Made by a program: the position numbers and the translations under genes | Sequence record: PZ091942.1 | Strand: one strand, 5' to 3' | DNA: 64,000 nt | Source of the DNA: a phage | Notes under the pieces: generated by a model | The model's database searches: none | What the model saw: the letters and a program-made list of their open reading frames with translations, nothing else | What the model was told of the DNA's origin: nothing | Shown here: one piece after another, positions 1 through 64,000 of the stretch | Numbering within the stretch: the first letter of the stretch is position 1 | How the letters are laid out: every line of letters begins with the position of its first letter

Positions 1-56
1 TTTATGCCCGTAAAACAAGGGGGTAGTAAGTTCTGATAACGACAGCCCAGCTACTT

Positions 57-443
57 TTGACATTGACTATTTATTATGAGGCAGGGAATCAGCCAACCGC
101 TTGCAAAGCATTAGTAGCGGATACCGTAATAAACAGAATGTCACAACGAAAACTGACTGCCGAGCAGGTTATAAAACAACGAAACCAGTTCGAGTGGATA
201 CCCGTCTTATTAAAGAAGGAGAAGCCTTTTAAACGTTATGTAAAGCTAATTCGTGATGATAATCCTCTGACGAAGAAGTCAATCAGAGAGAGCGAGCGGC
301 TTGCAAGGCGTGCACTGAAGAAAGATTATGTGCCTTTATACAGTGGTACATACTTTCAGAGTAAGAGCGAAGGGGTGCCAAAGTGGTATACCAATCCTAT
401 GTATTGTGGTGATTTAGTGTTCAATAATAGTGCCCGTGACTGA
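57..443 (+). CDS. SleB/CwlJ-like cell-wall hydrolase domain protein
   Basis: TIYYEA..VINR..QFEW pattern resembles SleB-type hydrolase family; in-frame stop at 27-29 so gene begins in window; start uncertain (TTG 57 or ATG 138). Confidence 0.45.
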   Translation: MTLTIYYEAGNQPTACKALVADTVINRMSQRKLTAEQVIKQRNQFEWIPVLLKKEKPFKRYVKLIRDDNPLTKKSIRESERLARRALKKDYVPLYSGTYFQSKSEGVPKWYTNPMYCGDLVFNNSARD

Positions 444-644
444 TTCATAGGTGCCAAGATTGACAAACTAAATTCCCTTATAAATCACCTACTTATGATT
501 TTCTCTGCAAAAAGTGGTAGTGATTCGGAACCAGAGGTAATGACTGTATATAGACCTCTGAAAATTATTGATAGAAATTAAGTTTAGAAATAATAAATTC
601 TAAATAATATTTCTTATAATATCTTACTTTAAGAGGATAAAGAT

Positions 645-950
645 ATGACTTTAGAGGTTTATAAGTTCCTTTTCGTACTCACTGTAACGATTTCTACTCT
701 AGGATTTATTATTTTAAGAAATAAATCAGCAAGCTGGAAGCGTCGTTACGAGTTCCTTCTTAAGCTAGAGGAAGACTTTAATGATGCTACTCGACTTAAG
801 CTGGCAAAGATGCAGGAGCAAATCGAAGCACGTAATGATCGTTTGGCTTCTTTGGGTTGGGAGATTAAGCGTATTCAAGATCTCAATAAGCAACTCACTG
901 AAGAAATTAAACGCCAGAATGAGGAAACAGGAGATGCGCTCAAAGGTTAA
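645..950 (+). CDS. membrane-anchored coiled-coil protein (hypothetical)
   Basis: ATG with AAGAGGA RBS after AT-rich region containing TATAAT (615-620); N-terminal hydrophobic helix then charged coiled-coil. Confidence 0.55.
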   Translation: MTLEVYKFLFVLTVTISTLGFIILRNKSASWKRRYEFLLKLEEDFNDATRLKLAKMQEQIEARNDRLASLGWEIKRIQDLNKQLTEEIKRQNEETGDALKG

Positions 951-1110
951 AATTACCATTGGCGACACCGTTCGCCTTGTTGGTGGAACTATTACAGGTG
1001 TTATTCGTCAGAGAACAATAATTGATGGTGTTCTCTGTTATCTTGTTCAGTGGAATGGTGAATCCTCTCCTTCCTTCGAACGTCGTACTGATTTGGTGTT
1101 AATCAAATGA
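934..1110 (+). CDS. small hypothetical protein
   Basis: In-frame ATG inside track ORF 781-1110, chosen to limit overlap with 645-950; product has GDTVRLVGG..CYLVQW small-domain pattern. Confidence 0.4.
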   Translation: MRSKVKITIGDTVRLVGGTITGVIRQRTIIDGVLCYLVQWNGESSPSFERRTDLVLIK

Positions 1111-1349
1111 AAGTGAATTTCGAAATCGTCCCAAAGACTAAACAAAAGACGTTAACTTTCGGTGATTTATCTAATGGGGACATCTTCAAGTTTAAAAATC
1201 CCGACGATGACACTTTTTTCTTGATGAAGGTGACATCTACATTTTCGTCGGCTATGAAGTTAAGCAGCACCTCTGACATACTCAAGGTTTCTGCGAACGC
1301 TGAAGTTGAAAAGTATGAATACAAAATTCTTATTGAGGGTAAGCAATGA
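1107..1349 (+). CDS. small hypothetical protein, GD-x-F paralog family
   Basis: ATGA overlap with upstream stop; shares L..GD(I/V)F(K/R) N-terminal motif with ORFs at 1346, 2596, 5174, 6816. Confidence 0.5.
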   Translation: MKVNFEIVPKTKQKTLTFGDLSNGDIFKFKNPDDDTFFLMKVTSTFSSAMKLSSTSDILKVSANAEVEKYEYKILIEGKQ

Positions 1350-1576
1350 AAATTAATCTCCCATCTTTAGTTGTTACTAAAAAGCTCAGCGATCTACGTC
1401 CGGGTGATGTATTCCGTCTACCAACTAATTCTGAACACCTCTATCTAAAGACAGACACCTGCCTGAATGATATGCATCGTGTGGTTGGTCTTCGTCAGGG
1501 AACACTATTCCAGTTACAGGAACATCATGAAGTTATCCCTGTATTTGATGTTCAAGTGACTAATATTGGTGGTTAA
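1346..1576 (+). CDS. small hypothetical protein, GD-x-F paralog family
   Basis: DLRPGDVFRLP ... LFQL..VIPV closely parallels ORF 6816-7067 (DMSPGDVFRATEYP ... LFRLEIDMVVIPV). Confidence 0.5.
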   Translation: MKINLPSLVVTKKLSDLRPGDVFRLPTNSEHLYLKTDTCLNDMHRVVGLRQGTLFQLQEHHEVIPVFDVQVTNIGG

Positions 1577-1885
1577 ATGATAAATCTCAATATCCGTAGA
1601 GGTTTTTACCCTAAAGTCTCCTTCCGTGCTCAACTGGAGCAGCTTTCTGGTGTAACTTTCTTAGAGTTTACTTACAGCTGTGGTCGAGACAATCCCGGTT
1701 TCACTGTCACAATTGAATCTGGTTGGTTTAATATGACCATTATGCCAGAGGATGTTAACAATGCCCTTCGTGGTATTAAGTCCGGCGGCCTAAACCTTTT
1801 AGCTCCCAAGGTGGGTGATGAACTTCTTGCTGTGATTCGTAATGGTGTGGATAAAACAGCTAAGATGGTTGAAGCCCTTAAGTAA
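1577..1885 (+). CDS. hypothetical protein
   Basis: ORF abutting previous stop, same strand and codon style as neighbours; followed by repeat element A. Confidence 0.5.
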   Translation: MINLNIRRGFYPKVSFRAQLEQLSGVTFLEFTYSCGRDNPGFTVTIESGWFNMTIMPEDVNNALRGIKSGGLNLLAPKVGDELLAVIRNGVDKTAKMVEALK

Positions 1886-1893
1886 CATCGACT

Positions 1894-2004
1894 TATAGCC
1901 CTTGTGCTTATCAGAGGGCTATGTGAGGATGTTCCTCAATTAACTATAATCTCAATGCCATATGGCTCACCGCTAGGGAGAGACTTGTCTCAAACATCCG
2001 GTGA
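1894..2004. repeat. conserved intergenic element, copy A
   Basis: TATAGCCCTTGTGCTTATCAGAGGGCTATGTGAG (31/33 identical to copy at 7072) plus downstream block with GCTAGGGAGAG and AACATCCG..GATAGA shared with copy B. Confidence 0.6.
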
Positions 2005-2188
2005 TAGACTAAAACCTGTTTAATTTTCGAATGGCATTCCGATATGTAGGGGTATGTATCGGTTTGGGATAGAGAACAATCTAGGGGTAGAGAGTTCTCG
2101 ACAGTTTGTACAAGCGGAAGCCTTAACGTGTAGGGCTTCCCTTTATATTAACTGGCAATCCTGCCTCCATTAACAAAGAGAGAACGTT

Positions 2189-2329
2189 ATGAAAAAGACA
2201 ACCAAACGTATGAACCGTCCTGAACGTATGGATGCAGTAGCAAATGGTGCTCTGAAGATTGAGTCTGCTATGCTTCGTCTGACAACTAACATCCGTAAAC
2301 GTCAAGGTGATTGGTTCTATGGCGGCTGA
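2189..2329 (+). CDS. small basic hypothetical protein (46 aa)
   Basis: ATG preceded by purine-rich AAAGAGAGAA; below 60-aa track cutoff; MKKTTKRMNRPERMDAV... Confidence 0.3.
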   Translation: MKKTTKRMNRPERMDAVANGALKIESAMLRLTTNIRKRQGDWFYGG

Positions 2330-2516
2330 GCATGATGTTGGTATTCGTGAGATTATTCGTCTTGCGATAATTGATCATCCTAACAGTCGCAATGGTCTGT
2401 TGTTACAGATCTCTAAATGTCTTAATTGCGATCGAGATGTAGCGAAAGAGCTGTTCTTTGCATTCCTTTATAATGCAGATGATCGCTTCTTGAATAACAA
2501 GTTGCGTAGTGCTTAA
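2319..2516 (+). CDS. hypothetical protein
   Basis: In-frame ATG of track ORF 2307-2516 (track start is GTG); followed by terminator. Confidence 0.4.
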   Translation: MAAEHDVGIREIIRLAIIDHPNSRNGLLLQISKCLNCDRDVAKELFFAFLYNADDRFLNNKLRSA

Positions 2517-2521
2517 TAAGA

Positions 2522-2552
2522 GGCTGCCCTTCGGGGTGGCCTTTGTTGTTTT
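2522..2552 (+). terminator. rho-independent terminator
   Basis: GGCTGCCC-TTCG-GGGTGGCC hairpin followed by TTTGTTGTTTT. Confidence 0.6.
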
Positions 2553-2595
2553 AATTAAGGGACAACTCTTACTTAAACTAACAAGAGAGGTTGAT

Positions 2596-2847
2596 ATGTT
2601 CAATCGTTTATTTGACCGTAAAGGTCGCACTGACATACTGATACCCTCTATCGGTGTGCCAGCTAAGTTCGGTGAGATACGTGCTGGTGATTTCTTCATG
2701 GAATCGGGGCGTCTTCATCTGAAGATCAACCTTGAACACGCCGTAGAAATCCTCAGTGATGATAAGCCAATCATCGGCACTTCGGTGTACAGTGCAAACC
2801 ATACTGTATTTGTTGTCAATGTTCAGATTGAGATTAAATCGCCATGA
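2596..2847 (+). CDS. small hypothetical protein, GD-x-F paralog family
   Basis: ATG with AGAGAGG RBS 5 nt upstream (track start 2509 rejected); GEIRAGDFFMESGRLHL motif. Confidence 0.5.
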   Translation: MFNRLFDRKGRTDILIPSIGVPAKFGEIRAGDFFMESGRLHLKINLEHAVEILSDDKPIIGTSVYSANHTVFVVNVQIEIKSP

Positions 2848-3101
2848 AGACAAACTTCCGAGCAGCAGTTATTACGAAAGTAATAGCAGTTGGTGATGTG
2901 ATGATGCAGGTTCCTCTGAACACTCGTTACATTGCCATTGATCGAATGGGTTACGTGTGGGCTTGGAAGTGGAAGCCTATCTATAATGAACTGTTCGATG
3001 AATACCAGTGCGCTGGGCCTTACATGCCAACGTTGGTTGGTGTGTATGAAGACGGTCCTTGTCGTACTCCTCAGTTAATTGAACTACCGGCGTGTGTTTA
3101 A
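2844..3101 (+). CDS. hypothetical protein
   Basis: ATGA start/stop overlap with upstream gene; 85-aa ORF. Confidence 0.5.
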   Translation: MKTNFRAAVITKVIAVGDVMMQVPLNTRYIAIDRMGYVWAWKWKPIYNELFDEYQCAGPYMPTLVGVYEDGPCRTPQLIELPACV

Positions 3102-3102
3102 T

Positions 3103-3264
3103 ATGATTAAGTGGCTAAAACGTGTCTTCCATTGTCATGATTGGAAGATTATTAACACCCGTCCTCTGGTCTATACAGATTCAGATGGGAACAATGACAA
3201 GGGCACACGTTACGTTATTCAGTGTAAGGTGTGTGGTGATGTTAGTCATCGTGATGTAATCTAA
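3103..3264 (+). CDS. small Cys/His-motif protein, tandem paralog 1
   Basis: ATG 3103 (track start 3079 is TTG); KWLKRVFHCHDW ... QCKVCG shared with next two ORFs. Confidence 0.45.
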   Translation: MIKWLKRVFHCHDWKIINTRPLVYTDSDGNNDKGTRYVIQCKVCGDVSHRDVI

Positions 3265-3273
3265 GGAATCATT

Positions 3274-3438
3274 ATGATTAAATGGTTCAAACGTCTATTT
3301 CATTTCCATGAGTGGGAAGATCTTCATACTTATGAACTGACGATCACAAATAAACTTACTGACAGAGAGCGACAAGGGTTGCGTATCTACTCTCGCTGTA
3401 AAGTGTGTGGTCTGCACAAGAAAACAGACCTGATTTAA
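3274..3438 (+). CDS. small Cys/His-motif protein, tandem paralog 2 (54 aa, not in ORF track)
   Basis: ATG after AAGGAA; MIKWFKRLFHFHEW ... RCKVCGLHKK; below track length cutoff. Confidence 0.45.
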   Translation: MIKWFKRLFHFHEWEDLHTYELTITNKLTDRERQGLRIYSRCKVCGLHKKTDLI

Positions 3439-3447
3439 GGGGGTGTT

Positions 3448-3657
3448 ATGTTCTTTCGTAAGAAAAAGCCCGAAGATTCTGGATGTAAACATGAGTGGGT
3501 GATCACTGAAAACTTACATATCACTCACGCTAAAGACACTCCAGCTGAAGCGAAAGAGTCTCGTGTATCTCGTGTCTGTAAACGCTGTTTGAAAATAGAA
3601 CAGCACAAAGTCCCCGGTCATATCTATCACGATGTGGCCTTGCGTATCTTCAGTTAA
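3448..3657 (+). CDS. small Cys/His-motif protein, tandem paralog 3
   Basis: ATG after GGGGG; CKHEW ... VCKRCLK motif. Confidence 0.45.
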   Translation: MFFRKKKPEDSGCKHEWVITENLHITHAKDTPAEAKESRVSRVCKRCLKIEQHKVPGHIYHDVALRIFS

Positions 3658-3675
3658 ATAAATCCAGAGGTTAAT

Positions 3676-3984
3676 GTGAAACAAAAGCATTTTATCATCT
3701 CAACCTTACTACTAATGACAACCATTGGTATCATCTCTGTTAATAGTGCAGAGATTGGAGTTAAGTATCAGAGTGTTCAGCAATGCACTCTTAAAGAGCA
3801 TAGCTTAACTGGTATCAAAGAATCTCATGGTATGGTAAGAGATGGGCTTCTGTTTGTAGAAACAACTTCTGGTAATCGTGTCATGGCTATTGATGGCAAA
3901 GAAACAAAGTATGCCTACTTCCCTGATACAACAGGCTATTACACTTTTGAAGATAAGGATTGTAAGAAGTCTTTCTCTTTATAA
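3676..3984 (+). CDS. secreted hypothetical protein (signal peptide)
   Basis: GTG start with GAGG RBS; N-terminal hydrophobic signal-like segment LLLMTTIGIISVNSA. Confidence 0.45.
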   Translation: MKQKHFIISTLLLMTTIGIISVNSAEIGVKYQSVQQCTLKEHSLTGIKESHGMVRDGLLFVETTSGNRVMAIDGKETKYAYFPDTTGYYTFEDKDCKKSFSL

Positions 3985-3993
3985 ACAATTCAA

Positions 3994-4069
3994 GCACCCT
4001 TAGCTCAATGGATAGAGCAGCGACCTTCTAAGTCGTTGGTTACAGGTTCGAGTCCTGTAGGGTGCACCA
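3994..4069 (+). tRNA. tRNA-Arg (anticodon UCU)
   Basis: Cloverleaf read by eye: acceptor GCACCCT/AGGGTGC, D-arm GCTC-AATGGATA-GAGC, anticodon stem GCGAC/GTCGT with loop CTTCTAA, T-arm ACAGG-TTCGAGT-CCTGT, encoded CCA. Confidence 0.85.
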
Positions 4070-4087
4070 ATCAACGTAGGAGGGATC

Positions 4088-4414
4088 ATGAGCTGGGGTG
4101 GTGTAATTACCTTAACCTGTATCTTTATCGCCTGTGTAGCTCTTACAGGCTGCGTACAGCATCGTCCTGATGGATGGTGTGCATTATCGGTAGAAGGTGT
4201 CTGTGTTTCCCGTTGGCATAGCGGGGAGAAGATTCCTAGTGGTGAAATTGATATGCGTTATGCTGGTGCTTCTTGTTCCAATGGCGGTGCTGTTGACGAG
4301 AAGGCTTATGCAAAGCGTGATATGGCTACCCAAGGTGATTGGTCACGTTATGACTTCATCTCCCGTGGTGAGCTGTGTGGTGGTTCTGTGACAACAACAG
4401 GTAAGGAGTGGTGA
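4088..4414 (+). CDS. lipoprotein (signal peptide with lipobox LTGC)
   Basis: AGGAGG RBS 5 nt upstream of ATG; hydrophobic N-terminus ending VALTGC; Cys-rich mature region. Confidence 0.65.
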   Translation: MSWGGVITLTCIFIACVALTGCVQHRPDGWCALSVEGVCVSRWHSGEKIPSGEIDMRYAGASCSNGGAVDEKAYAKRDMATQGDWSRYDFISRGELCGGSVTTTGKEW

Positions 4415-4415
4415 T

Positions 4416-4670
4416 ATGTCTGGTCATTATTCTGATACGAAATCTCTGATTGAAACAGCGGCTCAGACTTCATGCCAACAGCAAGTAAGTATGTTGTTGG
4501 TTGATATTCGCAATCTACGCTGGCTTATCAAAGAAGGTCATCTTGGAAACGCTGCCTATTACAACGTTAAAGATATCCTTCGCCGCCAGCACTTTCTTAT
4601 CCACGGAAACGTGGTCACTCGCAACTATCAATGGAACGGTCAATGGTTACAGCAGCGTATGTCCTCCTGA
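4416..4670 (+). CDS. hypothetical protein
   Basis: ATG 2 nt after upstream stop; 84-aa ORF. Confidence 0.45.
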   Translation: MSGHYSDTKSLIETAAQTSCQQQVSMLLVDIRNLRWLIKEGHLGNAAYYNVKDILRRQHFLIHGNVVTRNYQWNGQWLQQRMSS

Positions 4671-4897
4671 TTTATGTTATAGGTTGGTGGTTAGCAGCCA
4701 TCGCAGTTAAGTGGTGCTTCAAAACCCATACATTCTACAACTTCTTCCATTCCTCATGGAGCGGTAAGCCTGATGAATATTCTATTTGGATGGTGATATT
4801 CTTCTGGCCTTTTATTCTGATCACTATCTTACTATTACCTTTCTTTATGTTAATAGGCTGGTTGTTGGATAAGGTGACAGCCTTTGTTACTAAGTAA
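4631..4897 (+). CDS. small membrane protein (2 predicted TM helices)
   Basis: Hydrophobic segments AAYVLLIYVIGWWLAAIAV and MVIFFWPFILITILLLPFFMLIGWLL; start may be the downstream ATG at 4643. Confidence 0.45.
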   Translation: MERSMVTAAYVLLIYVIGWWLAAIAVKWCFKTHTFYNFFHSSWSGKPDEYSIWMVIFFWPFILITILLLPFFMLIGWLLDKVTAFVTK

Positions 4898-4906
4898 TAT
4901 CGTGAA

Positions 4907-4930
4907 GGATTCTTACGAGAGTCCTTTGAG
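4907..4930 (+). terminator. terminator-like hairpin
   Basis: GGATTCT-TACG-AGAGTCC hairpin then TTTGAG directly after stop of 4631-4897. Confidence 0.4.
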
Positions 4931-5173
4931 ATAGGACTTCAGATCTCCTATCAACTAACCGCTCAATGTTGAGCATTTTAATCACATAAGCCCCTTAAGG
5001 GCTGGGTTTAATGCCGGTAAGCGTTTTACGCTATCCACTACAGCATCGGATTGTTAGGTCTTACATGCAATATTAATCAATAGGATATGGGAGGATTCGT
5101 CCCCTCCCCCTATTTATGAAAGCATTCTTCCGAGAGTTCTCTCATAAATTGGTCCATAACTAAAGGTGGTTAA

Positions 5174-5428
5174 ATGAAAGTTAACAAACCAGCAGGTAAG
5201 AGTGCAATACCTCTCAGTGCTTTGCGACTTGGGGATTGCTTCATGTACCCTAACAGTGAAGATGGTGATTTGTACATCTTATTATCTACCGAGTTCTCCA
5301 CTCGACTGTGCATCAAGGGCGCGGACGAGCACAGACTTGTAGCCTGTCTTAACACAGGCCGAGCGACAGCGCCTCGTAAAGATGTTGCTGTTATTCCTAT
5401 CAAAGCTGAAGCAACTATTAAGGAGTAA
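5174..5428 (+). CDS. small hypothetical protein, GD-x-F paralog family
   Basis: LSALRLGDCFMYPNSEDGDLY motif; first gene after a 270-nt structured intergenic region. Confidence 0.5.
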   Translation: MKVNKPAGKSAIPLSALRLGDCFMYPNSEDGDLYILLSTEFSTRLCIKGADEHRLVACLNTGRATAPRKDVAVIPIKAEATIKE

Positions 5429-5431
5429 GCA

Positions 5432-5695
5432 ATGGCTCTGACCATTAACAAAACTCGTATTGCGGATATTCCTCTAATGGTGGCAGGTGTTTCTATCGGC
5501 TCTTTCTTTACTTTGAAAGAAGATAAAGAACAAACCATTTACATGAAAGTAAACAAAAGCTCTAATGGTTGTGAATACCACCGAGCTGTGTCGATGCAGA
5601 GTGGATATGTTCGTAATATGGCATCCAATATGCCAGTTGGTGTTGTGTTTGAATCGGCAACTCTGGATTTAGTGGAGAAGATTAGTGAGACGTAA
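5432..5695 (+). CDS. small hypothetical protein
   Basis: Tightly coupled to 5174-5428; similar size and layout to the paralog family. Confidence 0.45.
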   Translation: MALTINKTRIADIPLMVAGVSIGSFFTLKEDKEQTIYMKVNKSSNGCEYHRAVSMQSGYVRNMASNMPVGVVFESATLDLVEKISET

Positions 5696-5942
5696 AGATC
5701 ATCCGAAGTATGTATCACTACTGGATGCAGTCCTTCTCTGCACATATTGGCTCCTCATTGTCGTTGGGGCTGTGCTGATGGTATGTGGTGTCGTACAGTT
5801 CTTTATGTATCTGCAAAGCGTGTTAGATATCACATTAGCTAACACTATAATCCTTGCAACTCTCGGTATTATTGCTTTCTGTGTGATTGTCTTCTTCGTT
5901 TGGTTATCTATGAACGACGACTCTACACACACCTTCTATTGA
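5685..5942 (+). CDS. small membrane protein
   Basis: Two long hydrophobic helices (LLDAVLLCTYWLLIVVGAVLMVCGVV; IILATLGIIAFCVIVFFVWL). Confidence 0.45.
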   Translation: MRRKDHPKYVSLLDAVLLCTYWLLIVVGAVLMVCGVVQFFMYLQSVLDITLANTIILATLGIIAFCVIVFFVWLSMNDDSTHTFY

Positions 5943-6140
5943 CAGGAGAAAATCAGTGAGAAAACGTGCCTACTCTGAAGAAGAAATGGTTAACTTGAAA
6001 GGCTTCGGTCAACGACAGCCTGACGGTTCAGTTATCTGGTACATTAACGGACAGAAAAAGGCAAGTAAATAAGCCCTCTTCTCTCCTCCCTTTAGCTACT
6101 ATGACGCCTCTCTTTTCGGCGCTGTTTTGGAGCTTCAAAA

Positions 6141-6554
6141 ATGTCTGGGAAATTCCCCAACGTAAGCAAGAAATTGGCTTACCTCACGTATAAAGAAAAC
6201 ATTGATCTTCTGGTCAAACTTTATCCGGCTTCATTCAACAAGCAATTCCCTCTTCCTTTGGAGCTTAACATCCATAAGGAGATCGCCCGTAAGACCGGTT
6301 GGTCAGCGGAGAAAACAAGCATGGTGCTCAACATCTGGACTACTCGTATGGAGTATGTGATGATGGCCTGTAGCACTGGTAAACGCTTCAAGCTGCACTC
6401 TGTAGCTATGAAGATCCGTAGTCCTATTGACCCTGAGCCAATGGCTGGGTTCAGCAGCCGTCTGAAATCTTTCCGTGATCGTGGTCGTGTAGTGAAGTTT
6501 AAGCACGACTTCTCTTATAAGTTTGGATACGAAGCGTTCCAATTCGTTGTTTAA
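6141..6554 (+). CDS. ProQ/FinO-domain-like RNA-binding protein (putative)
   Basis: LYPASFNKQFPLPLELNIHKEIARKTG...MVLNIWTTRMEYVMMACSTGKRFKLHS resembles the ProQ/FinO fold signature. Confidence 0.45.
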   Translation: MSGKFPNVSKKLAYLTYKENIDLLVKLYPASFNKQFPLPLELNIHKEIARKTGWSAEKTSMVLNIWTTRMEYVMMACSTGKRFKLHSVAMKIRSPIDPEPMAGFSSRLKSFRDRGRVVKFKHDFSYKFGYEAFQFVV

Positions 6555-6582
6555 TCTCTCTTTAATATAAGGTAATAAAAAC

Positions 6583-6816
6583 ATGTCTAAAGTTAGCGCA
6601 ATTGATGCCATCCGTCAGCCGTTCCAGTTTCAGTCCAAGTCAACTCAGACCCAAAGTGAACCGCGTCAGATTCGTCTGGGTGGTACAGAGAAGTCTGTGT
6701 TTGATATTGCGAAAAACAAAAGCGTAACCATCGTCGAAGGTGGTGAGCTGGTTAATGTTTCCCATCGTATCCGCACTGGCAAAACTGCCAAAGATCGTGC
6801 TAAGAAAGGTCTGTAA
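6583..6816 (+). CDS. hypothetical protein
   Basis: ATG preceded by AAGGTAATAAA, the same leader seen upstream of 28774. Confidence 0.45.
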   Translation: MSKVSAIDAIRQPFQFQSKSTQTQSEPRQIRLGGTEKSVFDIAKNKSVTIVEGGELVNVSHRIRTGKTAKDRAKKGL

Positions 6817-7067
6817 TGCAAATTGCTAATAAAACCCCTCCTGAATCAATTACCCAAGTAAAGGATATGTCACCGGGAGATGTATTTCGTGCAACGGAAT
6901 ATCCGGGGGATTTCTTTATTCGAATCCCCTCAGCATCTGTTGGTGGCATCGCTAAACCGGTAACAGCAGTTCAGCTAAGTACGGGTCATCTCTTCCGTTT
7001 AGAGATTGATATGGTTGTGATTCCTGTTCCAACAGCAATCCTCCGCTTCGACGGAGCCACAGAGTAA
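6816..7067 (+). CDS. small hypothetical protein, GD-x-F paralog family
   Basis: Paralog of 1346-1576; followed by repeat element B. Confidence 0.5.
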   Translation: MQIANKTPPESITQVKDMSPGDVFRATEYPGDFFIRIPSASVGGIAKPVTAVQLSTGHLFRLEIDMVVIPVPTAILRFDGATE

Positions 7068-7071
7068 CATC

Positions 7072-7200
7072 TATAGCCCTTGTGAGTATCAGAGGGCTAT
7101 GTGAGCTATTCTGGCTCAACTAACCTAAACTTAATTTAATCTTACCCGTATGGGGCCGATGCTAGGGAGAGGAACAGTCCTCGAACATCCGTCGGATAGA
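7072..7200. repeat. conserved intergenic element, copy B
   Basis: TATAGCCCTTGTGAGTATCAGAGGGCTATGTGAG plus GCTAGGGAGAG block; internal hairpin GAGGA-ACAG-TCCTC covaries with GAGAC-TT-GTCTC in copy A. Confidence 0.6.
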
Positions 7201-7308
7201 ATATTTTAAGAGCAGGTTATCCACAGATATTGGGTGATATCTATTTAATTGGCCTTAAAGCTTGGCTCTCTTAGGAGAGTCCTTTTTTAAGTTCAAAGAA
7301 GAGGTTGT

Positions 7309-7476
7309 ATGGATAATAAGTTGAAAGTTAAGTTCTTATTGGCAGCAATCTTTATTTGCTTAGCCACCGTGGGGTTTGCCCGTGTGACTTCCTTTGTATC
7401 TTGTGAATTAAGCAAGAACAACAGAGGGTCTTATAACTGGCTTACCAATCAATGTGATAAACAGGAGAAGTTATGA
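7309..7476 (+). CDS. small secreted/membrane protein (55 aa, not in ORF track)
   Basis: ATG after GAAGAGG; hydrophobic N-terminus KFLLAAIFICLATVGFA; stop overlaps ATG of next gene (ATGA). Confidence 0.35.
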   Translation: MDNKLKVKFLLAAIFICLATVGFARVTSFVSCELSKNNRGSYNWLTNQCDKQEKL

Positions 7477-7835
7477 ACCTACGCCCCATCAAAGGCCATG
7501 TGAACCTGTCTACGCTGCATAAAGTAGCAAATGATCTGGGTGGCATGGACGAGAATGATTTGGAGCAGCAATTGCTCTGGATTGCTCATGGCATCAAGGC
7601 GGCAAAGGCCAAAATGGCTCGTGCACAAAGCAAGTTAAAGGCGAATAAATATCTTATTCGTCGTCGTAATACCTTACCTCAGGATGTGGTGAGTTTGGCT
7701 GTGGCAGGATACAATGCAGCAGAGGTAGAACTTCAGGAAGCAGAATTCGAAAAAATGCGCTTCCAAGAAAACTACCGAAACTTCCGTAGCATTGCCTACA
7801 TTCGCAAATCTCTGGGCCTTCTGGTAGCAGAGTAA
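7473..7835 (+). CDS. hypothetical protein
   Basis: 120-aa ORF, translationally coupled to upstream small ORF. Confidence 0.5.
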   Translation: MNLRPIKGHVNLSTLHKVANDLGGMDENDLEQQLLWIAHGIKAAKAKMARAQSKLKANKYLIRRRNTLPQDVVSLAVAGYNAAEVELQEAEFEKMRFQENYRNFRSIAYIRKSLGLLVAE

Positions 7836-7846
7836 AGAGGTAAAAG

Positions 7847-9067
7847 ATGTTCCCTGTAACACTTCAAAGCTGGAAAGAATCAGAAGATGTTGTAACCGTC
7901 TGGCCTCCTTGTTATGGTTTCCTTAAAGCAGGTTACTATCAGGGTGGTGATTATGATGAAGATGATGAAGACGATGATCCTGACTACTACAACACGTATG
8001 ACAGCAACTACGGCTGGAATATCCGCATCAAGGTGTGGAGTAAAAATATGATGGTTCGTCAAGGCACTGCTGAAGAGAACGTTCTTGAGAATATGTTGCC
8101 TATGTCTGAAATCAAGTATATCTGGAACTCCGGAACACATCTTCCAGCTTACGGTGTAAGACGTTATGGTGATACTGAATATATCGCTACTCAGTATTTC
8201 CGTGAAGGGTTAGAAAATGAAGACCCTCGTCCTCCTTCTCATGTGGAAACATGGGCAGAAGAAAACAACCGTCCTGATATCACTGATCGTGTTGTTATGG
8301 AAACCTTTGCAGCATTCATGGATAAAGATCTTGACTCATGTCTGGTGTGGCATGAAGTAGGGTTCATGGGTGTTTGCACTGATGGCTGTCCCGCTGATCG
8401 TGCTCTGTTCTATCTGATGTTGAATCGCACATTCTATACAGATGATGAAAAATCTGCTGTGTATGAAATGTTGAACAAGATGTATAAGAAGGGCTGGTCT
8501 CCTTTAGCCTCTCTTGCATTCAGCCGACTTATCAACTCTTCAGTGGATGTATTCGGTAACGAACGTGTTGCTTTAACAGGGAATGATTACGATTCCTGTA
8601 TCTTCCAAGCATCTCTGTATACAGTGGGTGTTGGTAGTACGATGATTGAGCCTCGCCAGACCAAATGGCGACAGTGTGAATACACTGAAGGTGAAGGCCA
8701 CCTGCGTGATGAAGACTTCTCCAGTCTGATCTATCGCAGTGAAGGTGTTCGTGATTGTCGAGTGAACAACTCGATGTTCTTGCCAATCCTTTTGCCTCAA
8801 TATTGCCATCTGTCAGAAGATACCCGCCCAATCATCACAGAAAAGTCACTCTTGGTTGAATTTATCCGAGAGGTGACTGAATCTGAAACATCTTTTGCTA
8901 AAATTGTGTTCGGTTATAACTGGAACAATGAAACAGCTTCAGCTCGAAGCTACAACATGTATAACATTATCAGTAGTATGTCCAATGGACTAACAGGTAG
9001 TAATTATACAGTACGTCCCTCAGAAGAGTGGGAAAACATTTTGGAAAAATTATTCTTCAATAAATAG
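7847..9067 (+). CDS. hypothetical protein (first gene of candidate modification operon)
   Basis: ATG with AAAGAGG RBS; 406 aa with acidic DYDEDDEDDDPDYY stretch; no recognisable motif. Confidence 0.55.
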   Translation: MFPVTLQSWKESEDVVTVWPPCYGFLKAGYYQGGDYDEDDEDDDPDYYNTYDSNYGWNIRIKVWSKNMMVRQGTAEENVLENMLPMSEIKYIWNSGTHLPAYGVRRYGDTEYIATQYFREGLENEDPRPPSHVETWAEENNRPDITDRVVMETFAAFMDKDLDSCLVWHEVGFMGVCTDGCPADRALFYLMLNRTFYTDDEKSAVYEMLNKMYKKGWSPLASLAFSRLINSSVDVFGNERVALTGNDYDSCIFQASLYTVGVGSTMIEPRQTKWRQCEYTEGEGHLRDEDFSSLIYRSEGVRDCRVNNSMFLPILLPQYCHLSEDTRPIITEKSLLVEFIREVTESETSFAKIVFGYNWNNETASARSYNMYNIISSMSNGLTGSNYTVRPSEEWENILEKLFFNK

Positions 9068-9075
9068 AGGCGAAT

Positions 9076-10026
9076 ATGTCAATCTCCGCATCGACTGCTC
9101 CGGTAACACCATCAGAGGATTTTGGTGAGTCAGTGTTCAGAGGGCGAGCTTGTTTTGGTACTTTCAACTGTCAGCATATGTATTCTGTTACAGACATTAA
9201 CGGCGACAGTATCAATCGCTCAAACCTTCGTGACAGAACTTCAGAAATTGGAGTTATCAACTTCTGGCCTCACAACTTTTATGGCACACCAGCTAAAGAT
9301 ATCGAAAGAGCTTTAGTTGAAGCAACAGACATTTTTAACTCAATGTCTTGCTATAAAAACATGTTCTCTGTCACTTCGGTGAACTCAGTTGCCGTGAACC
9401 TTCGAGACCACCCAGCAGACAAGGTGTTTACTGGATTAATGACCCTCCGGAGTTATCTGGATGGGGATTTTATGGGAATGGAGTTCCTTCAGGAAGGCGT
9501 TCAAGACAAGGAAGAGTTACTCAAGCGACAACGAATCGGCTTAGCTTTACGCTTAGCTGGTTTAAGTCGTAACTTCTTTGGTCGTTGGGATTATTCACAC
9601 GATGTGGATACTGATGATGAATCAGCAGCGACCTATTTTAATGGTGACATGAGTGCAATTGCATTCTTGCCACTAGTCTGTACCACTGATGAATTTTCTG
9701 AAAACGTATGGGTTCAGAATGTGTTCGGTATTGACGATAACAGAGATGGTTATGTACGAAACCACAATGACGGAGTTCTCCGCAGTATGGCTCGTCGTCG
9801 TGACCAAGACCCTGACTATTACGAAAGTATGAGTGAGTGGTTACGTCTCTGGTCAATGTGTGCAGGCCACAAACGTGAAGTATTAGATCAGCGTATGGAC
9901 AGAATTACTGTTCAAAGTTTTATTGAACGTCTGATGCAAGCAGTACCTTCCTCAATGACACCAGAAGAAGCTGGTGCCCGTGTTGTTTCCCTTTTTGATG
10001 AACTCGTGGAGTATTACAATGACTAA
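9076..10026 (+). CDS. hypothetical protein (operon member)
   Basis: ATG with AGAGG RBS; 316 aa; no recognisable motif. Confidence 0.55.
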   Translation: MSISASTAPVTPSEDFGESVFRGRACFGTFNCQHMYSVTDINGDSINRSNLRDRTSEIGVINFWPHNFYGTPAKDIERALVEATDIFNSMSCYKNMFSVTSVNSVAVNLRDHPADKVFTGLMTLRSYLDGDFMGMEFLQEGVQDKEELLKRQRIGLALRLAGLSRNFFGRWDYSHDVDTDDESAATYFNGDMSAIAFLPLVCTTDEFSENVWVQNVFGIDDNRDGYVRNHNDGVLRSMARRRDQDPDYYESMSEWLRLWSMCAGHKREVLDQRMDRITVQSFIERLMQAVPSSMTPEEAGARVVSLFDELVEYYND

Positions 10027-10825
10027 GCGTGCTTTCCTTATTGGTTCTGACCCTGAAATGTTTGTTCGTACCGCTTCTGGTATTATCACCTCTGTGGCTG
10101 GTAAGCTGGGCTGTTCCAAAGATAACAAAATCGATCTGGCCCCTGATGTTCGTCTTCAAGAAGACAACGTTCTGGCTGAGTTCGATATTAACCCACAGAA
10201 AGGGTTTGAAGCGTTTGATGATAACATCCAGCGTGGTATTGATCTGACCAACAAAGTTCTCCATGAACGTGGTATGGAAGCTGCACTTGGGATTAGCTCC
10301 CATGTGTACACTTCTGAAGAGCTGGAATCATTCCACCCGTCAGCCTTCGTATTTGGCTGTACTCCTGATTTCAACGCCTTCACTGGTCAGAAAAACCCAT
10401 CTCCGGTAGCGACAGACAAAGGTCTGCGTACCGCTGGAGGTCACGTTCACCTCGGTGTTACTGGTACACTGGAAATTAGTCGTCAGACTCAGATGATGCT
10501 GGGTGTGCTGTGCGATTACTTCCTGTCACTTCCAGCGGTTGTGATGGACAAGGACACTCGTCGTAAAGAGCTTTACGGCAAGGCATCTGCGATTCGTTAT
10601 AAAGATTACGGTATTGAATATCGTTCTCTGTCAAACTTCTGGATTGGTGAACAGTCCACTCGTAAGTTTGTTTACGATCAAGTTGATAAGGTTATTCAGG
10701 GCTGTGACATGGAAACCCTCATGTCTCTGCATTCCCGTTTGCCTATCGAAAAGCTTCACAACATCATCAACAGCAACGATGTTAAAGAAGCGGATAAGTT
10801 CTCCTCTCAACTTCAGATTATCTAA
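10019..10825 (+). CDS. hypothetical protein, possible carboxylate-amine ligase-like (weak)
   Basis: ATG 10019 overlaps upstream stop (ATGACTAA); track start 9974 rejected; GSDPEMF..GCTPDF..GGHVHLG motifs. Confidence 0.5.
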   Translation: MTKRAFLIGSDPEMFVRTASGIITSVAGKLGCSKDNKIDLAPDVRLQEDNVLAEFDINPQKGFEAFDDNIQRGIDLTNKVLHERGMEAALGISSHVYTSEELESFHPSAFVFGCTPDFNAFTGQKNPSPVATDKGLRTAGGHVHLGVTGTLEISRQTQMMLGVLCDYFLSLPAVVMDKDTRRKELYGKASAIRYKDYGIEYRSLSNFWIGEQSTRKFVYDQVDKVIQGCDMETLMSLHSRLPIEKLHNIINSNDVKEADKFSSQLQII

Positions 10826-10834
10826 GGTGTTATC

Positions 10835-11461
10835 GTGAGCCTGTTAAGAGATTTTCAGCATTATTATTGCGGAACATGGATTGCCCAACGTGCAGAACGA
10901 GGGATTAATCTCCCTCTGTATGTACTCAACGTAAGCCAACCAAGCCGCTTTGGGGAAGATGACTTCTCCCACGAAGCCGAAATGGCCTTGACCTTTGAAG
11001 TTGAACGCTGGTCTAAGAACTCCGAAGGGCAGTTTGAGCGACAAGTTGTTCAGGGTATCCCTGTGTTTGATCAGAGTCTGATTCTGGAATCTCCAGATGT
11101 GGGCTATCTACAACATGGTAACAACATGGTAAGCTGGACTCATATCAACCCTGTTCGTCAGCGAGCTAAAGGTCTGATGGGGAACAAGCTGCGTGGTGCA
11201 CCTCCTTCAATGGGACGTTCAATTCCGGGAGAGCTGGTGTATAACCTGTTCAACCCTGACTTTGAAGGTCTGGTTACTCGCTTCATCTACATTAACCCTG
11301 TTGATGGTAAAGTTTATTACAAAGGGGCGCTTGTAGGTCAAGTTGATCTTTCTGCTGGTTACGGCGACAACGGTCGTCAATCTTTAAATCTTCTGGAGAA
11401 GTTCAAGCATATTTCTTCAGACCTGTCATCATATAATGTAGAGTTGGTGGAAACGTTATGA
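10835..11461 (+). CDS. hypothetical protein (operon member)
   Basis: GTG start after AAGG; ends in ATGA overlap with next gene. Confidence 0.45.
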   Translation: MSLLRDFQHYYCGTWIAQRAERGINLPLYVLNVSQPSRFGEDDFSHEAEMALTFEVERWSKNSEGQFERQVVQGIPVFDQSLILESPDVGYLQHGNNMVSWTHINPVRQRAKGLMGNKLRGAPPSMGRSIPGELVYNLFNPDFEGLVTRFIYINPVDGKVYYKGALVGQVDLSAGYGDNGRQSLNLLEKFKHISSDLSSYNVELVETL

Positions 11462-12558
11462 CAACCGTAGCACAAGTTTTTGGATACCGTAATGCTCGTC
11501 TGGCTGAGCCGCACCCAAGCATCGCTTTTCAGTGTGGTATTGGCATCGAGCTGGAAGTTGAAGGAACCTCTGAAATTGATGCAGACCTTTGGGTTTGTAC
11601 TGAAGATGGTTCACTTCGTGATGGCTGTGAGATGGTTTGCGCACGGCCTTACAACGGTGTAGAATTGCTTCGTGCTATTAACAATCTGAGTGAAGCAGTA
11701 CAAGACTCTGAAGCTGAAGGGACTTGGCGCTGCTCTACTCATGTTCATATGGATATGCGTGACGCTGATAGTAACATCCTGAAGAAAGTAATTCTTGGAT
11801 GGACGTTCTATGAAAAGATGATGTTCAAATGTTCTGGATACCATCGCTATCGTAGCAACTTCTGTCCTGCCTTTGCTGTTGTTCAAGCACAGGTAATGAA
11901 TGCTTCCGCAGCGTTCAACCGAGATGGTGAAGCCTTCTTCAACACTCTTGTTAATAGCTGGGACAAGTACACCTCCCTTAACCTATTACCTCTGGCTCAG
12001 TTTGGTTCTGTTGAGTTTCGTATCTCAGAGCCGAAGTGGAAGAAAAGCCAACTCCTGAATCTGGTCAACCGCTTCTTGGTTCTCAAGAAACTGGCTGTTG
12101 AATATGCAGATTTGGACAATGAAGCATACGTTGAGAAACTGAATGAGCTTCGCTTCGCTCCTATGATTCAGTATCTACCTCTGGACTACACGCCTAATGA
12201 TAATGATCTTACTGAAGGTTATCGTTTGGCTCGTGACATTCTGTTCTGTCGTGAACGTTCGGTTACTCTGGTTGGTCGTGTTCGTGTACAACAGACTGGC
12301 CCTGATGGTGAAGTCCTTATCAACTTGCGTGATATGGGTGACTTCTATGGTTTCTTGGGATATGTACGGGGTAATGCCAACTCTGTTTACGAAGAGATCA
12401 TGACATATTACACCCCTCAGATTGAAAACACTCGAATCGCAACGGTTCGTGAAATTCGTCACATGTTTACTTTGATGCGTGAATCAGGTAGCAGTGATGA
12501 TAACGTCACTGGTTATATTCCAGACCATCTGGAAATGCAATTAGAACGACTGCTGTAA
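11458..12558 (+). CDS. GS-like amidoligase (carboxylate-amine ligase family, putative)
   Basis: GIGIELEVEG ... TEDGSLRDGCE ... STHVHMDMRD pattern resembles glutamine-synthetase-fold amidoligases. Confidence 0.5.
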   Translation: MTTVAQVFGYRNARLAEPHPSIAFQCGIGIELEVEGTSEIDADLWVCTEDGSLRDGCEMVCARPYNGVELLRAINNLSEAVQDSEAEGTWRCSTHVHMDMRDADSNILKKVILGWTFYEKMMFKCSGYHRYRSNFCPAFAVVQAQVMNASAAFNRDGEAFFNTLVNSWDKYTSLNLLPLAQFGSVEFRISEPKWKKSQLLNLVNRFLVLKKLAVEYADLDNEAYVEKLNELRFAPMIQYLPLDYTPNDNDLTEGYRLARDILFCRERSVTLVGRVRVQQTGPDGEVLINLRDMGDFYGFLGYVRGNANSVYEEIMTYYTPQIENTRIATVREIRHMFTLMRESGSSDDNVTGYIPDHLEMQLERLL

Positions 12559-12635
12559 CACAATGGGCGCTCTGATAAAGGGCGCATTTAAAGGTTAATT
12601 AGATGAAAGGGTTTACCCTTCAGGTGGATTAGAAA

Positions 12636-14669
12636 ATTTGTGGTATCGTATTAGCTGGGGGCAACATGACCTCCACAGACTTAGACGTATTCAACCAGCT
12701 TCTGTATGCCGGAGTCTTCCGTGGTCAGCACTCAACTGGTGTGTTCGGTCAGCGTAAAAGTGATGCAAGAGTGTTTTCTTATAAAGAAGCACTTCCTTCT
12801 TATGCTTTCATGCTTCAGACAGAGTACACGAATATTACTAAGGGGCTTACGAACTATGTAGTTCCTCCAGCGTGGATTGTTGGTCATAGCCGACATGCCA
12901 CTCGTGGCGCTGTCAATGCTCGAAATGCTCACCCGTTCTCTCATGGTGACATTACTCTGGTTCACAATGGTACATTGATGGACCAAGAGCTGTTACCTGA
13001 CCATAAGAACTTCGAAGTTGATAGCGAAAACATCTGTCATTCAATCAACACCATTGGTGCAGCAGAGACTATCCAGAAGTTGGATGGTGCGTTCACTTTA
13101 ATCTGGCATGATGCCAAAGACAATACTCTGCATATCATTCGTAACGATGAACGTCCTTTCCATCTGGCCCGTTGTGGTCTGGATTGGTTTGGTGCTTCTG
13201 AAGAAGATATGTTGATGTGGATTCTTAATCGTTCCAAGTCACACAAGAACCGTATCAATGATCACTTTGAATGTAAAGTGGGAACTGAATACATCTTTGA
13301 TTTGTCTGGCAACCGTATGACTCTGACTCAAGAGGTGGAGCACAAGCTTCCGGTTTTTACGGTAACGAGTCGCTGGGGCGGCTATTACTCGAACTCCTCT
13401 CTATATCAGAACCAACAGACAAACAAATCAAGCAGCAGCACAAGCGACATTTACGGAAACAAAGACGACAAGCCCGGCGTGACAAGCGGGGACATTCGCC
13501 GTCGTAAAGCGATTGAAGATCAGAATAAACTGGCTGCCGATCGTGGTCTTCCATATCGTCGTGATGGTCGTGTGGATATCATCCCTCACGAGTTCCATGC
13601 TTACAACAACACTGACCGTGGTAAGATGGTTGGTTATATTTATGATGATGCTGCTCAAGAATATGTTGAGGGTGATGTTCATAATGTAGCCAAGAGTGAG
13701 TACTTGAAGGCTCTCGAAAACCCAAAGGTAGTGTATCGCGGGACAGTTGCTTGTATCTCCGAAGTGGACAGTATGATTCGCCTCGTACTCACTTCAGGGC
13801 TGTTTGTTGATGCTACCGATAAGGAGCCTCAAAGCACTACCGCTGATTTTGATGATGATATCCCTTTTGATTTAGAAGACTCCTTCATCACTAAGAATGG
13901 TGTGGAAGTCACTCGTAAGTTCTGGGAATCTCATTCTCATGGTGATTGTGGCGGTTGTGACAAGCACATTGAATGGAAAGATGCTAAGAAAGCTGTGTTC
14001 GCTTACCAAGCATATTGGCATCCGGCCTGTTTCGAAGCATTGTCCAAACCATCGGAAGAAGATGAAGACATCCCTTTAGGTGTCTGTGCTGTGTGTGGCA
14101 ATGTTAAAACTGATTTCGAGTTTGATAACGAAATGAGTAAACTTCGTGGTGAAGATATTTGTTATGTCTGTGCCAAAGAAATCAAAGACAAAGTGACTAA
14201 CACTACATTGTCTGAAGGTTACATTTGGACTAAAGCAGTTGACACAACTAACCCACGCCGCCCTGAAGTAGCAGTTCGTGTTGATCAGCGTATGCTTAGC
14301 CGGATGATCGTAATGGTTAGCTCAGCTAAGCGTTCTGGAGACATTGAACTGTCTGATGTTCCTAATTCTTATTTGGAGAAACGTGGTGGTGATACTTATG
14401 CCATCTCTGTTTATGGTCCAAAGAATGCCCCAAAGGAGGTGCCCGCTGAGAAAGCGGAAACATTTCCAGAAAAACAAACAACTCTCCGAAAAACAGTTGT
14501 CAGTTACGATGGACAGCGAACAGCTGAGTTCACAAAAGCCCTCTGGACTTCAATTGGGTTTTGTGCAGTCTGTTATAAACAAATTCCGTGGCGTGATGCA
14601 GAAGTTTGCTCACTAAACAAAGAAAACAGGGTGATCTGTAATTCAGATTACTGTAAAGGTAAACATTAA
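12636..14669 (+). CDS. class II (Ntn) glutamine amidotransferase domain protein with Cys-rich C-terminal domain; probable AUU start
   Basis: GHSRHATRG..NAHPF..HNG motifs; in-frame CGIV lies upstream of track ATG 12666 with no stop between; AGGTGG 8 nt upstream of ATT 12636; C-terminal CxxC pairs. Confidence 0.6.
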   Translation: MCGIVLAGGNMTSTDLDVFNQLLYAGVFRGQHSTGVFGQRKSDARVFSYKEALPSYAFMLQTEYTNITKGLTNYVVPPAWIVGHSRHATRGAVNARNAHPFSHGDITLVHNGTLMDQELLPDHKNFEVDSENICHSINTIGAAETIQKLDGAFTLIWHDAKDNTLHIIRNDERPFHLARCGLDWFGASEEDMLMWILNRSKSHKNRINDHFECKVGTEYIFDLSGNRMTLTQEVEHKLPVFTVTSRWGGYYSNSSLYQNQQTNKSSSSTSDIYGNKDDKPGVTSGDIRRRKAIEDQNKLAADRGLPYRRDGRVDIIPHEFHAYNNTDRGKMVGYIYDDAAQEYVEGDVHNVAKSEYLKALENPKVVYRGTVACISEVDSMIRLVLTSGLFVDATDKEPQSTTADFDDDIPFDLEDSFITKNGVEVTRKFWESHSHGDCGGCDKHIEWKDAKKAVFAYQAYWHPACFEALSKPSEEDEDIPLGVCAVCGNVKTDFEFDNEMSKLRGEDICYVCAKEIKDKVTNTTLSEGYIWTKAVDTTNPRRPEVAVRVDQRMLSRMIVMVSSAKRSGDIELSDVPNSYLEKRGGDTYAISVYGPKNAPKEVPAEKAETFPEKQTTLRKTVVSYDGQRTAEFTKALWTSIGFCAVCYKQIPWRDAEVCSLNKENRVICNSDYCKGKH

Positions 14670-14680
14670 GAGGTGAAGTT

Positions 14681-14914
14681 ATGGAAGTTCGTAAATTGAT
14701 GTTGGATAACGTTGTAACCACTCGACGTATCCCAATGACAAGCACAGGATGTGACAACCTTCGAGCTATTCAGAAATGGATGCAAGAGGGTATTGGGGGA
14801 CTGGTTAACTCTCCAGTTGAAATTCCTTTCCCAACCGTTATCAACAACGTGTTGGCTGACTATGTGAAATTGAAGGGGATTAAAGTTGAGCCTCATGTCA
14901 AGCAAGGGAGCTAA
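14681..14914 (+). CDS. hypothetical protein
   Basis: ATG with AAGAGG RBS; 77 aa. Confidence 0.45.
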   Translation: MEVRKLMLDNVVTTRRIPMTSTGCDNLRAIQKWMQEGIGGLVNSPVEIPFPTVINNVLADYVKLKGIKVEPHVKQGS

Positions 14915-15116
14915 GCCTCACCTGACAATGCTGGAGTATCAACAACTCCGACTTCAACAACTGGTAACGGAGCAGCGAAAGCTGTATCCGTTTGCTTTTA
15001 ACCTAATTGATTCACCAAGCGATGACCAAGAAGACGAGATGTTCGCCAAGTATTGGGAAATCGAAGTTAAAATTCAATCCTGTCGTAACGAAATTCTTAA
15101 ACTAAAAGGTATCTAA
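14886..15116 (+). CDS. hypothetical protein (start uncertain)
   Basis: Track start is TTG; in-frame ATGs at 14895 and 14928; no clear RBS. Confidence 0.35.
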   Translation: MSLMSSKGAKPHLTMLEYQQLRLQQLVTEQRKLYPFAFNLIDSPSDDQEDEMFAKYWEIEVKIQSCRNEILKLKGI

Positions 15117-15118
15117 AA

Positions 15119-16366
15119 ATGACTACTCGTATCCGTGTTCTTCCGTATGGCCCTTCTGATTCTGTTAACGCTCTGGTAACTGCCATTAATGATACTATCC
15201 GTGATGAACGTATCAACGCTAACGTAATGGGTCTTCTTTCAGAGAACAGCCGCTGGCGTTCTCGTGAAGGTGATGTGGTTGTGAACTACGGGAACCGTCG
15301 CTATCCTGAATCATTCTTTGGTTCTGCAACTGTTCTGAACAGCACAGCATCTCTGCATATGGCAGCGAACAAGCGTCGTGCTTTTAGCGTGATGGACCAA
15401 GCAGGTGTTAAAACAGTTGAATATACAGATGTTCAATCAACTGCTCAAGAGTGGTCAAACTCTGGCAATATTGTGTATGAGCGTCATGAACTGACTGGTC
15501 ACTCTGGTTCAGGCATTGTTGTTGTAGAGCCTCGTGATTCGGTTGGTCAAGCTGAACTGTACACCAAAGGTATCCTAGGCCCACGTCGTGAATGGCGTGT
15601 CCATGTGTTCAAAGGTGCTATCACCTATGTTCAGAAAAAGATTCGTCGTAACGGTTATCGTGAAGACCCTAACTATCGTGAAGATGTTCGTAACCATCAC
15701 ACTGGTTGGGTTTACTCAAGTTCCTTCACAGACGTTCCGAACGACACCTCTCTGATCAACGCAGTGAAAGCTGTTGAATCAATGGGTCTGGATTTCGGTG
15801 CAGTTGATATCATCACCAAAGGTCAAGAAGCATGGGTACTGGAAGTTAATACAGCACCGGGCCTAACTGGCACAACTCTGGATATCTACCGTCATAATAT
15901 CCTTGAGTTTGTTAAAGCTCAAAACCCTCTTTATACTCCTCAGTATAAAGTAGTTTACCAGACTCCTGTTGAAGCTCCAATCGAAGACGGAGACGGTGAG
16001 TTGGTTGCTGACAGTGAAAGTGCTGACGATGAAAACTTTGCACTGGAAGGCCAAGTAGCACAACCGGTTGATTCAGTTGATGTGGTTCCTGAAGAAATGC
16101 AACTGGAAGGTCAGATGAATACTCAAACTATTCGTAATGCACCTACTGGTTATGTGTTGTCTCGTGGTTATTGGATTGCCAACATCCGTCATGTTCATAA
16201 CAACCTGCAACCAAATGCAATGGCTGCCAATGTCATTCTGTTCTGTGATGGTCGTAACTTCTACCGCTCTGGTTGGAACGTTCCGGTCAATCCAGTCCAG
16301 ATTCATAACCCTCGCAAGTTAGAATCTGTCAATGTTGAAGGTAGTGAAGTAGCAGTAACTCTGTAA
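15119..16366 (+). CDS. ATP-grasp ligase (RimK-like)
   Basis: GHSGSGIVVVE and GAVDIIT..EAWVLEVNTAPGL match ATP-grasp nucleotide-binding motifs. Confidence 0.65.
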   Translation: MTTRIRVLPYGPSDSVNALVTAINDTIRDERINANVMGLLSENSRWRSREGDVVVNYGNRRYPESFFGSATVLNSTASLHMAANKRRAFSVMDQAGVKTVEYTDVQSTAQEWSNSGNIVYERHELTGHSGSGIVVVEPRDSVGQAELYTKGILGPRREWRVHVFKGAITYVQKKIRRNGYREDPNYREDVRNHHTGWVYSSSFTDVPNDTSLINAVKAVESMGLDFGAVDIITKGQEAWVLEVNTAPGLTGTTLDIYRHNILEFVKAQNPLYTPQYKVVYQTPVEAPIEDGDGELVADSESADDENFALEGQVAQPVDSVDVVPEEMQLEGQMNTQTIRNAPTGYVLSRGYWIANIRHVHNNLQPNAMAANVILFCDGRNFYRSGWNVPVNPVQIHNPRKLESVNVEGSEVAVTL

Positions 16367-16392
16367 TTAAATTAAACAAAAAGGAATTTGTA

Positions 16393-16635
16393 ATGTTGTC
16401 TATCGAAGATTTGATCAGCCGTGGAATGACCGAAGAAAAAGAGCCTCTGATTGTAGGCTCTCGTAAAGCTATTAACCAACTCTGTGAAGAGTTTGGCATC
16501 ACAAACAAGAGAATGATTGGTAATCAGTTCTCTGCAATCATCACCTTCCTCAAACGAGGTGATAAATATTCAATGGAATGTGTTGAGCGTATCATCGCAA
16601 TTGCACAAGAAGATAAGGGAGTAACAACTCTGTGA
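16393..16635 (+). CDS. hypothetical protein
   Basis: 80-aa ORF with ATG after AAAAGGAA. Confidence 0.45.
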   Translation: MLSIEDLISRGMTEEKEPLIVGSRKAINQLCEEFGITNKRMIGNQFSAIITFLKRGDKYSMECVERIIAIAQEDKGVTTL

Positions 16636-16817
16636 ATAAATATACAATCATGTTTCGTACAGTATCAGCAGAAGGGAATATTCAATCTCTGGACATTCAA
16701 GCAGACCGCTTTGAATCACTTGGAACAAATGTTAATTTCTTCCGAGGTGCAGAGCTAGTAGGTATGTTCCAATCTGATGTATTGACTGGTGTGATCAAAC
16801 ACTTCGAAGTAGAATAA
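16632..16817 (+). CDS. hypothetical protein
   Basis: 61-aa ORF coupled to upstream gene; followed by TAGCC..GGGCTA-type hairpin at about 16825-16848. Confidence 0.4.
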   Translation: MNKYTIMFRTVSAEGNIQSLDIQADRFESLGTNVNFFRGAELVGMFQSDVLTGVIKHFEVE

Positions 16818-16874
16818 TTTGCTTTAGCCTCTTCGAAAGAGGGGGCTAGTTCGAATTTAACTGGAGGTTGTAAA

Positions 16875-17291
16875 ATGGTTGATAATAAACTGGATATGTT
16901 TAAAAGTCGTATCTTAGATGTAGAGTATTCCAAAAACCTCTTTGAGAAACATAAGAAAGAGGCAAAGGAAGAATTAGAAAGTCTTCTGAAAGATGAAGAG
17001 ATTCCACTCTTTAATCGCTGGTGCCTGTTTATGGAGCACAGCTCCCTTTTCCCTGTGGCTTCTAGCTCTATCAGCAGAGCTGTTAACTATGCAGTAGACC
17101 GTTATTATGACTTGGAGAGATATCGAACCTACACCCTCTCTGATATTTTTGAAGAGTATTGGTTCAAGGAAAAAGAATTGTCGAACAGTGATCTTGTGGA
17201 AGCTGTTAAGGAGAGTTTTGAACTAATCTCTGAAAAAGATGTTCGATCAATCATCTTCTCCGGATATTCTGGTTTCCTATACGATTGGTAG
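16875..17291 (+). CDS. hypothetical protein
   Basis: ATG with GGAGG RBS; 138 aa. Confidence 0.5.
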   Translation: MVDNKLDMFKSRILDVEYSKNLFEKHKKEAKEELESLLKDEEIPLFNRWCLFMEHSSLFPVASSSISRAVNYAVDRYYDLERYRTYTLSDIFEEYWFKEKELSNSDLVEAVKESFELISEKDVRSIIFSGYSGFLYDW

Positions 17292-17297
17292 ACAGTC

Positions 17298-17495
17298 ATG
17301 AAAAAGATTTTACTCCTCCTCTCCTTATTCAGCGTATCAGCAATCGCCGCTGATGAATGCATCTCTAAAGATTCAGGGAGAGGTCAAATCGTAACTCAAT
17401 GTGGCAGCCATGTAACGGTTGTCGATTCTATAACTCAAACAATTCTCGTGTGTAACGGGACTTCTTGTACAAAAGAAATTCTAAACAAAAGGTAA
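17298..17495 (+). CDS. small secreted Cys-rich protein
   Basis: Signal-peptide-like MKKILLLLSLFSVSAIA then six Cys in about 45 residues. Confidence 0.45.
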   Translation: MKKILLLLSLFSVSAIAADECISKDSGRGQIVTQCGSHVTVVDSITQTILVCNGTSCTKEILNKR

Positions 17496-17499
17496 TGTA

Positions 17500-17931
17500 A
17501 TGTCTGATAAAGTATTAGTTGCAACGTATGGTTCTCTTCGTAAAGGTCAACACAACCACGCTATCAATGCTCGTGCCGGTGGTGTGTCTATTGGTGAAGG
17601 GTGGACAGTAAACAACTGTAACCTGTATCAGTATTGCACAGCATACTTCCCAAGTGTATCTCTGGTGCATGACAGCAATGGCAAGCCTGTTCGTGTAGAA
17701 GTCTTTGAAACAACCCAAGCTGGTCTGGAAGGTCCGTATGACGGTCTGGAAGGTTATCGTGGTAAAGACAATCCGTACACCTTCTATAATCGTACACTGA
17801 TTCCAGTAGTGCTGGATAATGGTGAAACTGTGGAAGCATGGATTTATCATATCGACGAAGAACAAGATGTTCTGGTTGAATCTGGTGACTGGACAGCGTA
17901 TCTGGCAGGTGAACAGGATGACAGTAACTGA
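17500..17931 (+). CDS. gamma-glutamyl cyclotransferase-like (GGCT/AIG2 family)
   Basis: N-terminal YGSLRKG motif and downstream VEVFE acidic residue typical of the GGCT fold; AAGG RBS. Confidence 0.6.
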   Translation: MSDKVLVATYGSLRKGQHNHAINARAGGVSIGEGWTVNNCNLYQYCTAYFPSVSLVHDSNGKPVRVEVFETTQAGLEGPYDGLEGYRGKDNPYTFYNRTLIPVVLDNGETVEAWIYHIDEEQDVLVESGDWTAYLAGEQDDSN

Positions 17932-18124
17932 GCGACAGAAGCTGAGAAAGCTTGAGTCTGATTACTTAAAGTTACGGTGGAAGATTAACCGTTATGATAA
18001 GTTTGTCAGTATGCTTGACCGCAATAAACATTCTGAAGATTTTATCATGAGAACCCAATCAGCTTTACAGGGTTTTAAAAGTCTTCAAGATGATGTGTGG
18101 GAAGAAATACGTTCGTTTTATTGA
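17918..18124 (+). CDS. hypothetical protein
   Basis: In-frame ATG of track ORF 17819-18124 chosen to minimise overlap with GGCT gene. Confidence 0.35.
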   Translation: MTVTERQKLRKLESDYLKLRWKINRYDKFVSMLDRNKHSEDFIMRTQSALQGFKSLQDDVWEEIRSFY

Positions 18125-18160
18125 AGAAGTCTGCTCAAGGAATTCCAAGGAGGATAGAGC

Positions 18161-19951
18161 ATGTCAAAGATCATCCTAGGAGATACAGGTTGTAAAGAAT
18201 GTATCTCTCATGGTCGTGATAAGACCCACAATCACATGATTCTCTTCCGAAATGAAGAGTCCGGTGAAGAGTGGGGCAGTTGTAATCGTTGTGGTAGTTA
18301 TGAAGTTTTCGAAAAGGGAACAACTCCTACACCGAATGAGAAGAAAGAACTATCCCCTGAAGAACTCCGAGAGATCTTAGACGATTGCTTAGAGCTACCT
18401 CAGGGTGAGCTTACTCGTCGTTTGATTCCTAAAGCTGTCTCTGAACGGTATGAATGTCGTATTGGTTTAAGTCAGACAGATGGGCAAACTCCTGACAGTT
18501 ATTTCTTCCCTCGTGAACGTGATGGAAACATTGTTGGTTATGAAGTTAAGCTTCTGGACAGCAAGAAGTTCTATTACATTGGCAGTGTTAAAGAAGCCGA
18601 CTTGTTCGGCATGGCTCAAGCACAGCGTGGTGATGTATACAACAAGAAGCTCTTCATCTTTGAAGACCCACTTTCTTGTATGTCTGGTTTCCATGTGCTC
18701 ACTGCGTTCACGAACGCTACAAACATCAAACCTGCTTGTGTATCTCTACCGTTCGGTGCAGGTTCAATCTCTTCCGTTCTATCACGTAACCGTGACTTCT
18801 TGAACGGTTTTGAGGAGATTGTACTCTGCATGGACAATGATGATGCGGGTGAGATTGCATTAACTAAAGGTCGTGCATTATATCCACATGTTAAGTTTGC
18901 TCGTATTCCGAAAGGAACCTTCACTTATAATGGTCAAGAGAAGGAGATCAAAGATGCGAACGACATGTTACTCGCTGGTCGAGGTCAAGAGCTATTCAAC
19001 AATCTGAAATACTCAGCGAAGCGGGAATCGCCTGCTGGTGCTGTTACTGTCTTTGATTGCTTAGAAGATGCTCTGAAGAAAGCGGAATGGGGTATTCCTT
19101 ATCCGTGGAAAACTCTGAATGAGATGACCTTCGGCATTCGTTGGGGAGAGATGGTTGCTATCGGTGGTGGTGTTGGTTCAGGTAAAACCTTAATCGCACA
19201 CGAACTGGTAGCATGGCTTTGCCTTGAACATGGTTTTAATGGTGGTGGCTTCTTCTTGGAAGAGAAGGTAGGCATGTCTGTTAAGAACATTGCAGGTAAG
19301 TCAGCATCTGTACCTTTCCACCGACCTGATGTTGAGTATGAGGAAGCTCAGTTACGTGACGAAGCACTTCGTTACGCTGATAAGTTCTTCTTGTATGACA
19401 ACTTCGGACAGAACGAGTGGGATGATATTAAGCAGTGTATTCGCTTCTGGGTAGTCGAGAATCAGTGTAAGTTTATCATTCTTGATAACATTACTGCGCT
19501 AGTCTCTCACCTAACTCCGTCTGAGGTGAATACAGAAATCAGTAAGATTGCTTCAGAGCTTGCTGGTATGTGTAAGGAATTAGACTTCACTGCTTTTGTA
19601 TTATCTCACTTGAATGCTCCGGCAGGTGGTGCTCCTCACGAAGAAGGTGGACAGGTGAAAGAAGTTCAGTTCACTGGTTCACGTTCACTAATGCGTTGGT
19701 GTCAGTGCATCATCGGTTTTGAGCGAGATAAGCAAGCTGATGGGTTAGGCAAGAACTTGTCAATCATACGACTCCTCAAAGAGCGTAACTATGGTCAGAC
19801 AGGTGTTTGCTACACCAAGTACATCAATGAAACAGGTCGACTTGTAGAACGAGAAGATCATGAAGTTGATGAAGCTAATCCGTTTGTCTTGACCAATGGT
19901 GAGGATGCAGCTTCTCTGCTCACACAAGACGGGGAGGCACGACCTTGGTAA
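18161..19951 (+). CDS. DNA primase-helicase (T7 gp4-like)
   Basis: AAGGAGG RBS; N-terminal zinc ribbon CKEC..CNRC, Walker [10 protein letters not shown], Walker B FIILDNIT. Confidence 0.85.
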
Positions 19952-20493
19952 AGAAAATATTCGCCTTCGATATCGAGGGTGATAATCTTTATGAGGGCAT
20001 CCAAAATGTCTGGTGTATCTGGATATTTGATGCTCTTACAGGTGAACGGTGGGGGTATCGCCCTCACCAAATTGAAGAAGCTCTTCACAAACTGAAAGAA
20101 GCTGATGTAGTTGTAGGTCATAACATTATCGACTTCGACCTTCCAGCTCTCTTTAAATTCTACTCTCATGTAATACCTTTCCACTTCAATGTCTTCGATA
20201 CACTTTGCCTGAGTCGTTATCTCAAGCCTGACCGTATTGGAGACAATCCAGAATACCCCAAAGGCGACCCTAGACATGGCCCTCGTGGTCATGGCCTCAA
20301 GCAATGGGGCGAATTCCTGGGTGAGCTGAAGGGTGATTATGGTGAGCAGGAAGAAGCATGGGATGCATTCACTGAAGACATGTTCACATATTGTGAGCAA
20401 GACGTTAACTTAACAGTTAAGGTTTACATGTGTCTTTGCCAAATGGCAGGATTTGATTATAAGAATCCCCCATCTCTCAACTGGAAAATGTAG
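19945..20493 (+). CDS. 3'-5' proofreading exonuclease (DEDDy, DNA polymerase exonuclease domain as separate gene)
   Basis: Exo I FDIEGD, Exo [13 protein letters not shown], Exo III YCEQD; TTG start with GGGGAGG RBS, overlapping helicase stop. Confidence 0.75.
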
Positions 20494-20495
20494 AA

Positions 20496-21944
20496 ATGAT
20501 TAAGATTCCATTGTCTGAATTGAACCTTCAAGAAGGAGAAGCCCTCAGTGTAGGGCTTGACCTAATTCGTAATTTGATCAGAGATAACGTAGTCCCTGAT
20601 GGTATCTATCCTGTCATTGCAGGTGGTGCTATCCGTGATACGTTCTTCCAAAATCGAACTCCGAATGATGTTGATATCTTCCTAGTTCAAGGAGGGCTTC
20701 GTTGGAACACTCGTCAGGAAAACAGCCCTGCTAACGTAGGTAATGCTGCACTTTTCCTTGACAACTTCTTATCTTGGACAGAAAGTAAGGGGCTTCAGGT
20801 TACATCTCGACTAATTCAGCCTGTTAACGGGACAACCTATGCTGAAGCGCTTTTCACTTTCCAAGAGATTCTGGAAATTGAGATTGATCAAGTTAAAATC
20901 CAGATGATGATTAATCTACCTTTGGATATGGATACTTTAAGCCGTCGCTTCCCTATGATCTGTCAAGGGTTTATGACTCTTGGTAATCTGTATGTGTCAA
21001 ACGAAGGTTTGTTTGCAATGTCATACACTCGTGACATTCCTGTGGTATCTAGTCGTGAAATGAAGTACGTTCACAAGAAGTGGCCTGAAGCAACTGTTGC
21101 AGTTTATAGCAGTTCTACCGAATATATGCACCTTGCAATGGGAGCTTTCGGTGAGCCAGAAGTTCACCTGATTAGTGATTTAGTTGGACCTATGGCTGGT
21201 GTAAATTTATATCAGAATCAGCGTCGTCATTATACCCTGAAGATGATGGAAACTATATTAAACATTCCTCAGGAAAGGGGTCGTAGTTATCTGGACGAGG
21301 AAGTTAACCTACAGACAGAATGGTCTAGTGGATTAACCACTATCGGTGCTGAAGCAATCACACAACCTTGGACTCCGGGAACCAACAGACGTGACTCTTG
21401 GCAACAGGAAGTCCCAAGATTCGCAGCCCCTTCTACAATGGACCCTCGTAATACTTTTAATGGCAGTTTTGGTAGTGCACGTTCTTCTGGGACGGACACC
21501 CACAACCGTACATGGCATGTTCAAGGGGGAACTGCTCGTCCTATTCCTTCTCCGTCAATGGGTGATTTACAGCGTTCTCGTCGTTCATGGGAAACAGTAA
21601 GCTCAGTTGTTCAGGGTCTACGTGCTGGTGATATAGAACGTGTAGAAGTTGGTGATTTGCCAACCCCTATGGAAGATCGAGTGTCAACTATAGCGGCTCG
21701 TGAAGCTGCTCGTGTTGGTTTTCCATCTTTAGCTAATGATGCTAACAATACTCCTCGACCTGTCGGTCGTCGTAACGGTCTGGCTCACTCTGACACTGCA
21801 CTTGGTGCAGAACTTCGAGCTGCTGCTCGTGAACTATCTGGTGAGCTTCATAACAACTTAGCAGGTGTTACACTATCTCGTGAAACAGCTCGCAACATGA
21901 TTAACAATTTGGCATCATCTGTACAAGGAAATAGAAACTCATGA
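20496..21944 (+). CDS. nucleotidyltransferase (Pol-beta superfamily, CCA-adding/poly(A) polymerase-like head motif)
   Basis: VIAGGAIRDTFFQNRTPNDVDIFLV matches GGxVRD...DxD head-domain motif; C-terminal 200 aa low-complexity. Confidence 0.45.
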   Translation: MIKIPLSELNLQEGEALSVGLDLIRNLIRDNVVPDGIYPVIAGGAIRDTFFQNRTPNDVDIFLVQGGLRWNTRQENSPANVGNAALFLDNFLSWTESKGLQVTSRLIQPVNGTTYAEALFTFQEILEIEIDQVKIQMMINLPLDMDTLSRRFPMICQGFMTLGNLYVSNEGLFAMSYTRDIPVVSSREMKYVHKKWPEATVAVYSSSTEYMHLAMGAFGEPEVHLISDLVGPMAGVNLYQNQRRHYTLKMMETILNIPQERGRSYLDEEVNLQTEWSSGLTTIGAEAITQPWTPGTNRRDSWQQEVPRFAAPSTMDPRNTFNGSFGSARSSGTDTHNRTWHVQGGTARPIPSPSMGDLQRSRRSWETVSSVVQGLRAGDIERVEVGDLPTPMEDRVSTIAAREAARVGFPSLANDANNTPRPVGRRNGLAHSDTALGAELRAAARELSGELHNNLAGVTLSRETARNMINNLASSVQGNRNS

Positions 21945-22474
21945 GTCTTTTAGGTTCTCAAGAATTACACAGCGTTATTGATAATGGCTTTTTAGATGCG
22001 GAGCATAAATATGTTAACGCTGCTAGCGTGGATATCCGTATTGGTGATACTATCCTTGTTGAAGAACAGGCTGACGGCATTGTTGACATTGATGCTAAAG
22101 AAAACCTCAAGTGGAAAGAAGTAAAAATCCCTGAAGATGGTATCGTTATCACTCCGGGACAGTTCTTCTTAGCTCACTCGATGGAAGAGTTTAACCTTCC
22201 AGATAATATCTCAAGCCTGTTTGTACTCCGCTCCTCAATGGCTCGTTGTGGTTTAAACCACCTCCATGCTGGTTGGGCTGATGCAGGGTTTAACAGCAGT
22301 AAACTAACCTTTGAATTTCATAACGTTACCCATAATCATAGCTTACGAGTTCGTGCTGGGATGCGTGTTGGTCAAATGGTTATGTTCGAACACTCTCACG
22401 CTGGTGATGACTCTTATGCAGTGAAGGGTCGATACAACGGCAGTAATGGTGTAGTTGCATCTAAGGGTGTATAA
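21941..22474 (+). CDS. dcd: dCTP deaminase
   Basis: ASVDIRIGD and LRSSMARCGLNHLHAGWADAGFNS..LTFEFHN match dCTP deaminase/dUTPase-fold signatures. Confidence 0.75.
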   Translation: MSLLGSQELHSVIDNGFLDAEHKYVNAASVDIRIGDTILVEEQADGIVDIDAKENLKWKEVKIPEDGIVITPGQFFLAHSMEEFNLPDNISSLFVLRSSMARCGLNHLHAGWADAGFNSSKLTFEFHNVTHNHSLRVRAGMRVGQMVMFEHSHAGDDSYAVKGRYNGSNGVVASKGV

Positions 22475-22479
22475 CCAAG

Positions 22480-22671
22480 ATGAAAGAGGAAAAAGCTACT
22501 TACTTAGCTGTTGGTTTTATAGTTGGGGCATTTGCTATGGGAGTATTTATATCTAACGTTGGTCCAGATTCTAGCGTTAAGATTGAGACGAGAAGAGCTG
22601 CTTGTGAAATAAATCTCCCTCGTAGTCAGGTCTGTGTAATGCAGTTTGTCCCTAAATCGGTTGACAGATAA
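22480..22671 (+). CDS. small membrane protein (1 TM)
   Basis: Hydrophobic YLAVGFIVGAFAMGVFISNV segment. Confidence 0.4.
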   Translation: MKEEKATYLAVGFIVGAFAMGVFISNVGPDSSVKIETRRAACEINLPRSQVCVMQFVPKSVDR

Positions 22672-22883
22672 TGGAGTTTGGAACAATGAAAAGACGTTGG
22701 GTAGTTCGTATTCACTGGAGTAGTGGTACAGAGTCAATGGGTATTAGGAATACCCGTCAAGAAGCTCGCGCTCATAAGAAGTTCTTGTTAAGTTGTGAAA
22801 GCACAATTAATAAGATCACTATCCACAAAGCTCAAGACTTTAAATCAGGTCGTTTCTATATCAGCGGAAAGGTACATTACTAA
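22671..22883 (+). CDS. hypothetical protein, tandem paralog a
   Basis: NTRQEAR..KK ... I.IHK ... SGRFYISGKVHY shared with next ORF. Confidence 0.45.
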   Translation: MEFGTMKRRWVVRIHWSSGTESMGIRNTRQEARAHKKFLLSCESTINKITIHKAQDFKSGRFYISGKVHY

Positions 22884-23098
22884 TGGATAAATTATGGGCA
22901 GTTCGTACTAAATGGGCTAACAAAGCTCTTGGTGGTGATTGTATTCAATTATTCAACACAAGACAAGAGGCTCGTCTTGCTAAGAAAACTATAAAAGCTA
23001 CAAAAGCTTTAGGAATCGCTGAAAAGGTGGAGATTCATCGTTGGATTGAAAATATCCATAACAGTGCTGGATTCATATCCAGCAAGGTTTATTACTAG
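22883..23098 (+). CDS. hypothetical protein, tandem paralog b
   Basis: NTRQEARLAKK ... AGFISSKVYY; ATGA-coupled to paralog a. Confidence 0.45.
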   Translation: MDKLWAVRTKWANKALGGDCIQLFNTRQEARLAKKTIKATKALGIAEKVEIHRWIENIHNSAGFISSKVYY

Positions 23099-23122
23099 TT
23101 GGTAGTAGATATGATAACTCTC

Positions 23123-23131
23123 AAATGTATA
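23123..23131 (+). promoter_or_regulatory. AAATGTATA promoter-like motif
   Basis: Near-copy of TAATGTATA motif, 37 nt upstream of ATG 23169. Confidence 0.3.
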
Positions 23132-23168
23132 TACAGTATAAGAATATTGTATGAAACAGGAGAGAGTT

Positions 23169-23498
23169 ATGTTAGATTTGAGTAAAGTGGCCCCGCCATC
23201 TGAAGAGATTAGCAAAGCTAAAGTTATGCAGCAGTTCTACCATCGGGATATGCTTGGTCGTTATATCAAGAATCGTGATGTTGTTGCATGGTCTATTGGA
23301 AATCAAGGTTATCTTCTCAAAGTGTTGCAAGTTACTGGCTCAACAGCCAAGCGTGTTAAGGTGTATGACCCTGAAATGGGGCGTTCTAAGTCTGTAGACC
23401 CACAGAACTGCATCGTTATTACCCAGCAAGTAATGGATAATATTGAACGCAATGTAGCGAACTCAACTAACTTAGAGGGAGAATCTCCAAATGCATAA
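23169..23498 (+). CDS. hypothetical protein
   Basis: ATG with AGGAG RBS (track start 23151 lacks RBS). Confidence 0.5.
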   Translation: MLDLSKVAPPSEEISKAKVMQQFYHRDMLGRYIKNRDVVAWSIGNQGYLLKVLQVTGSTAKRVKVYDPEMGRSKSVDPQNCIVITQQVMDNIERNVANSTNLEGESPNA

Positions 23499-24057
23499 TA
23501 ATGTCTTCGACTTACCAGAACTGACACGAGTGGGTTCTAGCAACCCATTCTCTACAACTGACTCTTCTATCTCTCGTCTAGAGGGAATGAATAAACTGAT
23601 CAGTGGTAACAGTCTAGAGCACATCCTATGCGGTGTGCAGGCTAACCTTGAGCTTCTACACATCAAAGCAAAGAATTATCACTGGAACGTCTCTGGAGCT
23701 GGTTTCCAAGGTGTTCATGGTATGTTCGATGAATTAGAAGACTATGCTCGTGAAACTGGTGATCGGGTAGCAGAGCGAATGCGTTATCACTGTATTAAAG
23801 TGGATGCAACAGCTAGTAGCTATCTTGGTTGTGCTTGGTTCCGAGAAGGTAACGCTGATCTCGACATGGACGGTATGCTTTCCGACATGTGCATGACTCT
23901 TATGTGTATGATTGAGAAGATGGATGAGTTTGATTCAGACTTGTGCACCTATCCAGTAGACCAGAGTATGCTTCAAGAAATTAATGAAGGTCTTGGCAAG
24001 TTCTGTTACTTCGTCAAGAGCAACATGTCCCACTCTAGTGGCGATGTGTCTTACTAA
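23491..24057 (+). CDS. Dps-like ferritin-family protein (putative)
   Basis: LCGVQANLELLHIKAKNYHWNVSGAGFQGVHGMFDELEDYARETGDRVAERM matches the Dps signature. Confidence 0.5.
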   Translation: MHNNVFDLPELTRVGSSNPFSTTDSSISRLEGMNKLISGNSLEHILCGVQANLELLHIKAKNYHWNVSGAGFQGVHGMFDELEDYARETGDRVAERMRYHCIKVDATASSYLGCAWFREGNADLDMDGMLSDMCMTLMCMIEKMDEFDSDLCTYPVDQSMLQEINEGLGKFCYFVKSNMSHSSGDVSY

Positions 24058-24078
24058 TCAAACCTCCGCCCTGTCTCT

Positions 24079-24300
24079 TTGTTTAAGAGGTGGGGCGAAC
24101 TTCTTTATAAGGATATGAATATGTTTTCAGCAATCGTATGGTCTGTGTGGGCAATTTTTGTTGGTGGTATCGTTTATCTGGCTCAGAAGCAGATGCTTAA
24201 AGAGAATCCAAATGATGCTAAACCTATTAAACATGGTAGCATTGCTCTGGTAGTTTTCTCTGTTGTCATTCCTTTCCTTCTCCACCTGTTGACTGCATAA
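24079..24300 (+). CDS. small two-TM membrane protein, tandem paralog 1
   Basis: IVWSVWAIFVGGIVYLA ... IALVVFSVVIPFLLHLL; likely start at internal ATG (MNMFSAIVW). Confidence 0.45.
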   Translation: MFKRWGELLYKDMNMFSAIVWSVWAIFVGGIVYLAQKQMLKENPNDAKPIKHGSIALVVFSVVIPFLLHLLTA

Positions 24301-24309
24301 GGGTTTGAT

Positions 24310-24495
24310 ATGATTTCACTGATTGTGTGGGCCGTGTGGTCATTAATAGTTGGTACTGTTATATATAAAGCTCGAAATTTAGCAATTAAAGAAAACCCAG
24401 CAGAAGAGGATGTTAAAGCTATCAAGCTGGGTAGTGTTGTTCTGGTACATTTTGCTATAACACTACCTCTTGTTATTATTCTTTGTATGCTATAA
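24310..24495 (+). CDS. small two-TM membrane protein, tandem paralog 2
   Basis: IVWAVWSLIVGTVIY ... KENP ... VVLVHFAITLPLVIIL parallels previous ORF. Confidence 0.45.
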   Translation: MISLIVWAVWSLIVGTVIYKARNLAIKENPAEEDVKAIKLGSVVLVHFAITLPLVIILCML

Positions 24496-24507
24496 GGAAT
24501 CCAAAGA

Positions 24508-24684
24508 GTGAAACTAAACCTACCTGAAGAATTACAAGCACATGCCATTATCGTTAGTGGCTGTGTGATGGGTCTTGGTCAAACAAAGAAGATTGCTCAC
24601 GACTTAGCAAAAGGTCAGTATAAATCTTTTATTGTTGTTCCTGCTACCCAGCGTCATATCAACCTGTTTATTAACAAGGAATAG
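24508..24684 (+). CDS. small hypothetical protein (58 aa, not in ORF track)
   Basis: GTG after AAGGAA; third-codon positions A/T-biased like confirmed genes. Confidence 0.3.
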   Translation: MKLNLPEELQAHAIIVSGCVMGLGQTKKIAHDLAKGQYKSFIVVPATQRHINLFINKE

Positions 24685-24685
24685 A

Positions 24686-24964
24686 ATGAGTAAAGTAATT
24701 AAGTTTTATAGTAATTCATGTGCTCCATGTGCAGCTATGGCTCCTGTGTTTAAGAAGGTTGTAGCTGATTACAACGTAGAGGTTGAAGAAGTAAATATCT
24801 CTGAAGGTGATGGTCGAGAGCGAGCCATTGAATACGGTGTTCGCAGTATCCCAGCCTTTGTTGTCCCTGACCGTAATAGTGGTGCACATTATAGTTTATC
24901 AGGTATGCAGACCGAAGCAAACCTGAAAGCATTTTTGGATACAGCTCTGAATGGTAATCGATGA
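24686..24964 (+). CDS. thioredoxin/glutaredoxin-like protein
   Basis: ATG with AAGGAA RBS (track start 24632 rejected); CAPC active-site-like motif and RSIPAF cis-Pro region. Confidence 0.55.
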   Translation: MSKVIKFYSNSCAPCAAMAPVFKKVVADYNVEVEEVNISEGDGRERAIEYGVRSIPAFVVPDRNSGAHYSLSGMQTEANLKAFLDTALNGNR

Positions 24965-25421
24965 TTTAGAGTATATCCCCGAAACTGGAGAGTTCTTCCG
25001 AAATGGTAAGAAGTTAGGAGGAACTCGAAGTAAGTACATAACCCTACGGTTTAAAGGGAAGGTACACAAAGCTCATAAAGTGGCATGGTTCTTTTATTAT
25101 GGAGAATGGCCTTCTTCTCAGATAGATCATATCGACAGAAACAAGAAGAACAACTCAATACAGAACTTAAGACTGGTAGACACTTCGACAAACTGCCACA
25201 ACCAGTTCGGGGCTAGAGTATCAAACAAGGAAACAGGGCTTCAAGGTGTTAAGGTTGTCAAATATAGATCAGGGACTATTAGATATAGAGCTGTTATCTG
25301 TATTGATAAAGTAGACATACATCTAGGTATGTATGGCACTGCCGAAGAAGCCCATCAAGTTTACATGAATCGAAAAAAGGAACTTTTAATTGAACGAACA
25401 ACTACAAGCAACACTGATTGA
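24951..25421 (+). CDS. HNH homing endonuclease (HNH_3/AP2-type)
   Basis: IDHIDRNKKNNSIQNLRLVDTSTNCHN HNH motif. Confidence 0.7.
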   Translation: MVIDDLEYIPETGEFFRNGKKLGGTRSKYITLRFKGKVHKAHKVAWFFYYGEWPSSQIDHIDRNKKNNSIQNLRLVDTSTNCHNQFGARVSNKETGLQGVKVVKYRSGTIRYRAVICIDKVDIHLGMYGTAEEAHQVYMNRKKELLIERTTTSNTD

Positions 25422-26043
25422 AGCAATGGGTAGTGACAAATCTGTAGTCAACGCAGCTAGGGTATCTTTCGGTGTTGTTCGAGAAGGTGACTTAAATGAG
25501 AGAGACACAAAACTTATCAATTTCCTTGCACGGGAAAAACACTGCACGCCTTTCCGTCATCCGACAATTAGCTTCCGATGCAAAGCGCCAATCGCAATTG
25601 CGAGACAGTTGGGCAAGCATCAAGTTGGATTCTCGTGGAACGAAATGTCCCGGAGGTATAAAGATGGAGCAGTTGAATGCTTTGTCCCTGAAGAGATTTT
25701 TGAAAGACCTTCAGACCTCCATGCAGGTTCGGGGAGCCTCCTTATCGGAGCCAATGGTGAAGCAGCAAAAGTAGCCTTTGAACGTGCTTATACTTTAGCT
25801 GTTCAGACATACGAAGGGTTGTTATCAGAAGGTGTTGCACCAGAACAAGCTCGATTCGTATTGCCTCAGGGCATGATCACTGAGTGGGTCTGGACAGGTT
25901 CTTTATTCGGTTGGTCAGAGTTATGTCGTCAGCGACTGTCAGACCACGCTCAGTATGAAGTACGAGTGTTTGCATCAACTATTGATGAAGAGCTTCGTAA
26001 AATCTACCCAATCTCTTGGGATGCATTACGTGAAGCCCACTAA
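25390..26043 (+). CDS. thyX: ThyX-like flavin-dependent thymidylate synthase family protein with non-canonical RHR motif
   Basis: AARVSF, HCTPFRH, KAPIAIARQ, SWNEMSRRY, SDHAQYE align with ThyX; RHR position reads KHQ; start TTG 25390 or ATG 25426. Confidence 0.7.
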   Translation: MNEQLQATLIEAMGSDKSVVNAARVSFGVVREGDLNERDTKLINFLAREKHCTPFRHPTISFRCKAPIAIARQLGKHQVGFSWNEMSRRYKDGAVECFVPEEIFERPSDLHAGSGSLLIGANGEAAKVAFERAYTLAVQTYEGLLSEGVAPEQARFVLPQGMITEWVWTGSLFGWSELCRQRLSDHAQYEVRVFASTIDEELRKIYPISWDALREAH

Positions 26044-26215
26044 AGCATGTAGCTTCTGTCGAAAGCAGAAGCTTCTTATCAATTTCAAGCTGAACGAGGA
26101 AACAGGTTTGGGTCATGCTTTTTGTCATGATTGCAGGCACTACCTCGAACAGAAGCAATACATAAACTGGTTGCATTACTGCAACCCTAACATCTATAAG
26201 CACAAGGTTATCTAA
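26021..26215 (+). CDS. small Cys/His-rich protein
   Basis: In-frame ATG of track ORF 25955-26215; CSFC ... CHDC ... HYC. Confidence 0.35.
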   Translation: MHYVKPTKACSFCRKQKLLINFKLNEETGLGHAFCHDCRHYLEQKQYINWLHYCNPNIYKHKVI

Positions 26216-26695
26216 ATGAAAGCTATTTTTGAAGGAAGGGAGTATGATGTTCCTGATTGGGTTAAATACATAGCTCGTGACTATGATAATCTGGTTTGGG
26301 CATATGGAGACGTAAGACCTGTGTTTAATGAAAACACTGGTAGTTGGTCTAACATGTCAAAATTACCAGGATTTATTCGGGCACTTGGCTCTTCTAGTCG
26401 TCCTGTAGGTTTCGCTGCTGACTCACTTGTTGAGGTTGGTGTTGAAAAGGAAATAGACAAGCCAGAAACGATTTGGGTTTTATCTTCAAGCACACCAATC
26501 AAGGGAAGTCGTGGGATTTCCTTCTATGTTGAGCCTGTCGCTTACTTCAAAAACAAGCCGACCATTAATGCTCTTATGTTAAAGAATATCCCTTATTCGC
26601 AAGTTACCACCCTGTTAGACAATGGGACAGTGCTTGTTGAGAATAACGGGACAAATCAAATCTTTTATGATTTAGAAGAAAGGGTTTTAGAATGA
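26216..26695 (+). CDS. hypothetical protein
   Basis: 159-aa ORF, ATG abutting upstream stop. Confidence 0.5.
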   Translation: MKAIFEGREYDVPDWVKYIARDYDNLVWAYGDVRPVFNENTGSWSNMSKLPGFIRALGSSSRPVGFAADSLVEVGVEKEIDKPETIWVLSSSTPIKGSRGISFYVEPVAYFKNKPTINALMLKNIPYSQVTTLLDNGTVLVENNGTNQIFYDLEERVLE

Positions 26696-26904
26696 AAGGT
26701 TTAGGATTAGGAAAGCACCGTTTTACTTTCCGCATCTCCGACAGGAACCCATACCCAACGAAGATTGAACCTTACGAGATCATCTCTGAGGTGTTTATCT
26801 GGCCTTGGCAGAGTATCTATGATGTTGCTCTTAAGTCCAAGAAGAAGCTGATACCTGTTGGTATTTGGGCTGATGTTGATTTAATTAAAATCGAAAAGGT
26901 TTAA
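26692..26904 (+). CDS. hypothetical protein
   Basis: ATGA-coupled 70-aa ORF. Confidence 0.4.
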   Translation: MKGLGLGKHRFTFRISDRNPYPTKIEPYEIISEVFIWPWQSIYDVALKSKKKLIPVGIWADVDLIKIEKV

Positions 26905-26905
26905 A

Positions 26906-27226
26906 ATGATTAATGATAATACATTTAGGACTGGTAACGGAAACGAGATTAGTCCTGCTGAAGTGATTAAACGACACAGAACACAGATGCTTATCCACTC
27001 CTATTTGTATTATTGGTTGGATGACCCAATCTGGTCTGACGATAAGTGGCAACAAGTGGCTGATGACTTAACCACCTTGCAGGAGATGTATCCCGAACCT
27101 ATTGGATTCTTTGATTCAGAGTTTGAAGGATGGAACGGTTCTACTGGTATGCATCTCCCACATGACGAGCGTATTGCTTGTATGGCTACTGAAGTATATC
27201 GTTTACATAAGGACAAATCAATCTGA
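26906..27226 (+). CDS. hypothetical protein
   Basis: 106-aa ORF; HSYLYYWLDDPIWSDDKW region of unknown significance. Confidence 0.45.
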   Translation: MINDNTFRTGNGNEISPAEVIKRHRTQMLIHSYLYYWLDDPIWSDDKWQQVADDLTTLQEMYPEPIGFFDSEFEGWNGSTGMHLPHDERIACMATEVYRLHKDKSI

Positions 27227-27404
27227 AATGTTTTAAATGTGAATCAACTCTTCTCCATTTGAACTCGAAAGTAATACGGGAGCTTGCCAAAGGCTCCCCG
27301 ACTAAAGGGAAGAATAAGAAGTTTGTCGAAATTAAGGTTATAGGTATACATTGTTCAGAGTGTAAATCCTGTAGCTTCTTATATGAAGAACACGGAGGTA
27401 GGAA

Positions 27405-28145
27405 ATGAGTCGTAGAGAATCTCGGAAAGCATCACGGAGAGAATTACGTCGTGAAGCTCTCGTCACCAAGAAAGGAAAGCGGGAATTTGAAGAAGTAGTT
27501 CTTGCTAAGCCGGTAGTACCTCAGAACCAATTCCAGAGTGAGCTACTCAATGCTATCAAGACTAAACAAGTGGTGTTCACAGACGCTCCTGCGGGCTGTG
27601 GTAAGACGTTCGTCATCACCTCTACTGTCATTGATGCACTGAAGAGTGGTAAGATTCAAAAGATTATCATTAGCCGACCCTCTGTTGGCATGGGTAATTC
27701 TCTTGGATTACTTCCGGGCGGGCTTCGTGATAAGTTCGAACCATACCTAATGCCTATTGTTGATGTGATTACTCAGCGATACGGTAAAGGTTTCTATGAA
27801 TGTCAGCTTGGTAATGGGAACATTGAGTTTGTACCTCTGGAATATCTCCGTGGTCGATCTTTCAATGATGCCATTGTTATTGTGGATGAGTTCCAGAATA
27901 CAACCAAAGATGAGGCATTCTCTATCATGACCCGCTTGGGTGAAACATCCCAGCTGTTCTGTATGGGTGACACAAACCAGCACGATATGAAAGGTCGAGA
28001 GAGTGGTCTTACTTGGGCTACCGAGTTTATTGATGAGCACGACCTGTATGAGTTCGCTGATATTGTTGATGGCGACTCAGGTGATATTGTTCGTTCTGGT
28101 TTCTGTAAAGCAATTGTTAAAGCTATGGAAAAGGATGGTAATTAA
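27405..28145 (+). CDS. phoH: PhoH-like ATPase
   Basis: GGAGG RBS; P-loop APAGCGKTF and ISRPSVGMGNSLGLLPGGLRDKFEPYLMP. Confidence 0.8.
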   Translation: MSRRESRKASRRELRREALVTKKGKREFEEVVLAKPVVPQNQFQSELLNAIKTKQVVFTDAPAGCGKTFVITSTVIDALKSGKIQKIIISRPSVGMGNSLGLLPGGLRDKFEPYLMPIVDVITQRYGKGFYECQLGNGNIEFVPLEYLRGRSFNDAIVIVDEFQNTTKDEAFSIMTRLGETSQLFCMGDTNQHDMKGRESGLTWATEFIDEHDLYEFADIVDGDSGDIVRSGFCKAIVKAMEKDGN

Positions 28146-28331
28146 ATGCAAGTTGCCCTAGTTATCCGAGACTGTGGTGATGGTACTTCTACCATTGACT
28201 TCTACAAAAACATTGAACAAGCATGTTTTGAGTGTGAAGAATTTAATGAAGATACCTGTGTAAATGATGGTGAACCAACTATTATTGATGTTCCTGACAC
28301 TTTTGTACCACCTACAGGGTGGTGTGACTAG
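28146..28331 (+). CDS. small acidic hypothetical protein
   Basis: 61-aa ORF directly after PhoH stop. Confidence 0.4.
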   Translation: MQVALVIRDCGDGTSTIDFYKNIEQACFECEEFNEDTCVNDGEPTIIDVPDTFVPPTGWCD

Positions 28332-28402
28332 GGCTGGCAACTAAAGCCACCCTCTCATAATGTATACTCCTTAGTGTACACTGATATGTTAAGGAGTTGT
28401 AA

Positions 28403-28717
28403 ATGACTGATAAGGCTAAAAGAGATTATGCACAAGAACGAAGAACTGCAATCGCAAGGGGTGAGACCGGCGTTGGTAGCAAGAGCGGAGATGCTCAGCG
28501 CCACCGTGCACGTCGCATCGTTGAAAAGCGCGATGGAAAAGCTGCTGTCCGAGGTAAAGATGTTGGACACAAACGATCAATCAAGTCGGGAGGTTCTAAT
28601 GCGTCAAGTAACTTACGTGTTGAATCAATCTCTGGAAATCGCTCGAACGGCGGCAAAAGTGGAGATCGTGCTGGAAAATCAGCAGGCGGTCGCAAAGGAG
28701 CTTTAAGCTCAAGTTAA
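28403..28717 (+). CDS. basic Gly/Ser/Lys/Arg-rich protein
   Basis: AAGGAG RBS; A/T-biased third positions (unlike overlapping frame 28428-28706); terminator immediately downstream. Confidence 0.45.
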   Translation: MTDKAKRDYAQERRTAIARGETGVGSKSGDAQRHRARRIVEKRDGKAAVRGKDVGHKRSIKSGGSNASSNLRVESISGNRSNGGKSGDRAGKSAGGRKGALSSS

Positions 28718-28722
28718 TATAA

Positions 28723-28756
28723 GGCTACCCATTTCGGGTGGCCTTTTCTTTTATAT
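28723..28756 (+). terminator. rho-independent terminator
   Basis: GGCTACCC-ATTTC-GGGTGGCC hairpin then TTTTCTTTT. Confidence 0.6.
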
Positions 28757-28773
28757 AACCTAAGGTAATAAAT

Positions 28774-29025
28774 ATGTCTAAAGTAACTTATATCACTGTA
28801 ACTGATTTCTTTCCTTTTCTGGATGTAACTGAAAGCTACACCTTCCCCGTGAGCAATGTTACAAGCTCTGTTGAGATGATTCAATTTAACCCAACAACAG
28901 CTCGTACTAACGTGGCTCTTCGTGGTCCTGATGGCAAGTTCATCTCCTTCCGTGATAAGAGTGTTCCTAAGCGTATTGCTAAGTCTATTGAAAACTTGAA
29001 ACCTTTCCCTAACTTTGGTGCATAA
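28774..29025 (+). CDS. hypothetical protein, tandem paralog a
   Basis: TARTNVALRGPDGKFISFRD ... NLKPFP shared with next ORF; leader AAGGTAATAAATATG. Confidence 0.5.
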   Translation: MSKVTYITVTDFFPFLDVTESYTFPVSNVTSSVEMIQFNPTTARTNVALRGPDGKFISFRDKSVPKRIAKSIENLKPFPNFGA

Positions 29026-29026
29026 T

Positions 29027-29284
29027 ATGAAGATCAGCTTAATCCAAATCCGTGATCATCTCTTTAATGGTGATGCTCAGACTCATGATTACAAGGTTAA
29101 TCAAGGACAACACCCTACCAATCATCTTATTGGAGGGATTTCTCTATTACCTAATAAAACAGCACGGACGAATGTAATGATTCGTGGTAAGGATGGTAAA
29201 TTCCTCTCTTATCGTGACCCTGAAATCTGTGATGATGTTCGTACAGCTATGAACAATCTGAAACCTTTCCCGACAGTGGAGTAA
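29027..29284 (+). CDS. hypothetical protein, tandem paralog b
   Basis: ATG 29027 (track start 29015 is TTG); TARTNVMIRGKDGKFLSYRD ... NLKPFP. Confidence 0.5.
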   Translation: MKISLIQIRDHLFNGDAQTHDYKVNQGQHPTNHLIGGISLLPNKTARTNVMIRGKDGKFLSYRDPEICDDVRTAMNNLKPFPTVE

Positions 29285-29287
29285 GTT

Positions 29288-29641
29288 ATGCCAGTACCTC
29301 AACGCCTAGAACGTCACTGCGTTCTCAAATGGGACAATATTCATGACAACCTCTCCATTCAAGAGTTTCGTCAGTTTATTGAATTAACAGCGAAGATTAA
29401 CCGAAACCAACCAGCTCGAAACTTTGTAGTGGTTAGTGATAAGTATCCTGAGTTGTATGAGCAGGTGTGGGGTATGAAACTTGCACAGGTTCAGAGGAAC
29501 AGTAATGAACGGAGAGAAGCTCGTAGGCAGCGAGCAGAAGATATTCCAGCAGTCTTTTATGTGGATGAATTGACGGAATCCTATGAACAGTTAGATATCG
29601 TTGAGGATAACCAAGCGTTCACTGATTTAATATACCAATAA
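29288..29641 (+). CDS. hypothetical protein
   Basis: 117-aa ORF. Confidence 0.5.
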   Translation: MPVPQRLERHCVLKWDNIHDNLSIQEFRQFIELTAKINRNQPARNFVVVSDKYPELYEQVWGMKLAQVQRNSNERREARRQRAEDIPAVFYVDELTESYEQLDIVEDNQAFTDLIYQ

Positions 29642-29657
29642 TTATAAGGAGTGGGTG

Positions 29658-31502
29658 ATGGATAACCCTGATAAGTTACCTTTCATAACGGAGATGACAG
29701 TCGCTGATATAATCTCAAAGCAGGCGAAGCATGGCGTCAACTTCCACAGAAGAAACGCTCGGTGGTTTGTTCACCTTCTCAAAGAGATTATTGTCAATAT
29801 TGATAAAGAACTGATTCCTCTCCTCCCCAAAATGCGGGTGGATGGTTCAACTTATTCGAAACCTTTTAAGAAGTCAGGTGCTTTGCAAAAGTGGCCTCAG
29901 CTCTATTGTGACAGAGTTGGTCTTAAAAGAGAAGATATCGGTGGGGCGTTTACTTGCGTTGAGTATGTAGACTTTGACCCATCGAAAGATGCACGTATTA
30001 AAGAAGCCTTGATGGATGAAGGCTTCATTCCTCCAGAGTGGAATACATCCAAGAAACCTTGGAATACTTATGAAATCCGTAAAGCGATGAAGAAGTATGG
30101 CACATATGCTGCTTGGTATTCTGCTTGGATGCGAGGAAACGCTAAAGAAAAACAGACAGCTGAGATGATTGATGCTGACATTCGTCGGTTCTTGGATAAA
30201 CACTTCCGTTATCACACTGTCAACTACATGAAAGCCTACGTCAGCGGTTTAGGTTTGAATCCTAATAGGAAGAAGCCTGTAACCTTTGATGAAATCAAGA
30301 AAGCTTTAGCCATGTCAAACAAGTGGCCTACAGCTCCTACAAACCTTGAGGAGACACTTGAAGAAGGTCTTGGTGGTGATCTAGGAGGTGTGGGAAGTCT
30401 GCTTAAGAGACGCGTTGTAGCGGCTCACAGACTTGGTTTGATTAGCGGGCTTATCGACAAGGAACGTAAAGATGGTAAGTTGTCCGCCGAAGCTAATAGC
30501 TGCGCTACTCCGACATTTCGTTTTAAACATCGCATTGTTGTTAATATTCCTTCTCGCGGTTTGTTTGGTCACGAGTGCCGCAGTCTTTTTCAATCTGACT
30601 ATTCCTCAGACGATAGTCATAACTATCCTTTCATCATTACCAACCATATCCCTGATGGGTGTTACGTACGAAAAGGTACTAACATTATCTACGAAGTGGG
30701 AAAACCGGGCAAGAAAGACAAACCTGTAGGTGCCTATAAATTCTATGTACCTGCTGGTCGTGAAATCTTCTTAGGTTACGATGGCTCTGGTCTTGAGCTG
30801 AGGATGCTAGCTCACTACCTTATTAAAGAATGTCGTGAGATGCTCGCTGAAGCAGAGCGAGAAAACAACCCAGCTAAGAAACGAGAAGCTGAACGTGGTC
30901 TAGCTTCTGCTGTTATGTACAGAGATATTCTTTTAGAAGGAGATATTCACTCACATAACCAAAAACTTGCTGGTCTTCCTACTCGCGATAACGCTAAGAC
31001 GTTTATATATGCCTTTAACTATGGGGCAGGTGACGCTAAGCTAGGAAGTATCGTAGGTGGTGGCTCTGACGAAGGGGCTATTATGAGAGCAAGATTCTTA
31101 GCAGAGAATCCTTGTATTGCAATCCTTATTGAACGTATGACCGAGAAAGCACAAAGTGGATACATCTACGGTGTGGATGGACGTCGTATTACAATGAGAA
31201 GGGATGCAACTGGAAAGGTTATGGTTCATAAAGCCTTAAATACGCTCTTACAGAGCGCTGGGGCGATTGTTATGAAGTATGCAATGCTATTCCTCAATAA
31301 ATGGATTGAGCGTGATGGTGTTCGTTGTGCGAAGGTTATCGACATGCATGATGAAGGCCAGTTCACTGTACATCGTGAAGATGTTAACAAACTTCGTACT
31401 CTCACTGAAGAGTGTGTTCGTAAAGCGGGTGAATACCTCAAGATGGAATGCCCTCTTGCATCAGATTGTAAGATTGGGCTTAACTGGAATCATACTCACT
31501 AA
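29658..31502 (+). CDS. DNA polymerase, family A polymerase domain (T7 gp5-like, lacks exonuclease domain)
   Basis: AAGGAG RBS; motif A DGSGLELRMLAHY, motif B RDNAKTFIYAFNYGAG, motif C MHDEGQ. Confidence 0.85.
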   Translation: MDNPDKLPFITEMTVADIISKQAKHGVNFHRRNARWFVHLLKEIIVNIDKELIPLLPKMRVDGSTYSKPFKKSGALQKWPQLYCDRVGLKREDIGGAFTCVEYVDFDPSKDARIKEALMDEGFIPPEWNTSKKPWNTYEIRKAMKKYGTYAAWYSAWMRGNAKEKQTAEMIDADIRRFLDKHFRYHTVNYMKAYVSGLGLNPNRKKPVTFDEIKKALAMSNKWPTAPTNLEETLEEGLGGDLGGVGSLLKRRVVAAHRLGLISGLIDKERKDGKLSAEANSCATPTFRFKHRIVVNIPSRGLFGHECRSLFQSDYSSDDSHNYPFIITNHIPDGCYVRKGTNIIYEVGKPGKKDKPVGAYKFYVPAGREIFLGYDGSGLELRMLAHYLIKECREMLAEAERENNPAKKREAERGLASAVMYRDILLEGDIHSHNQKLAGLPTRDNAKTFIYAFNYGAGDAKLGSIVGGGSDEGAIMRARFLAENPCIAILIERMTEKAQSGYIYGVDGRRITMRRDATGKVMVHKALNTLLQSAGAIVMKYAMLFLNKWIERDGVRCAKVIDMHDEGQFTVHREDVNKLRTLTEECVRKAGEYLKMECPLASDCKIGLNWNHTH

Positions 31503-31813
31503 TGATTGATATCAAAACTGAAGTTAAATATAATCCCAAGCTCAATTTTGATGCTTGGGCAAAACTGATTCTTAATATACCTCTCCAAGATGTGGGTTAC
31601 ACACAAGTAACCTGCACAGCAGAACTTCCTACTTATGGGTTACGTCCGTGGAAAGGCGAATCAGTTGTAGATGTGATAAAAGAGATGGTTAAAAGATGTG
31701 CCACTCAGTACGGAGGTGCATTAGAAGGTCGTCATTTCTACTACACCCGTAAGCAGGAATCAACACAATACGAAACTTTCATTGAAGTTAACCTCTTTGT
31801 GGTGGAGAAGTAG
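31502..31813 (+). CDS. hypothetical protein
   Basis: 103-aa ORF, start overlaps polymerase stop. Confidence 0.5.
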   Translation: MIDIKTEVKYNPKLNFDAWAKLILNIPLQDVGYTQVTCTAELPTYGLRPWKGESVVDVIKEMVKRCATQYGGALEGRHFYYTRKQESTQYETFIEVNLFVVEK

Positions 31814-32025
31814 TGATTAGTTCAGTGGAAGAGTTGAATGGTATTACGAAATGAACTAGTCATATTGATTAGTTCTTTTTAAGGAGACAAGGAAGTGGAA
31901 GAAGTGAAAAGTTCTGAATGGTGCTTGAATCAACAGAAGCTCGCACAGGATGAAGGGCGTTTTGAAGACGCTAAAGATTACGGTGAATTATTTCAAACAT
32001 GGGTAGAACGAGAGGAGAAAGCCAA

Positions 32026-32193
32026 ATGATGGACCTGATTCGTAAACCTGCTCCAAAGTGGAATATCTATTATCAAGACTCCACTGGTAAATTTCATAAC
32101 CAACTCGTTTACTCTGATGAAGAACGCGATGAAGTCGTTGCTCAGATTGAAGCAGACGGTGGTACAGTTCTCAAAATCTACGAAAGGAATTAA
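32026..32193 (+). CDS. hypothetical protein
   Basis: ATG with AGAGGAG RBS (track start 31999 rejected). Confidence 0.4.
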   Translation: MMDLIRKPAPKWNIYYQDSTGKFHNQLVYSDEERDEVVAQIEADGGTVLKIYERN

Positions 32194-32195
32194 TA

Positions 32196-32438
32196 GTGAC
32201 TCTAACCTCTAAAGAATTAAAAGAAACTCTGGAAACATCTGAAGGTAAACAACACCTCCTTGCACAGATTCACTCAATGAGTAAAGATACCTTACGTCAG
32301 GCTCTATATGAGCTGACCACTGCTGTTATCCAGATTGAAGCTAACGCTGAAGAAAGTTTGATTAAATTAGAAGCTGCTGATGCAGAAATCAATGGATTGA
32401 AGGTTCGTATTGCCGAGCTGGAAACACAAAATAAATAA
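32196..32438 (+). CDS. coiled-coil hypothetical protein
   Basis: 80-aa helical ORF ending at terminator. Confidence 0.45.
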   Translation: MTLTSKELKETLETSEGKQHLLAQIHSMSKDTLRQALYELTTAVIQIEANAEESLIKLEAADAEINGLKVRIAELETQNK

Positions 32439-32464
32439 GCTACCTTCGGGTGGCTTTTCTTGTC
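32438..32464 (+). terminator. rho-independent terminator
   Basis: AGCTACC-TTCG-GGTGGCT hairpin then TTTCTTG. Confidence 0.6.
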
Positions 32465-32476
32465 TAAGGAGCTGGT

Positions 32477-32869
32477 ATGAAGATTGGCTTAGATTATGAC
32501 GACACTTTTACAGCGGACAAAGAGATGTGGACACATATCGTAGGACTTATGAAGTCTAGAGGTCATGATGTTCGTATCGTGACTTACCGATTCGCTGAAC
32601 CTAATGGGTACACAAACGATGAATTGCTGGCAGATGCAGCTGTTCTAGATATCCCTGTTATCTTTTGCAATGGTGTTCAGAAGGATTCTGTCACTCAGAG
32701 CTTAGGTTTCTTTGTGGATGTTTGGATTGATGACTTCCCTGTTGGTATCCCTAAAATGGACCACCTAGAAGGTATGCTGAAGGGCGTAAGGCTTAATGAC
32801 CTTAGAGCAGCACCTCCAGTAGAAATAGCCTCTCCTAAGTATTCTGAAGAGCCTTTGGTGATACGATGA
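32477..32869 (+). CDS. HAD-like phosphatase (putative)
   Basis: N-terminal IGLDYDDTFT resembles HAD motif I (DxDxT). Confidence 0.4.
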   Translation: MKIGLDYDDTFTADKEMWTHIVGLMKSRGHDVRIVTYRFAEPNGYTNDELLADAAVLDIPVIFCNGVQKDSVTQSLGFFVDVWIDDFPVGIPKMDHLEGMLKGVRLNDLRAAPPVEIASPKYSEEPLVIR

Positions 32870-33048
32870 AGAAATTCCTAATCTGGTCTATTATCATTGC
32901 TCTATTTCTTTGGGTGATGGATGCTCTTGGGGATGCTAGCAAAGAAGACTGTGAGACCCGAATCTCAAGAGAGTTTAATGCACCTACCAAGTTTGTGGGT
33001 GGTCGCTGTTATGTTGAAGGTTGGAGTCGCACCAACACTCGTTACTAA
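32866..33048 (+). CDS. small membrane/secreted protein
   Basis: Hydrophobic LIWSIIIALFLWVMDALG N-terminus. Confidence 0.4.
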   Translation: MKKFLIWSIIIALFLWVMDALGDASKEDCETRISREFNAPTKFVGGRCYVEGWSRTNTRY

Positions 33049-33056
33049 GGATTAAA

Positions 33057-33281
33057 ATGATTTACGTTCACACTTACACGATTGGAAAGAAAGTAGTTGA
33101 CCGAGTTCATACTGATGAAGCAGAAGCTCAGGCTTCTCTAGCAGTTCTAGGTGGAAAGGTTAAGAATTACGTGGAGGCTGGTAAACCAGTTAGTAGTCCA
33201 CCTGTTCTAGAGTATCTTGGAACAAACAACCCAATCACAGCAATGTCAGTCATTAACGCTAAACAAAGGGAGATCTTATAA
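33057..33281 (+). CDS. hypothetical protein
   Basis: ATG with AAGGA RBS (track start 33021 is TTG). Confidence 0.4.
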   Translation: MIYVHTYTIGKKVVDRVHTDEAEAQASLAVLGGKVKNYVEAGKPVSSPPVLEYLGTNNPITAMSVINAKQREIL

Positions 33282-33484
33282 TGTCTAATATTTACGTCGT
33301 ACAAAGCGCACCACATATTAATGACTACAAATACCAAGTGATTGCTGACCGACACGAGCTACTAACCTTTGTTGACCTTATGGCTCTGAAAGAAGAGGTT
33401 GACAAGTTGGTATCAGATGAACAATCCCGGCTCTTGCAAGAGTCTCTAAGCGGAGATTACATCTGCGATGGTTGCACTATCTAA
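33281..33484 (+). CDS. hypothetical protein
   Basis: 67-aa ORF coupled to upstream gene. Confidence 0.4.
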   Translation: MSNIYVVQSAPHINDYKYQVIADRHELLTFVDLMALKEEVDKLVSDEQSRLLQESLSGDYICDGCTI

Positions 33485-33627
33485 ACGATATAAAGTCTGG
33501 CTAGACGAAGGAGCTGAGTATCCTGATGGTTCTGGCTGGAAAGTGATTCTGGAAACAGACGACATGGAGGAGGCTGAAACGAAAGCTGAATCCTTCAACT
33601 ACTCATATTATGAGGACACATACGAGA

Positions 33628-34206
33628 ATGGCTGAAGTTTATTTTGCAGGTGATGGTCACCTAGGCCATCGTAACATCTGTAACTTTAGGAAGAAGTTTA
33701 GTAGTATTGAAGAACACGACAAAGCTATCTTAGCAGCGTTTGACCATGTTACTAAACGTGATAAAACTTTCTTTACAGGTGATTGGGTGTTTGAGAAATA
33801 TGCACTTGATATTATCGCTGAAGTAAAAGGAGAGAAGCATCTTGTCTTAGGAAATCATGACAGATTAGAACTTCTCCCTGATATGATGAAAGTCTTTAGA
33901 CACATCAGTGGTGATTATAAGTACAAAGAGTTTTGGGTAACTCATATTCCTATTCACTCTGATGAAATGAGAGGAAAGTATAATATCTATGCTCATACTC
34001 ATAACTCTACTATCAAAGATTGGAGATACTTTTGTACTTCTATGGAACAAATTGATTACAGAGCTGTGTCTCTGCAAGAGATTAGAAAAGAGTTTGATAA
34101 AAGAAAGGAAGATGAACTTAATCTTCTTACTAAACAGAGAGAATCTAATCTTCAGTTTCAGAGAGAAGTTAAGTATACTAATCTAAATCAGTTTATTGAA
34201 TGGTAA
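33628..34206 (+). CDS. calcineurin-like metallophosphoesterase (Ser/Thr phosphatase-like)
   Basis: GDGHLGH, GDWVF, GNHDR, AHTH metal-binding motifs; start at second ATG of track ORF. Confidence 0.65.
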   Translation: MAEVYFAGDGHLGHRNICNFRKKFSSIEEHDKAILAAFDHVTKRDKTFFTGDWVFEKYALDIIAEVKGEKHLVLGNHDRLELLPDMMKVFRHISGDYKYKEFWVTHIPIHSDEMRGKYNIYAHTHNSTIKDWRYFCTSMEQIDYRAVSLQEIRKEFDKRKEDELNLLTKQRESNLQFQREVKYTNLNQFIEW

Positions 34207-34415
34207 GTTAATTAGTTTTCTTTTGATTTTAATAGAGAATCAAAGTCCTAGGAGTCCTCAACCTAAATCAAGGATTTCCTTAATTCTCTATTTTTATCTC
34301 GCAGGTGTCTCCTGCCCTTCCGGTAGTCTCTCAATTTCTAACAAACTTATGAGAGGTGGTTGTCCGCGCCTTATAGTCGTCGGTCCCGTGCAATAGTTTT
34401 ACTAGCTATACCATA

Positions 34416-34424
34416 TATACATTA
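34416..34424 (-). promoter_or_regulatory. TAATGTATA promoter-like motif (minus strand)
   Basis: Exact reverse-complement copy of the motif in the 34207-34554 intergenic region; no ORF start downstream. Confidence 0.25.
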
Positions 34425-34486
34425 CTGTTTGTTATTATCTACTACCAAAAAGGTTATAGTATAATAGAACCTTATCTGTATAGGTG

Positions 34487-34495
34487 TAATGTATA
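34487..34495 (+). promoter_or_regulatory. TAATGTATA promoter-like motif
   Basis: Exact motif 59 nt upstream of SSB ATG; TATAAT at about 34460-34465 nearby. Confidence 0.35.
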
Positions 34496-34554
34496 TAGTA
34501 TACCAACCGCTCAAAGAGAGCAACAATCTTAAATTTATATAAGGAAATATTAAT

Positions 34555-35295
34555 ATGTCTATGATCCCTGAACTGTCTGTATCCCGTAAATCCAACTACG
34601 ATGTAATCCCTGATGGCGAGTACGAAGCACGCATTGTTCGTGTAGTAGGTTTAGGTGTTCACAATCGTGACCCTTGGATTGACCCTAAGACCAAAGCAGT
34701 TACTCCTAAGAACCCAGCTTTCCGTATGGACTTGGCTTTTGAACTGATTGGCGTGGATGCAACAGGGATTGATAATGAAGGCAAACCTCTGGACCCTCGT
34801 CCTGCTTGCCAGTTTAAAACTTTCGATGTAAACCCACGAGCTAAGAATTCTGGTATTCTGAATTTGATTAAAATGATCGACCCAAGTGTTCAAGCACTGA
34901 AAGGTGATTTGGGTTGGTTTAAAGATATGCTGTTAGGTCAGCCTGTTAACATTCTGGTTAACTCCTATGTAAACAAAGCTGGGGAGAAGAAAAATTCTAT
35001 TAAGAGTATTACTCCAATCCCGACCAAGTATCGTGATGCAGTAGGTGCTCCTCGTAGCGACCTTATCTTCTTCGAACCGTATGCTGAGACTGATGCTAAC
35101 TTAACCGCTTATCAAGCTATGTTCCCATTCCAACGTAACCTTCTGACCCAAGCTAATGATGCTAAGAACATTCCTCTGGCTGGTCGTGAAGTTACTCGCG
35201 CTTCTGATACTGAACAGAAAGATGCGACTCCTAGTATCCCTACTATTAATGAAGAGCCGCAGTCTACCTTTGAAGAAGATGATAGCCCTTTCTAA
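34555..35295 (+). CDS. single-stranded DNA-binding protein (putative, acidic C-terminal tail)
   Basis: AAGGAA RBS; C-terminus ...TFEEDDSPF resembles the conserved acidic SSB tail ending in Phe. Confidence 0.55.
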   Translation: MSMIPELSVSRKSNYDVIPDGEYEARIVRVVGLGVHNRDPWIDPKTKAVTPKNPAFRMDLAFELIGVDATGIDNEGKPLDPRPACQFKTFDVNPRAKNSGILNLIKMIDPSVQALKGDLGWFKDMLLGQPVNILVNSYVNKAGEKKNSIKSITPIPTKYRDAVGAPRSDLIFFEPYAETDANLTAYQAMFPFQRNLLTQANDAKNIPLAGREVTRASDTEQKDATPSIPTINEEPQSTFEEDDSPF

Positions 35296-35318
35296 TGAAT
35301 CTCTCCTTGTAATAGCTT

Positions 35319-35346
35319 AGCCACCTTCGGGTGGCTTTTTTCGTTG
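35319..35346 (+). terminator. rho-independent terminator
   Basis: AGCCACC-TTCG-GGTGGCT perfect hairpin then TTTTTTCGTT. Confidence 0.65.
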
Positions 35347-35354
35347 GGGTTAAA

Positions 35355-35702
35355 ATGGAAAAGCTTCAAAACAATATAGGTTTCTTAGTCTTTACAGCTC
35401 TGGTTTTCTTTGGTGGTATGAAGTTTGAGCAATATCGAAATGATAGTAATGCTCTTGACCAAGAGAAGAAACAGCAAGAGATAGAGATAGAGAGAGCTAA
35501 GGCTGCTGATGAAGTAGCTCAGAAAGTTCTGACTGGTTTAACTAACTGGAAGAAGAACACAGAAACTATTTACAAAGAGATGCATTATGAAAAGACTAAG
35601 CCAGTTTTTTACAATGTGTGTGCTAGCGATGAATTTGTCAGCTTGTTCAACGAGCGACAACAGCAGGCAGCTAGTGCCCTTACCAACAAACCTAAAAGCT
35701 GA
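35355..35702 (+). CDS. i-spanin (Rz-like)
   Basis: ATG after GGGG; N-terminal TM helix IGFLVFTALVFFGG then charged coiled-coil; track GTG 35331 lies inside the terminator and was rejected. Confidence 0.6.
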   Translation: MEKLQNNIGFLVFTALVFFGGMKFEQYRNDSNALDQEKKQQEIEIERAKAADEVAQKVLTGLTNWKKNTETIYKEMHYEKTKPVFYNVCASDEFVSLFNERQQQAASALTNKPKS

Positions 35703-35847
35703 ATGCGATATAGACCTCCCTTTACTTCAGAGTGGACAAGGAGTAGCATTTGCAACAACACTTGAGTGGTATCAGGATAACTACACAATCTGTGCTGCTA
35801 ACCACAATGGTTTACTTAAAGCTCTCAAAGAGAGAGGAATACAATGA
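35587..35847 (+). CDS. o-spanin (Rz1-like lipoprotein), overlapping i-spanin
   Basis: Signal peptide ending in lipobox LSAC; begins inside the i-spanin gene in another frame and extends beyond it. Confidence 0.6.
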   Translation: MKRLSQFFTMCVLAMNLSACSTSDNSRQLVPLPTNLKAECDIDLPLLQSGQGVAFATTLEWYQDNYTICAANHNGLLKALKERGIQ

Positions 35848-36068
35848 TCAGAGCAGAACTTACAATACCAGAAGGCGTTACTCAGCTTCATGCAGTATGG
35901 GAGTATAACAACCAGATTTGGGGACGAACCTTTAAGTTCTTTGTCGATGGAGATCAATCCTATTGGGCCTATTATGACTCTGAAGAGGATATGTGGATTA
36001 AAGTGAGTGGCATTCAGACAGCCATCCCTTGCCCTGAAACGGCTATGTATTTATTCTGCGTAGTTTAA
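35844..36068 (+). CDS. hypothetical protein
   Basis: ATGA-coupled 74-aa ORF. Confidence 0.45.
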   Translation: MIRAELTIPEGVTQLHAVWEYNNQIWGRTFKFFVDGDQSYWAYYDSEEDMWIKVSGIQTAIPCPETAMYLFCVV

Positions 36069-36092
36069 TGTAAAGTAAGTTAAGGATGACTT

Positions 36093-36743
36093 ATGAAGAA
36101 AAAGACAACACCTACACGCTATCGTATTCATGGCATTCCTATTAAGTATTATCCAACCTTCGATGAATTCTATCGAGAGAACTGGAAAGTTGTGCATAAG
36201 TATTTTATGTATGACATTAAAGATTATCACGAAGCAGAGGATGTTGCTCAGGAAGTGTTACTAAACGCTTGGCGTTTTGTGTTTGCAAAGCAAGAAGAAC
36301 TTCTGCTCACTGATGAAAAAGATATTGAGCACATGACTTATCGTGTCAAGAATATCATCTGGTCGATTCGTTCTAATCGCCAGACAGTTGGAGACCGACG
36401 TATCTACTCTATTCCAGAGGCTGATATGTTTAGACCTCCTGAGATGAATTCATGGGAAAGCCCTTTAGAGATTGCAATGGATAAGCATGACTCTACTGGA
36501 GACCCATTCTTGGAATCTAGAATCTTTTTCTTCTTCCAAGACTTAAGTGATATTATGGATACCAAGAAAATGGCAAGCATGTTCTCTATGCTCTTCCTTG
36601 GAATACCTCATGATCACATCCAGCAGGAGCTGGGAATTTCACACGGAACTTTCTATCGCCGTTATGCAGAGAATCGTGATCTATATGAAGCGGTAGTAGA
36701 GAAGCACTTTGATAAAGAAGATCTTCAAGGGATGATTCAATAA
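36093..36743 (+). CDS. sigma-70/ECF-family sigma factor (putative phage sigma factor)
   Basis: TTAAGGA RBS; region-2-like [13 protein letters not shown] and C-terminal [23 protein letters not shown]. Confidence 0.55.
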
Positions 36744-37339
36744 TGAGTAAACCATTAGTAGTAATTCTGAATGGACCACCGGGTTGTGGTAAAGATACAA
36801 TCGCTAATTCTTGGTTAGAGAAGACACTCGGTAACGATGAGTTTAGACCGCATGTAAAGGCTTTTAAGGAGCCTATGCATCGAGTGGCTGCTGCTGCATT
36901 AGGTCTCCCTCTTCATGAGTTCATGGAGCTGTACAACGACCGTGAGTGGAAAGAACATAACCGTCCTGAATGGGGCGGTAAGTCAGTTCGAGACTTGATG
37001 ATTGTAACTAGTGAGAGCTATCTGAAGCCTATGTTTGGTGAGACCTGCATGGGTAAACTTGCTGTTAGTAGTATTCAACAACGCATCCCATCACAGAATG
37101 ATGTTATCGTCTTCTCTGATGGTGGGTTTAAAGCAGAAGTTGAAGAACTAGAGAAGCATTTCCATGTTCGAGTAGTTCAGATTCTCCGAGATGGCTGCTC
37201 CTTTGAAGGAGATTCCCGTTCTTATATTGAAGGAACAAACCTACCAACCTACCTCCTATTTAATGACCGTTCTGTAGAAGAGGCAGTGGAGGATTTGGAG
37301 TGGATTATTGAAGGGACACGGAGAGGTCTCTATGTCTGA
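36743..37339 (+). CDS. P-loop nucleotide kinase (deoxynucleoside monophosphate kinase-like)
   Basis: Walker A GPPGCGKDT at N-terminus; size typical of dNMP kinases. Confidence 0.55.
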   Translation: MSKPLVVILNGPPGCGKDTIANSWLEKTLGNDEFRPHVKAFKEPMHRVAAAALGLPLHEFMELYNDREWKEHNRPEWGGKSVRDLMIVTSESYLKPMFGETCMGKLAVSSIQQRIPSQNDVIVFSDGGFKAEVEELEKHFHVRVVQILRDGCSFEGDSRSYIEGTNLPTYLLFNDRSVEEAVEDLEWIIEGTRRGLYV

Positions 37340-38153
37340 TGTAATCTATCCTGAAGTAGCAATTGTGGATGCAGATGTTCTACGGTATGAGGTTGGTGCT
37401 CTTACACAAGAGCATCCTTTCCTAGACACAGGTCGTGTTCCAGTTGATTATGGATTTCTGATTGAACGTCTCCAACATAAGATTGATGTAATCATCTCAA
37501 GAGCTGGTTGTGAAAGAACAATCTTTTATTTCAGCGAAGGTGGAAACTTCCGCTTCGATGTTGCCAAGCAGCAAGGTTATAAAGCTAACCGACCTCCGGG
37601 AGAAAGGCCACATCACTGGCAGAACGTTAGTGATTACATCAAAGAACATTATCAGTACGTTGAAGTGTTTGGTAGAGAAGCAGATGATGCACTCGCTGAA
37701 CGGCAGCGTATAGAGAAGAACACTATCATCTGTACTCGTGATAAAGATTTGTTAATCACTCCCGGATGGCATTATCGCTGGGCTTGTGGTGAACGACAGA
37801 AAGAAGTACCACCTCATTATGTATCAGAGGAAGTAGCATGGCAGAACTTCTTCTATCAGATGTTGATTGGGGATAGTACAGATAACATCCCCGGATGTGG
37901 TGAGAAAGTTGAAATGATGTGGGGCGGTAATTTAGTTATGCGTCGTAAGGGTATTGGTAGCAAAGCTGCTATCAAACTTATTGAGAAGGTATTCGATAAG
38001 TGGACTCTTTATCATATTATACGAATGGAATACTATAAGAGGTTCGAGGAAGAAGCAGAAGCTAAGATGTTAGAAAATGCTCGATTGCTCTTCGTTGGAC
38101 AAGCTGAAGGCGACCTGTTCGATTGGTCGTGGTTAGATAAAACTTGGGAATAA
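37332..38153 (+). CDS. 5'-3' exonuclease / flap endonuclease (T7 gp6-like)
   Basis: ATG with GAGAGG RBS (track start 37308 is TTG); IVDADVLRY, GYKANR, GDSTDNIPGCGEK, GIGSKAAIKLI. Confidence 0.8.
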   Translation: MSDVIYPEVAIVDADVLRYEVGALTQEHPFLDTGRVPVDYGFLIERLQHKIDVIISRAGCERTIFYFSEGGNFRFDVAKQQGYKANRPPGERPHHWQNVSDYIKEHYQYVEVFGREADDALAERQRIEKNTIICTRDKDLLITPGWHYRWACGERQKEVPPHYVSEEVAWQNFFYQMLIGDSTDNIPGCGEKVEMMWGGNLVMRRKGIGSKAAIKLIEKVFDKWTLYHIIRMEYYKRFEEEAEAKMLENARLLFVGQAEGDLFDWSWLDKTWE

Positions 38154-38163
38154 GGATATTATA

Positions 38164-38355
38164 ATGGGTAAATTTGACTATCGTTCGTATGATGAAAATT
38201 CCTCTAATCGTGAGTCTCGCAAAGACCAGAAGATTAAACATCAAGCATTTGATCGTCGTACTGGACGTATCCCTCGTGCTGAAAAAGAATCACATCGTAT
38301 TAACAAACGTATTTGGGAAGACGCTGATATGGATGTAGGTTATGGCGAAGGCTGA
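38164..38355 (+). CDS. small basic hypothetical protein
   Basis: 63-aa ORF. Confidence 0.4.
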   Translation: MGKFDYRSYDENSSNRESRKDQKIKHQAFDRRTGRIPRAEKESHRINKRIWEDADMDVGYGEG

Positions 38356-38746
38356 GAAAACAAGATGTTCAAACCAGTGGACTGAAGCACGTTACAATTC
38401 CTTCATCAAGTCAGGGATTCGTTCTCTGACTAGAAAGTGGAAGCCTATGTTTGATGCTCTCAAAGAAGCTCAGACAGAACGTAAGACCAACCCTAAGACT
38501 GGCAAGCTGGCAATGCACTACAAGTGTGCCATGTGTGGTAATGACTCTCCTCTTAAGGAAGTAGCTGTTGACCACATTAATCCTATTGTTCCAGTGGACC
38601 ATGAAGCATCTTGGGATGAAATCATTGAGAGAGCTTTGGTTGAGGTAGATGGCTTTCAAGTCTTGTGTAAAGAACCTTGCCATAAGATTAAAACTAAGGA
38701 AGAGAATGATGCAAGACGCGAATTTAAAAAATCTAGAGACTCCTGA
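38342..38746 (+). CDS. HNH endonuclease
   Basis: CAMCG ... VDHINPIV ... CKEPCHKIKT HNH/zinc motif. Confidence 0.6.
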   Translation: MAKAEKTRCSNQWTEARYNSFIKSGIRSLTRKWKPMFDALKEAQTERKTNPKTGKLAMHYKCAMCGNDSPLKEVAVDHINPIVPVDHEASWDEIIERALVEVDGFQVLCKEPCHKIKTKEENDARREFKKSRDS

Positions 38747-39008
38747 AGAGAAGGAAGTCTTTGAATCTATGAACAAGGAAAATACAAATGATCAAGTATC
38801 TACGACACAAACTCTTCGCTTTAGCTATCGTAATTGGAGAGGCGAAGTTGCAGACCGCTCCGTTATTCCTTTACGAACCTCAGTTGCTTCTTCCCGTTAT
38901 CATAATGGGGGCAAACCTTGTTGGATAATGACCGCTTGGGACAATGACAAGAATGACATTCGAGAGTTTAAGCTCTCTGATATTATTAAGTATTATGATT
39001 TAATCTAG
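38706..39008 (+). CDS. hypothetical protein
   Basis: In-frame ATG with AAGGAAG RBS inside track ORF 38649-39008; last plus-strand gene. Confidence 0.35.
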   Translation: MMQDANLKNLETPEEKEVFESMNKENTNDQVSTTQTLRFSYRNWRGEVADRSVIPLRTSVASSRYHNGGKPCWIMTAWDNDKNDIREFKLSDIIKYYDLI

Positions 39009-39206
39009 GAGGTCTTATGATTGACTTCGAAGAAGAAAATTGGGATGTATGATGAATTCGATGGATTCTAATAGCCTTGGGTTTTCTCTTTGTTCTAATG
39101 GTTTCTATTAAGAGCAAGGACACACCCCTACTGTATAGTAGATATGGCAAGAGAAGTGATAAAGGTTTGATATCAAAATGTCGAATCTATATCTAGAAAT
39201 AAAGAA

Positions 39207-39245
39207 GCCCCCTTCCTTTTTACAGGTTGGGGGCTTTTCTTGTTT
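39207..39245. terminator. bidirectional terminator at convergence of the two modules
   Basis: GCCCCC / GGGGGC stem with 16-nt loop; T-rich on plus side and A-rich upstream, so U-tracts on both strands. Confidence 0.5.
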
Positions 39246-42200
39246 ACTCCTTAGCTCGAACTCTAACACGGAGTTTAGCTTGACGCTTACCTCTCTCCAA
39301 CTTGTCAGACAGAGAACCACGTTTGACTTTCAACTCTCCCTCGTCATTATACTTCTCCAAGAACTGTAAATACTCTTGTCGAGTAGTTGTCTTGTAAGAA
39401 GGAATCTTAACATCAGGATTCTCTTCAATCACACGTCTAATCTTCGCTACATCATCTCGCCCTAAAAGTTTCCCTTTAGCTTGTTCAGCAGTAGAACCAA
39501 AGATTTTCTCCAGTGCTCTAGATTTGTTACCACCCGCTGAAGCAGCACCAAGTTTCGCAATAGCAGAGTAATCGTCAGCACTAAACCAAGCCACTGGATT
39601 ATCTCCATATTGTTTCTTGTTCTCCGCAGCAGTTTGTAAAGCACGCACAAAGCGACGGTTATTACCAGCTTTGTCAGCACCATGAACCCTATCTAGAACC
39701 TCCGCTACACTAGCCAGCTCCTGCAAGTCTTTCCCTTCGATAAAAGCTTTCTCTGCTTTGTTAGCAAAGTCATCTTCCTGCTTCTTAATACTTTCCAGTA
39801 TATCAGAGGAGGCTTGAGATCTTTCATCTTCCGGCAACGCCGAACGAACTTTCTCCATTTCCAACTCTTCATCCTGAAGTTTCTTCAACCCAGAATCTAC
39901 CTTCTTCGCATCTTCGATAGCTTTCGAAGTGTCTGCATCCACCTCTACCTTTCCATCCATATCACCAGTTGCCTTAGCAATATCTTTCTCGATTGGTGTC
40001 ATCTTCTCAAAATCCTTAGCAAACTTAGAGATATCAGATTCAATACGAGAGCGAGCATTCTGGTGCTCAGTAGGAGTCATGGGTTTCTCCAGAAGAGAGT
40101 AACGGTTATCCATATAAGAACCTGCAAAGATTTCTGCATCTTCCTTAGGAATGCCCTTATCCTCCATAGAACGCATCAGGCGCTTGTGAATGTCATCACG
40201 TTGACGTTGTACTGCCATACGATCATTCTCTGCTTCCTGAGCTTCCTTGAGCTTCTTATCACGCTGTACACGAGAGTCAATGTCGAATTTACGGTTCATC
40301 TCTTCCGCTTGCTCATACATCTTATTCCACTTAGCTTCACGAGCATCTTCTTCCGCTTCAGTGAGTCGACGTTTACGGTCGATGTAATCACTCTCTGCGT
40401 TGTGGATACGTTCAATGATACTACGGAAACGCTCTGGTGGTACAGGAGAGTTCTTCTCATGGTGAGCTGCTAACTGTTTCAGCGTACGACCTTCCTGAGC
40501 TTCACGTACTGACTCTGGCAGATCTTTCATCAGTTTCTCCATCTCCGATTTCTGAGCCGCTATAGCTTCGAGAGACTGCCTTTCTGTCTCTACCGCTGCC
40601 TTGGCATCACTACGAGCCTTAGCCCTGTTACGGAGCGTATCAAGACGTTCCTGACGTGCTTGCAGGTGTTTAGCTGCTGCTTCGTACTGAGAGTTCTTAT
40701 TAGCTTTGTTGAACATGTTAACTTCACGGTTATAGGTGTTGATAAAGCCATCCCATATATCCTTCATCTGTCCCACTTCCAAAGCATCTTCCCTTCCAGC
40801 CCTCTCTGAAGCTTTAAACTTCCCATCTACAAAATCTTCCATCATCTTACGCATAGCATCTTTCTGAGCTGGACGTAATGGCTCTGCATCAAGAAGTGTA
40901 TTGATTTCACTGTGTAACTCTTTCTTCTGGTCAACCAGTTTAGGGGCATCAGCTTTGTCAATCTTCTTATTCTCTGCAAGAGCTTCCTCATACAGCTTGT
41001 TAAATTCATCATCACGTTGTTTCTGATACAGACGTTCAGACCTACGCTTCAGTGAATCCAAACTAGTCACGTTCCCACCAATACCTTTCTCCTCAGCACG
41101 TAATGCCTTGGTAGCAATATCAGAAGGCAGACCACGTTCCTTAACCCAATCAGCAAACGAAGAACGAACACGTTGTGACTTAGCAGCAGCAATACCCTGT
41201 TGAGAAGCAAGCTGGTTACGAGCCATCTCAGCATGACGTTCAGAGTTGTTCGCTTGGTCTTCCTGACGAATACGACGCATCAACTCTTTCGGGTCACCTT
41301 TATAAGAAAGGAAGTTCTCAGCTGTAGCTTTAGCCTTCGCACTTGCCGTATACAGAGAACGAGCAAAGCGATCTGCACGGTCTTTAGTAGCTTGACGAGC
41401 AGCACTTGACATAGCAGCCAGACGTTCGATTCCAGTAGCCGGTTTAACAGGCTCAGCCTCAACCTCAGGAGCTTTAGGAGCACGGGTAGGCAATGGCTCT
41501 GCTTGAACAGTTGGCTCCTCAGGGGCGCTCTCAGCAGCCTTGCTGGCCTCTTCTGCTTCTTGACGTTTACGAGCTTCTGAAACAGCACGACGTTGAGCAA
41601 CTAAATCTCTCGCTGTAGTAACTGGTTCTTGTGGCTCTGGCTCGGGAGTTGGCTCTTCCTGAATCTTACTAGCTTCGGCTTCCTGACGTCTAGCTTGAGC
41701 TTCCTTCAAAGCACGTCTTTGTGCGACCAAATCACGAGCAGTTAAAGGAGAGGTTTGAGGAGAGGAAATTTCTTCCGTCACAGTAGTAGCAGAAGGCTCC
41801 CGAACCGGTTCGATTTCCGGGTCATTTTGAGTTCTAAATTTAATGTCATCAACTTCAGGTTCTTTCTCCATCGCAGCACGAGCTTCATCAGCCTGAGCAC
41901 GAGCACGAGTTACTTCCATATCACTACGAGCAAGAGAACGAATAGCTTCGCTGTTAGCCGCCTGTTGACCTTCACGTTGAGAGCGAGCACGGTCAGAACG
42001 GAAACGGTTGAGAACATGTTTAGCAGCACCAAGTGGATTCTTAATCAGAACCGGAGGAGCAGCTTCTTTGAAACCGTCAGCAGTTAGAGAGGTCCAACCA
42101 CGGTCTTGGTTACTCATTAACTTAGCTGTGTTATTCAGAGTGAAAGCATCTTGGATTGGGTTGAAACCTTCAGGCATACCTTTGAGTTTCTTCAAACCAC

Positions 42201-43662
42201 CAATAGCAGTTTTCATCTCTGGAGATACATTATCAGAAAGCTTCTGTAGTTCAGTAGCTTTCTCAATGAAGTTATTGAAGTCTTCACCATCACGAGCTTT
42301 GAATCGGTTAGCTTCATTATAGAAAGTTTTGTAAGCATCAATGAAGTCACGGTCAGCTTGAGTACGGTTCTTAATATCCATAGCACTACCGGTAAAGTCA
42401 CCACTAGCACGAGCAGATGTTAATTCACGGTCAAGATTATCTAGTACGTCAGATAGAGACTTAGTGTTGTCTTTCGTATAGTCAGCCATTGCATCTTTCA
42501 TTGCTACAGCTTGTTTCTGGTTATGTTCGTTATCAGCGTTCGCTTTACCTTGACGCTTATTAGGAGCAGCAAGAGGATTCAAACCCGGAACATTAGAACG
42601 ATCTTCCAGAATAGTAGCAGCCTTCTCAGCACGACCTTGGTCAGTGTTCAGGATACGCTGAGCAGCAGGAGAATCCATAGCCACAGCATCAGTAACACGG
42701 AAACCATTCTCGTCCAGAAGGTTAAGGGCAGAAGCAGTGTTAGCATTGTCAGCTTTAGAATACGCTTCACGTAATTCATCAGCATTAGTAGCACTACGTA
42801 TCGCTTCATCTTCAGCAGCAATATCTGTCTTCACATGATCAGGAGTACGGTCAAAGACTTGAGGACTAGGACGACTTATCAATCCATGAACCCCACCGAT
42901 AGCCCCACCGTAAGCAGCACCCATCGCACCTTCTTCTACAGCACCTTCAATAATATTAGCAAGAGTAGTGTCATCACTATATTTGTTCTGTGCTTCAGCA
43001 GCACCTACAAGAGCACCACCTTTAGCACCAGCCACTGCGTTAGATGCTACACTCTGACCAACACGACCTAGAGTAGTAGAAGCAGTGCCTGTCATCCCCG
43101 GAAGAATCTTCTGAGCTGCAAAGTTAGCACCACCAACTAAACCAGCATCAAGAACAGACTTCTCTTCACCCTCTTCTGGAGTTTGGTCTGCATAAGCTCT
43201 ACCTGTCTCACGAGCTGCAATAACAGCAGCAGCTACAGCAGGGTTAGCAACTGTCAAACCGATATCAGCAGCGACACCAGCATACTGACCAGCTGACTTC
43301 CCAATCCCATCTTCAATCTTAGAGAGACGTTCTTCTAATAAATTCTTAGAGTTCTCTTGAATACGCTTACCATAGCTTGTCTGTGAACTAGTTAGATTCT
43401 CTCCAATCTCAACTAATCCACCAATACCTCTAGCAGCACTAGCTGCAATATTAGCACCACCTGATTGAATAGCATTGGACACACCTTGAGCAAAGTCACC
43501 AATTAATCCCGGTTGTTCTTCTTGTTTCAGAGCTGGAGCCGCCTCAGGAATTGTTCCACCTGCTGCTTTATATTGTTCTCGCATCTGAGACTGTTGCTCA
43601 GGGGAGGCATTCAAATACGCAGGGCTTTTAGAAGCTTCTTCCCACGGTTTTAAGTTAGCCAT
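39244..43662 (-). CDS. large virion protein (1472 aa; internal/ejection or tape-measure-like, function unassigned)
   Basis: AAGGAG RBS and TAATGTATA motif upstream; Gly/Ala-rich N-terminal segments then very long charged coiled-coil. Confidence 0.6.
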   Translation of the reverse strand: MANLKPWEEASKSPAYLNASPEQQSQMREQYKAAGGTIPEAAPALKQEEQPGLIGDFAQGVSNAIQSGGANIAASAARGIGGLVEIGENLTSSQTSYGKRIQENSKNLLEERLSKIEDGIGKSAGQYAGVAADIGLTVANPAVAAAVIAARETGRAYADQTPEEGEEKSVLDAGLVGGANFAAQKILPGMTGTASTTLGRVGQSVASNAVAGAKGGALVGAAEAQNKYSDDTTLANIIEGAVEEGAMGAAYGGAIGGVHGLISRPSPQVFDRTPDHVKTDIAAEDEAIRSATNADELREAYSKADNANTASALNLLDENGFRVTDAVAMDSPAAQRILNTDQGRAEKAATILEDRSNVPGLNPLAAPNKRQGKANADNEHNQKQAVAMKDAMADYTKDNTKSLSDVLDNLDRELTSARASGDFTGSAMDIKNRTQADRDFIDAYKTFYNEANRFKARDGEDFNNFIEKATELQKLSDNVSPEMKTAIGGLKKLKGMPEGFNPIQDAFTLNNTAKLMSNQDRGWTSLTADGFKEAAPPVLIKNPLGAAKHVLNRFRSDRARSQREGQQAANSEAIRSLARSDMEVTRARAQADEARAAMEKEPEVDDIKFRTQNDPEIEPVREPSATTVTEEISSPQTSPLTARDLVAQRRALKEAQARRQEAEASKIQEEPTPEPEPQEPVTTARDLVAQRRAVSEARKRQEAEEASKAAESAPEEPTVQAEPLPTRAPKAPEVEAEPVKPATGIERLAAMSSAARQATKDRADRFARSLYTASAKAKATAENFLSYKGDPKELMRRIRQEDQANNSERHAEMARNQLASQQGIAAAKSQRVRSSFADWVKERGLPSDIATKALRAEEKGIGGNVTSLDSLKRRSERLYQKQRDDEFNKLYEEALAENKKIDKADAPKLVDQKKELHSEINTLLDAEPLRPAQKDAMRKMMEDFVDGKFKASERAGREDALEVGQMKDIWDGFINTYNREVNMFNKANKNSQYEAAAKHLQARQERLDTLRNRAKARSDAKAAVETERQSLEAIAAQKSEMEKLMKDLPESVREAQEGRTLKQLAAHHEKNSPVPPERFRSIIERIHNAESDYIDRKRRLTEAEEDAREAKWNKMYEQAEEMNRKFDIDSRVQRDKKLKEAQEAENDRMAVQRQRDDIHKRLMRSMEDKGIPKEDAEIFAGSYMDNRYSLLEKPMTPTEHQNARSRIESDISKFAKDFEKMTPIEKDIAKATGDMDGKVEVDADTSKAIEDAKKVDSGLKKLQDEELEMEKVRSALPEDERSQASSDILESIKKQEDDFANKAEKAFIEGKDLQELASVAEVLDRVHGADKAGNNRRFVRALQTAAENKKQYGDNPVAWFSADDYSAIAKLGAASAGGNKSRALEKIFGSTAEQAKGKLLGRDDVAKIRRVIEENPDVKIPSYKTTTRQEYLQFLEKYNDEGELKVKRGSLSDKLERGKRQAKLRVRVRAKE

Positions 43663-43698
43663 AATTTCTCCTTATAAATAAAAATGTCCTACCTCCTA

Positions 43699-43707
43699 TA
43701 TACATTA
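43699..43707 (-). promoter_or_regulatory. TAATGTATA promoter-like motif (minus strand)
   Basis: Exact motif 36 nt upstream of ATG at 43662. Confidence 0.3.
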
Positions 43708-43727
43708 TAAGAGATAGGACTTAGGTC

Positions 43728-45359
43728 TTACTGAATCATCCAATCAACATTAGAAGACAGAGCACCATTAAGTTTGGGATTAGTTGCTGCACCACCAACA
43801 GCTTCATCAGCTTCTGCATCAAAAGTCTTGTATGGGTCATAGAAACCACCAGAAGGGATACCACGGTTAACCACAGCAGTTGCACGCTTCTTATCCATGC
43901 CAGAACCAATATAAGCATCAATTGTAGCTTTCTTAGATTCCAGAACACCCTTATCAGCGGAAGAAGCACCAACTGTTGCCTGCTTACGAGCATAAGACAG
44001 AGCTGCATCAGAAGGACGATAACCAGCTTTGAGAGACCAAGTGTTACCAGTCTTAACAAAGATTGACGGGTCTTCTGCAAAGTGGGATAAGTCATCTGCT
44101 TGCAGAGAGCGGTTAGCACCAATTTCAGCCCTTGCGGAGTTCATGATAGCCTGCATGTAAGCGGTACGAGCAGATTGATAATCACCATCTTTAATGGCTT
44201 TGTCTGCCAAATCCAAGTCTTTGTGAGACTGTTTAAACAGAGCTGCTTTTTCTGCCCACTGTTTAGCAACAGAGCCTTCAGCAGTATTCTGAACGTTACG
44301 AAGCTCTTTCGTACTGAAGTTGAAGCTCTGAGCAGCTTGTTCTGCACGGTCTGCTTTAACCTGATCACGATAGCCAATAAGCTCTTTCTGTTTAGCAAAC
44401 TGTGCATCGGCACGTTCTTCAGCAGCACGACGAGTTTCAGCAGCACGTTCACGAACCGACTGGTCTTGAATCTGTTGACGTCTATCCCACTCTCGATTAG
44501 CACGAGCTTCATCCTGAGCAGCAAGAGCCATCTTCTCCTGAGGACTAATCTGACGCATCTTCAACATCGAAGGATCACCAGAAGCTATAGCAGCAGCTAC
44601 AGAATCTTGAGAGTAACCTTGTTCAATCAGGTTATCACGGTTCAACTCCAACTGTTGTTTAGCTTCATCCTGAGATGCCATACCAGAACCAATCTGGAAT
44701 GCTTCAATCGGAGACTTACCAGACATAATAGAAAGACCTACACCCATCAAACCAGTATAGAAACTAGAGTTCTGATAGAAAGGTTGTTTCTGCATAGTCT
44801 TCCAAGCTTCTGCTGGATTCTTAGATTGAGCAACTTTAAGAATATCTTGGTTAACTCTTTCTTGGTCAGCAGCACGAGTAGCACCACCCATACCTTCACC
44901 TTGAGGAACTCCAGAAGCGATAGTGTTCATTACACCTTGTGCCTGCTGTACTTGTTCAGGGGCAAACTCTTTATCTGACTCTTCAATCGGTTTAGCAGGA
45001 GCAGTAACCGGAAGAGGACTAGAAGCAGGAGCTGCATCAGGAGGAATCATAGAACCTTCATCACCCGGATTAATACCAGCATCAACACCAGCCAAACTAG
45101 CAGGAGCAGTGACACCTTGTTGTTCATACAGACGTTGCTTGAATCCTGGATTAACCATAGCTTGCTGGTCAGCCTGAGCTTGTTGTACTTGTTCTTCTAA
45201 ACTAGCCGGTACAGCAGGACGCTGATACATAGAAAGGTCAGCAGCTGGGCCAGCAGGTCTAGACATGTAAGGAGAGGCCGTAACCCCTCTCTGACGATCA
45301 CCATAAATCTGATTTCGCGGGTCTTGACTACGAAGATACGCGTAAGATGTTTGTTGCAT
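43728..45359 (-). CDS. virion protein (hypothetical, 543 aa)
   Basis: AGGAG RBS; Pro/Ala/Gln-rich N-terminus then helical charged region. Confidence 0.55.
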   Translation of the reverse strand: MQQTSYAYLRSQDPRNQIYGDRQRGVTASPYMSRPAGPAADLSMYQRPAVPASLEEQVQQAQADQQAMVNPGFKQRLYEQQGVTAPASLAGVDAGINPGDEGSMIPPDAAPASSPLPVTAPAKPIEESDKEFAPEQVQQAQGVMNTIASGVPQGEGMGGATRAADQERVNQDILKVAQSKNPAEAWKTMQKQPFYQNSSFYTGLMGVGLSIMSGKSPIEAFQIGSGMASQDEAKQQLELNRDNLIEQGYSQDSVAAAIASGDPSMLKMRQISPQEKMALAAQDEARANREWDRRQQIQDQSVRERAAETRRAAEERADAQFAKQKELIGYRDQVKADRAEQAAQSFNFSTKELRNVQNTAEGSVAKQWAEKAALFKQSHKDLDLADKAIKDGDYQSARTAYMQAIMNSARAEIGANRSLQADDLSHFAEDPSIFVKTGNTWSLKAGYRPSDAALSYARKQATVGASSADKGVLESKKATIDAYIGSGMDKKRATAVVNRGIPSGGFYDPYKTFDAEADEAVGGAATNPKLNGALSSNVDWMIQ

Positions 45360-45373
45360 AATTAATCTCCTAA

Positions 45374-46342
45374 TTAAGAACTAGCCAACCCACCGATAAC
45401 CCCACCTGCTAACGCACCCCAAGGTCCGAAGGAAGAGCCTGCTGCTGCGCCACTCATAGCACCACCTAAGAAACCACTCCCACCACCTGAAACTTTATTA
45501 GTAGTCGTTGTTCCTAGAGCACCATTAAGTACACCTGCTGCACCGAGTTGGTTGTTGATATCTTGCCAGCCCCAATTGGCTGCGTTCTGAGCATTGGTAT
45601 AAGCATTGTCCAAATCAGACTGTTGCTGTTGTTGCTGTTGCAAACCAGCTGCCCATTGATTCTGCATCTGCTGTTGAGAAAGTTGACCTGCCTGAGTACC
45701 AAGGTTAGACATAGTGTTACCGATACCAGAGAGACCACTTAGAGCAGAAGCCTGAGATTGTCTATTACCAGACAGGATACTCTGAGCCTGATTAACAGCA
45801 GAGTCATAAGCACTGTTAGTAATGTTGGTTGCTGTATTCTGCATCTGATTCAGAGCATCACCCTGAGCAAAAGATTTAGCCATACGTGCACCTGAACCTT
45901 GCTGACCAGCATATTGCTGAGCCAATTGAGGAAGAGCATTACGAGCCAAGTCTTGCTGAGTTTGTTCATTGTTTGCTGTAATAGCAGCCTGAACAGCATC
46001 GTCATCATAGAGCTGACCAGCCAGAGCACCAATCTGTTCTCCAGTGATTTGACCAGAGTTAGCCAAGTTATTATAACCAGCATTAGCTTGGTTGAGATAA
46101 CCTAAACCAGATTGAGCAGCATCCATATACTGAGAAGAGAGAGCACCTAGTGCCCCTGATTGAGAAAGGTTATTCAGAGCCTCAGTTTGGTTCTGATTAA
46201 AACCTACATTGTCTTTATAAACATAATCGCCTGAACTTGTGTTATTCACCTGATTGACTAGTTGGTCAATATAATTTTGAATATATTCAGGTCTTGTCAT
46301 TTTGGAAGTAGACGTGCTACCCCCTCCACCAAATAAACCCAT
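45374..46342 (-). CDS. Q/N/G-rich virion protein with Gly-rich hydrophobic C-terminus, paralog 1
   Basis: AAGGAGG RBS; low-complexity Q/N/A/S sequence; C-terminal GAMSGAAAGSSFGPWGALAGGVIGGLASS. Confidence 0.55.
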   Translation of the reverse strand: MGLFGGGGSTSTSKMTRPEYIQNYIDQLVNQVNNTSSGDYVYKDNVGFNQNQTEALNNLSQSGALGALSSQYMDAAQSGLGYLNQANAGYNNLANSGQITGEQIGALAGQLYDDDAVQAAITANNEQTQQDLARNALPQLAQQYAGQQGSGARMAKSFAQGDALNQMQNTATNITNSAYDSAVNQAQSILSGNRQSQASALSGLSGIGNTMSNLGTQAGQLSQQQMQNQWAAGLQQQQQQQSDLDNAYTNAQNAANWGWQDINNQLGAAGVLNGALGTTTTNKVSGGGSGFLGGAMSGAAAGSSFGPWGALAGGVIGGLASS

Positions 46343-46351
46343 AACTCCTCC

Positions 46352-47401
46352 TTAGTTCGCCCCGAAGGCTCCGAGAACACCACCTAAAATATTACTCCCA
46401 GCTGTAGACAACCAGTTACTCTGACCAGAAGAGTTGGAAAGGTTAGACCCACCAATCATAGGACCAGCCATACCAGATTGACCACCAGAAGCATTGTAGG
46501 AGTTCCAAGCATTCGTAGTTTGTTGACTAGGAGTGAATGCACCTAACCGACCTGCAATACCTAGACCAGTGACACCAGCTCCAAGAAGCTGTTGAGTTGT
46601 ATTAGGAGCGGCTCCTTTGTTAGTAATTGTGTAACCAGCCATAGGACTTACTGAGTTTAATACATTCAGTTGGTTGTTGAGTTGATTCCACCCATATTGT
46701 TGACTACCAATAGCGTTCTGCCAATTAAGGTCAGCTTGTGCTTGATCTTGCTGTTGCTGTAGATTGCCAGCAGTAAGTTGGTTCTGAATAGCCTGTTGAG
46801 CAGCTTGTGTACCTTGAGCACCAAGATTCAAATTCTGTCCAGCTAATCCAGTCTGAGCATTAAGCAACCCTTGTTGGAAAGAGTTATTAGACTGGAGCGC
46901 ATTAACACCCAAGTTCTTGCCAGAGATGCTACGAGACAGATTAGTATTAGCAGAGTTCAAAGCAGCACCTTGAGCAGAAGCACGACGGAGAGAACCTGAG
47001 TCAGAGCCATTACCGAGAGATACATTAGAAGCTGCTTTACCAGTTGACTGAGCAAGAGCTGAGTTATTAAGTCCAGAACTGAAGTTATTAACATCGTCAG
47101 CACTGATAGAGTTATTACCTAGGGCAGAGTATTTCTGAGCTAGAGTATTCATCTGATCTAAACCTTGCTGTGTACGAGGAGTGTACATACCACTCAACTG
47201 ATTCAAGGTAGAAGAGTTAGCTAGGTTAGAAAGAGCAGCTTGTTGGTTAGGATTGAGACCAGCCAGTTGCTGAGAGATGAAACCAGCATCATTGCTATTC
47301 ATATTCTGAGCATTAGCTACAATCTGTTTTAACAGAGCATCAACCTGAGAAGATGGAGCCACTGTAGTTTTAGTCTTAGAAGCAGACCCGAATAAAGACA
47401 T
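46352..47401 (-). CDS. Q/N/G-rich virion protein, paralog 2
   Basis: AAGGAGG RBS; same composition and C-terminal GGVLGAFGAN tail as 45374-46342. Confidence 0.55.
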   Translation of the reverse strand: MSLFGSASKTKTTVAPSSQVDALLKQIVANAQNMNSNDAGFISQQLAGLNPNQQAALSNLANSSTLNQLSGMYTPRTQQGLDQMNTLAQKYSALGNNSISADDVNNFSSGLNNSALAQSTGKAASNVSLGNGSDSGSLRRASAQGAALNSANTNLSRSISGKNLGVNALQSNNSFQQGLLNAQTGLAGQNLNLGAQGTQAAQQAIQNQLTAGNLQQQQDQAQADLNWQNAIGSQQYGWNQLNNQLNVLNSVSPMAGYTITNKGAAPNTTQQLLGAGVTGLGIAGRLGAFTPSQQTTNAWNSYNASGGQSGMAGPMIGGSNLSNSSGQSNWLSTAGSNILGGVLGAFGAN

Positions 47402-47413
47402 ACGTCCTCCTTA

Positions 47414-48208
47414 TTATTTAGTAACACCAACACTTGCCAGACGTCTAAGAACGGCTTGTGTCTGTGGGCTGTATTGAGAACCTGCTTGAGTTGGTGCATG
47501 TGCTCTTTGAACTGTTTGAGACTTAGGAGCCTTGCCTGCTAACATTGCAGCAGCAGCTAGTGCAGCATTACCAAAGTTCTGTTGTGGCTTCTGGTCTTCC
47601 CCAGCTTCTTCTACATCATCAGAATAGAACTCAGTAGGAGAACCACCAAGAGCACCTGTTTTAGCAGCAGCAATCTCAGCTTGAGTAGGAGCATTAGCAG
47701 CACCTTCCCTAGTAACCAATTCAGGAGAGAACTGATTCACTGGCTGTACTGACTGTAAAGCACCTATTGGGTTAGCAACCTGACCAGCAGCATCGTTAGC
47801 TGTATAGAAAGGAAGGAAGTTCTTATTGTTCATAGAGTCCAAAGCCTGAGGTGTGAATCCTTTCTTACCAGCGAACATTTGTTTTGCTCCACCCGTCCCT
47901 TCAGAATATCCCACCATAGCTTTCTTCACATCACCATTAAAAGCTTTCAAGTTATCTCGAATGTACCTAGCACCCATGTCAATGTTTTTGGCTGGGTCTA
48001 AACGATCTTCTAGTTTGTATCCATAGTCTTTAGCCAACCCTTTACTGATTTGCATTAAACCTACTGGCCCTGTACCTGATGCAACAGAAGGTCTACCACT
48101 AGACTCCCTCTGAATGACTGCATGGATAAGAGCAGCAGGAATGCCATACTTCTTAGAAGCTTGCTGGACCATAGGGTCAAGCTCAGACACTCCCATGCGA
48201 ATTGTCAT
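47414..48208 (-). CDS. lytic transglycosylase (SLT domain)
   Basis: AAGGAGG RBS before ATG 48208 (track start 48250 rejected); QRESSGRPSVASGTGPVGLMQI SLT motif. Confidence 0.8.
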   Translation of the reverse strand: MTIRMGVSELDPMVQQASKKYGIPAALIHAVIQRESSGRPSVASGTGPVGLMQISKGLAKDYGYKLEDRLDPAKNIDMGARYIRDNLKAFNGDVKKAMVGYSEGTGGAKQMFAGKKGFTPQALDSMNNKNFLPFYTANDAAGQVANPIGALQSVQPVNQFSPELVTREGAANAPTQAEIAAAKTGALGGSPTEFYSDDVEEAGEDQKPQQNFGNAALAAAAMLAGKAPKSQTVQRAHAPTQAGSQYSPQTQAVLRRLASVGVTK

Positions 48209-48221
48209 AAAATCCTCCTTA

Positions 48222-49253
48222 TTATAGACCCGCAAAAACTTTAGCCGCATTTATTACCGGAATTGATATGTTAATGGCAGAGTTAGAACCTAGGTCATAG
48301 TTGGTAGACCACTGGAACATATACCTACCATAGCCAGTACCTATAGAAGATCCTGTCATTACATGAGATCTCATTTGCTGATAGTACCAACCACTACCAC
48401 TACCCCGAATAGCACCTACACCAGAGGAGAGTGGTATCATTGGGTATGCCATACCAGTATCACCTCCAGCAGAACCTACAAAATTATCAACAGTAAAAGG
48501 TGTTCTATTAGTAGAGAACACACACTGAGTTGTTCCGGGAGAATAAATATTTAATCCACCATTGTGCTCAGGAACTCCTGCTCCATTACAGAATACTGCG
48601 ACCCTAGCAAATACAGAACCGCCTTCGTTAGAGTTTCCGTTATTATAAGATCTGTTCTGATATACACGGATCACTCTATCTCCAGATGTATAAGAAAGGC
48701 CAACCCCTCCGTCAGACCAGTTAGCAAAGACTACAGCATTAGGCATATAAAACCCACCAATGTCAGGAATCTGTAAAGCGCCGTTTATAGTCCCTTGCCA
48801 AGCCCAAATACACTGACCAACAACACCAGCATCAGAGATAGAGAAGTAATCAGCTGTATTAGAGAAGGTAATACCATAATTTCTGTCAGCTCTTGGGTAG
48901 ATTTGGTAAACGTTAAACCCACAATCAAACAGGGGGTTACTTCCGGGATTCTGGTTTAAGTTAACTCTGAAAGAGGAGTTATTCTCTACATAAATGTTAT
49001 TAACACAATAAACATCAGGAACCAAGTTAGGAGGAACTTCCCACTGCCAGCACAGAGATCCAGTAGGGACGATAATTATCTGACCGCTACCATCCCAACC
49101 ATTAATAGGGAAAGATCTCCCACCCCCATTAAAGTTGAAACTTCCACTAATAGAGTTCTTAATCTGAGGGAATGTACTCCCACTATCAATAAACAAAGGA
49201 GCCGGAGAGGCTGGCCCCGGTCCTACAGGTTGACACCATATTCCATATGCCAT
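48222..49253 (-). CDS. virion structural protein (hypothetical)
   Basis: 343-aa Gly/Asn/Ser-rich beta-type sequence within structural operon. Confidence 0.55.
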   Translation of the reverse strand: MAYGIWCQPVGPGPASPAPLFIDSGSTFPQIKNSISGSFNFNGGGRSFPINGWDGSGQIIIVPTGSLCWQWEVPPNLVPDVYCVNNIYVENNSSFRVNLNQNPGSNPLFDCGFNVYQIYPRADRNYGITFSNTADYFSISDAGVVGQCIWAWQGTINGALQIPDIGGFYMPNAVVFANWSDGGVGLSYTSGDRVIRVYQNRSYNNGNSNEGGSVFARVAVFCNGAGVPEHNGGLNIYSPGTTQCVFSTNRTPFTVDNFVGSAGGDTGMAYPMIPLSSGVGAIRGSGSGWYYQQMRSHVMTGSSIGTGYGRYMFQWSTNYDLGSNSAINISIPVINAAKVFAGL

Positions 49254-49254
49254 A

Positions 49255-50265
49255 TTACCAACTCCCTATTCTAATTCTCAAAGCACCACCACCATCGTAG
49301 AAATCAATCCTGTTACCATTCATCCACAGCTGTGCCCCACCTGTACCACCCATAACAAAATCCCCACCAACCGTAAGTCTCCAGTTAGAACCACTCATAG
49401 AGCCAGCAGTAATCTTGTTAGCAGTAAGGTTAGCAATCTGTCCATCTTGAATCCACACGTTATCAATCTGAGCAAATTGGATTCGAGCATTAGCAATCTG
49501 AGCAGTTGTAATGTTGACATTCTTGATATCAGCGAATTCCATTCTAGCTCTACCACCTTCAAAAACAAAAGGAGTGTTACCAGAGTTACCATCACCGACA
49601 ATAAACTTGTTAGCTGTTACTTGGAATTGACTATTCGTACCGTTGTTAGTAAGTTTAACTCCAGCATACTGACCGTTAACAGAAGAGTTGACACCCCATG
49701 TAGCTTCATAGCTGTCTAATCTCATGTATTGAGAAAGAGAGTTCTGTACGGTAGTAACCTTACCATCCACTTCAGCAATCTGAGTACCCTGAGCAGTAAG
49801 TTCTGTTTGAACTAAAGCAATCTCCTCTCCCTGTTCGTTCACAATCCCTTGTACTGTCTGAATCTTTAAGTCATTACCTTCAATAGAAGTTTTGAAACCT
49901 GCAACTGTACCATCCAATTTAGTAGGAGGATTAGTGCTTCTATCCCAAATATCTTCAGTGGATAGATTACCCATCTGTGTTTGGATATCAGCAATTGCTG
50001 TTTCAATCTCTGTAGTAATTCGGTTCTCAAGTTCATCGAATTGTAGATTCATTGCATGAAGAGCTTTAATACGAACATCTATCTCATCATGAATCTCGTC
50101 GATTGCTTGGAACATTTGATTGGTTGCTGTACTGACTTTCTGTAATTCGTCATAAACTGCAACGTTATATTTATCCGTATCCTCTACATTGTTTAGAAAC
50201 CCAACGTTGTAGGGAAGTGTGGTGTTGTTTCTTCCAGTATTCTTACGAAAACCTCCAGCACCCAT
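49255..50265 (-). CDS. tail-associated structural protein (hypothetical)
   Basis: ATG 50265 with GGAGG RBS (track start 50277 is TTG); coiled-coil N-terminal half, beta-rich C-terminal half. Confidence 0.5.
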   Translation of the reverse strand: MGAGGFRKNTGRNNTTLPYNVGFLNNVEDTDKYNVAVYDELQKVSTATNQMFQAIDEIHDEIDVRIKALHAMNLQFDELENRITTEIETAIADIQTQMGNLSTEDIWDRSTNPPTKLDGTVAGFKTSIEGNDLKIQTVQGIVNEQGEEIALVQTELTAQGTQIAEVDGKVTTVQNSLSQYMRLDSYEATWGVNSSVNGQYAGVKLTNNGTNSQFQVTANKFIVGDGNSGNTPFVFEGGRARMEFADIKNVNITTAQIANARIQFAQIDNVWIQDGQIANLTANKITAGSMSGSNWRLTVGGDFVMGGTGGAQLWMNGNRIDFYDGGGALRIRIGSW

Positions 50266-50280
50266 AAGTACCTCCAATTA

Positions 50281-50310
50281 TAAACAATAAAAGGGAGCCG
50301 AAGCTCCCTA
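50281..50310 (-). terminator. rho-independent terminator
   Basis: Minus strand AGGGAGC-UUCG-GCUCCCU then UUUAUUGUUUA. Confidence 0.55.
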
Positions 50311-50314
50311 TTTG

Positions 50315-53300
50315 TTATCTTCGACCGCCAACAGCAAACTCTATGGTTAGACCATTCATAGACGCATTACTGTTAACATCATTATCTATAACATTATAGA
50401 ATAGGTATGGATGGTTCAGTCTGACTGCTACGTGACGATCTACACCAACCCTATACTCTTTAGTAGAGTGATTATGCCCATACTCGTTAGAGAACTGACT
50501 ACCACCTGCTTCAAAAGTATAAGTCCCCGTTCCTGTTACTTGAGGTCTGAATCGGTTAATGTGTTTCTGATTCCATTCGTTAGTAATGTTATCAAAATCA
50601 ATCCCCGTTCTCTCTAGTCTCATTTCCAGAGGTTTCTCTATAACCACATCATTAGTTCTGTCATAGATGTAATCTAAAGCTCCTATATCAACTTGATAGA
50701 ATCCTTTCAAGAAAGAACCTATGATTGTAACTCGCTGACGGAAGTTAGTTGCATCTTTTCTCCACACCAGTTTGTCAATCGAAGGGTCATCCCAAGTGAT
50801 CTCTTGGAAGTCAGCCCAGATAGGACCACGTTCCAGAACCGGAGGATCAACAAGACCAATACAATAAGAATAAGGAATCGTACGGAAAGACCAAGTATCA
50901 AACTCGTAGTTCCATACAGCTGCCTTAGTACAAGCAAAGCTTTCTTTAGGTTCACCCGGACCTACATAAAGAACCCACACTTCTTTCTTGTCCTGATGAA
51001 GATGAACTCGTGTAGCAATTGGGTTCACTAAACAAATCTCATTAATGAGCATGTTCTTCACTCGGTTAGAAGCAATAGATTTCTTAGAAGCACCATTATG
51101 TAGAATGACGTCGTTCTGAGTTACTACAAAGTGACCACCCTCAACTTCCACCACACATTCAGGAGCAAGGATACCTGAATCGTTAAACAGCTTCTTAAAC
51201 ATCAAAGGCTGATAGGTGTTGTTAGTAGGAGAACCAATGTAGGTTTCAAACTCAGTATACACGAACAGGTAATCTTTCAGAGGAAGAACCTCTAACAAAC
51301 TACCGTTAGAGTCAGCCAAGTCAATATACCCTGCGTAACCATTCTCAAGAGCTTCTGTCTGTCCTACGATGTTAGCTGCTAGGTCAGAAGTTACTGCTCG
51401 GTCGTATGCATAATCATCCCAAAGCTCAGGAGCCTTGTTTTCCTCTGCAAAGTTAGACCAACGTAAACGAAGAGGATAATGAGTAGTAACACCAGAAGCG
51501 TTAGACTCTCTCATATTCAGAGCAAACAACCTATTATTAAAAGCCCTTACTCGTTCACACTTCCAGTTATACTTCTTAACAGAAGGGTTGCCATCTGCAT
51601 CAACAACTGTCTGTTCACCCCATCCCGGAAGATCAGTGAAGTATTCAGAATCGAATTCCTTAACCTGAGGAGTTTCGTAGTGAGTAGTTGCTACTGCACA
51701 GTTAGAAATGATTGCATGATACCAAGGGTAATCATCAAACGCATCGTAATCTTTCTGGACCATCTGGCTTACAGTACAAGTCACCTTAATCTCACCCTTA
51801 CGAATAGCAGTAAGTTTCAAAGTAGGGTTAGTTGTAGAGGTAGTAGAAACATAACCACTCTTATCAACCGTCCACTTGTAAGTGTAACTTCCAGTAGGAG
51901 ATGCTGTAGCTGTGATAACAATTTCTTCACCTACATCAAGAGAAGCATCAATAACATCAAGAGTAACTCCAGTGAGAGGAGGATCATTAGCAAGCATTGC
52001 TGCTCTACCAAATCCTTCCAAATCCATAACGTTGGAGTAGTCGTAGAAGTTATTCCCTTCTGACATCCCTGACGTATCAATACCAATTGTATCAGTGTCA
52101 AAATAAGTAACTTCTTCTGACTCAACAACCGGTTCTTCTACAGGAGCTTCTGTAGTGATAGCCATTGCTGACATAGCCCTACTTGCCAAACGAGAGGATA
52201 GGTCAACTCGAACAGTACAAACTGCTGAACGACTTCCCTCTGCTGTCACTGCTGTAATCTCCGTATAACCTGCAAGCAAACCAGTGATGGTAGCTTCTGT
52301 TCCTGTGCCAGATACTGTAGCAATATTTGGATTAGAAGAAGTCCAAGTGATTGCTTGGTTAGGAGCATTAGCTGGGCTAACAGTTGCTGTCAAGATATAC
52401 TGAGTACCACGACTCATTTGAACATCTGTCTGGCTTAATGAGATACTATCAATCTGAGGAATCGCTGTTACTACACAAGATGCAGTCTTTGTCCCATTGT
52501 CAGCGGTGATAGTTGCCTGTCCTTCTCCAAGAGCTGTAAGAACAACCGTCTTAGTGTTAGCATTAGGAGAAACCGAAATCAAAGATGGGTTAGAAGAAGT
52601 CCAAGTTACAGAAGGTTTACCTGTGATAGCCGTAAGAGTAGAAGTACCACCTTTACGCATAGTCAGTGTATCTTGACTCAGATAAATACCAGAATCACCA
52701 TCAATAATGTTAACTGCAATCTGAGCTGAGATGGATTCATCAGCTGTGCTCACTGTCACAACTAGGTTACCTTCAACTGCTTTAGAAGTTAGTGTAGCTT
52801 TCTTAGAATCAGTAGGATCAACCTCAATACTACCATAAGAAGAGTTACTCACTACCCAAACTAGGTTAGCATTCTGTGCATCTACTGGTTTAACTTCAAC
52901 TTCAAGAATCTTGGTCTGGTTAAAGTTCATGGATACAGAAGTCTCTTTAGGGGAAATGCTAGAGACCACTGGATAAATCTTAATTGTCGCTGATGCTTTC
53001 TTCGTAGCTGTAGCAACCTTACGGCTGATATCAGTTAAACTTTCATCGGTAAGTTTATACAGTTTCTTATCTGTACCTACCACAAGGAAGCTAGTACCTG
53101 CGCTATAATAATCGAAAGGCATTGAAAGGAACGAGAGAGGAGTCAGATCTTTATCTTCGTCTACATAAGAAAGAGGGGCATTGCCCCCCGTCTTAAAGAC
53201 TCTCTGCTCAACAAACCGAGCATTAATAGCGTTAGTGAAAGCATTTGGTGCTAAGTCAGTAGGTGCTTGGTCAGCGATAACCCCAACTGCGCCTAATGAT

Positions 53301-53320
53301 TTAATCGGATAGAGAGCCAT
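50315..53320 (-). CDS. large tail protein with Ig-like (Big_2-type) repeats
   Basis: AAGGAGG RBS; several tandem Ig-like segments (e.g. TLTAITGKPSVTWTSSNPSL..., TVSPANAPNQAITWTSSNPNIATV). Confidence 0.6.
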   Translation of the reverse strand: MALYPIKSLGAVGVIADQAPTDLAPNAFTNAINARFVEQRVFKTGGNAPLSYVDEDKDLTPLSFLSMPFDYYSAGTSFLVVGTDKKLYKLTDESLTDISRKVATATKKASATIKIYPVVSSISPKETSVSMNFNQTKILEVEVKPVDAQNANLVWVVSNSSYGSIEVDPTDSKKATLTSKAVEGNLVVTVSTADESISAQIAVNIIDGDSGIYLSQDTLTMRKGGTSTLTAITGKPSVTWTSSNPSLISVSPNANTKTVVLTALGEGQATITADNGTKTASCVVTAIPQIDSISLSQTDVQMSRGTQYILTATVSPANAPNQAITWTSSNPNIATVSGTGTEATITGLLAGYTEITAVTAEGSRSAVCTVRVDLSSRLASRAMSAMAITTEAPVEEPVVESEEVTYFDTDTIGIDTSGMSEGNNFYDYSNVMDLEGFGRAAMLANDPPLTGVTLDVIDASLDVGEEIVITATASPTGSYTYKWTVDKSGYVSTTSTTNPTLKLTAIRKGEIKVTCTVSQMVQKDYDAFDDYPWYHAIISNCAVATTHYETPQVKEFDSEYFTDLPGWGEQTVVDADGNPSVKKYNWKCERVRAFNNRLFALNMRESNASGVTTHYPLRLRWSNFAEENKAPELWDDYAYDRAVTSDLAANIVGQTEALENGYAGYIDLADSNGSLLEVLPLKDYLFVYTEFETYIGSPTNNTYQPLMFKKLFNDSGILAPECVVEVEGGHFVVTQNDVILHNGASKKSIASNRVKNMLINEICLVNPIATRVHLHQDKKEVWVLYVGPGEPKESFACTKAAVWNYEFDTWSFRTIPYSYCIGLVDPPVLERGPIWADFQEITWDDPSIDKLVWRKDATNFRQRVTIIGSFLKGFYQVDIGALDYIYDRTNDVVIEKPLEMRLERTGIDFDNITNEWNQKHINRFRPQVTGTGTYTFEAGGSQFSNEYGHNHSTKEYRVGVDRHVAVRLNHPYLFYNVIDNDVNSNASMNGLTIEFAVGGRR

Positions 53321-53329
53321 GCTACCTCC

Positions 53330-54133
53330 TTAGCTAATACGTCTCCAAATGTGTGCTGCTCGGAACGGTGGTAAAGTGTTAATAGGCTGACGAGAGATAT
53401 CATCATAACCAAAACTAACAGAACCTGAGATTGAGTGTGAGTGAGTGTTTGTGTCAGTTACTTGAGTATAACCACCACCCGGACTATACCAGTTAGGGCT
53501 GCTGTTATGACCACTAGCATCCCCTCGGCCCATCGTAATGTTATGTGCGTGAGAGTAGGAGCTAACTTGGAAACTAGAACCGTTGATTGTCGTCAGAGGT
53601 ATGTTATCAGCACGAACTGTATTGAACACACGACCACCTGTACCACCTGCTTGGAACTCAACACGTTGTGCGTTAGGAACAGAGCCATCAGGGTTAACAA
53701 CACCAGTACCCATGACAACACCAGTTACTTTAGCCCAAGAGCCGAAACCAAGAGAACTAGAATCACCGGGGTTGATATCTTCTTCAGTGATATAGTAAGC
53801 ACCAATACGATAAAGTTTATTCTGCATCCAATTCAACATGAAAGCTTCCATCTGACCTTTGGTTACAGCATCTTTATCACCAGTGCCCGGAGTCAGGTTT
53901 TTAATCATCAGATTACCAACATCCATAGCATCGCCAGTAAAGGTGATTTTCTCTGACAAAGCCTTGAAGGATTCAGAAGAAAGGTTCACTGGTTCAGTAA
54001 TGTTAGGGAATGTGTTAATCAAGACTTGCTTGATAAGGCGGAGTTGAGCCGCCCCTTCATAAATATAATCCCTGTCACGAGGGTACAGGGGGTTTAAATC
54101 GGTAGTAACTACCGCTGTAGTTTCAATAGCCAA
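53330..54133 (-). CDS. tail fiber-like protein with HxH motifs
   Basis: TTG start with GGAGG RBS; SYSHAHNIT and THSHSISGS HxH motifs like those in fiber tips. Confidence 0.5.
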   Translation of the reverse strand: MAIETTAVVTTDLNPLYPRDRDYIYEGAAQLRLIKQVLINTFPNITEPVNLSSESFKALSEKITFTGDAMDVGNLMIKNLTPGTGDKDAVTKGQMEAFMLNWMQNKLYRIGAYYITEEDINPGDSSSLGFGSWAKVTGVVMGTGVVNPDGSVPNAQRVEFQAGGTGGRVFNTVRADNIPLTTINGSSFQVSSYSHAHNITMGRGDASGHNSSPNWYSPGGGYTQVTDTNTHSHSISGSVSFGYDDISRQPINTLPPFRAAHIWRRIS

Positions 54134-54145
54134 AAGGCACCTCCA

Positions 54146-54637
54146 TTAGTATTTACCTGTGGTGTATAGGTCTGCTTCTGCAACCCTTCGGTTGTGAAGT
54201 CCCGGACTCTGCTGTTTTACACCTCTGACTGTTATCTTATCCCAACGTAAGAACTCTGAGTAAATATCACCCTTAGCATCTCCGTTGATCACTTTCCTAA
54301 GTTTAGAAGTTGATAAGGCCCCACCACCAACGTTAAAGTTGAAAGAGGTGAGAGCATCAAACTCGTGGGTTAACAAAGGAACCCTAATATTTTTCTGAGT
54401 AGCACGAACAGAGTCTTGTGTGTCTCTATCTAGCAGAGCTAGACAATCCTCTATAGAATACGTTAATCCTTGTCTAACCGGATAACCATTCATATCGCGC
54501 GTAGCCCCTACACATATAGTCCAGATACCTGCGGAATCTTTATAAGCCTTGGTTCTCATACCCTCATGCTTCATGATGAATTCCATTCCAGCTGGGCTTA
54601 AGTTTAGTTGTACAGGTGGCAATGCGGCGTTATCCAT
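54146..54637 (-). CDS. lysozyme (glycoside hydrolase family 24, T4/P22 type)
   Basis: AGGAGG RBS; catalytic region KHEGMRTKAYKDSAGIWTICVG (Glu...Asp...Thr spacing). Confidence 0.8.
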   Translation of the reverse strand: MDNAALPPVQLNLSPAGMEFIMKHEGMRTKAYKDSAGIWTICVGATRDMNGYPVRQGLTYSIEDCLALLDRDTQDSVRATQKNIRVPLLTHEFDALTSFNFNVGGGALSTSKLRKVINGDAKGDIYSEFLRWDKITVRGVKQQSPGLHNRRVAEADLYTTGKY

Positions 54638-54666
54638 TTCTAACCTCCTTTTGTGGTCCCTTTAAA

Positions 54667-54885
54667 TTAAGGTAGTATCTTTCTCAGAGCGTTAGATTCA
54701 GCATCAGGACAAATAACAACTAGATTATTTTGAATGGTTCGCTGCTTACATTGAGAACTAAGTTTCTCTACTGGAGCAGGTGCTGTAACTAATGGATGAA
54801 CTGCGCTTACAGGGATTGCAGTAGATACCACGACTCCTGCACCTAAACAAACTAAACCATATACAGCTTGTTTCATCATTTTCAT
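54667..54885 (-). CDS. small signal-peptide protein adjacent to lysozyme
   Basis: AGGAGA RBS; MKMMKQ then hydrophobic AVYGLVCLGAGVVVSTAIPVSA; two Cys in mature part. Confidence 0.45.
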   Translation of the reverse strand: MKMMKQAVYGLVCLGAGVVVSTAIPVSAVHPLVTAPAPVEKLSSQCKQRTIQNNLVVICPDAESNALRKILP

Positions 54886-54949
54886 TTGAGTGTCTCCTAT
54901 AAATTAACCTCTTGGGATATATTAGTTTCATTACCTATTCACTAGTTTA

Positions 54950-54973
54950 ACTTCTAAAAGCCCCCGAAGGGGC
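54950..54973 (-). terminator. rho-independent terminator
   Basis: Minus strand GCCCC-UUCG-GGGGC then UUUUAGAAGUU directly after tailspike stop. Confidence 0.55.
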
Positions 54974-54979
54974 AATCCT

Positions 54980-57169
54980 TTACTTAGCAGCCAGTTGAGC
55001 TTCTAACTCTTCTACACGCTTCAGCAAATTCTGAACAACCTGCATAGTGTCAAGTAGCATAGGAGTTGTGTCTAACTCTTTCTGCTCTTTCAAAGGTTCA
55101 CCCTTTTCAAGTCCGGGATACTTACGAGTTTTGACATATAAAGGTTCTACAGTCTCTGCTTGCTGTGCAATGATACCACGACGAGAGCGATTTTCTTCGT
55201 CATTGTTGTAAACAAAAGATTTGAACTTCAGTCCTTTTATTACTTCAATAGCTCTTTCTGCATCAATATCAACAATGCTGTGTTTCAGCTTTTCATCTGA
55301 CACACCATTCCTTGTGTAACTAAATTCCCCCGAGTTAGTGCTGCCGTAAATCTGTCCTTTAGTGTCGAAGAAGTATCTACACCAAACACCGTTATCACCA
55401 GCAACCGAAATCAAAGCTTCCCCAAAACTATTACCACCCGGCAACCACTGATGGAAGCCCACTTTGGTAGGATATCCAATCGGTTTGATCGCATAAATAG
55501 ACATTCCCGGAATGATAGCATCTTGAAGTGTTGTGTTGACAGTGACGTTATAGCCAGTAATACCATCGGCATTATCAGCACTTGTTACATCTGCCCAACC
55601 TTGACCGCCAACAAAAGAGTAGATAGTGTTGAATTTACCATTGTTACGGAAATTGATTTTCCCATTCTCAGAGAAACTGTACTGAGTGGTAGTAGACCCC
55701 TGAGCTTCTAGTATCGCAGAACAAGCACTTCCCCAAGAAGAGGAAACATACATACGAGCATATTGGGAAGAGGTTGGGTTAGTATATTTAGATTCTACCT
55801 TACCACCAACCACAGAAGTATTTAAAGCCGGAGCTGCGCTATCACTGTTGATAACAGACCAAGAAGTGTTAGCTGCTACAAAACCACCATGAGCACGGAT
55901 AGTCCAAACACCAACAAAGTTACGACCCATGATTTCTGTGTTACTACGACCATAAACTCCATTATATCTGGAAGCCTTAAACTCAATAGTGTTATATCGA
56001 CCATCGACTGGCCCAGACCCCGGAGGTATTGTATCCCCTGTACCTTGAGGAAAGAAGGCATTGCTAGATTCAAATGCATTGGTAGCTACTCCAAAAAGCT
56101 GGGCATAAGTTCCAGCAGAATATGCTGCAACAGAGCCAATAATGTCAGGGGCCGCAGAATCAAATACTTGACCATTAGCTGCGGAAGCACCACCATCACC
56201 TCGTCCATAAAGAGCCGGAAGGGAATTAGGCTGAATACCGTTTCGGTCTGGAACACGGAAAGTGGTGGAGCCGTCCCCTGTGGAGTACCTACCTCTCTGG
56301 TAAGGGTCTTCTAGCCAAAGAGAGTCACTGATTGGAGATAGTAATTGTGCATAAGCCCATAGGTCTGGATAATCAGCACGATTTAAAAGTTGACCATCAG
56401 AAAAAACTTCAAAAGCTGGGATAAAAGCACGACTATCACGAAGATGGAAATCACCAATACCAAAGTTGGAGATACCACTCATGGTAGGACCACCAGAACC
56501 ACCACCCTGATTCTTAAGCTGACGGTAGGTAACTGCATCATAATCTCCTACAGCATCTGCAACAGTTACTGGTTGTGTAAAGGTTACTTTCTGGGTCATC
56601 TGAGTTATATCAGAGTTAATACCAGTACGATTTACACCAATGGTGCGACCCTTAGAGTCCTTAACATATGAACCAATCGCTGCAAAGGGAAGTTCATCAA
56701 TCTCAGGACGATAACGTTTTGAGTAGATAGGATACTTGGTTTCTACACCACCATCATTTAAATCTACAACTTGAAGACGACCAGCAGTGTGGACTTCTAC
56801 ACCTTGAACAGAAGAAGCATAACTGCCAATCTTGATAGTATTCTCTGGTGTTACTTTAATCATGTCAACAGATTCTACACCATTAGAACCAGCAGCACGG
56901 AAAGGTACATCATTAGCTACAAAAGGATCAGCTTTAAACAAAGCACCCTCCATGATAGGAGAGATTGAATCTGCAACATAAACTTTAGTAGCACCTTCAG
57001 CTTTAGTTAGATACATATTCTCAGCGTCAGTTTTCTGTAAATACTTATTAGTTAGGTTAATAGCGCCAGCAGCTCCATCAACAGTAGAGACACCAACAAC
57101 AGCAGCATCTCTAGTTACAACTACGTGAGGCATCATTATGCCAGATTTGGGCATTAATTCTCTAGACAT
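54980..57169 (-). CDS. tailspike/tail fiber with C-terminal intramolecular chaperone (peptidase S74-like)
   Basis: AAGGAG RBS; C-terminal SDEKLKHSIVDID...coiled-coil resembles the auto-cleaving chaperone domain. Confidence 0.65.
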   Translation of the reverse strand: MSRELMPKSGIMMPHVVVTRDAAVVGVSTVDGAAGAINLTNKYLQKTDAENMYLTKAEGATKVYVADSISPIMEGALFKADPFVANDVPFRAAGSNGVESVDMIKVTPENTIKIGSYASSVQGVEVHTAGRLQVVDLNDGGVETKYPIYSKRYRPEIDELPFAAIGSYVKDSKGRTIGVNRTGINSDITQMTQKVTFTQPVTVADAVGDYDAVTYRQLKNQGGGSGGPTMSGISNFGIGDFHLRDSRAFIPAFEVFSDGQLLNRADYPDLWAYAQLLSPISDSLWLEDPYQRGRYSTGDGSTTFRVPDRNGIQPNSLPALYGRGDGGASAANGQVFDSAAPDIIGSVAAYSAGTYAQLFGVATNAFESSNAFFPQGTGDTIPPGSGPVDGRYNTIEFKASRYNGVYGRSNTEIMGRNFVGVWTIRAHGGFVAANTSWSVINSDSAAPALNTSVVGGKVESKYTNPTSSQYARMYVSSSWGSACSAILEAQGSTTTQYSFSENGKINFRNNGKFNTIYSFVGGQGWADVTSADNADGITGYNVTVNTTLQDAIIPGMSIYAIKPIGYPTKVGFHQWLPGGNSFGEALISVAGDNGVWCRYFFDTKGQIYGSTNSGEFSYTRNGVSDEKLKHSIVDIDAERAIEVIKGLKFKSFVYNNDEENRSRRGIIAQQAETVEPLYVKTRKYPGLEKGEPLKEQKELDTTPMLLDTMQVVQNLLKRVEELEAQLAAK

Positions 57170-57180
57170 TTAAATCTCCT

Positions 57181-57200
57181 TAAAGCTCCCCGAAGGGAGC
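57181..57200 (-). terminator. hairpin (attenuator-like) between fiber and tailspike genes
   Basis: Minus strand GCUCCC-UUCG-GGGAGC followed by UUUAAGGAG (weak U-tract, overlaps RBS). Confidence 0.35.
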
Positions 57201-57209
57201 GTTATTGTT

Positions 57210-59768
57210 TTACTCAGAAGGCATCTCAACACGAACCGAAATGAACGCATCCTTAGGAATATCAATAGGATCTCCGTCAGAAAAACCTTCCAGCTCGTTT
57301 CTAGCAAAAGCTGGAGATGTTGAATGGGTTCTATGATAGGTTTTAACTAAAATAGAACCATCCTCTTTAACCTCATAATCAAGCCAAACCCTAGGCTGTT
57401 TGTTGCGGTCAATAGGGATTTCAAAGCCTCCGTCGATACCTCCCCATTTTGCATCTGCGTTTAAACCAAGGCAACCAGTAATCAGATATTCACCAATACC
57501 CTTCCGGATGACACTAACCCCATCAGATTCATCATTCGTTTCATATCGACCATCGGTATAAATATTAACTACTGGAGATGCCGCTTTGATAAATCCACCT
57601 GTATCAATAATGGTATTTTTGTTTGTAAGACAATGGACATATTTTGTTGTTCCATCTGCAACCTTTATTGCGTAAGATACACGACCGTAACCTGAGGCTT
57701 CTCCACCAGCTCCTGCATATGACACACCGTGGGCAACCCAGAAGTTAGTATCCTCTGGCTGCATATACCAGTAACAGTTAAACATGTCTAAAGTAAACAG
57801 ACCACTTCCGGCGGCATGTTGGACTCGCGCACCAGTACCGCCCGTACCTGTGTTTGCTGGAGTGTTACTCAGCGCCCCAATGTTGCTTCGGGCACCAGCA
57901 GCATCACTAGCACCTGTACCACCACTGGAGATTGGTACATTACTAAGAGTAGCAACAGAACCTAAACCCAAGTTAGACCTAGCCTCCGCAGCATCACTAG
58001 CACCTGTCCCGCCTTTTGCTACTGGAACAATATCTAATGTAGAAAGAGATTTAAGTCCTAGATTATCTCTTGCACTAGCAACATCTGTTGCTCCAGTGCC
58101 CCCTCTCTCAACTGACAAAGCTACAGTACCGACCAACCCAGCCGTGGTACGGTAACAACCCCATCCGTTATTATCAACAAACATGTAGGTTTCTTTATTT
58201 GGAGATAAGATCTTAGTCTCCCCAGAACCTTGCTCTATTCTGTCTAAATCTAAATTTACCTTAGCATCATTGGGATTCTTTGCACCTGTTCCACCCTGAG
58301 TGACAGAAAGCGCTGTTGTAAGCCCTGCGAGAGATGTTATATCAGAGTTTGCACCAGAAGCGGCAGCACCTAAAATAGACCTAGAGATATTTACGTTGCC
58401 TGTAATCTCATCAGGAGCTTGATTATTTACCGTGACAACATAAGGTCTCTGAGCTTGTACAGACCCGTCATACTGAGAATCTTTATCAGAATCCGGTGCT
58501 CTTATTGCCTCCCCTCCAGTCCAATCAGGAAGTCGAATGTTAATGAAATTAGTAGAATCTGCATCGGTAATCCCATCTGCTAACTTACCCCAAGAGAAGT
58601 ATTGTTTAGCTCCTGCTTGCCATTCAGTTTCAGAAACAACAGGAAGTTGTCCGCTGACAAGAGATGGACCTAAATCTGAAGCAGACTCTTTTGATACCAA
58701 ACGACCATCAGCAGGAAGAACCCCTGGGTAGGAGATATTCTTAGCTGGGTCATAAGGGAACATTACCATCTCACCAAGATACAGAGAAGGGTTCCCTGTT
58801 GGAATCGTGATATCAATGTTACCACTTGAGTCTGGAGAGCGAGAGTTAACAGTTAGGATACGGCCTTCTGTTTTAACTGGAGTAAGGGTCTTATCAGCCG
58901 CAACAGTATAGAATTCATACTTCGTTGAGTCCCACACCAAAACCTTTTCTCCTACCTGTCGGTATTGGGCATCTAAATCAGCTTCAGCTTTCGATTGGTA
59001 TGTTTTAGTTGTTTTATCAAACTTATCGTTAATCTCTTGGCGACTATATTGAGCAACGTTCAAAACATTATCTAAGCCAACCGTGTTTTTATTAAGAGTG
59101 AGAGCTACATCTCCAGTTTGTTCTGGACCATCATTAACTTTGATAGAACGAACAGAGGGGATCAGGTTAGCAATATCACTAAGAGTAGTTTTGTAAACTT
59201 TATTATCATCCGCATCTACATAGAAACCAATATCACCAAGAACAGGAGTTCCAGATGGTGCTGTATTTAAATCAGTAACGGAGCCATCACGACCCGGCTC
59301 ACCTTCAGGAATCCCAAGCTTGATTTCGCCAGTCTGGTTGTTGAAAGAGCCAGTAGCTTCAGAACCCGGAGGAAGTGTAGTCACTGTAACTTTCATAGCC
59401 AACAGAATGTCAAGCTGCTGATCAACTTCGATTAGTTTTTGGTTAATCAAAGCAATAGAGTTGTTAGCATTAGCAACAGCTGCGTTAGTCTGTGCAATCA
59501 ATTGCATCAGTCGAGCATCTTGATCTTTAAAGTCCTGTTTCAGATCTTCAATATCTTGCTGTAACAGAATACCCTGCTTATAAAGTTTCTCTACTTCAGC
59601 AATAAGATCATCAACTGTACCAAACTTAGACTCAGCTAAAAGTGCCCAATATTTAGAATCAGCAGCATACTCAGCTGCTTGTTTGTAAGCTCCAATAGAG
59701 CCTTCTGTTGCACCAAATTGACCTACGTTATTTACTACGTTAGGTTCTTGGTTGTTATAAACGATCAT
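57210..59768 (-). CDS. tail fiber protein with phage tail-fibre repeats
   Basis: AAGGAGA RBS; N-terminal YKQAAEYAADSKYWALLAESKF; four GGTGA(x)D..AR.NLGL repeats. Confidence 0.65.
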   Translation of the reverse strand: MIVYNNQEPNVVNNVGQFGATEGSIGAYKQAAEYAADSKYWALLAESKFGTVDDLIAEVEKLYKQGILLQQDIEDLKQDFKDQDARLMQLIAQTNAAVANANNSIALINQKLIEVDQQLDILLAMKVTVTTLPPGSEATGSFNNQTGEIKLGIPEGEPGRDGSVTDLNTAPSGTPVLGDIGFYVDADDNKVYKTTLSDIANLIPSVRSIKVNDGPEQTGDVALTLNKNTVGLDNVLNVAQYSRQEINDKFDKTTKTYQSKAEADLDAQYRQVGEKVLVWDSTKYEFYTVAADKTLTPVKTEGRILTVNSRSPDSSGNIDITIPTGNPSLYLGEMVMFPYDPAKNISYPGVLPADGRLVSKESASDLGPSLVSGQLPVVSETEWQAGAKQYFSWGKLADGITDADSTNFINIRLPDWTGGEAIRAPDSDKDSQYDGSVQAQRPYVVTVNNQAPDEITGNVNISRSILGAAASGANSDITSLAGLTTALSVTQGGTGAKNPNDAKVNLDLDRIEQGSGETKILSPNKETYMFVDNNGWGCYRTTAGLVGTVALSVERGGTGATDVASARDNLGLKSLSTLDIVPVAKGGTGASDAAEARSNLGLGSVATLSNVPISSGGTGASDAAGARSNIGALSNTPANTGTGGTGARVQHAAGSGLFTLDMFNCYWYMQPEDTNFWVAHGVSYAGAGGEASGYGRVSYAIKVADGTTKYVHCLTNKNTIIDTGGFIKAASPVVNIYTDGRYETNDESDGVSVIRKGIGEYLITGCLGLNADAKWGGIDGGFEIPIDRNKQPRVWLDYEVKEDGSILVKTYHRTHSTSPAFARNELEGFSDGDPIDIPKDAFISVRVEMPSE

Positions 59769-59777
59769 AGGTTCTCC

Positions 59778-60524
59778 TTATCTGTTTCTACGAATGCCGT
59801 ACACTTCACGAGAGCTATTAAGACGGCTAATGGTTCGAGGGATTACAAGAGGTGACCCTGAGTATTCTGCTTTCTTACTCTGCTCAACAATTTCATCTAG
59901 AATTGCTTTACCAAGAGCAGACCACTTCTGCACTCCATTATCATCTTGAACAAACAAAGAAGCATGGCGTAGAGTAAAATAGAGAAGCAGTTCAGGAGCA
60001 ATAGTCAGAATAGCACTTGTATCTTCGTCTTCATGGAATTCTGGAGGGTCAGCATAATAACTCAAAACCACAGCATTATCAGCAGGAATCTCAGGTGCTC
60101 CATCATCAGGATAAATAGGAGTGTCTGCATCAATGAGTGGGTAGAACATAAAGCGACTACCTAAACGAGCAAACATCACATCACCTTGATTCCAGTTGGA
60201 TGGGTTAATAGAGTTATTTCTTTTCATCCAATCAAGTTCTTCAGGAGAGGTTGCTCGGAACATCATCCCATTCGAAGCTCTCATAATCCATTGTGCTTCT
60301 AAGAAGTCAGGAGGGATAAAACAGATACCATCCTTAATATCTAAATATACTTCTTTTTCCAGAGGAGGGATTCGTAAGTTACGATAGATTTCTTTCTCTG
60401 CAAAGTTAATAAAGTTTGGAATCTGATTAACAAATTCATCATCATCCCTATCGGCCCAGAGCGACACAGCCTTTTTAAGCCAGCCATAGGTATTGATAGG
60501 GTAAGCCACTTCAGGCATCGCCAT
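59778..60524 (-). CDS. virion structural protein (hypothetical, 248 aa)
   Basis: AGGAGG RBS; translationally coupled to tail fiber gene. Confidence 0.5.
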   Translation of the reverse strand: MAMPEVAYPINTYGWLKKAVSLWADRDDDEFVNQIPNFINFAEKEIYRNLRIPPLEKEVYLDIKDGICFIPPDFLEAQWIMRASNGMMFRATSPEELDWMKRNNSINPSNWNQGDVMFARLGSRFMFYPLIDADTPIYPDDGAPEIPADNAVVLSYYADPPEFHEDEDTSAILTIAPELLLYFTLRHASLFVQDDNGVQKWSALGKAILDEIVEQSKKAEYSGSPLVIPRTISRLNSSREVYGIRRNR

Positions 60525-60588
60525 AATTGTGTCCTCCTAGTTGTGTATAGACAAAGAGAATACATTACACTTGGTCCTGTATAGGTCT

Positions 60589-60618
60589 TAAAACAAGAAA
60601 AGCCACCCGAAGGCAGCT
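60589..60618 (-). terminator. rho-independent terminator
   Basis: Minus strand AGCUGCC-UUCG-GGUGGCU then UUUUCUUGUUUU after collagen-like gene. Confidence 0.65.
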
Positions 60619-60624
60619 TTATTC

Positions 60625-61719
60625 TTAAAGTGACTTAACTGCAATTATAGCCGGAACTTGGGTTGCAGTGGTCTCTGTTCCAGAAGATGGGGTGTATACA
60701 AACCCTTCATAATATTGGCTGTTTGTAACATCATAGATTAGGAATCTAAAAGACCTATTCTGTGCTGATCCCCATGTGTATTGGAATATGCGAGCTGTGG
60801 CGTTGTTCGCATAAGTATTTACACCTGAAACCTTTTTGATAGAAGTAGAGTCAGTGTAAACAGCTTCACTTCTAAGAGTTATTGATTTTCCTGATGTATT
60901 GGAAATCACAATCTCAAAGTTGGCAGAAGTTGTACCCCTCAACCCTATGGAAACTCCCGGAGAATTAGGAAGTAGTGTAGTATGGCTTGTAACATTTACG
61001 CCCGGACACATTCCTTTGGTTGTAAAGACGGATTGACTATTCGCAGCATCCTTCCCAGCAGGACCAGTATCCCCTTTATCCCCTTTCAATCCTTGTGGTC
61101 CAGCAGGGCCTTGACTTCCAGTAGGTCCTTGTTGACCTCTGATACCTTGTGGACCAGCCGGTCCTACCGGACCTTGCGGACCTTCTGCTCCTTGTGATGC
61201 TAAGAGCGCCCAATAGGTTTCATCAGTGGGTAAATTACCTAGGTTATCTCCTTCAAAAACAGAATAATAACTGGCTCCTTGATATCCAACTGAGTTGTTT
61301 TTTGTATAACTGACACTTACATCCCAAGTGCCCATCCATTCTAGCCCAGCTGGTCCTACCGGACCCCGTGGACCTTCCACTCCTTGCGGACCCGCAGGTC
61401 CTTGCTCGCCTTGAACTCCTTGTGGGCCTATTCCTCCGTCAACTCCATCTTTTCCAGCAAGACCTTGTGGACCTTGAGGACCAGCCTCACCTTGAGGGCC
61501 GCGCTCCCCTTGAGGACCAGCGGGACCCGGTTCTCCACCTCCCGGTCCTACCGGACCTTGCGGACCTTCTGGACCTTGTTCCCCTTTAAGTTCTCCGGCT
61601 AGGAATTTCTCGTATGCAATTATTGCTCCACTGAAGGGGATTGTTTTATCGTCATTTACATCGTAAAGCCCGTGACCATAAAACACACCTGCCTTGTGCC
61701 CGTTCTCTATATCAGCCAT
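60625..61719 (-). CDS. collagen-like repeat protein (fiber or decoration)
   Basis: GGAGG RBS; long runs of Gly-X-Y triplets ([16 protein letters not shown]..., [13 protein letters not shown]...) with non-collagen C-terminal domain. Confidence 0.7.
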
Positions 61720-61746
61720 TTAAACCTCCAAAGATTTCAGTATTCC

Positions 61747-61776
61747 ATAAAAAGAAAGCCACCATAAGGCGGCTTT
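61747..61776 (-). terminator. rho-independent terminator
   Basis: Minus strand AAGCCGCC-UUAU-GGUGGCUU then UCUUUUU. Confidence 0.6.
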
Positions 61777-61780
61777 AGTA

Positions 61781-62677
61781 TTAGGCGGCTTTAACACCAG
61801 CAATTGTTGCATAAGCCTTGGATGTAGGATCACTTGCAGCCCAGACTTCTATTGTGAAAGGGGTTTCTATTGTACGAGAAGGGGCTGTGTATAAACCACT
61901 CTTCCCTCCAATTTGACCAAAACCAATAGGAGCTACAAACAATAAGTCAGTATCAGAGCTACCATCAGAATATCCTACAGTTCCTGAAAATTGTACTGTT
62001 TCACCGTAAACCAGAGCAGGAACTTCTGTTGGCTGGATAGTAACACTGGTTACGGTTTTAGGCTTTGGGGTAACACCTGTGAATTCACAAGTAGCTGTCA
62101 CAAGAGGTTTAGTCTTGTGTGTAGCTGCAACAGAGACTGTACCCGTAGCAGTATCAGCAAGAGTCAAAAGACCAGCTGCACTAATAGTACCTGCTTCAGT
62201 AGGGGTTACAACAAAATCGTAATCACCACCAGCAGAATTGGTTACAGTAAACATTGTAGAGAAGGCAGTAGTAGAACCACCGACTTTACCAGCAATAGGA
62301 CCACGACTTACAATTGTAGGTTCAGGGTCAGCAATAGCTGAGATCGTAGATGTACCGGATTTCCCACCTTTAGTAGCTTTCACTGTAATCGGGGTTTCTT
62401 GCGACGCACTCGGTGCAGTGTACAGTCCAGAAGCAGAAATAGCCCCACCACCCTCAACGGACCAAACAAATCCAGTTGTTGATGTGGAGCTATCACTCAT
62501 TTGTGCTGTAGCTGTAAACTGCTGAGTAGCCCCCGTCGGAAGGCTTGCAACCGACGAAGGACTAACAGTTATGGTATCTACTGTTACGCCGCCACTGCCT
62601 TTCCCGCAGCAGTGAACAGAACGCCGGAAGCGTACGGGTTGCGGTGACGCAGACCAACTTCCATCTCGATCATCCAC
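61781..62677 (-). CDS. Ig-like (Big_2-type) domain ORF, probable -1 frameshift extension of major capsid protein
   Basis: Overlaps capsid 3' end in -1 frame; no plausible start/RBS before the first Ig-like strand; two Ig-like repeats (TVDTITVSPSS...QQFTATAQ; TVTSVTIQPTEV...VQFSGTV). Confidence 0.55.
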   Translation of the reverse strand: MDDRDGSWSASPQPVRFRRSVHCCGKGSGGVTVDTITVSPSSVASLPTGATQQFTATAQMSDSSTSTTGFVWSVEGGGAISASGLYTAPSASQETPITVKATKGGKSGTSTISAIADPEPTIVSRGPIAGKVGGSTTAFSTMFTVTNSAGGDYDFVVTPTEAGTISAAGLLTLADTATGTVSVAATHKTKPLVTATCEFTGVTPKPKTVTSVTIQPTEVPALVYGETVQFSGTVGYSDGSSDTDLLFVAPIGFGQIGGKSGLYTAPSRTIETPFTIEVWAASDPTSKAYATIAGVKAA

Positions 62678-63645
62678 TTCTCGTAAGAACCATCTTTAGC
62701 CAGTTCAGTACGCTTCGGAGCACGAAGGACCATCTGAGTCCAGTCAGAGCTGCGGAAGAAGTAAACTGCATCAGCAGGCATCCAACGGTTAACTACGATC
62801 TTGTAGCTCTGGCCCAGCGGGTCAGTGATGCTATTTACTTCGTAGATGAACTGCTTGGTGTTTTCGAAGATACGCTGACGAGAGCCAACGGAGTTTTCTT
62901 GCAGCTTAGCAAAGATTGCTGCATGAGCAGGGTTAATCATGATGATGTCTGCTTCAGAACCTGCGGTATACAGCTGAAGGGTCATATCAAAGATATCTGC
63001 TTCATCAAAGCCGATGTTAGCAACCGGATTAGATGCGTTCTTAGCAACTTTAACAGTTACTGCACCAGTATCCGGGTCAGCCGGGCCATCAACAGTTTTG
63101 TTAACGTTCGTACCAGTCAAACCACCGTGAGCACACAGGAACTGGAAAGCACCAGTCTTACGAGCTGCATGAGTGTCATTCAGGCCACCCTGAGCAGGAT
63201 CAGCTGCTGAGTTAGTCAGATACTGGTCAGCCAGAACGTCGGTACGAGCCTGACCGGACAGCAAGATTTTCTCGAGGTCACGTTTAATCTCTTTACCTTT
63301 CTTCTCCAGCTGATACATCAGTTCACGACCACGACCGTAGTTAGCGGTGGTGTTAGCGGTATCAGATACACGAACTACTTTACGCAGAATCTGAGTAACG
63401 TTAGATTTGATAACGGTCGGTTTCATTTCGCCGTCTTCAGCGCGAGAGCCTTCAACGTGTGCGTTGTTAGCATCAACACTTGCCAGTGCATCGGTCTGCC
63501 AGCTGAAAATAGTCTGGTTGATAGACTCTTTACCAGTCATAGACACAAACGGGGTATCCTGCGGGGACAGAACAGAAATCCAGTTAGCAAAAGAAAGTTT
63601 TTTACCATTCTGGTCGTAAGATACAAATAAAGTTGGATTTGCCAT
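62584..63645 (-). CDS. major capsid protein (putative)
   Basis: 353-aa ORF with AGGAG RBS after a partial upstream gene; followed by frameshift ORF and two terminators; assignment rests on context. Confidence 0.6.
   Translation of the reverse strand: MANPTLFVSYDQNGKKLSFANWISVLSPQDTPFVSMTGKESINQTIFSWQTDALASVDANNAHVEGSRAEDGEMKPTVIKSNVTQILRKVVRVSDTANTTANYGRGRELMYQLEKKGKEIKRDLEKILLSGQARTDVLADQYLTNSAADPAQGGLNDTHAARKTGAFQFLCAHGGLTGTNVNKTVDGPADPDTGAVTVKVAKNASNPVANIGFDEADIFDMTLQLYTAGSEADIIMINPAHAAIFAKLQENSVGSRQRIFENTKQFIYEVNSITDPLGQSYKIVVNRWMPADAVYFFRSSDWTQMVLRAPKRTELAKDGSYEKWMIEMEVGLRHRNPYASGVLFTAAGKAVAA
62599..62605 (-). promoter_or_regulatory. candidate -1 ribosomal slippery heptamer G GGA AAG
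   Basis: X XXY YYZ heptamer 4 codons before capsid stop; -1 shift reads GGG AAA GGC AGT GGC GGC GTA into the Ig-like ORF; coordinates approximate to 1-2 nt. Confidence 0.4.
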
Positions 63646-63685
63646 GTTATGTTAGCTCCTATACTATTAAAAAATAATTTGTCGA

Positions 63686-64000
63686 TTAATCTACGAGATA
63701 CTTAAATGCATCTTCGTGACGAATGCGACCCTCTGAAAATGCCTTGGCAACCTTAGCGTTGTCTGGCGTATTGGAAGAACGAGACTTAGAAGCATCGGAC
63801 TTCACAACCTTACGTGGAGCACCAGGACGTTTAATCTTAGCCATCACCTGCTGCTTACCTTTATCAAATTGGTATGCTTTGTGCAGAGCAAGGAAGATTG
63901 ACGGACGGTTCTCTTTCAAGACTTCTTCTTCAGTAGCACCGAGATCGATTGCATATTGCATCAGATTCTGATAAACGCTGTCATCCCAATTAGGAATCTC
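63686..64000 (-). CDS. virion morphogenesis protein, 5'-truncated at window edge (scaffold or portal C-terminus?)
   Basis: Reading frame stays open upstream of track ATG 63961 to the window end; product unassigned. Confidence 0.4.
   Translation of the reverse strand, partial: EIPNWDDSVYQNLMQYAIDLGATEEEVLKENRPSIFLALHKAYQFDKGKQQVMAKIKRPGAPRKVVKSDASKSRSSNTPDNAKVAKAFSEGRIRHEDAFKYLVD

Follow-up and report, generated by a model that had tools for sequence, protein, structure and literature searches.

In the gamma-glutamyl cycle, the work is divided among GshA (a glutamine synthetase (GS)-like ligase), GshB (ATP-grasp), gamma-glutamyl transpeptidase (Ntn) and GGCT/ChaC. Glutamate is attached transiently in PuuA/PuuD putrescine catabolism and in the EgtA/EgtC ergothioneine and BtrJ/BtrG butirosin pathways, in which a GS-like or ATP-grasp ligase installs the gamma-glutamyl group and PuuD (Peptidase_C26), EgtC (a class II glutamine amidotransferase (GATase)-like amidohydrolase) or BtrG (GGCT-like) removes it. 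In peptidoglycan stem-peptide amidation, MurT/GatD and AsnB/LtsA turn a cytoplasmic precursor's Glu or DAP carboxylate into an amide; MurT has the Mur-ligase fold, and GatD is a class I GATase. The hallmark enzymes of DNA hypermodification are dUMP hydroxymethylase, 5-hmdU DNA kinase and aGPT-Pplase, or DpdA with QueC/D/E. Lee et al. 2018 and Hutinet et al. 2019 are said to have described the phage thymidine hypermodification and 7-deazaguanine pathways.

The operon found in phiEco32-type phages was described as a gamma-glutamyl operon by Hardies et al. 2013 and as a seven-gene "peptidoglycan modification cassette" by Duhaime et al. 2017 (PMC5498523), and a cell-wall or superinfection-exclusion role of the phiEco32 system is a prediction that later papers attribute to Iyer et al. 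2009. The peptidoglycan role is a hypothesis in this literature, in which we found no published experiment establishing the substrate of the operon. In phage PSA-HP1, the homologous genes are transcribed right after infection (PMC7082346); the ATP-grasp, GATase and GGCT proteins were detected in SU10 proteomics (PMC4281155); and each of two independently evolved lines of Pseudomonas phage FJK.R9 carries missense changes in amidoligase and GATase (PMC11450229).

We analyzed a window of 64,000 nucleotides of phage DNA (PZ091942.1) that belongs to a Suseptimavirus, with 96.7% identity to phage ECBP2 over the operon region. In the early/middle region, adjoining replication genes, positions 7847-17931 hold 14-15 plus-strand genes at a coding density of ~98%, with stop/start overlaps such as ATGACTAA at 10019 and ATGA at 11458. 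A preliminary description of this DNA had read an operon-like block of amide ligase, class II amidotransferase, ATP-grasp ligase and GGCT, whose target could not be read from sequence; both statements hold, and profile searches matched all four enzyme calls, the RimK match falling just below the Pfam gathering score. The claim that this is the most likely undescribed system in the window does not stand, because the Pfam family PF14395 is named for this phage group ("Phage phiEco32-like COOH.NH2 ligase-type 2") and the earlier papers already describe the operon. Likewise, one of the four large proteins at 7847-11461 said to lack a recognizable motif, the product of 10019-10825, matches PF14395; the other three, designated X1, X2 and X3, have no assigned chemistry.

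The gene at 10019-10825 is a predicted second GS-fold carboxylate-amine ligase of the operon, the phiEco32 "type 2" enzyme (PF14395, COOH-NH2_lig, E 3e-8; phrog_3815, 4e-112); its translation carries the motifs GSDPEMF, GGHVHLG and GIEYR, and tblastn found matches in 310 phage records. The GS-fold amidoligase at 11458-12558 (Amidoligase_2, PF12224, E 1.9e-6, above the gathering score; phrog_7469 "amidoligase", 2e-143) carries GIELEVE, STHVHMD and VEFR; the N-terminus of its homologs in other lineages is 120-175 residues longer. The third ligase, at 15119-16366, is a RimK-family ATP-grasp protein extended by an acidic linker and by ~80 aa that form an additional C-terminal domain. It scores 5e-4 against Pfam RimK (20.1 bits versus the 21-bit gathering score), 2.9e-9 and 3e-6 against NCBIfam MptN and rimK_fam, 4e-3 against the PDB RimK and 2e-171 against phrog_2599, with the 82-aa family phrog_20552 matching residues 340-406; its best profile matches are the alpha-L-glutamate ligases MptN, RimK and CofF.

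The class II (Ntn) GATase at 12636-14669 comprises 677 aa counted from an ATT codon (GATase_6, 1.1e-14), with matches in 329 phage records by tblastn. In the alignment, a small middle domain is followed by two clear C-x2-C...C zinc-ribbon-like copies, with acidic linkers between. GlmS and PurF profiles align to the protein from residue 2, which is Cys, and a profile built from six homologous phage proteins matches E. coli GlmS from Cys1 onward, with R-G-x-x-S-x-G, H-x-R-x-A-T-x-G and H-N-G retained. Because catalytic Cys1 is needed, the ATT start at 12636, correctly placed in the preliminary description, is required, and an in-frame TAG at 12630 excludes a start further upstream; the GenBank records of ECBP2 and IME267 place the start at ATG 12666, with loss of the catalytic Cys. 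The ATT start is kept in EP335 and Bas93, neither of which has the downstream ATG, and the annotation of Bas93_0070 begins at ATT; the Privateer and GAP52 genes begin ATG-TGT. The start lies in a leader of 55 consecutive invariant columns (12589-12643, plus strand) shared by four phages of three genera, with variable flanks, which includes a mini-ORF, MKGFTLQVD (12603-12632), and a Shine-Dalgarno sequence, AGGTGGA (12622-12628). Just 3' of the amidoligase stop, folding predicts a hairpin with a 7-bp stem (12567-12585), which in EP335 is maintained by changes in both arms (GCGCUCU/AGGGCGC versus GUGCCUC/GGGGCAC). The ATT start together with the invariant leader appears to be new.

The gene at 17500-17931 encodes a gamma-glutamyl cyclotransferase of the GGCT/AIG2/GGACT family (PF06094, 4.7e-16; phrog_2520, 1.3e-42) with a YGSL motif and the LEGY glutamate, and homologs in GAP52, LAh_6 and phage 7-11 show 52-55% identity. 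An unrelated hydrolase, Peptidase_C26 (7e-18), is present in CVT22, HHBS10_2, cr108_1 and ~60 other phages. Depending on the phage, gamma-glutamyl cleavage would thus be done by GGCT, Peptidase_C26 or both, which appears to be a new observation; replacement or joining of GGCT by an unrelated enzyme points to a gamma-glutamyl bond that is obligatory, either as intermediate or as product.

X1 (7847-9067, 406 aa) and X2 (9076-10026, 316 aa) look like diverged tandem paralogs, X2 belonging to a phage-only family of such paralogs; a search of solved structures gave no match for X1 and only weak matches for X2. X3 (10835-11461, 208 aa, phrog_4877), coupled translationally to the amidoligase by the ATGA overlap, has 36 close homologs and, among 1.84 billion proteins, no more than 86 representative clusters, in which no informative domain fusion was found; it follows the type 2 ligase in Privateer, GAP52, LAh_6, CVT22 and HHBS10_2. 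DUF7195 (14681-14914, 77 aa, Pfam 1.4e-18) always lies between the amidotransferase and ATP-grasp genes, with homologs of 36-46% identity in GAP52, LAh_6 and Privateer. The X1/X2 paralog family, X3 and DUF7195 as conserved components, and the occurrence in Crassvirales are added here to the description of the system. Membership of the small ORF at 14886-15116 (phrog_13464; present in the ECBP2 and IME267 annotations, with the starts differing slightly) is uncertain. The three ORFs at 16393-17291 (16393-16635, 80 aa; 16632-16817, 61 aa; 16875-17291, 138 aa, DUF7020, 5e-25; phrog_8339 and phrog_8591) are lineage-specific, with no BLASTP match among the genes of the module region sampled in Privateer, GAP52 and LAh_6. 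A 65-aa ORF (17298-17495), whose product has four cysteines and a signal peptide, is unannotated in the ECBP2 and IME267 records and intact in both, IME267 showing 3 amino-acid changes and about a dozen nucleotide differences; the last plus-strand ORF listed lies at 17918-18124.

Judged from sequence matches, the operon is common to hundreds of phages. Its ordered core, an X1/X2-like pair, type 2 ligase, X3, amidoligase, GATase, DUF7195 and ATP-grasp, is preserved in Gordonclarkvirinae, Grimontviridae (Privateer, GAP52) and Lahexavirus, and the published UFV-P2 gene table shows the identical order in LUZ24-like phages. The core enzymes also occur, ordered differently, in Zobellviridae, PA11-like and crAss-like phages. 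The module adjoins primase/replication genes in nearly all lineages examined, an unrelated DnaG-type primase in the crAss-like phages. Conservation of the module in at least six phage lineages, almost always next to a primase, appears to be new. CVT22 and HHBS10_2 have minimal versions, with an ATP-grasp protein of 250 aa and a GATase of ~395 aa that lack the extra domains, which are thus not core to the module.

We consider that the phiEco32-type gamma-glutamyl amidoligase operon encodes, with a probability of about one half, an early-expressed cytoplasmic multi-enzyme pathway in which a glutamate-containing adduct is built, amidated and trimmed on a small acceptor. The three ATP-dependent carboxylate-amine ligases, two of the GS fold and one RimK-like ATP-grasp, would each form one amide bond via an acyl-phosphate; the Cys1 Ntn amidotransferase would use glutamine ammonia to convert a carboxylate to an amide, or hydrolyze a gamma-glutamyl amide; and GGCT, with Peptidase_C26 in some other lineages, would take off the gamma-glutamyl group, as 5-oxoproline in the case of GGCT. 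Jointly, the enzymes may yield a glutamate-containing, peptide-like adduct on an acceptor that would preferably be of low molecular weight and cytoplasmic (a metabolite, cofactor tail or peptidoglycan precursor), with X1, X2, X3 and DUF7195 as putative accessory subunits that serve as scaffolds or as a novel type of catalyst. We infer the reaction order, the transient or terminal nature of the gamma-glutamyl group and the acceptor class. This pathway is supported by the enzyme families with their intact catalytic motifs, the synteny, the wide occurrence among phages, the interchange of GGCT and Peptidase_C26, the expression and evolved missense changes seen in relatives, the alpha-L-glutamate ligase matches and the absence of an N-terminal signal peptide from the enzyme, X1-X3 and DUF7195 translations. 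Against it, the GATase has no recognizable acceptor or synthase domain, and X1, X2 and X3 are all conserved without an assigned chemistry.

Tethered domains, i.e., the zinc-ribbon-like repeats of the GATase and the extra domain of the ATP-grasp protein, are more in keeping with docking to a macromolecule than with the chemistry of a free metabolite. In a rival reading, the ligases would modify a phage or host protein by adding or lengthening tags of glutamate or peptide, with RimK and ribosomal protein S6, LysX and LysW, and PafA and Pup as parallels; such a tag would be edited or removed by the amidotransferase and GGCT, and X1, X2, X3 or DUF7195 would be substrates or adaptors. We regard protein modification as unlikely: the same extra domains are missing from the minimal versions, the match to Dop is marginal, and a Foldseek search of BFVD gave no link between X2 and ligases. 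At the C-terminus of DUF7195, which varies, no Glu, Gln or Gly is conserved, so the protein does not resemble tags of the Pup or LysW type.

The location of the module next to primase or replication genes in nearly all lineages examined, several of them unrelated, is a hint of a connection with nucleic acid or the replisome and counts against the favored pathway; RNA ligase and nucleotidyltransferase genes are close by in some genomes. An amino-acyl or gamma-glutamyl group on phage DNA or tRNA would account for the restriction resistance of Gordonclarkvirinae, which the BASEL study found remarkably resistant to restriction-modification without a known modification pathway (PMC11990801); the window contains 30 EcoRV, 13 EcoRI, 6 EcoKI and 128 EcoP1I sites, and resistance to these enzymes can thus not be put down to site avoidance. 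However, the genome strongly avoids CCWGG (5 versus 111 expected), GATC, PstI, SacI, KpnI and BamHI sites, as expected for restriction-exposed DNA. To our knowledge, canonical bases offer no carboxylate to a GS-fold ligase. Matches to a glycosylase-like transferase, DNA kinase, DpdA or hydroxymethylase were found neither for the module proteins nor for the remaining large ORFs scanned in the early/middle region. In addition, genes for type 2 ligase, amidoligase and GATase are present in the LUZ24-group phage tf, and RsaI, HpaI, EcoRV, SmaI and HaeIII cut its virion DNA, which was then cloned (PMC3517423). Nucleic-acid modification, including that of DNA, is quite improbable. Equally improbable is a catabolic role, in which up to three hydrolytic or eliminating enzymes (Ntn domain, GGCT, Peptidase_C26) would degrade host gamma-glutamyl compounds, e.g., glutathione or recycled peptidoglycan peptides, for Glu, Cys or nitrogen or to upset the host redox balance: HP1-infected cells strongly induce sulfate assimilation and cysteine synthesis (PMC7082346), which in our reading, not that of its authors, would fit thiol or cysteine depletion, but the three ATP-consuming ligases, with intact motifs, are biosynthetic and the most conserved part of the module.

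Compared to known systems, the gamma-glutamyl amidoligase operon shares with the DNA hypermodification pathways, which can add amino acids to DNA, a multi-enzyme cluster near replication genes; none of their hallmark enzymes named above had a match among the early/middle ORFs scanned, and ThyX and dCTP deaminase of the window look canonical. MurT/GatD and AsnB/LtsA, which combine a glutamine amidotransferase with an ATP-dependent ligase, are the nearest biochemical precedent for the peptidoglycan hypothesis, whereas the phage ligases have the GS fold and the phage GATase is class II without the AsnB synthetase domain. All three types of remover, PuuD-, EgtC- and BtrG-like, occur among the phage module versions, but without homology at the subfamily level (EgtC, 17 bits versus a cut-off of 219), and polyamine, histidine-betaine and aminoglycoside enzymes are absent from the module. 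The four fold classes of the gamma-glutamyl cycle co-occur in the phage operon as in glutathione metabolism; however, the phage proteins all score below the GshA, GshB and GGT family cut-offs, and the phage set also includes another GS-fold ligase and four further conserved proteins. The phiEco32-type operon is the identical system, with PF14395, PF12224, class II GATase, ATP-grasp and GGCT, which precede primase/helicase in the same order, and the locus analyzed here shows no essential difference from it.

The plus-strand gene block at 7847-17931 is an already known operon, the gamma-glutamyl amidoligase operon of the phiEco32 type, which was predicted from sequence. According to later papers, Iyer et al. 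2009 predicted that the amidoligase and amidotransferase of phiEco32 modify the cell wall against superinfection; PMC4819975 credits the description of a gamma-glutamyl operon to Hardies et al., and a seven-gene "peptidoglycan modification cassette" has been described in phiEco32, 7-11, PA11, tf, LUZ24, PaP3 and CW02 (PMC5498523). The preliminary description had presented the block as the most likely undescribed system of the window; its reading of the chemistry holds, but the claim of novelty does not. Full-text literature searches found no experiment identifying the substrate of the module. Data from relatives include expression of the homologous genes of PSA-HP1 immediately after infection (PMC7082346), proteomic detection of the ATP-grasp, amidotransferase and GGCT proteins of SU10 (PMC4281155), and missense changes in both the amidoligase and the amidotransferase in each of two independently evolved lines of Pseudomonas phage FJK.R9 (PMC11450229).

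Over its full length, the block is 96.7% identical to Escherichia phage ECBP2 (Gordonclarkvirinae, Suseptimavirus) and 89% identical to IME267 and related phages, with 99 phage records matched in total; in the ECBP2 record, a DNA primase/helicase comes after the module genes. The gene packing is as tight as had been claimed: 14 ORFs lie within 7847-17931 and a 15th overlaps the end, at a coding density of about 98%. Four junctions overlap by 4-29 nt, most remaining gaps measure 2-11 nt, and the stop/start overlaps ATGACTAA at 10019 and ATGA at 11458 are present. The sole sizeable gap, of 77 nt, is located directly 5' of the amidotransferase gene. Upstream of the block, GGCUCUCUUAGGAGAGUC at 7264-7281 (+) forms a hairpin which, with the U-run behind it, resembles a terminator and suggests a transcription unit starting at the small ORFs 7309 and 7473. 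In relatives, HNH insertions occur elsewhere within the amidoligase block, and their matches to the window are split into two or three pieces. Within the window, the ThyX thymidylate synthase gene (25390-26043, TTG start) begins inside an HNH endonuclease gene (24951-25421, +), and the 106-aa product of 26906-27226 (+) is just the N-terminal NAD+-binding Ia domain of NAD-dependent DNA ligases, encoded as a separate protein (Pfam Nlig-Ia, 8e-34).

Profile searches bore out the enzyme calls made from the sequence. The amidoligase-like gene (11458-12558, +) encodes a glutamine-synthetase (GS)-fold ligase of the Amidoligase_2 family (PF12224, 28.4 bits vs. a cut-off of 22). Of the four large proteins that had been described as carrying no recognisable motif, one, the product of 10019-10825 (+), is a second GS-fold enzyme, a type 2 COOH-NH2 ligase (PF14395, E 3e-8, 33.7 bits vs. 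a cut-off of 25; the Pfam name is "Phage phiEco32-like COOH.NH2 ligase-type 2"). The RimK-like ATP-grasp protein (15119-16366) is backed by NCBIfam MptN (2.9e-9), rimK_fam and PDB RimK; its scores (Pfam RimK, 20.1 bits vs. 21; NCBIfam rimK_fam, 26.7 vs. 143; MptN, 36.4 vs. 350) support membership in the superfamily and the general RimK family, not in an equivalog. Judging from the nearest families only, this enzyme would add L-glutamate to a terminal glutamate carboxylate. The GGCT/AIG2-like cyclotransferase (17500-17931) matches PF06094 (GGACT) with 59.9 bits vs. a cut-off of 22.8, and its YGSL motif and catalytic Glu (in LEGY) are readable in the translation. Between this gene and the DUF7020 gene, there is an unannotated 65-aa ORF (17298-17495, +) with four cysteines and a Sec-type signal peptide (MKKILLLLSLFSVSAIA, then ADEC...), which has no PHROG family match; ECBP2 and IME267 both retain it intact, and few of the nucleotide differences alter an amino acid. 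This small secreted protein may be relevant, given that the block has been proposed to act on the cell envelope; in the translations of the module enzymes themselves, no signal peptide was seen.

The class II glutamine amidotransferase (GATase, 12636-14669) matches GATase_6, and its glutaminase domain contains the complete glutamine-binding and oxyanion residues (R-x-x-T, N-G, D); the segments GHSRHATRG, VHNGT and EVDSEN either align to GlmS or do not vary among homologs. Residues ~250-677 yielded neither a Pfam domain nor a fused acceptor (synthase) domain, the best match being LIM with E 0.048, and the ammonia acceptor is probably a separate protein. The C-terminal ~420 residues comprise a low-complexity linker, a small conserved domain, acidic linkers, zinc-ribbon-like copies (two clear copies of W-x(n)-C-x2-C-x3-I-x-W-x-D-A...C) and an extra cysteine cluster. 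Similarly, the ATP-grasp protein carries an acidic linker and a C-terminal domain of ~80 aa that is also found as a stand-alone phage protein family. Because these appendages are absent from the minimal versions in phages CVT22 and HHBS10_2, we consider them lineage-specific additions.

Class II amidotransferases require an N-terminal cysteine. The GenBank records of ECBP2 and IME267 start the GATase gene at ATG 12666; however, from ten codons 5' of this ATG the frame reads I-C-G-I-V-L-A-G-G, corresponding to the canonical MCGIV start of GlmS and PurF. The GlmS, PurF and PHROG profiles all begin their alignment at that Cys, and an in-frame TAG at 12630, two codons ahead of it, rules out upstream starts. 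Therefore, the start must be ATT 12636, seven bases after AGGTGGA, and the coordinate given in the preliminary description is right; only this start exposes the catalytic Cys at the N-terminus after removal of Met. The ATT-TGT start is conserved in three genera: EP335 (Nieuwekanaalvirus) and Bas93 share it and have no ATG at the later position, and in the Bas93 record the annotated gene begins with ATT; in Privateer and GAP52, the corresponding codons are ATG-TGT. A stretch of 55 nt around the start (12589-12643) is invariant in four phages of three genera, with variable flanks, and contains a nine-codon mini-ORF, MKGFTLQVD (12603-12632), with a stop three bases before ATT. Directly 3' of the amidoligase stop there is a hairpin, the pairing of which is kept in EP335 despite changes in both arms. 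From these features we infer that the amidotransferase is under tight translational control, possibly by termination-reinitiation.

The remaining conserved proteins are orphans. For X1 (7847-9067, 406 aa), X2 (9076-10026, 316 aa) and X3 (10835-11461, 208 aa), profile searches against Pfam (E up to 10), NCBIfam, PHROGs and PDB returned nothing usable. A comparison of X2 to predicted viral structures matched both tandem genes of GAP52 and LAh_8, and no annotated protein. The tandem genes of Privateer, GAP52 and LAh_6 are paralogs (profile comparison, 95%, E 4e-8); X2 groups with them (84%), X1 shares their motifs weakly, and a tandem paralog pair occupies the same module position in phage cr108_1. 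That X1 and X2 are degenerate GS-fold ligases was rejected as unproven: hhalign gave a probability <1%, they show no detectable similarity to the two ligases and no significant one to the GS/GCL/PafA-Dop carboxylate-amine ligase fold, and the catalytic motifs for metal and phosphate (E-x-E / H-x-H / E-x-R) are absent, although this negative is weak, because the two genuine ligases of the module also miss each other in these shallow alignments. An exhaustive HMMER search of 1.84 billion representatives placed the essentially phage-only X3 family in 86 clusters without informative domain fusions; nearly all of them stand alone, at 170-225 aa, and no Pfam domain occurs in those that are longer. 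DUF7195 (14681-14914, 77 aa) is always encoded between the amidotransferase and ATP-grasp genes; it is no obvious Pup- or LysW-like carrier, and this role was rejected, since its C-terminus is not conserved.

The module is widespread, with at least 310 sequenced phages as carriers: by tblastn, 310 phage records contain the type 2 ligase and 329 the amidotransferase domain, the hosts including Pseudomonas, Escherichia, Vibrio, Aeromonas, Proteus, Salmonella, Cronobacter, Klebsiella and Cellulophaga, and the carriers including a human-gut crAss-like phage. Privateer, GAP52 and LAh_6 have the order X1-X2-type 2 ligase-X3-amidoligase-GATase-DUF7195-ATP-grasp, with 26-55% identity to the window proteins, and for UFV-P2, a LUZ24-like phage, the published table lists the same nine genes, followed by primase/helicase. 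In Zobellviridae (CVT22) and a PA11-like phage, the enzymes are shorter and the order slightly altered, upstream of primase/helicase, with the X3 homolog still 3' of the type 2 ligase; in crAss-like phi14:2 and cr108_1, the enzymes are located between a DnaG-type primase and uracil-DNA glycosylase. The module neighbours seen across Cronobacter phage GAP52 (720-2330, 14379-15344) and LAh_6 (692-1615, 13263-16401) include TerD/TerZ-like proteins, RNA ligase 2, the gene of which separates those of ATP-grasp and GGCT in GAP52, and, in LAh_6, PRPP synthetase and nicotinate/nicotinamide phosphoribosyltransferase.

GATase, ATP-grasp and a gamma-glutamyl-cleaving enzyme are co-oriented near primase/helicase in the window and likewise in IME267, GAP52, CVT22, HHBS10_2, phi14:2 and cr108_1. 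The cleaving enzyme differs: CVT22, HHBS10_2, cr108_1 and ~60 other phages have a Peptidase_C26 gamma-glutamyl hydrolase in the module, with no GGCT annotated in the regions taken from the first three, while GGCT is present in phi14:2, and both enzymes occur together in at least one Rhizobium phage. That two unrelated enzymes fill one chemical slot is the strongest sequence-level evidence for a gamma-glutamyl bond as an obligatory intermediate or product.

A GS-fold or ATP-grasp ligase makes a single amide bond by way of an acyl-phosphate, and enzymes of the RimK family attach L-glutamate to a carboxylate of the glutamate type. The substrate of class II Ntn domains is a gamma-amide, which they hydrolyze in glutamine or in a gamma-glutamyl compound; GGCT and Peptidase_C26 remove gamma-glutamyl groups. 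We estimate at about 50% the probability that the module is a cytoplasmic pathway which, early in infection, would build, amidate and trim a glutamate-containing, peptide-like adduct on a small acceptor; this could be a metabolite, the tail of a cofactor or a precursor of peptidoglycan. A small acceptor is favoured because several lineages have minimal, soluble core enzymes, and the core has no macromolecule-binding domain. The published peptidoglycan hypothesis would be one version of this reading.

Tagging of proteins is the strongest competitor, plausible though less likely; it would be consistent with the RimK-like character of the enzymes, the domains tethered to the enzymes of the window, and the small conserved protein encoded between them.

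That the module modifies DNA appears improbable. In favour of this reading, the module adjoins primase in unrelated lineages, and the window has many sites (30 EcoRV, 13 EcoRI, 6 EcoKI and 128 EcoP1I) for the systems to which Gordonclarkvirinae are reported to be resistant (BASEL study, PMC11990801), so that site avoidance was rejected as the cause of resistance to these four, though other palindromes are strongly avoided. Against such modification, the virion DNA of phage tf, which encodes at least the type 2 ligase, amidoligase and amidotransferase, is cut by five restriction enzymes (PMC3517423), and no known DNA-modifying domain was found: in the module and the other large early/middle ORFs scanned, there was no Pfam, PHROG or NCBIfam match to hydroxymethylase with DNA kinase and aGPT-Pplase, or to DpdA with preQ0 genes. 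Moreover, some short palindromes are strongly avoided in the genome, CCWGG, GATC and several of 6 bp among them: compared to a second-order Markov expectation, window 1-64000 contains 5 vs. 111 CCWGG, 121 vs. 299 GATC and 20 vs. 50 HindIII sites, and zero BamHI, PstI, KpnI and SacI sites. The BASEL authors regarded a 482-aa "nucleotidyltransferase" (20496-21944, +) as a possible clue to DNA modification (PMC11990801), and the annotators of SU10 saw a likeness to a class II CCA-adding enzyme; sequence searches of Pfam and PDB gave no match for it, and its neighbours on either side are a 3'-5' exonuclease with a gene of its own (19945-20493) and dCTP deaminase (21941-22474). It was rejected as the polymerase half of a split DNA polymerase, given the true family A polymerase at 29655-31502. 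A related conjecture, to which we give little credence, is that phage nucleic acid or the replication machinery would receive a new glutamyl or peptidyl modification from the operon, with X1/X2 supplying an unseen fold for the transfer step, which would explain the broad restriction resistance of Gordonclarkvirinae. A mainly catabolic role is likewise improbable: the hydrolases of the module and the cysteine regulon induced in HP1-infected cells (PMC7082346) would agree with it, but three conserved ATP-dependent ligases fit it poorly.

That the operon exists would not surprise a specialist, but experiments on it are worthwhile given its unsolved function and its breadth, the orphan accessory proteins and the new isolates that infect K-12; it is among the more widespread conserved phage enzyme sets without a known function. 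Since the BASEL phages Bas86-Bas93 grow on engineered E. coli K-12, the module is now open to genetics. Many phages that carry it are phage therapy candidates, and parallel mutations in two module genes arose in a therapeutic Pseudomonas phage evolved in the laboratory. Solving the pathway would give new host-takeover or counter-defence chemistry, functions for at least four orphan protein families, one of them without a solved-structure match, and a test of the link between the module and the unexplained restriction resistance of Gordonclarkvirinae.

The module is read as an adduct-building pathway because its fold combination matches known systems. The same combination runs glutathione metabolism and the gamma-glutamyl cycle; in PuuA/PuuD, EgtA/EgtC and BtrJ/BtrG, each of which uses a pair of the folds found in the phage module, glutamate serves as a temporary handle.

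Follow-up and report, generated by a model that had tools for sequence, protein, structure and literature searches.

Non-canonical AUU, AUC and AUA codons initiate translation in Escherichia coli at about 1-2% of the AUG rate and yield an N-terminal Met, and the only confirmed AUU starts in this organism are those of infC and pcnB (bioRxiv 10.1101/063800). All bacteria start infC at AUU or AUC, and the sensitivity of AUU to IF3 is far above that of AUA (PMC5499595). The window analyzed here is a 64,000 nt stretch of phage DNA (record PZ091942.1) from an E. coli podophage of the phiEco32 type; its identity to ECBP2 is 98.7%. Comparison with its relatives makes it very probable that a class II glutamine amidotransferase (GATase) in this window is translated from an AUU codon at position 12636, that the Met is then removed, and that the weak start has been selected and is not a defect.

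RESULTS

Sequence of the start region

All features described below lie on the plus strand. An in-frame TAG stop (12630..12632), two codons before the Cys, is followed by AAA (12633-12635), ATT (12636..12638) and TGT (12639..12641), and then by GGT ATC GTA TTA GCT GGG GGC AAC before ATG 12666. The sequence-only reading of this region had reported that the ORF list begins the gene at ATG 12666, which a rerun of the ORF lister reproduced, and that the frame stays open upstream to the TAG with ATT-TGT inside, where the letters are as it claimed. Its further statements also hold: AAA and ATT are the sole codons between TAG and Cys, with no ATG, GTG or TTG, and the Shine-Dalgarno (SD) sequence AGGTGG is present at 12622..12627, 8 nt upstream of the ATT. 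Three features had been absent from that reading, namely a mini-ORF beginning at the in-frame ATG 12603, a hairpin at 12604-12622 and an invariant block of 55 nt. The corrected coding sequence, with the class II GATase domain at its N-terminus, would occupy 12636..14669 (677 codons and a stop); a gene called from ATG 12666 omits the nine codons CGIVLAGGN (12639..12665). A scan of the window for further genes with ATT or ATC starts gave no convincing case.

Deposited genomes treat this gene differently. The original phiEco32 record already begins the CDS phi32_83 at the ATT. In contrast, nine of the ten other records inspected shorten the gene by 10-114 codons, with the starts in Kuravirus and Nieuwekanaalvirus records placed 26-114 codons downstream, because gene callers permit only ATG, GTG and TTG. 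The truncated calls leave out the nucleophile Cys and as much as half of the domain, and databases thus store crippled versions of the family.

Enzyme family

By family membership, the product of the gene at 12636-14669 is a class II (Ntn) glutamine amidotransferase, with predicted glutaminase activity. CGIV had been proposed as the class II nucleophile motif, and the family alignment bears this out: the Cys matches residue 1 of GlmS and PurF, and conservation extends to the remaining catalytic residues. In particular, the family profile matches the mature glutaminase domain of E. coli GlmS (1xff) with an E value of 1.9e-12 and the Cys at residue 1, and it aligns Cys 12639 to Cys1 of PurF (1ecb) as well. 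When the upstream codons are included in an alignment to class II profiles, the Cys-first protein is in register with GlmS; positions 2-196 of the NCBIfam GlmS model match its residues 1-190. The protein passes the curated Pfam thresholds, with 55 bits for GATase_6 (cut-off 27) and 25.8 bits for GATase_7 (cut-off 25). Cys1-Gly2 is invariant in the family alignment, as are R28-G29, R85, T88, N110-G111 and D128, and the latter fall in the corresponding GlmS columns, whose glutamine-site residues are Arg26-Gly27, Arg73, Thr76, Asn98-Gly99 and Asp123.

The GATase domain spans approximately residues 1-205 at the N-terminus. The C-terminal segment of about 470 residues is Cys-rich and has no family match in Pfam or NCBIfam. 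Pfam finds no SIS domain in the protein, and PRTase and synthetase partner domains are absent too. The score against the NCBIfam glmS equivalog is 33-40 bits, below its cut-offs of 381-418. The product name GlmS, carried by ECBP2, KBNP1711 and others, is unjustified because of the absent SIS domain and this sub-threshold score, and is wrong for this protein in many records. Proteomics of SU10 found nine peptides of the protein, which is made in infection, in a search limited to annotated ORFs (PMC4281155).

Start codon in related phages

In Kuravirus and Nieuwekanaalvirus relatives, CTG or CTC stands in place of ATG 12666, and TAG AAA ATT TGT GGN ATC GTA is retained. Homologues in related phages that lack the upstream CGIV would speak against the AUU start, and the relatives keep ATT-TGT-GGN-ATC-GTA. 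Moreover, differences among the aligned relatives across codons 12639-12665 fall mainly at third positions and are for the most part synonymous, which argues that these codons are translated. Together, the relatives without ATG 12666 and the third-position variation of the nine codons before it point to a start at ATT 12636.

This ATT is shared by 13 distinct phiEco32-like sequences, which come from independent isolates and from metagenomes, and by Aeromonas phage BUCT695, which belongs to another family, whose protein is 56% identical and whose SD is weaker (AGGCGG). The AUU start is conserved across three genera as well as in one phage family beyond them. The TAG upstream is kept in the phiEco32-likes, BUCT695 and locus L021; TAT takes its place in L020, and L121 has the double TAG TAA. 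L021 and L020 lack any canonical start from the upstream stop to the Cys, and L121 reads TAG TAA ATT TGC, so that ATT is the sole codon between stop and Cys. Across these cases an ATT occupies the start position, an SD lies at a workable distance and the frame offers no canonical alternative. The sequence-only reading had left a choice between an AUU start and another recoding event; the former works in all relatives, and the latter is not needed. Initiation at AUU 12636 is supported as the single reading that would fit every relative.

Start codons across the viral family

Among the best 80 of 206 hits, a set of diverse viral-contig loci, the codon preceding the Cys is ATG in 59, ATT in 14, ATC in 5 and TTG in 1, with neither GTG nor ATA observed. 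ATT or ATC thus precedes the Cys in 19 of these best 80 loci, and every one of the 19 has a normally spaced SD; this frequency of about 20-25% may be inflated because the loci are the best-scoring ones and the query set contains the ATT lineage. For two of the ATT/ATC loci (L063 and L064), canonical in-frame codons lie 8-13 codons upstream and a propeptide is possible; in many others an in-frame stop overlaps the SD. On a neighbor-joining tree of the best 80 loci, the ATT and ATC states are scattered over at least 10 separate places. Long branches in this tree, and the likeness of some ATT/ATC initiation regions between distant branches, make the count of independent origins uncertain and mean that the link to the hairpin described below may be partly inherited. 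Overall, the non-canonical start is conserved in the 13 distinct phiEco32-like sequences, in BUCT695 and in at least 10 further lineages. On these alignments, the codon pattern of the family is the same as that of infC. Its tally and scatter appear to be undescribed so far.

Structure and conservation of the leader

Two hairpins precede the gene. The first, GCGCUCU-GAUAA-AGGGCGC followed by AUUU (12567..12585), is terminator-like, follows the amidoligase gene and is present in both the MFE and centroid folds. Relatives differ in its stem by compensatory changes (GGGCGCTC...GGGCGC versus GGGTGCCTC...GGGGCAC), and a terminator is annotated at this position in phage 4E8. The second, UGAA(A)GGG-UUUA-CCCUUCA (12604..12622 in the predicted fold), ends on the first base of the SD. 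In L121 it is AAGGGA-UUUA-UCCCUU, with an extra compensated pair. The overall RNA structure of 12556-12700 is not significant (z = -1.0), and the two local hairpins alone are robust.

The second hairpin lies within a 55 nt leader block (12589..12643) that is invariant in 13/13 distinct phiEco32-like sequences from three genera, whereas identity in the coding DNA on either side is only about 78-89%; BUCT695 has only two differences between the hairpin and the Cys codon. Judged from this conservation, the invariance is greater than an SD, a hairpin and a start codon would be expected to require.

Across the family, a hairpin adjoining the SD accompanies the non-canonical start. It occurs in 13/15 independent ATT/ATC lineages and in 15/55 ATG lineages (Fisher p = 4.7e-5), and the stem sequences are unrelated between lineages. 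Shuffle z-scores at the hairpin position are -1.06 for ATT/ATC members and +0.14 for ATG members (p = 1e-5), a difference independent of base composition, and the two groups do not differ by the same measure 40 nt further upstream. The controls for this association were the ATG members and dinucleotide shuffles; a count of covarying pairs would be circular because the hairpins came from a hairpin search. Further, the SD-antiSD duplex is stronger in ATT/ATC members, with a mean of -8.1 kcal/mol versus -7.0 kcal/mol in ATG members (p = 0.011). The association between ATT/ATC starts and the hairpin appears to be undescribed.

Other searches of the leader gave little. No sigma-70-like site was found in 12450-12750, and the phiEco32 gp36 promoter tAATGTAtA (PMC8948821) has no good match near 12600, where AAAGGTTAA matches 5/9 positions by eye. 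Rfam returned only sub-threshold chance matches for the leader, the sequence of hairpin and SD occurs once in the window with up to 3 mismatches allowed, and an exact scan of IMG/VR with the leader pattern recovered five close relatives only.

Alternative explanations

The leader also contains an in-frame mini-ORF, ATG AAA GGG TTT ACC CTT CAG GTG GAT TAG (MKGFTLQVD*, 12603..12632), and one alternative is that ribosomes translating it stop at the TAG and restart at the AUU 3 nt on, with AUU used mainly by such coupled ribosomes. The arrangement suits this account, as the mini-ORF is in frame, follows an AAGG at a distance of 8 nt, stops 3 nt short of the ATT and is kept in the phiEco32-likes and in BUCT695. 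However, ATT is used in L021 and L020 without a translatable mini-ORF, CTG replaces the mini-ORF ATG in L121 while hairpin and ATT persist, and the other ATT/ATC lineages have no comparable mini-ORF; moreover, both BUCT695 substitutions alter the peptide, and in the fold the T and G of its ATG take part in the hairpin stem. Termination-reinitiation is unlikely as an explanation and would at best be an add-on confined to the window's lineage; the mini-ORF is probably incidental. The same ATG 12603, being in frame with the GATase, could instead begin a protein in which TAG 12630 is read through and the first 12 residues are cleaved off autocatalytically as a propeptide, much like the 11-residue propeptide of B. 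subtilis PurF. The similar propeptide lengths and the conservation of the TAG in several lineages favor such readthrough, but it is highly improbable in view of the missing suppressor tRNA (the sole tRNA in the window is tRNA-Arg(TCT)), the two consecutive stops with no ATG in L121, the lack of any start codon between two in-frame stops in L021, and the many ATT/ATC loci whose in-frame stop overlaps the SD.

Two further accounts were considered. A protein beginning at Met 12666 or downstream, with a non-glutaminase role and no Cys nucleophile, is what the ORF lister and nine of ten deposited records would imply; it is very unlikely given that the Kuravirus and Nieuwekanaalvirus relatives lack this ATG and have annotated starts that fall inside the conserved domain, that the codons upstream of it are under coding constraint, and that Cys1-Gly2 is invariant family-wide. 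Alternatively, a single G-to-T change, by sequencing error or recent mutation, would be enough to make ATT from ATG and create an incipient pseudogene. The chance of this is close to nil, and the comparative data refute it: the same ATT recurs in the 13 phiEco32-likes, BUCT695 and many unrelated metagenomic lineages, and the ORF is intact over 677 codons. A -1 frameshift was rejected on the register of the heptamer AAATTTG (12634-12640), which is wrong for the GATase frame, and bypass of the T4 gene 60 type is unlikely, as the sequence downstream offers no GAT landing codon.

DISCUSSION

In the proposed mechanism, the 30S subunit would be positioned by the SD AGGUGG (12622-12627) with its 8 nt A-rich spacer, and initiator fMet-tRNA would pair with AUU 12636. 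Deformylase and methionine aminopeptidase would then take off the Met, leaving Cys 12639 as residue 1, the nucleophile of the enzyme class. Initiation at AUU, Met removal and IF3 dependence are what we infer. The AUU start most likely serves to keep translation low and under IF3 gating, by analogy with infC; among the best 80 of 206 hits, roughly one in five of the lineages sampled has AUU or AUC at the start, with UUG once and AUA and GUG never.

The association of the adjacent hairpin with ATT/ATC is seen in the sequences, and its role is what we infer: the hairpin might stabilize the 30S-mRNA complex or act as the operator of a regulator. A more speculative possibility, doubtful as it stands, is that the hairpin, a strong SD, a spacer of 7-9 nt and the AUU/AUC codon make up a dedicated initiation module that has arisen repeatedly, in which the hairpin would stack on the SD-antiSD helix or dock beside it at the platform of the 30S subunit, the intrinsically IF3-rejected start would stay usable, and synthesis of the enzyme would track the ratio of IF3 to ribosomes. 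If so, this would be the third natural AUU/AUC-initiated class after infC and pcnB, and the first in phages, with a defined cis-acting RNA partner. No paper in the literature searched links an amidotransferase to an AUU start or joins phiEco32, start codon and ATT. Conserved and recurrent AUU/AUC starts with a strong SD and a hairpin offer a natural and tractable system in E. coli phages (phiEco32, ECBP2 and SU10), which could show how non-canonical starts become usable, and what for.

Comparison with known systems

The closest likeness is to infC, which shares the conserved AUU or AUC, never AUA, the functional SD and the persistence of the pattern across many lineages, a persistence that implies selection for an IF3-discriminated start (PMC5499595). 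In contrast to infC, where ATT/ATC is universal, the GATase family alternates ATG with ATT/ATC, and an adjacent hairpin goes with the latter; the phage case would have no autoregulatory loop because its product is not an initiation factor. In pcnB, which encodes poly(A) polymerase I, AUU is likewise thought to hold a potentially harmful enzyme low, and orthologues alternate their starts (bioRxiv 10.1101/063800); pcnB differs in being a host gene with no need for a particular N-terminal residue.

As for the enzyme, the phage protein shares its domain with GlmS, PurF and AsnB, in register at Cys1, Arg-Gly, Asn-Gly and Asp, and likewise needs its initiator Met removed, whereas it lacks their SIS, PRTase and synthetase domains and starts with ATT where they start with ATG. 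The B. subtilis PurF propeptide is an alternative route to an N-terminal Cys in this enzyme class. No open frame runs here from a canonical start through a propeptide to the Cys, and the route is inapplicable because a stop lies two codons upstream of it.

The T4/RB69 gp43 operator is also a small hairpin upstream of, and tied to, the ribosome binding site of a phage gene (PMC3014915). Similarly, the hairpin at 12604-12622 adjoins its SD, and such hairpins are enriched in ATT/ATC members. Here, however, only hairpin position and pairing are kept between lineages, while within the phiEco32-likes the sequence is invariant; the lack of sequence conservation between lineages would favor, family-wide, a structural role at the ribosome over sequence-specific recognition.

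Identity of the enzyme and layout of the start region

The phage is a phiEco32-like podophage of E. coli (Gordonclarkvirinae); the window's test kilobase is 98.7% identical to ECBP2 and has DNA-level matches in 97 phage records. The gene's product matches the Pfam class II glutamine amidotransferase (GATase) family GATase_6 with 55 bits (threshold 27). Cys1, Gly2, R28-G29, R85, T88, N110-G111 and D128 are invariant across 11 aligned diverse homologues, and the resulting profile matches the glutaminase domain of E. coli GlmS (1xff, E 1.9e-12) with residue 1 on residue 1 and the R-G, R..T.G, N-G and D columns lined up; the PurF match is likewise. Residues 1-190 of the Cys-first protein also align to positions 2-196 of the NCBIfam GlmS model. 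Because these residues fall in GlmS/PurF register, the product is predicted to be an N-terminal nucleophile amidotransferase requiring the Cys encoded at 12639 as its first residue. The sequence-only reading, which took CGIV for the class II nucleophile motif and proposed a profile alignment including the upstream codons, is borne out by that alignment.

GlmS itself was rejected as the identity, since there is no SIS domain and the scores are 33-40 bits against cut-offs of 381-418 (Pfam, NCBIfam). 'L-glutamine-D-fructose-6-phosphate aminotransferase' (GlmS) is the product name in the records of ECBP2, KBNP1711, Bas86-90, LAh_9, LUZ24, PaP3 and others; the ECBP2 and PaP3 records place a similarity note to a B. 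subtilis GlmS-type enzyme on the adjacent amidoligase gene. The C-terminal ~470 residues (13250-14669) have no Pfam or NCBIfam match, and their CxxC pairs (e.g. CGGCDKH...HPAC, CAVCGN...CYVCAKE, CAVCYKQ...CNSDYC) suggest zinc-ribbon-like modules. The gene cluster comprises a COOH-NH2 ligase, a hypothetical gene, Amidoligase_2, the GATase, two small ORFs and an ATP-grasp enzyme; as cited by PMC10580990, Iyer et al. 2009 treated this phage system, proposing cell-wall modification.

The start region reads ...CAGGTGGAT TAG AAA ATT TGT GGT ATC GTA TTA GCT GGG GGC AAC ATG... on the + strand. Direct reading gives an in-frame TAG at 12630-12632, the inferred ATT start codon at 12636-12638 and the catalytic TGT at 12639-12641; a Shine-Dalgarno (SD) sequence, AGGTGG (12622-12627, +), lies 8 nt 5′ of the ATT, and in the mechanical ORF list the gene begins at the ATG at 12666 (+). 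The sequence-only reading had reported each of these elements, and no ATG, GTG or TTG from stop to Cys; its description is exact because only AAA and ATT separate the two. Absent from it were an in-frame ATG at 12603, which opens a nine-codon mini-ORF (MKGFTLQVD) in frame with the GATase and ending at the TAG, and a folded hairpin, UGAA(A)GGG-UUUA-CCCUUCA (12604-12622), whose final base is the SD's first base.

Comparative evidence for initiation at AUU

The GATase is made during SU10 infection, with 9 peptides in proteomics (PMC4281155). A protein that begins at Met 12666 and lacks the Cys is contradicted by relatives in other genera, which carry CTG or CTC at that site and keep TAG AAA ATT TGT GGN ATC GTA; moreover, when 13 distinct phiEco32-like sequences are compared, most variation in codons 12639-12665 is at third positions and largely synonymous, so these codons are translated. 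The same relatives bear on the proposal that homologues lacking the upstream CGIV would count against an AUU start, since they retain it. A sequencing error at the ATT is likewise contradicted, as TAG AAA ATT TGT recurs both in these other-genus relatives and in Aeromonas phage BUCT695, which belongs to another family and whose protein is 56% identical.

The start alternatives left over appear to be eliminated by three divergent homologous loci. L021 reads TAA ... CAG GAG GAT TAG AAA ATT TGT, and no start codon lies between its two stops; L020 reads ATG TAA ACA GGG ATT CCA TTA CAG GAG GAT TAT AAA ATT TGT; and L121 reads TAG TAA ATT TGC, so that ATT is its sole codon from stop to Cys. Coupling to the mini-ORF, whereby ribosomes terminating at the TAG would reinitiate at AUU, may contribute in the phiEco32 lineage, but is contradicted by L121, which keeps hairpin and ATT without the mini-ORF ATG, and by L021, which has ATT TGT with no start between its stops. 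These two loci also contradict TAG readthrough yielding a PurF-like propeptide, and a tRNA search found no suppressor tRNA in the window, where tRNA-Arg(TCT) (3994-4069, +) is the sole tRNA gene. The recoding event that the sequence-only reading had kept as its alternative is not required, and its preferred translation from AUU gains support. It is very probable that the SD positions the 30S subunit on the GATase mRNA, that fMet-tRNA initiates on AUU 12636, and that Met removal then exposes Cys1. In L020 and L126, a minimal in-frame start-stop (ATG TAA or ATG TGA) lies a few codons 5′ of the ATT start, which may be a coincidence or an extra leader element.

Start codons across the family

A profile-based scan yielded 206 viral-contig matches. 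Among the best 80 of these, the catalytic Cys is directly preceded by ATG in 59, ATT in 14, ATC in 5 and TTG in 1, with 1 ambiguous case (M-C-C-G) and no GTG or ATA. On a crude neighbour-joining tree, ATT/ATC states arise in at least 10 separate positions among the ATG lineages; frequency and origin count are approximate because they come from the best 80 of 206, an ATT-containing query set and a rough tree. Within the same best 80 of 206, nearly all ATT/ATC loci lack a canonical start from the upstream in-frame stop to the Cys and have a GGAG-type SD 6-9 nt 5′ of the start. A further 3 ATT, 1 GTG and 1 TTG come from contigs binned into bacterial genome assemblies; cultured relatives such as LUZ24, PaP3, Proteus P59 and Salmonella SE131 start with ATG. 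The IMG/VR contig L049 begins ATG TGC TGC GGN (M-C-C-G), with two successive N-terminal Cys codons.

A hairpin abutting the SD accompanies ATT/ATC starts

Unique initiation regions were compared, with the phiEco32-likes reduced to one (15 ATT/ATC and 55 ATG regions for hairpins). SD-antiSD pairing is somewhat stronger with ATT/ATC (-8.1 vs -7.0 kcal/mol, p = 0.011). Hairpins with 5 bp or more in the stem and an end 14-20 nt 5′ of the start codon, which therefore abut the SD, occur in 13/15 ATT/ATC regions versus 15/55 ATG regions (Fisher p = 4.7e-5), and the folding energy of segment -45 to -11 is -5.95 versus -2.35 kcal/mol (p = 3e-6). GC content is equal in both groups, and dinucleotide shuffles give a mean z of -1.06 for ATT/ATC (p = 5e-6) and +0.14 for ATG (between groups, p = 1e-5); 40 nt further upstream, folding does not differ (p = 0.14). 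The stems are unrelated between lineages (GAACCT-GTT-AGGTTC, AGACTAA-TTTA-TTAGTCT, GTAGCC-GTT-GGCTAC, ACTTAC-AAAAC-GTAAGT; AAGGG-TTTA-CCCTT in the window), and L121, despite its lost mini-ORF ATG, retains a hairpin of the window type, extended by one compensated pair (AAGGGA-UUUA-UCCCUU). This enrichment and the L121 hairpin indicate that the conserved unit comprises the hairpin, the SD, the spacer, ATT/ATC and UGY; within the phiEco32 lineage, the mini-ORF seems to arise incidentally from the stem sequence.

Further, the 55 nt at 12589-12643 are invariant in phiEco32-likes of three genera, where adjacent coding DNA is 78-89% identical, and between the hairpin and the Cys codon, both included, BUCT695 and the window differ at just two positions. 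Judged from these alignments, the constraint exceeds the need of an SD and a hairpin of arbitrary sequence, and a sequence-specific partner, protein or ribosome part, is possible. Searches found no sigma-70 promoter match around the leader (12450-12750), no good match to the promoter consensus of gp36, the phiEco32 sigma factor, near 12600, no Rfam family for the leader RNA, and no second copy of the hairpin/SD within the window. Exact gp36 consensus matches (TAATGTATA) at 28358-28366 (+), 34416-34424 (-), 34487-34495 (+) and 43699-43707 (-) are candidate middle or late promoters.

Positions 12589-12602 read TAAAGGTTAATTAG. Just past the upstream terminator, the window carries TTTAAAGGTTAA at the site where ATG-start Grimontviridae-like relatives (L006, L008, L009, L030, L031, L038-L042) have a conserved TTTAAATGTAA(A/T) motif before the GATase gene; BUCT695 has TTTAAATGTAATA there. 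The motif at this site does not resemble the gp36 consensus or the 7-11 late promoter.

Annotation in database records

In the original phiEco32 GenBank record (2008), the CDS of phi32_83 already starts on this ATT, so its annotators came to the same conclusion; a literature search found no paper discussing the ATT start of the phiEco32 amidotransferase. The gene is truncated in 9 of 10 phiEco32-like records inspected, phiEco32 being the exception, and annotated starts in the CTG/CTC relatives lie 26 to 114 codons downstream, within the conserved domain. Pseudomonas phage Bjorn (L012, NC_042103) has an ATG-TGC start at locus position 301 and a deposited CDS from 337, which is 12 codons late and loses the catalytic Cys despite a normal ATG. 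For Escherichia phage 172-1 (NC_028903), tblastn matches the N-terminal domain in two separate pieces, which suggests a frameshift or indel in its copy of the gene.

Comparison with known AUU starts

Initiation at AUU is already known, and this instance has been annotated once; two points appear to be undescribed, namely that AUU/AUC starts recur within a phage enzyme family and that they are coupled to an SD-adjacent hairpin, and both are directly testable in E. coli phages. Annotated bacterial starts are ~82% ATG, 14% GTG and 4% TTG, the only confirmed AUU starts in E. coli are infC and pcnB, and AUU, AUC and AUA initiate at ~1-2% of the AUG level with Met still incorporated (bioRxiv 10.1101/063800). 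Plausibly, the weak start was selected for a low enzyme level or for infC-like IF3 dependence, and AUU would stay usable through the hairpin and strong SD, or the hairpin would be an operator. The infC start is AUU or AUC throughout bacteria, and IF3 sensitivity is far greater for AUU than for AUA (PMC5499595); like infC, the GATase family has AUU and AUC, never AUA, and hardly any GUG or UUG.

Follow-up and report, generated by a model that had tools for sequence, protein, structure and literature searches.

In the 64,000-nucleotide stretch of phage record PZ091942.1 analysed here (the window), the T7-type family A DNA polymerase is encoded as two separate proteins: a stand-alone DEDDy exonuclease with predicted 3'–5' activity (19945–20493, 182 aa) and an exonuclease-less polymerase (29658–31502, 614 aa), corresponding approximately to T7 gp5 residues 1–200 and 205–704, respectively. 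These and all other genes and motifs located below lie on the plus strand, save for one antisense ORF. We propose, with a probability of roughly four in five, that a gp5-type ancestor underwent fission in its interdomain linker and that the two halves re-associate non-covalently as an exonuclease–polymerase heterodimer with gp5 architecture.

The split itself is real, ordinary and already known, since the same ORF in the closest relative of this phage, Escherichia phage ECBP2 (ECBP2_0072), is annotated by RefSeq as "DNA polymerase exonuclease subunit", such ORFs have PHROG families of their own under that label, and several papers describe the arrangement; its discovery value is accordingly small. 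Separate exonuclease and polymerase genes are stated across the Kuravirus-like phages as a group (PMC9965538, 2023) and for the LUZ24 group (PMC3517423, 2012), the latter paper attributing separate genes to phiEco32 as well by citation of the 2008 phiEco32 work, and an apparently independent fission of a T7-like PolA is reported in cyanophages (PMC10201439, 2023). By synteny and identity, the genome belongs to a Gordonclarkvirinae (Suseptimavirus) phage with E. coli as host: gene order is the same as in ECBP2, and nucleotide identity to that phage is ~95–96% (95.2% over 94% of positions 18000–32000; 96.5% over 99% of positions 1–25000). The exonuclease protein is 99.5% identical to its ECBP2 counterpart.

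Two genes that together cover T7 gp5

The 182-aa protein carries the motifs Exo I (FDIEG), formed by D9 and E11 (codons 19969–19971 and 19975–19977), Exo II (HNIIDFD), formed by N60 and D65 (20122–20124 and 20137–20139), and Exo III (YCEQD), formed by Y149 and D153 (20389–20391 and 20401–20403), and its catalytic residues align with D5/E7, D65 and D174 of T7. These six residues, together with H116, are invariant in 24–25 homologues of 30–80% identity, in which the C-terminal tail is kept too (F170 invariant, P175 and P176 nearly so). The ORF is matched by Pfam PF01612 (DNA_pol_A_exo1; E=9e-7, 29.3 bits against a curated cut-off of 23.6) and by PHROG 38876 and 403, both named 'DNA polymerase exonuclease subunit', and a profile search with the family retrieved 4,870 cluster representatives. 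The AF2 model (pLDDT 93.2) has T7 gp5 as all of its top 27 PDB matches, with a TM-score of up to 0.75, and in Foldseek the gp5 exonuclease domain scores E ~1e-10 where all other hits are at 1e-4 or weaker. Judged by its sequence and its RNase H-like fold, the protein belongs to the DEDDy (DnaQ-like) exonucleases of family A polymerases. Read back from the TTG, its frame runs into a stop after 14 codons, and it offers no alternative in-frame start ahead of Exo I.

In the polymerase gene, the mechanical ORF opens at GTG 29655, although ATG 29658 is the better start: it is preceded at 6 nt by the ribosome-binding site AAGGAG (29646–29651), and a 98%-identical database protein is likewise 614 aa long. 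Motif A (30777–30803; D375...E380/R382), motif B (30984–31031; R443/K447/Y451/Y455-G456) and motif C (HDE, 31347–31355; H564-D565-E566) are invariant in 36 homologues and align with T7 gp5. Pfam PF00476 (DNA_pol_A) matches at E=5.5e-24 (85 bits, cut-off 34.3), and comparisons with solved structures favour T7 gp5: phmmer against the PDB finds T7 gp5 at 7e-34 and Klenow at 3e-9, Foldseek finds T7 gp5 at ~1e-24 and Bst Pol I at ~1e-16, and the top 27 PDB matches of the AF2 model (pLDDT 88) are T7 gp5. The polymerase is thus a family A enzyme of the T7-like subfamily, with T7 gp5 as its closest characterised relative. Pfam, which gives DNA_pol_A alone, PHROG and profile mapping to gp5 find no exonuclease domain inside the ORF, and together rule out a hidden one.

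Placed on T7 gp5, the two proteins tile it without overlap, with the break in the interdomain linker. BLASTP aligns the exonuclease over residues 1–178 (33% identity, E=3e-16) and the polymerase over gp5 283–362 and 318–704 (30% identity); family-profile alignments agree and extend these ranges to gp5 2–191 for the exonuclease (E=3.5e-38) and 212–704 for the polymerase. A single profile, PHROG 17, takes up the exonuclease ORF at positions 670–826 and the polymerase ORF directly thereafter at 837–1233. The end of one half and the start of the other are at most ~20 residues apart on the gp5 map, and the junction shows neither loss nor gain of residues. Since both halves show similar identity to gp5, which is also the nearest solved structure to each in sequence and in fold, the pair fits a single fissioned ancestor. 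No fused protein occurs among 35 of 35 exonuclease homologues (105–195 aa) or among the best 120 polymerase homologues (369–618 aa), and in six exonuclease and polymerase homologue pairs the longest contig given for each partner has the same length (81,643, 86,560, 88,363, 100,903, 112,127 [Vibrio phage Vp_R1] and 20,510 bp).

Both halves are intact, conserved under constraint and co-occurring in the same genomes, and the locus is a two-gene PolA, with a separate complete exonuclease ORF and a polymerase lacking that domain. A preliminary description of the window had claimed exonuclease and polymerase domains in genes about 9 kb apart, a polymerase starting at ATG 29658 directly in the polymerase domain with motifs A, B and C, and Exo I–III in a 182-aa ORF right behind the primase-helicase gene, and on each of these points it is borne out: 9,164 bp separate the genes, and the polymerase profile begins only at gp5 212.

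Genes around and between the halves

Directly upstream of the exonuclease gene lies a T7 gp4-type primase-helicase (18161–19951; PHROG 239 'DNA primase/helicase', E=4e-174; Pfam DnaB_C above and Toprim_2 below cut-off), a gene also annotated in ECBP2. The sequence reads as the preliminary description had it, with the exonuclease TTG overlapping the helicase stop (TAA 19949–19951) and a Shine-Dalgarno-like GGGGAGG (19931–19937) 7 nt 5' of the TTG, within the helicase gene and identical in ECBP2. Stop and start overlap by 7 nt in this genome and likewise in ECBP2; in Pseudomonas phage TL the overlap is 17 nt, and in Aeromonas phage BUCT695 it is a single nucleotide. The order of primase-helicase, coupled exonuclease, variable cargo and polymerase is kept in three phage lineages, with gaps of ~2, 6 and 9 kb. 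A helicase–exonuclease frameshift fusion finds no support: going upstream, the reading frame of the exonuclease meets a stop after just 14 codons, and no slippery heptamer is seen in the final 14 codons of the helicase gene.

The 9,164 bp between the two genes are densely filled with same-strand ORFs, many of them small. Pfam and PHROG matches support the nucleotidyltransferase, dCTP deaminase, ThyX and PhoH functions previously assigned to this stretch: a nucleotidyltransferase-like gene comes first (20496–21944; PHROG 12715, E=7e-173, no Pfam match), followed by a dCTP deaminase (21941–22474; Pfam DCD, E=1.6e-34), a ThyX thymidylate synthase (25390–26043; Pfam Thy1, E=2.4e-44) and a PhoH-like ATPase (27405–28145; Pfam PhoH, E=7e-56). 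The stretch also carries an HNH endonuclease, a ligase Ia-domain ORF and a thioredoxin, which the preliminary description did not name. Two terminator-like hairpins (24067–24097 and 28721–28745) fall between the exonuclease and polymerase genes. A sigma-70 promoter scan of 16500–32500 gave 21 matches against 34.6 in shuffled controls and is uninformative on transcription units, the phage having its own sigma factor. Further downstream, a 5'–3' (FEN-type) exonuclease is separately encoded (37308–38153; PHROG 107 'exonuclease', E=2.7e-60; Pfam 5_3_exonuc_N below cut-off) and constitutes a third nuclease/polymerase function of the replication set; its equivalent is listed as YF01 gp27 (PMC9965538).

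The thioredoxin (24686–24964, 92 aa, active site CAPC; Pfam Thioredoxin, E=2.6e-12; PHROG 22), whose gene has a ribosome-binding site, may be a processivity partner of the polymerase, a candidate role grounded in analogy with T7 and in a partial alignment of polymerase residues 54–135 to gp5 283–362. For phage Privateer, a comparable role has been hypothesised (PMC7881722).

Proposed origin and working of the split enzyme

We postulate that the ancestor was a T7 gp5-type gene whose single product carried both exonuclease and polymerase, and that this gene was split at the linker between the two domains. The part encoding the exonuclease would have been kept directly behind the primase-helicase gene, to which its translation would be coupled through the overlap of stop and start codons, a Shine-Dalgarno sequence of its own and TTG as a weak start, while the polymerase half would have come to its present place 9.2 kb downstream, behind nucleotide-metabolism cargo and with its own ribosome-binding site. 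The 182-aa exonuclease would dock non-covalently on the polymerase and rebuild the gp5 architecture, so that a mispaired 3' end could leave the polymerase site for the DEDDy site; the phage thioredoxin could be a third, processivity-giving subunit, as host thioredoxin is for T7 gp5. That the exonuclease would act as the actual proofreader of the polymerase is suggested by gene co-occurrence and by the published model of cyanophage S-SBP1, in which the AlphaFold2-predicted exonuclease–polymerase complex superposes on an unsplit polymerase (PMC10201439). For T7-type split pairs, our literature search found no biochemical work, whether on interaction, on exonuclease activity or on proofreading. 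Co-expression of the two proteins in stoichiometric amounts is not assured, because the exonuclease is coupled to the primase-helicase and terminator-like hairpins lie between the genes.

The same gene layout could be read to mean that the 182-aa protein is an active 3'–5' exonuclease working apart from the polymerase, bound to the helicase or free (in recombination, repair or host-DNA degradation), and that the polymerase has no dedicated proofreader. Translational coupling to the primase-helicase in three lineages, the distance of 2–9 kb with hairpins between, and the Privateer paper, which counts the homologue merely among 'two exonucleases' (PMC7881722), all lend themselves to this reading. 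We nonetheless regard it as unlikely: the protein is no generic DnaQ-like nuclease, the gp5 exonuclease domain being its closest match by far in Foldseek; it ends on the gp5 map where the polymerase ORF begins; it co-occurs with an exonuclease-less polymerase; and family A polymerases are reported to depend on their exonuclease domain for stability (PMC10201439). A related proposal, made possible by the overlap of helicase stop and exonuclease start in the three lineages, is that the exonuclease is more than a passive version of the gp5 domain and is synthesised alongside the primase-helicase and brought in by it, its expression apart from the polymerase then tuning proofreading apart from synthesis, for example through different early and late exonuclease:polymerase ratios; we consider this quite improbable.

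Linker fission with non-covalent re-association is also to be set against a rejoining of the halves in one chain by programmed frameshift or readthrough, RNA trans-splicing or a split intein. Nothing beyond the collinearity of the halves with gp5 speaks for such a mechanism; introns are known in the polymerase gene of relatives. It is hardly credible here: the genes are separated by 9 kb of dense same-strand ORFs (five with strong Pfam matches), the polymerase has its own ribosome-binding site and ATG, and the upstream stops in the exonuclease frame and the lack of a slippery heptamer at the helicase end stand against frameshifting. Termini within ~20 residues on the gp5 map leave no room for intein halves, and without spare sequence at the new termini, split intein and trans-splicing are rejected. 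Lastly, the exonuclease ORF could be taken, for its shortness and non-ATG start, as a decaying pseudogene or as a frame open by chance; this view is effectively refuted by the conservation data, the catalytic residues being invariant even in homologues of only 30% identity. Against it stand also the ORF's coverage of the full gp5 exonuclease domain, its confident fold (pLDDT 93), its thousands of cluster representatives and the want of any PHROG family match for the antisense ORF at 19858–20400 (180 aa), which we take as mechanical.

The interest of the locus is as an experimental system. Family A polymerases reportedly depend for their stability on the exonuclease domain (PMC10201439). A naturally split T7-related pair from a coliphage that can be cultured, a thioredoxin gene of the phage lying between its halves, would offer a clean setting for the mutual recognition of two domains. 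The pair would be equally suited to asking whether proofreading can be dosed apart from synthesis and whether phage-encoded thioredoxins confer processivity by the mechanism known from T7; our literature search found no study of domain recognition, separate proofreading dosage or phage-thioredoxin processivity in split pairs. Belonging to an abundant, easily cultured group of E. coli phages, it is also convenient for examining helicase-linked, tunable proofreading.

Comparison with known systems

Within the Gordonclarkvirinae and Kuravirus-like phages (phiEco32, ECBP2, YF01 and SU10 among others), the same genes occur in the same order with no difference in kind. In ECBP2 the polymerase gene differs: a 607-bp insertion with an HNH ORF splits it within motif C, after the His codon and before the Asp codon, and this insertion is absent here.

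Compared with T7 gp5, the motifs Exo I–III and A, B and C are all conserved, as are H123, which is H116 in the present protein, and the tyrosine of motif B (T7 Y526), and a gp4-type primase-helicase gene is likewise found upstream. T7, in contrast, has one chain of 704 aa, where here there are two (182 and 614 aa) from genes 9 kb apart; the present polymerase has extra segments at approximately residues 136–192, 327–370 and 392–421; and T7 relies on the thioredoxin of its host, while this phage has a thioredoxin gene itself.

Polymerase and 3'–5' exonuclease are separate, associating polypeptides also in E. coli Pol III (alpha and epsilon) and archaeal PolD (DP1 and DP2). As these belong to polymerase families C and D, the likeness is one of analogy only, save for the DnaQ-like fold held in common with epsilon. 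The comparison of split PolA with PolD has been drawn before (PMC10201439).

The LUZ24-like Pseudomonas phages (Bruynoghevirus), in which a 3'–5' exonuclease or 'DNA polymerase part I' is annotated beside 'parts II and III', share the succession of primase-helicase, overlapping exonuclease gene, gap and exonuclease-less polymerase, and their polymerases are 36–45% identical to the one described here. They differ in a gap of only ~1.9 kb and an ATG start, and phage TL has an endonuclease ORF as a further interruption within its polymerase gene. The S-SBP1-like cyanophages resemble our phage in that a T7-like PolA is fissioned in the exonuclease–polymerase linker into two genes (Czernecki et al. 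2023, PMC10201439). There, however, the split is recent, arose via a +1 frameshift and has left the genes adjacent (PMC10201439), while the present type spans at least three lineages with 2–9 kb of cargo between the halves, so that the two fissions appear to be independent events.

The two genes and their fit to T7 gp5

The 182-aa ORF at 19945-20493 (+ strand) matches Pfam DNA_pol_A_exo1 above the curated cut-off, together with PHROGs 38876 and 403, each named "DNA polymerase exonuclease subunit". BLASTP aligned it with residues 1-178 of gp5, the T7 DNA polymerase (33% identity, E=3e-16), and a profile of 24 homologues matched gp5 2-191 (E=3.5e-38). Residues D9/E11 of Exo I, N60/D65 of Exo II and Y149/D153 of Exo III are invariant in 24-25 homologues with identity down to 30%, as is H116 (T7 H123). 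An AlphaFold2 model with the homologue alignment as input (pLDDT 93.2, pTM 0.89) was compared with the PDB in Foldseek, where the best 27 matches were all T7 gp5 (E ~1e-10, TM-score <=0.75), and entries other than gp5 scored E of 1e-4 or weaker. The gene directly follows that of the primase-helicase (596 aa, 18161-19951, + strand; PHROG 239, E=4e-174; Pfam DnaB_C above and Toprim_2 below the cut-off), and its start codon, TTG, runs into the stop codon of the helicase gene (CC-TTG-GTAA), with GGGGAGG 7 nt upstream. The frame has a stop codon 14 codons upstream, and no alternative in-frame start was found between this stop and the Exo I motif. The exonuclease motifs, TTG start, ribosome-binding site and overlap of the preliminary description are thus all present.

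The polymerase ORF (+ strand) opens mechanically at GTG 29655 in the ORF listing; from ATG 29658, with AAGGAG 6 nt before it, 29658-31502 encodes 614 aa, and a database protein of 98% identity is equally long. Its sole Pfam match is DNA_pol_A, leaving no sign there of an additional exonuclease domain. The family profile is collinear with gp5 212-238, 318-366, 407-459 and 470-704, in keeping with the earlier proposal that the protein begins directly in the polymerase domain, and BLASTP adds residues 54-135 against gp5 283-362. The T7-like motifs A (D375/E380), B (R443/K447/Y451) and C (H564-D565-E566) are invariant in 36 homologues, and the polymerase model (pLDDT 88) likewise found T7 gp5 as its best 27 structural matches.

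PHROG 17, a fused-polymerase family, served as a common map, placing the exonuclease ORF at 670-826 and the polymerase ORF at 837-1233. Because the profile and PHROG 17 positions of the two proteins are complementary, they cover gp5, as judged by alignment, with zero overlap and zero gap segments (2-191 and 212-704). The split point is the gp5 linker (residues 192-211), whose counterpart is the conserved exonuclease C-terminal tail, where F170 is invariant and P175 and P176 nearly so. The finding is real, and its first interpretation, a family A polymerase split into two genes about 9 kb apart, is supported.

Intervening genes and distribution of the split

The 9,164 bp between the genes hold a nucleotidyltransferase (482 aa, 20496-21944, + strand; PHROG 12715), dCTP deaminase (21941-22474), ThyX (25390-26043), PhoH (27405-28145) and many small ORFs, as previously described. 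Also present are a ferritin-like "DNA binding protein" (23491-24057), a thioredoxin (92 aa, 24686-24964, + strand; Pfam Thioredoxin, E=2.6e-12), an HNH_3 endonuclease (24951-25421, + strand) and a stand-alone NAD+-ligase Ia domain (106 aa, 26906-27226, + strand; PF22745, E=8e-34). The nucleotidyltransferase ATG lies 2 nt past the exonuclease stop; the protein has no Pfam match, and its C-terminal half is long, of low complexity and rich in Ser/Arg/Gly. The ligase ORF comprises only the N-terminal NAD+-binding domain of NAD+-dependent DNA ligases, and its counterpart in relatives is annotated 'DNA ligase', though far too short for one; the NAD-dependent DNA ligase named in the YF01 paper (gp57) is possibly the equivalent gene. 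A candidate role is that it might modulate host LigA. Two strong intergenic terminator-like hairpins on the + strand (24067-24097 and 28721-28745; stems of 13 and 10 bp, T-rich tails) also separate the genes, which may therefore belong to separate transcription units.

With Escherichia phage ECBP2 (Gordonclarkvirinae, Suseptimavirus) the window shares 95-96.5% identity, and roughly a hundred related phages of E. coli and Shigella also match it. The order primase-helicase, overlapping exonuclease gene, variable cargo and polymerase is kept in three lineages: the helicase overlap and exonuclease-polymerase gap are 17 nt and about 1.9 kb in Pseudomonas phage TL, 1 nt (TAATG) and about 6.2 kb in Aeromonas phage BUCT695, and 7 nt and 9.2 kb in the window. 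The simplest reading would be one old fission, followed by growth of cargo between the halves.

All 35 exonuclease homologues from a word-seeded search are 105-195 aa long, and the best 120 polymerase homologues span 369-618 aa; none of these 120 is long enough for a gp5-type exonuclease domain, although length alone is a weak criterion, as the profile search described next includes fused proteins of ~600 aa. Six exonuclease/polymerase homologue pairs have longest source sequences of equal size, indicating that the paired homologues sit in the same genomes. An exonuclease profile search of 1.84 billion cluster representatives gave 4,870 relatives; among the best 150, 44 are <=240 aa and 80 are >=541 aa with the domain N-terminal. 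By this count the domain is common both on its own and in fused proteins, though fragments may account for some of the short matches. In tblastn against phage genomes, the exonuclease matched 1,936 records, mostly fused Autographiviridae polymerases (25-35% identity).

Putative homing elements

In ECBP2 the polymerase gene is interrupted by a 607-bp insertion that includes an HNH endonuclease ORF (ECBP2 locus 14686-15292) and sits precisely between the codons for His and Asp in motif C (HDE); the window gene lacks it at the equivalent site, 31349/31350. T is the last base of the 5' exon and G that of the insert, and Rfam Intron_gpI matches the insertion over the full model, though at 27.2 bits (E=1e-4) it stays under the gathering score. 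Since the insertion interrupts the gene at motif C, the 51-aa ECBP2 'DNA polymerase' CDS is probably the 3' exon mis-annotated as its own gene. In phages TL (8411-10717) and BUCT695 (20714-23183) an endonuclease ORF cuts the polymerase gene at a different site, upstream of that in ECBP2, and the pieces are annotated 'DNA polymerase part II/III'. Metagenomic polymerase matches of about 450 aa (77-88% identity) suggest similar cutting within the Kuravirus-like group. This gene would seem to attract homing elements repeatedly.

Other loci vary as well. The HNH_3 ORF overlaps the thyX start (25390); it shares 43% protein identity with the ECBP2 ORF at the same position, inside a backbone of about 96%, and megablast of window 24957-25402 against ECBP2 gave no match, which together suggest replacement by a different homing-endonuclease allele. 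A FEN-type 5'-3' exonuclease gene (37308-38153, + strand; PHROG 107, E=2.7e-60) directly follows ORF 36743-37339 in the window; their counterparts in ECBP2 are separated by an additional HNH endonuclease gene, ECBP2_0029, a further presence/absence difference that involves a homing endonuclease.

Proposed assembly of the halves and known split polymerases

Each half is intact and under constraint, the two are inherited together, and on the gp5 map they complement each other. We postulate that they form a non-covalent heterodimer that would restore the gp5 architecture, whereby mispaired 3' ends could reach the DEDDy site. The exonuclease tail is a candidate docking element because of its invariant F170 and near-invariant prolines. 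Two features call for caution: the exonuclease is coupled translationally to the helicase, not the polymerase, and the two hairpins lie between the genes. Alternatively, the 182-aa protein could be a nuclease that acts alone and has no connection with the polymerase. This is disfavoured, as the protein resembles gp5 specifically, directly adjoins the polymerase when both are placed on gp5, and occurs together with it. As far as the sequence can show, the halves are not rejoined by frameshift, intein or trans-splicing, and a pseudogene at 19945, also considered in the preliminary description, is ruled out by the conservation data.

The heterodimer may have a third component. The phage thioredoxin, encoded between the halves, has a CAPC site and may act as a processivity partner for the T7-like polymerase, which keeps sequence alignable with a portion of the region where gp5 binds thioredoxin. 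With a similar idea put forward for phage Privateer (PMC7881722), these features make a holoenzyme of exonuclease, polymerase and thioredoxin plausible. No thioredoxin is named in the ECBP2 RefSeq annotations over the span matching the window, which is about 71 kb out of 77.3 kb.

The split is already known and annotated, and novelty and interest are accordingly low: the ECBP2 exonuclease orthologue (99.5% protein identity) is a RefSeq "DNA polymerase exonuclease subunit". The literature searched yielded no experimental study of a split pair of the T7 type. The phage tf paper reports polymerase and proofreading exonuclease in separate genes in all LUZ24-group phages and credits the same organisation to phiEco32 in 2008 (PMC3517423). 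A 2023 paper states the split for the whole Kuravirus-like group and also for Salmonella phage 7-11, Proteus phage Privateer, Vibrio phage Vp_R1 and Aeromonas phage BUCT695 (PMC9965538). In S-SBP1-like cyanophages an independent fission of recent date is described by a 2023 reclassification of family A polymerases, with an AlphaFold2 model in which the split products reassemble the unsplit enzyme (PMC10201439).
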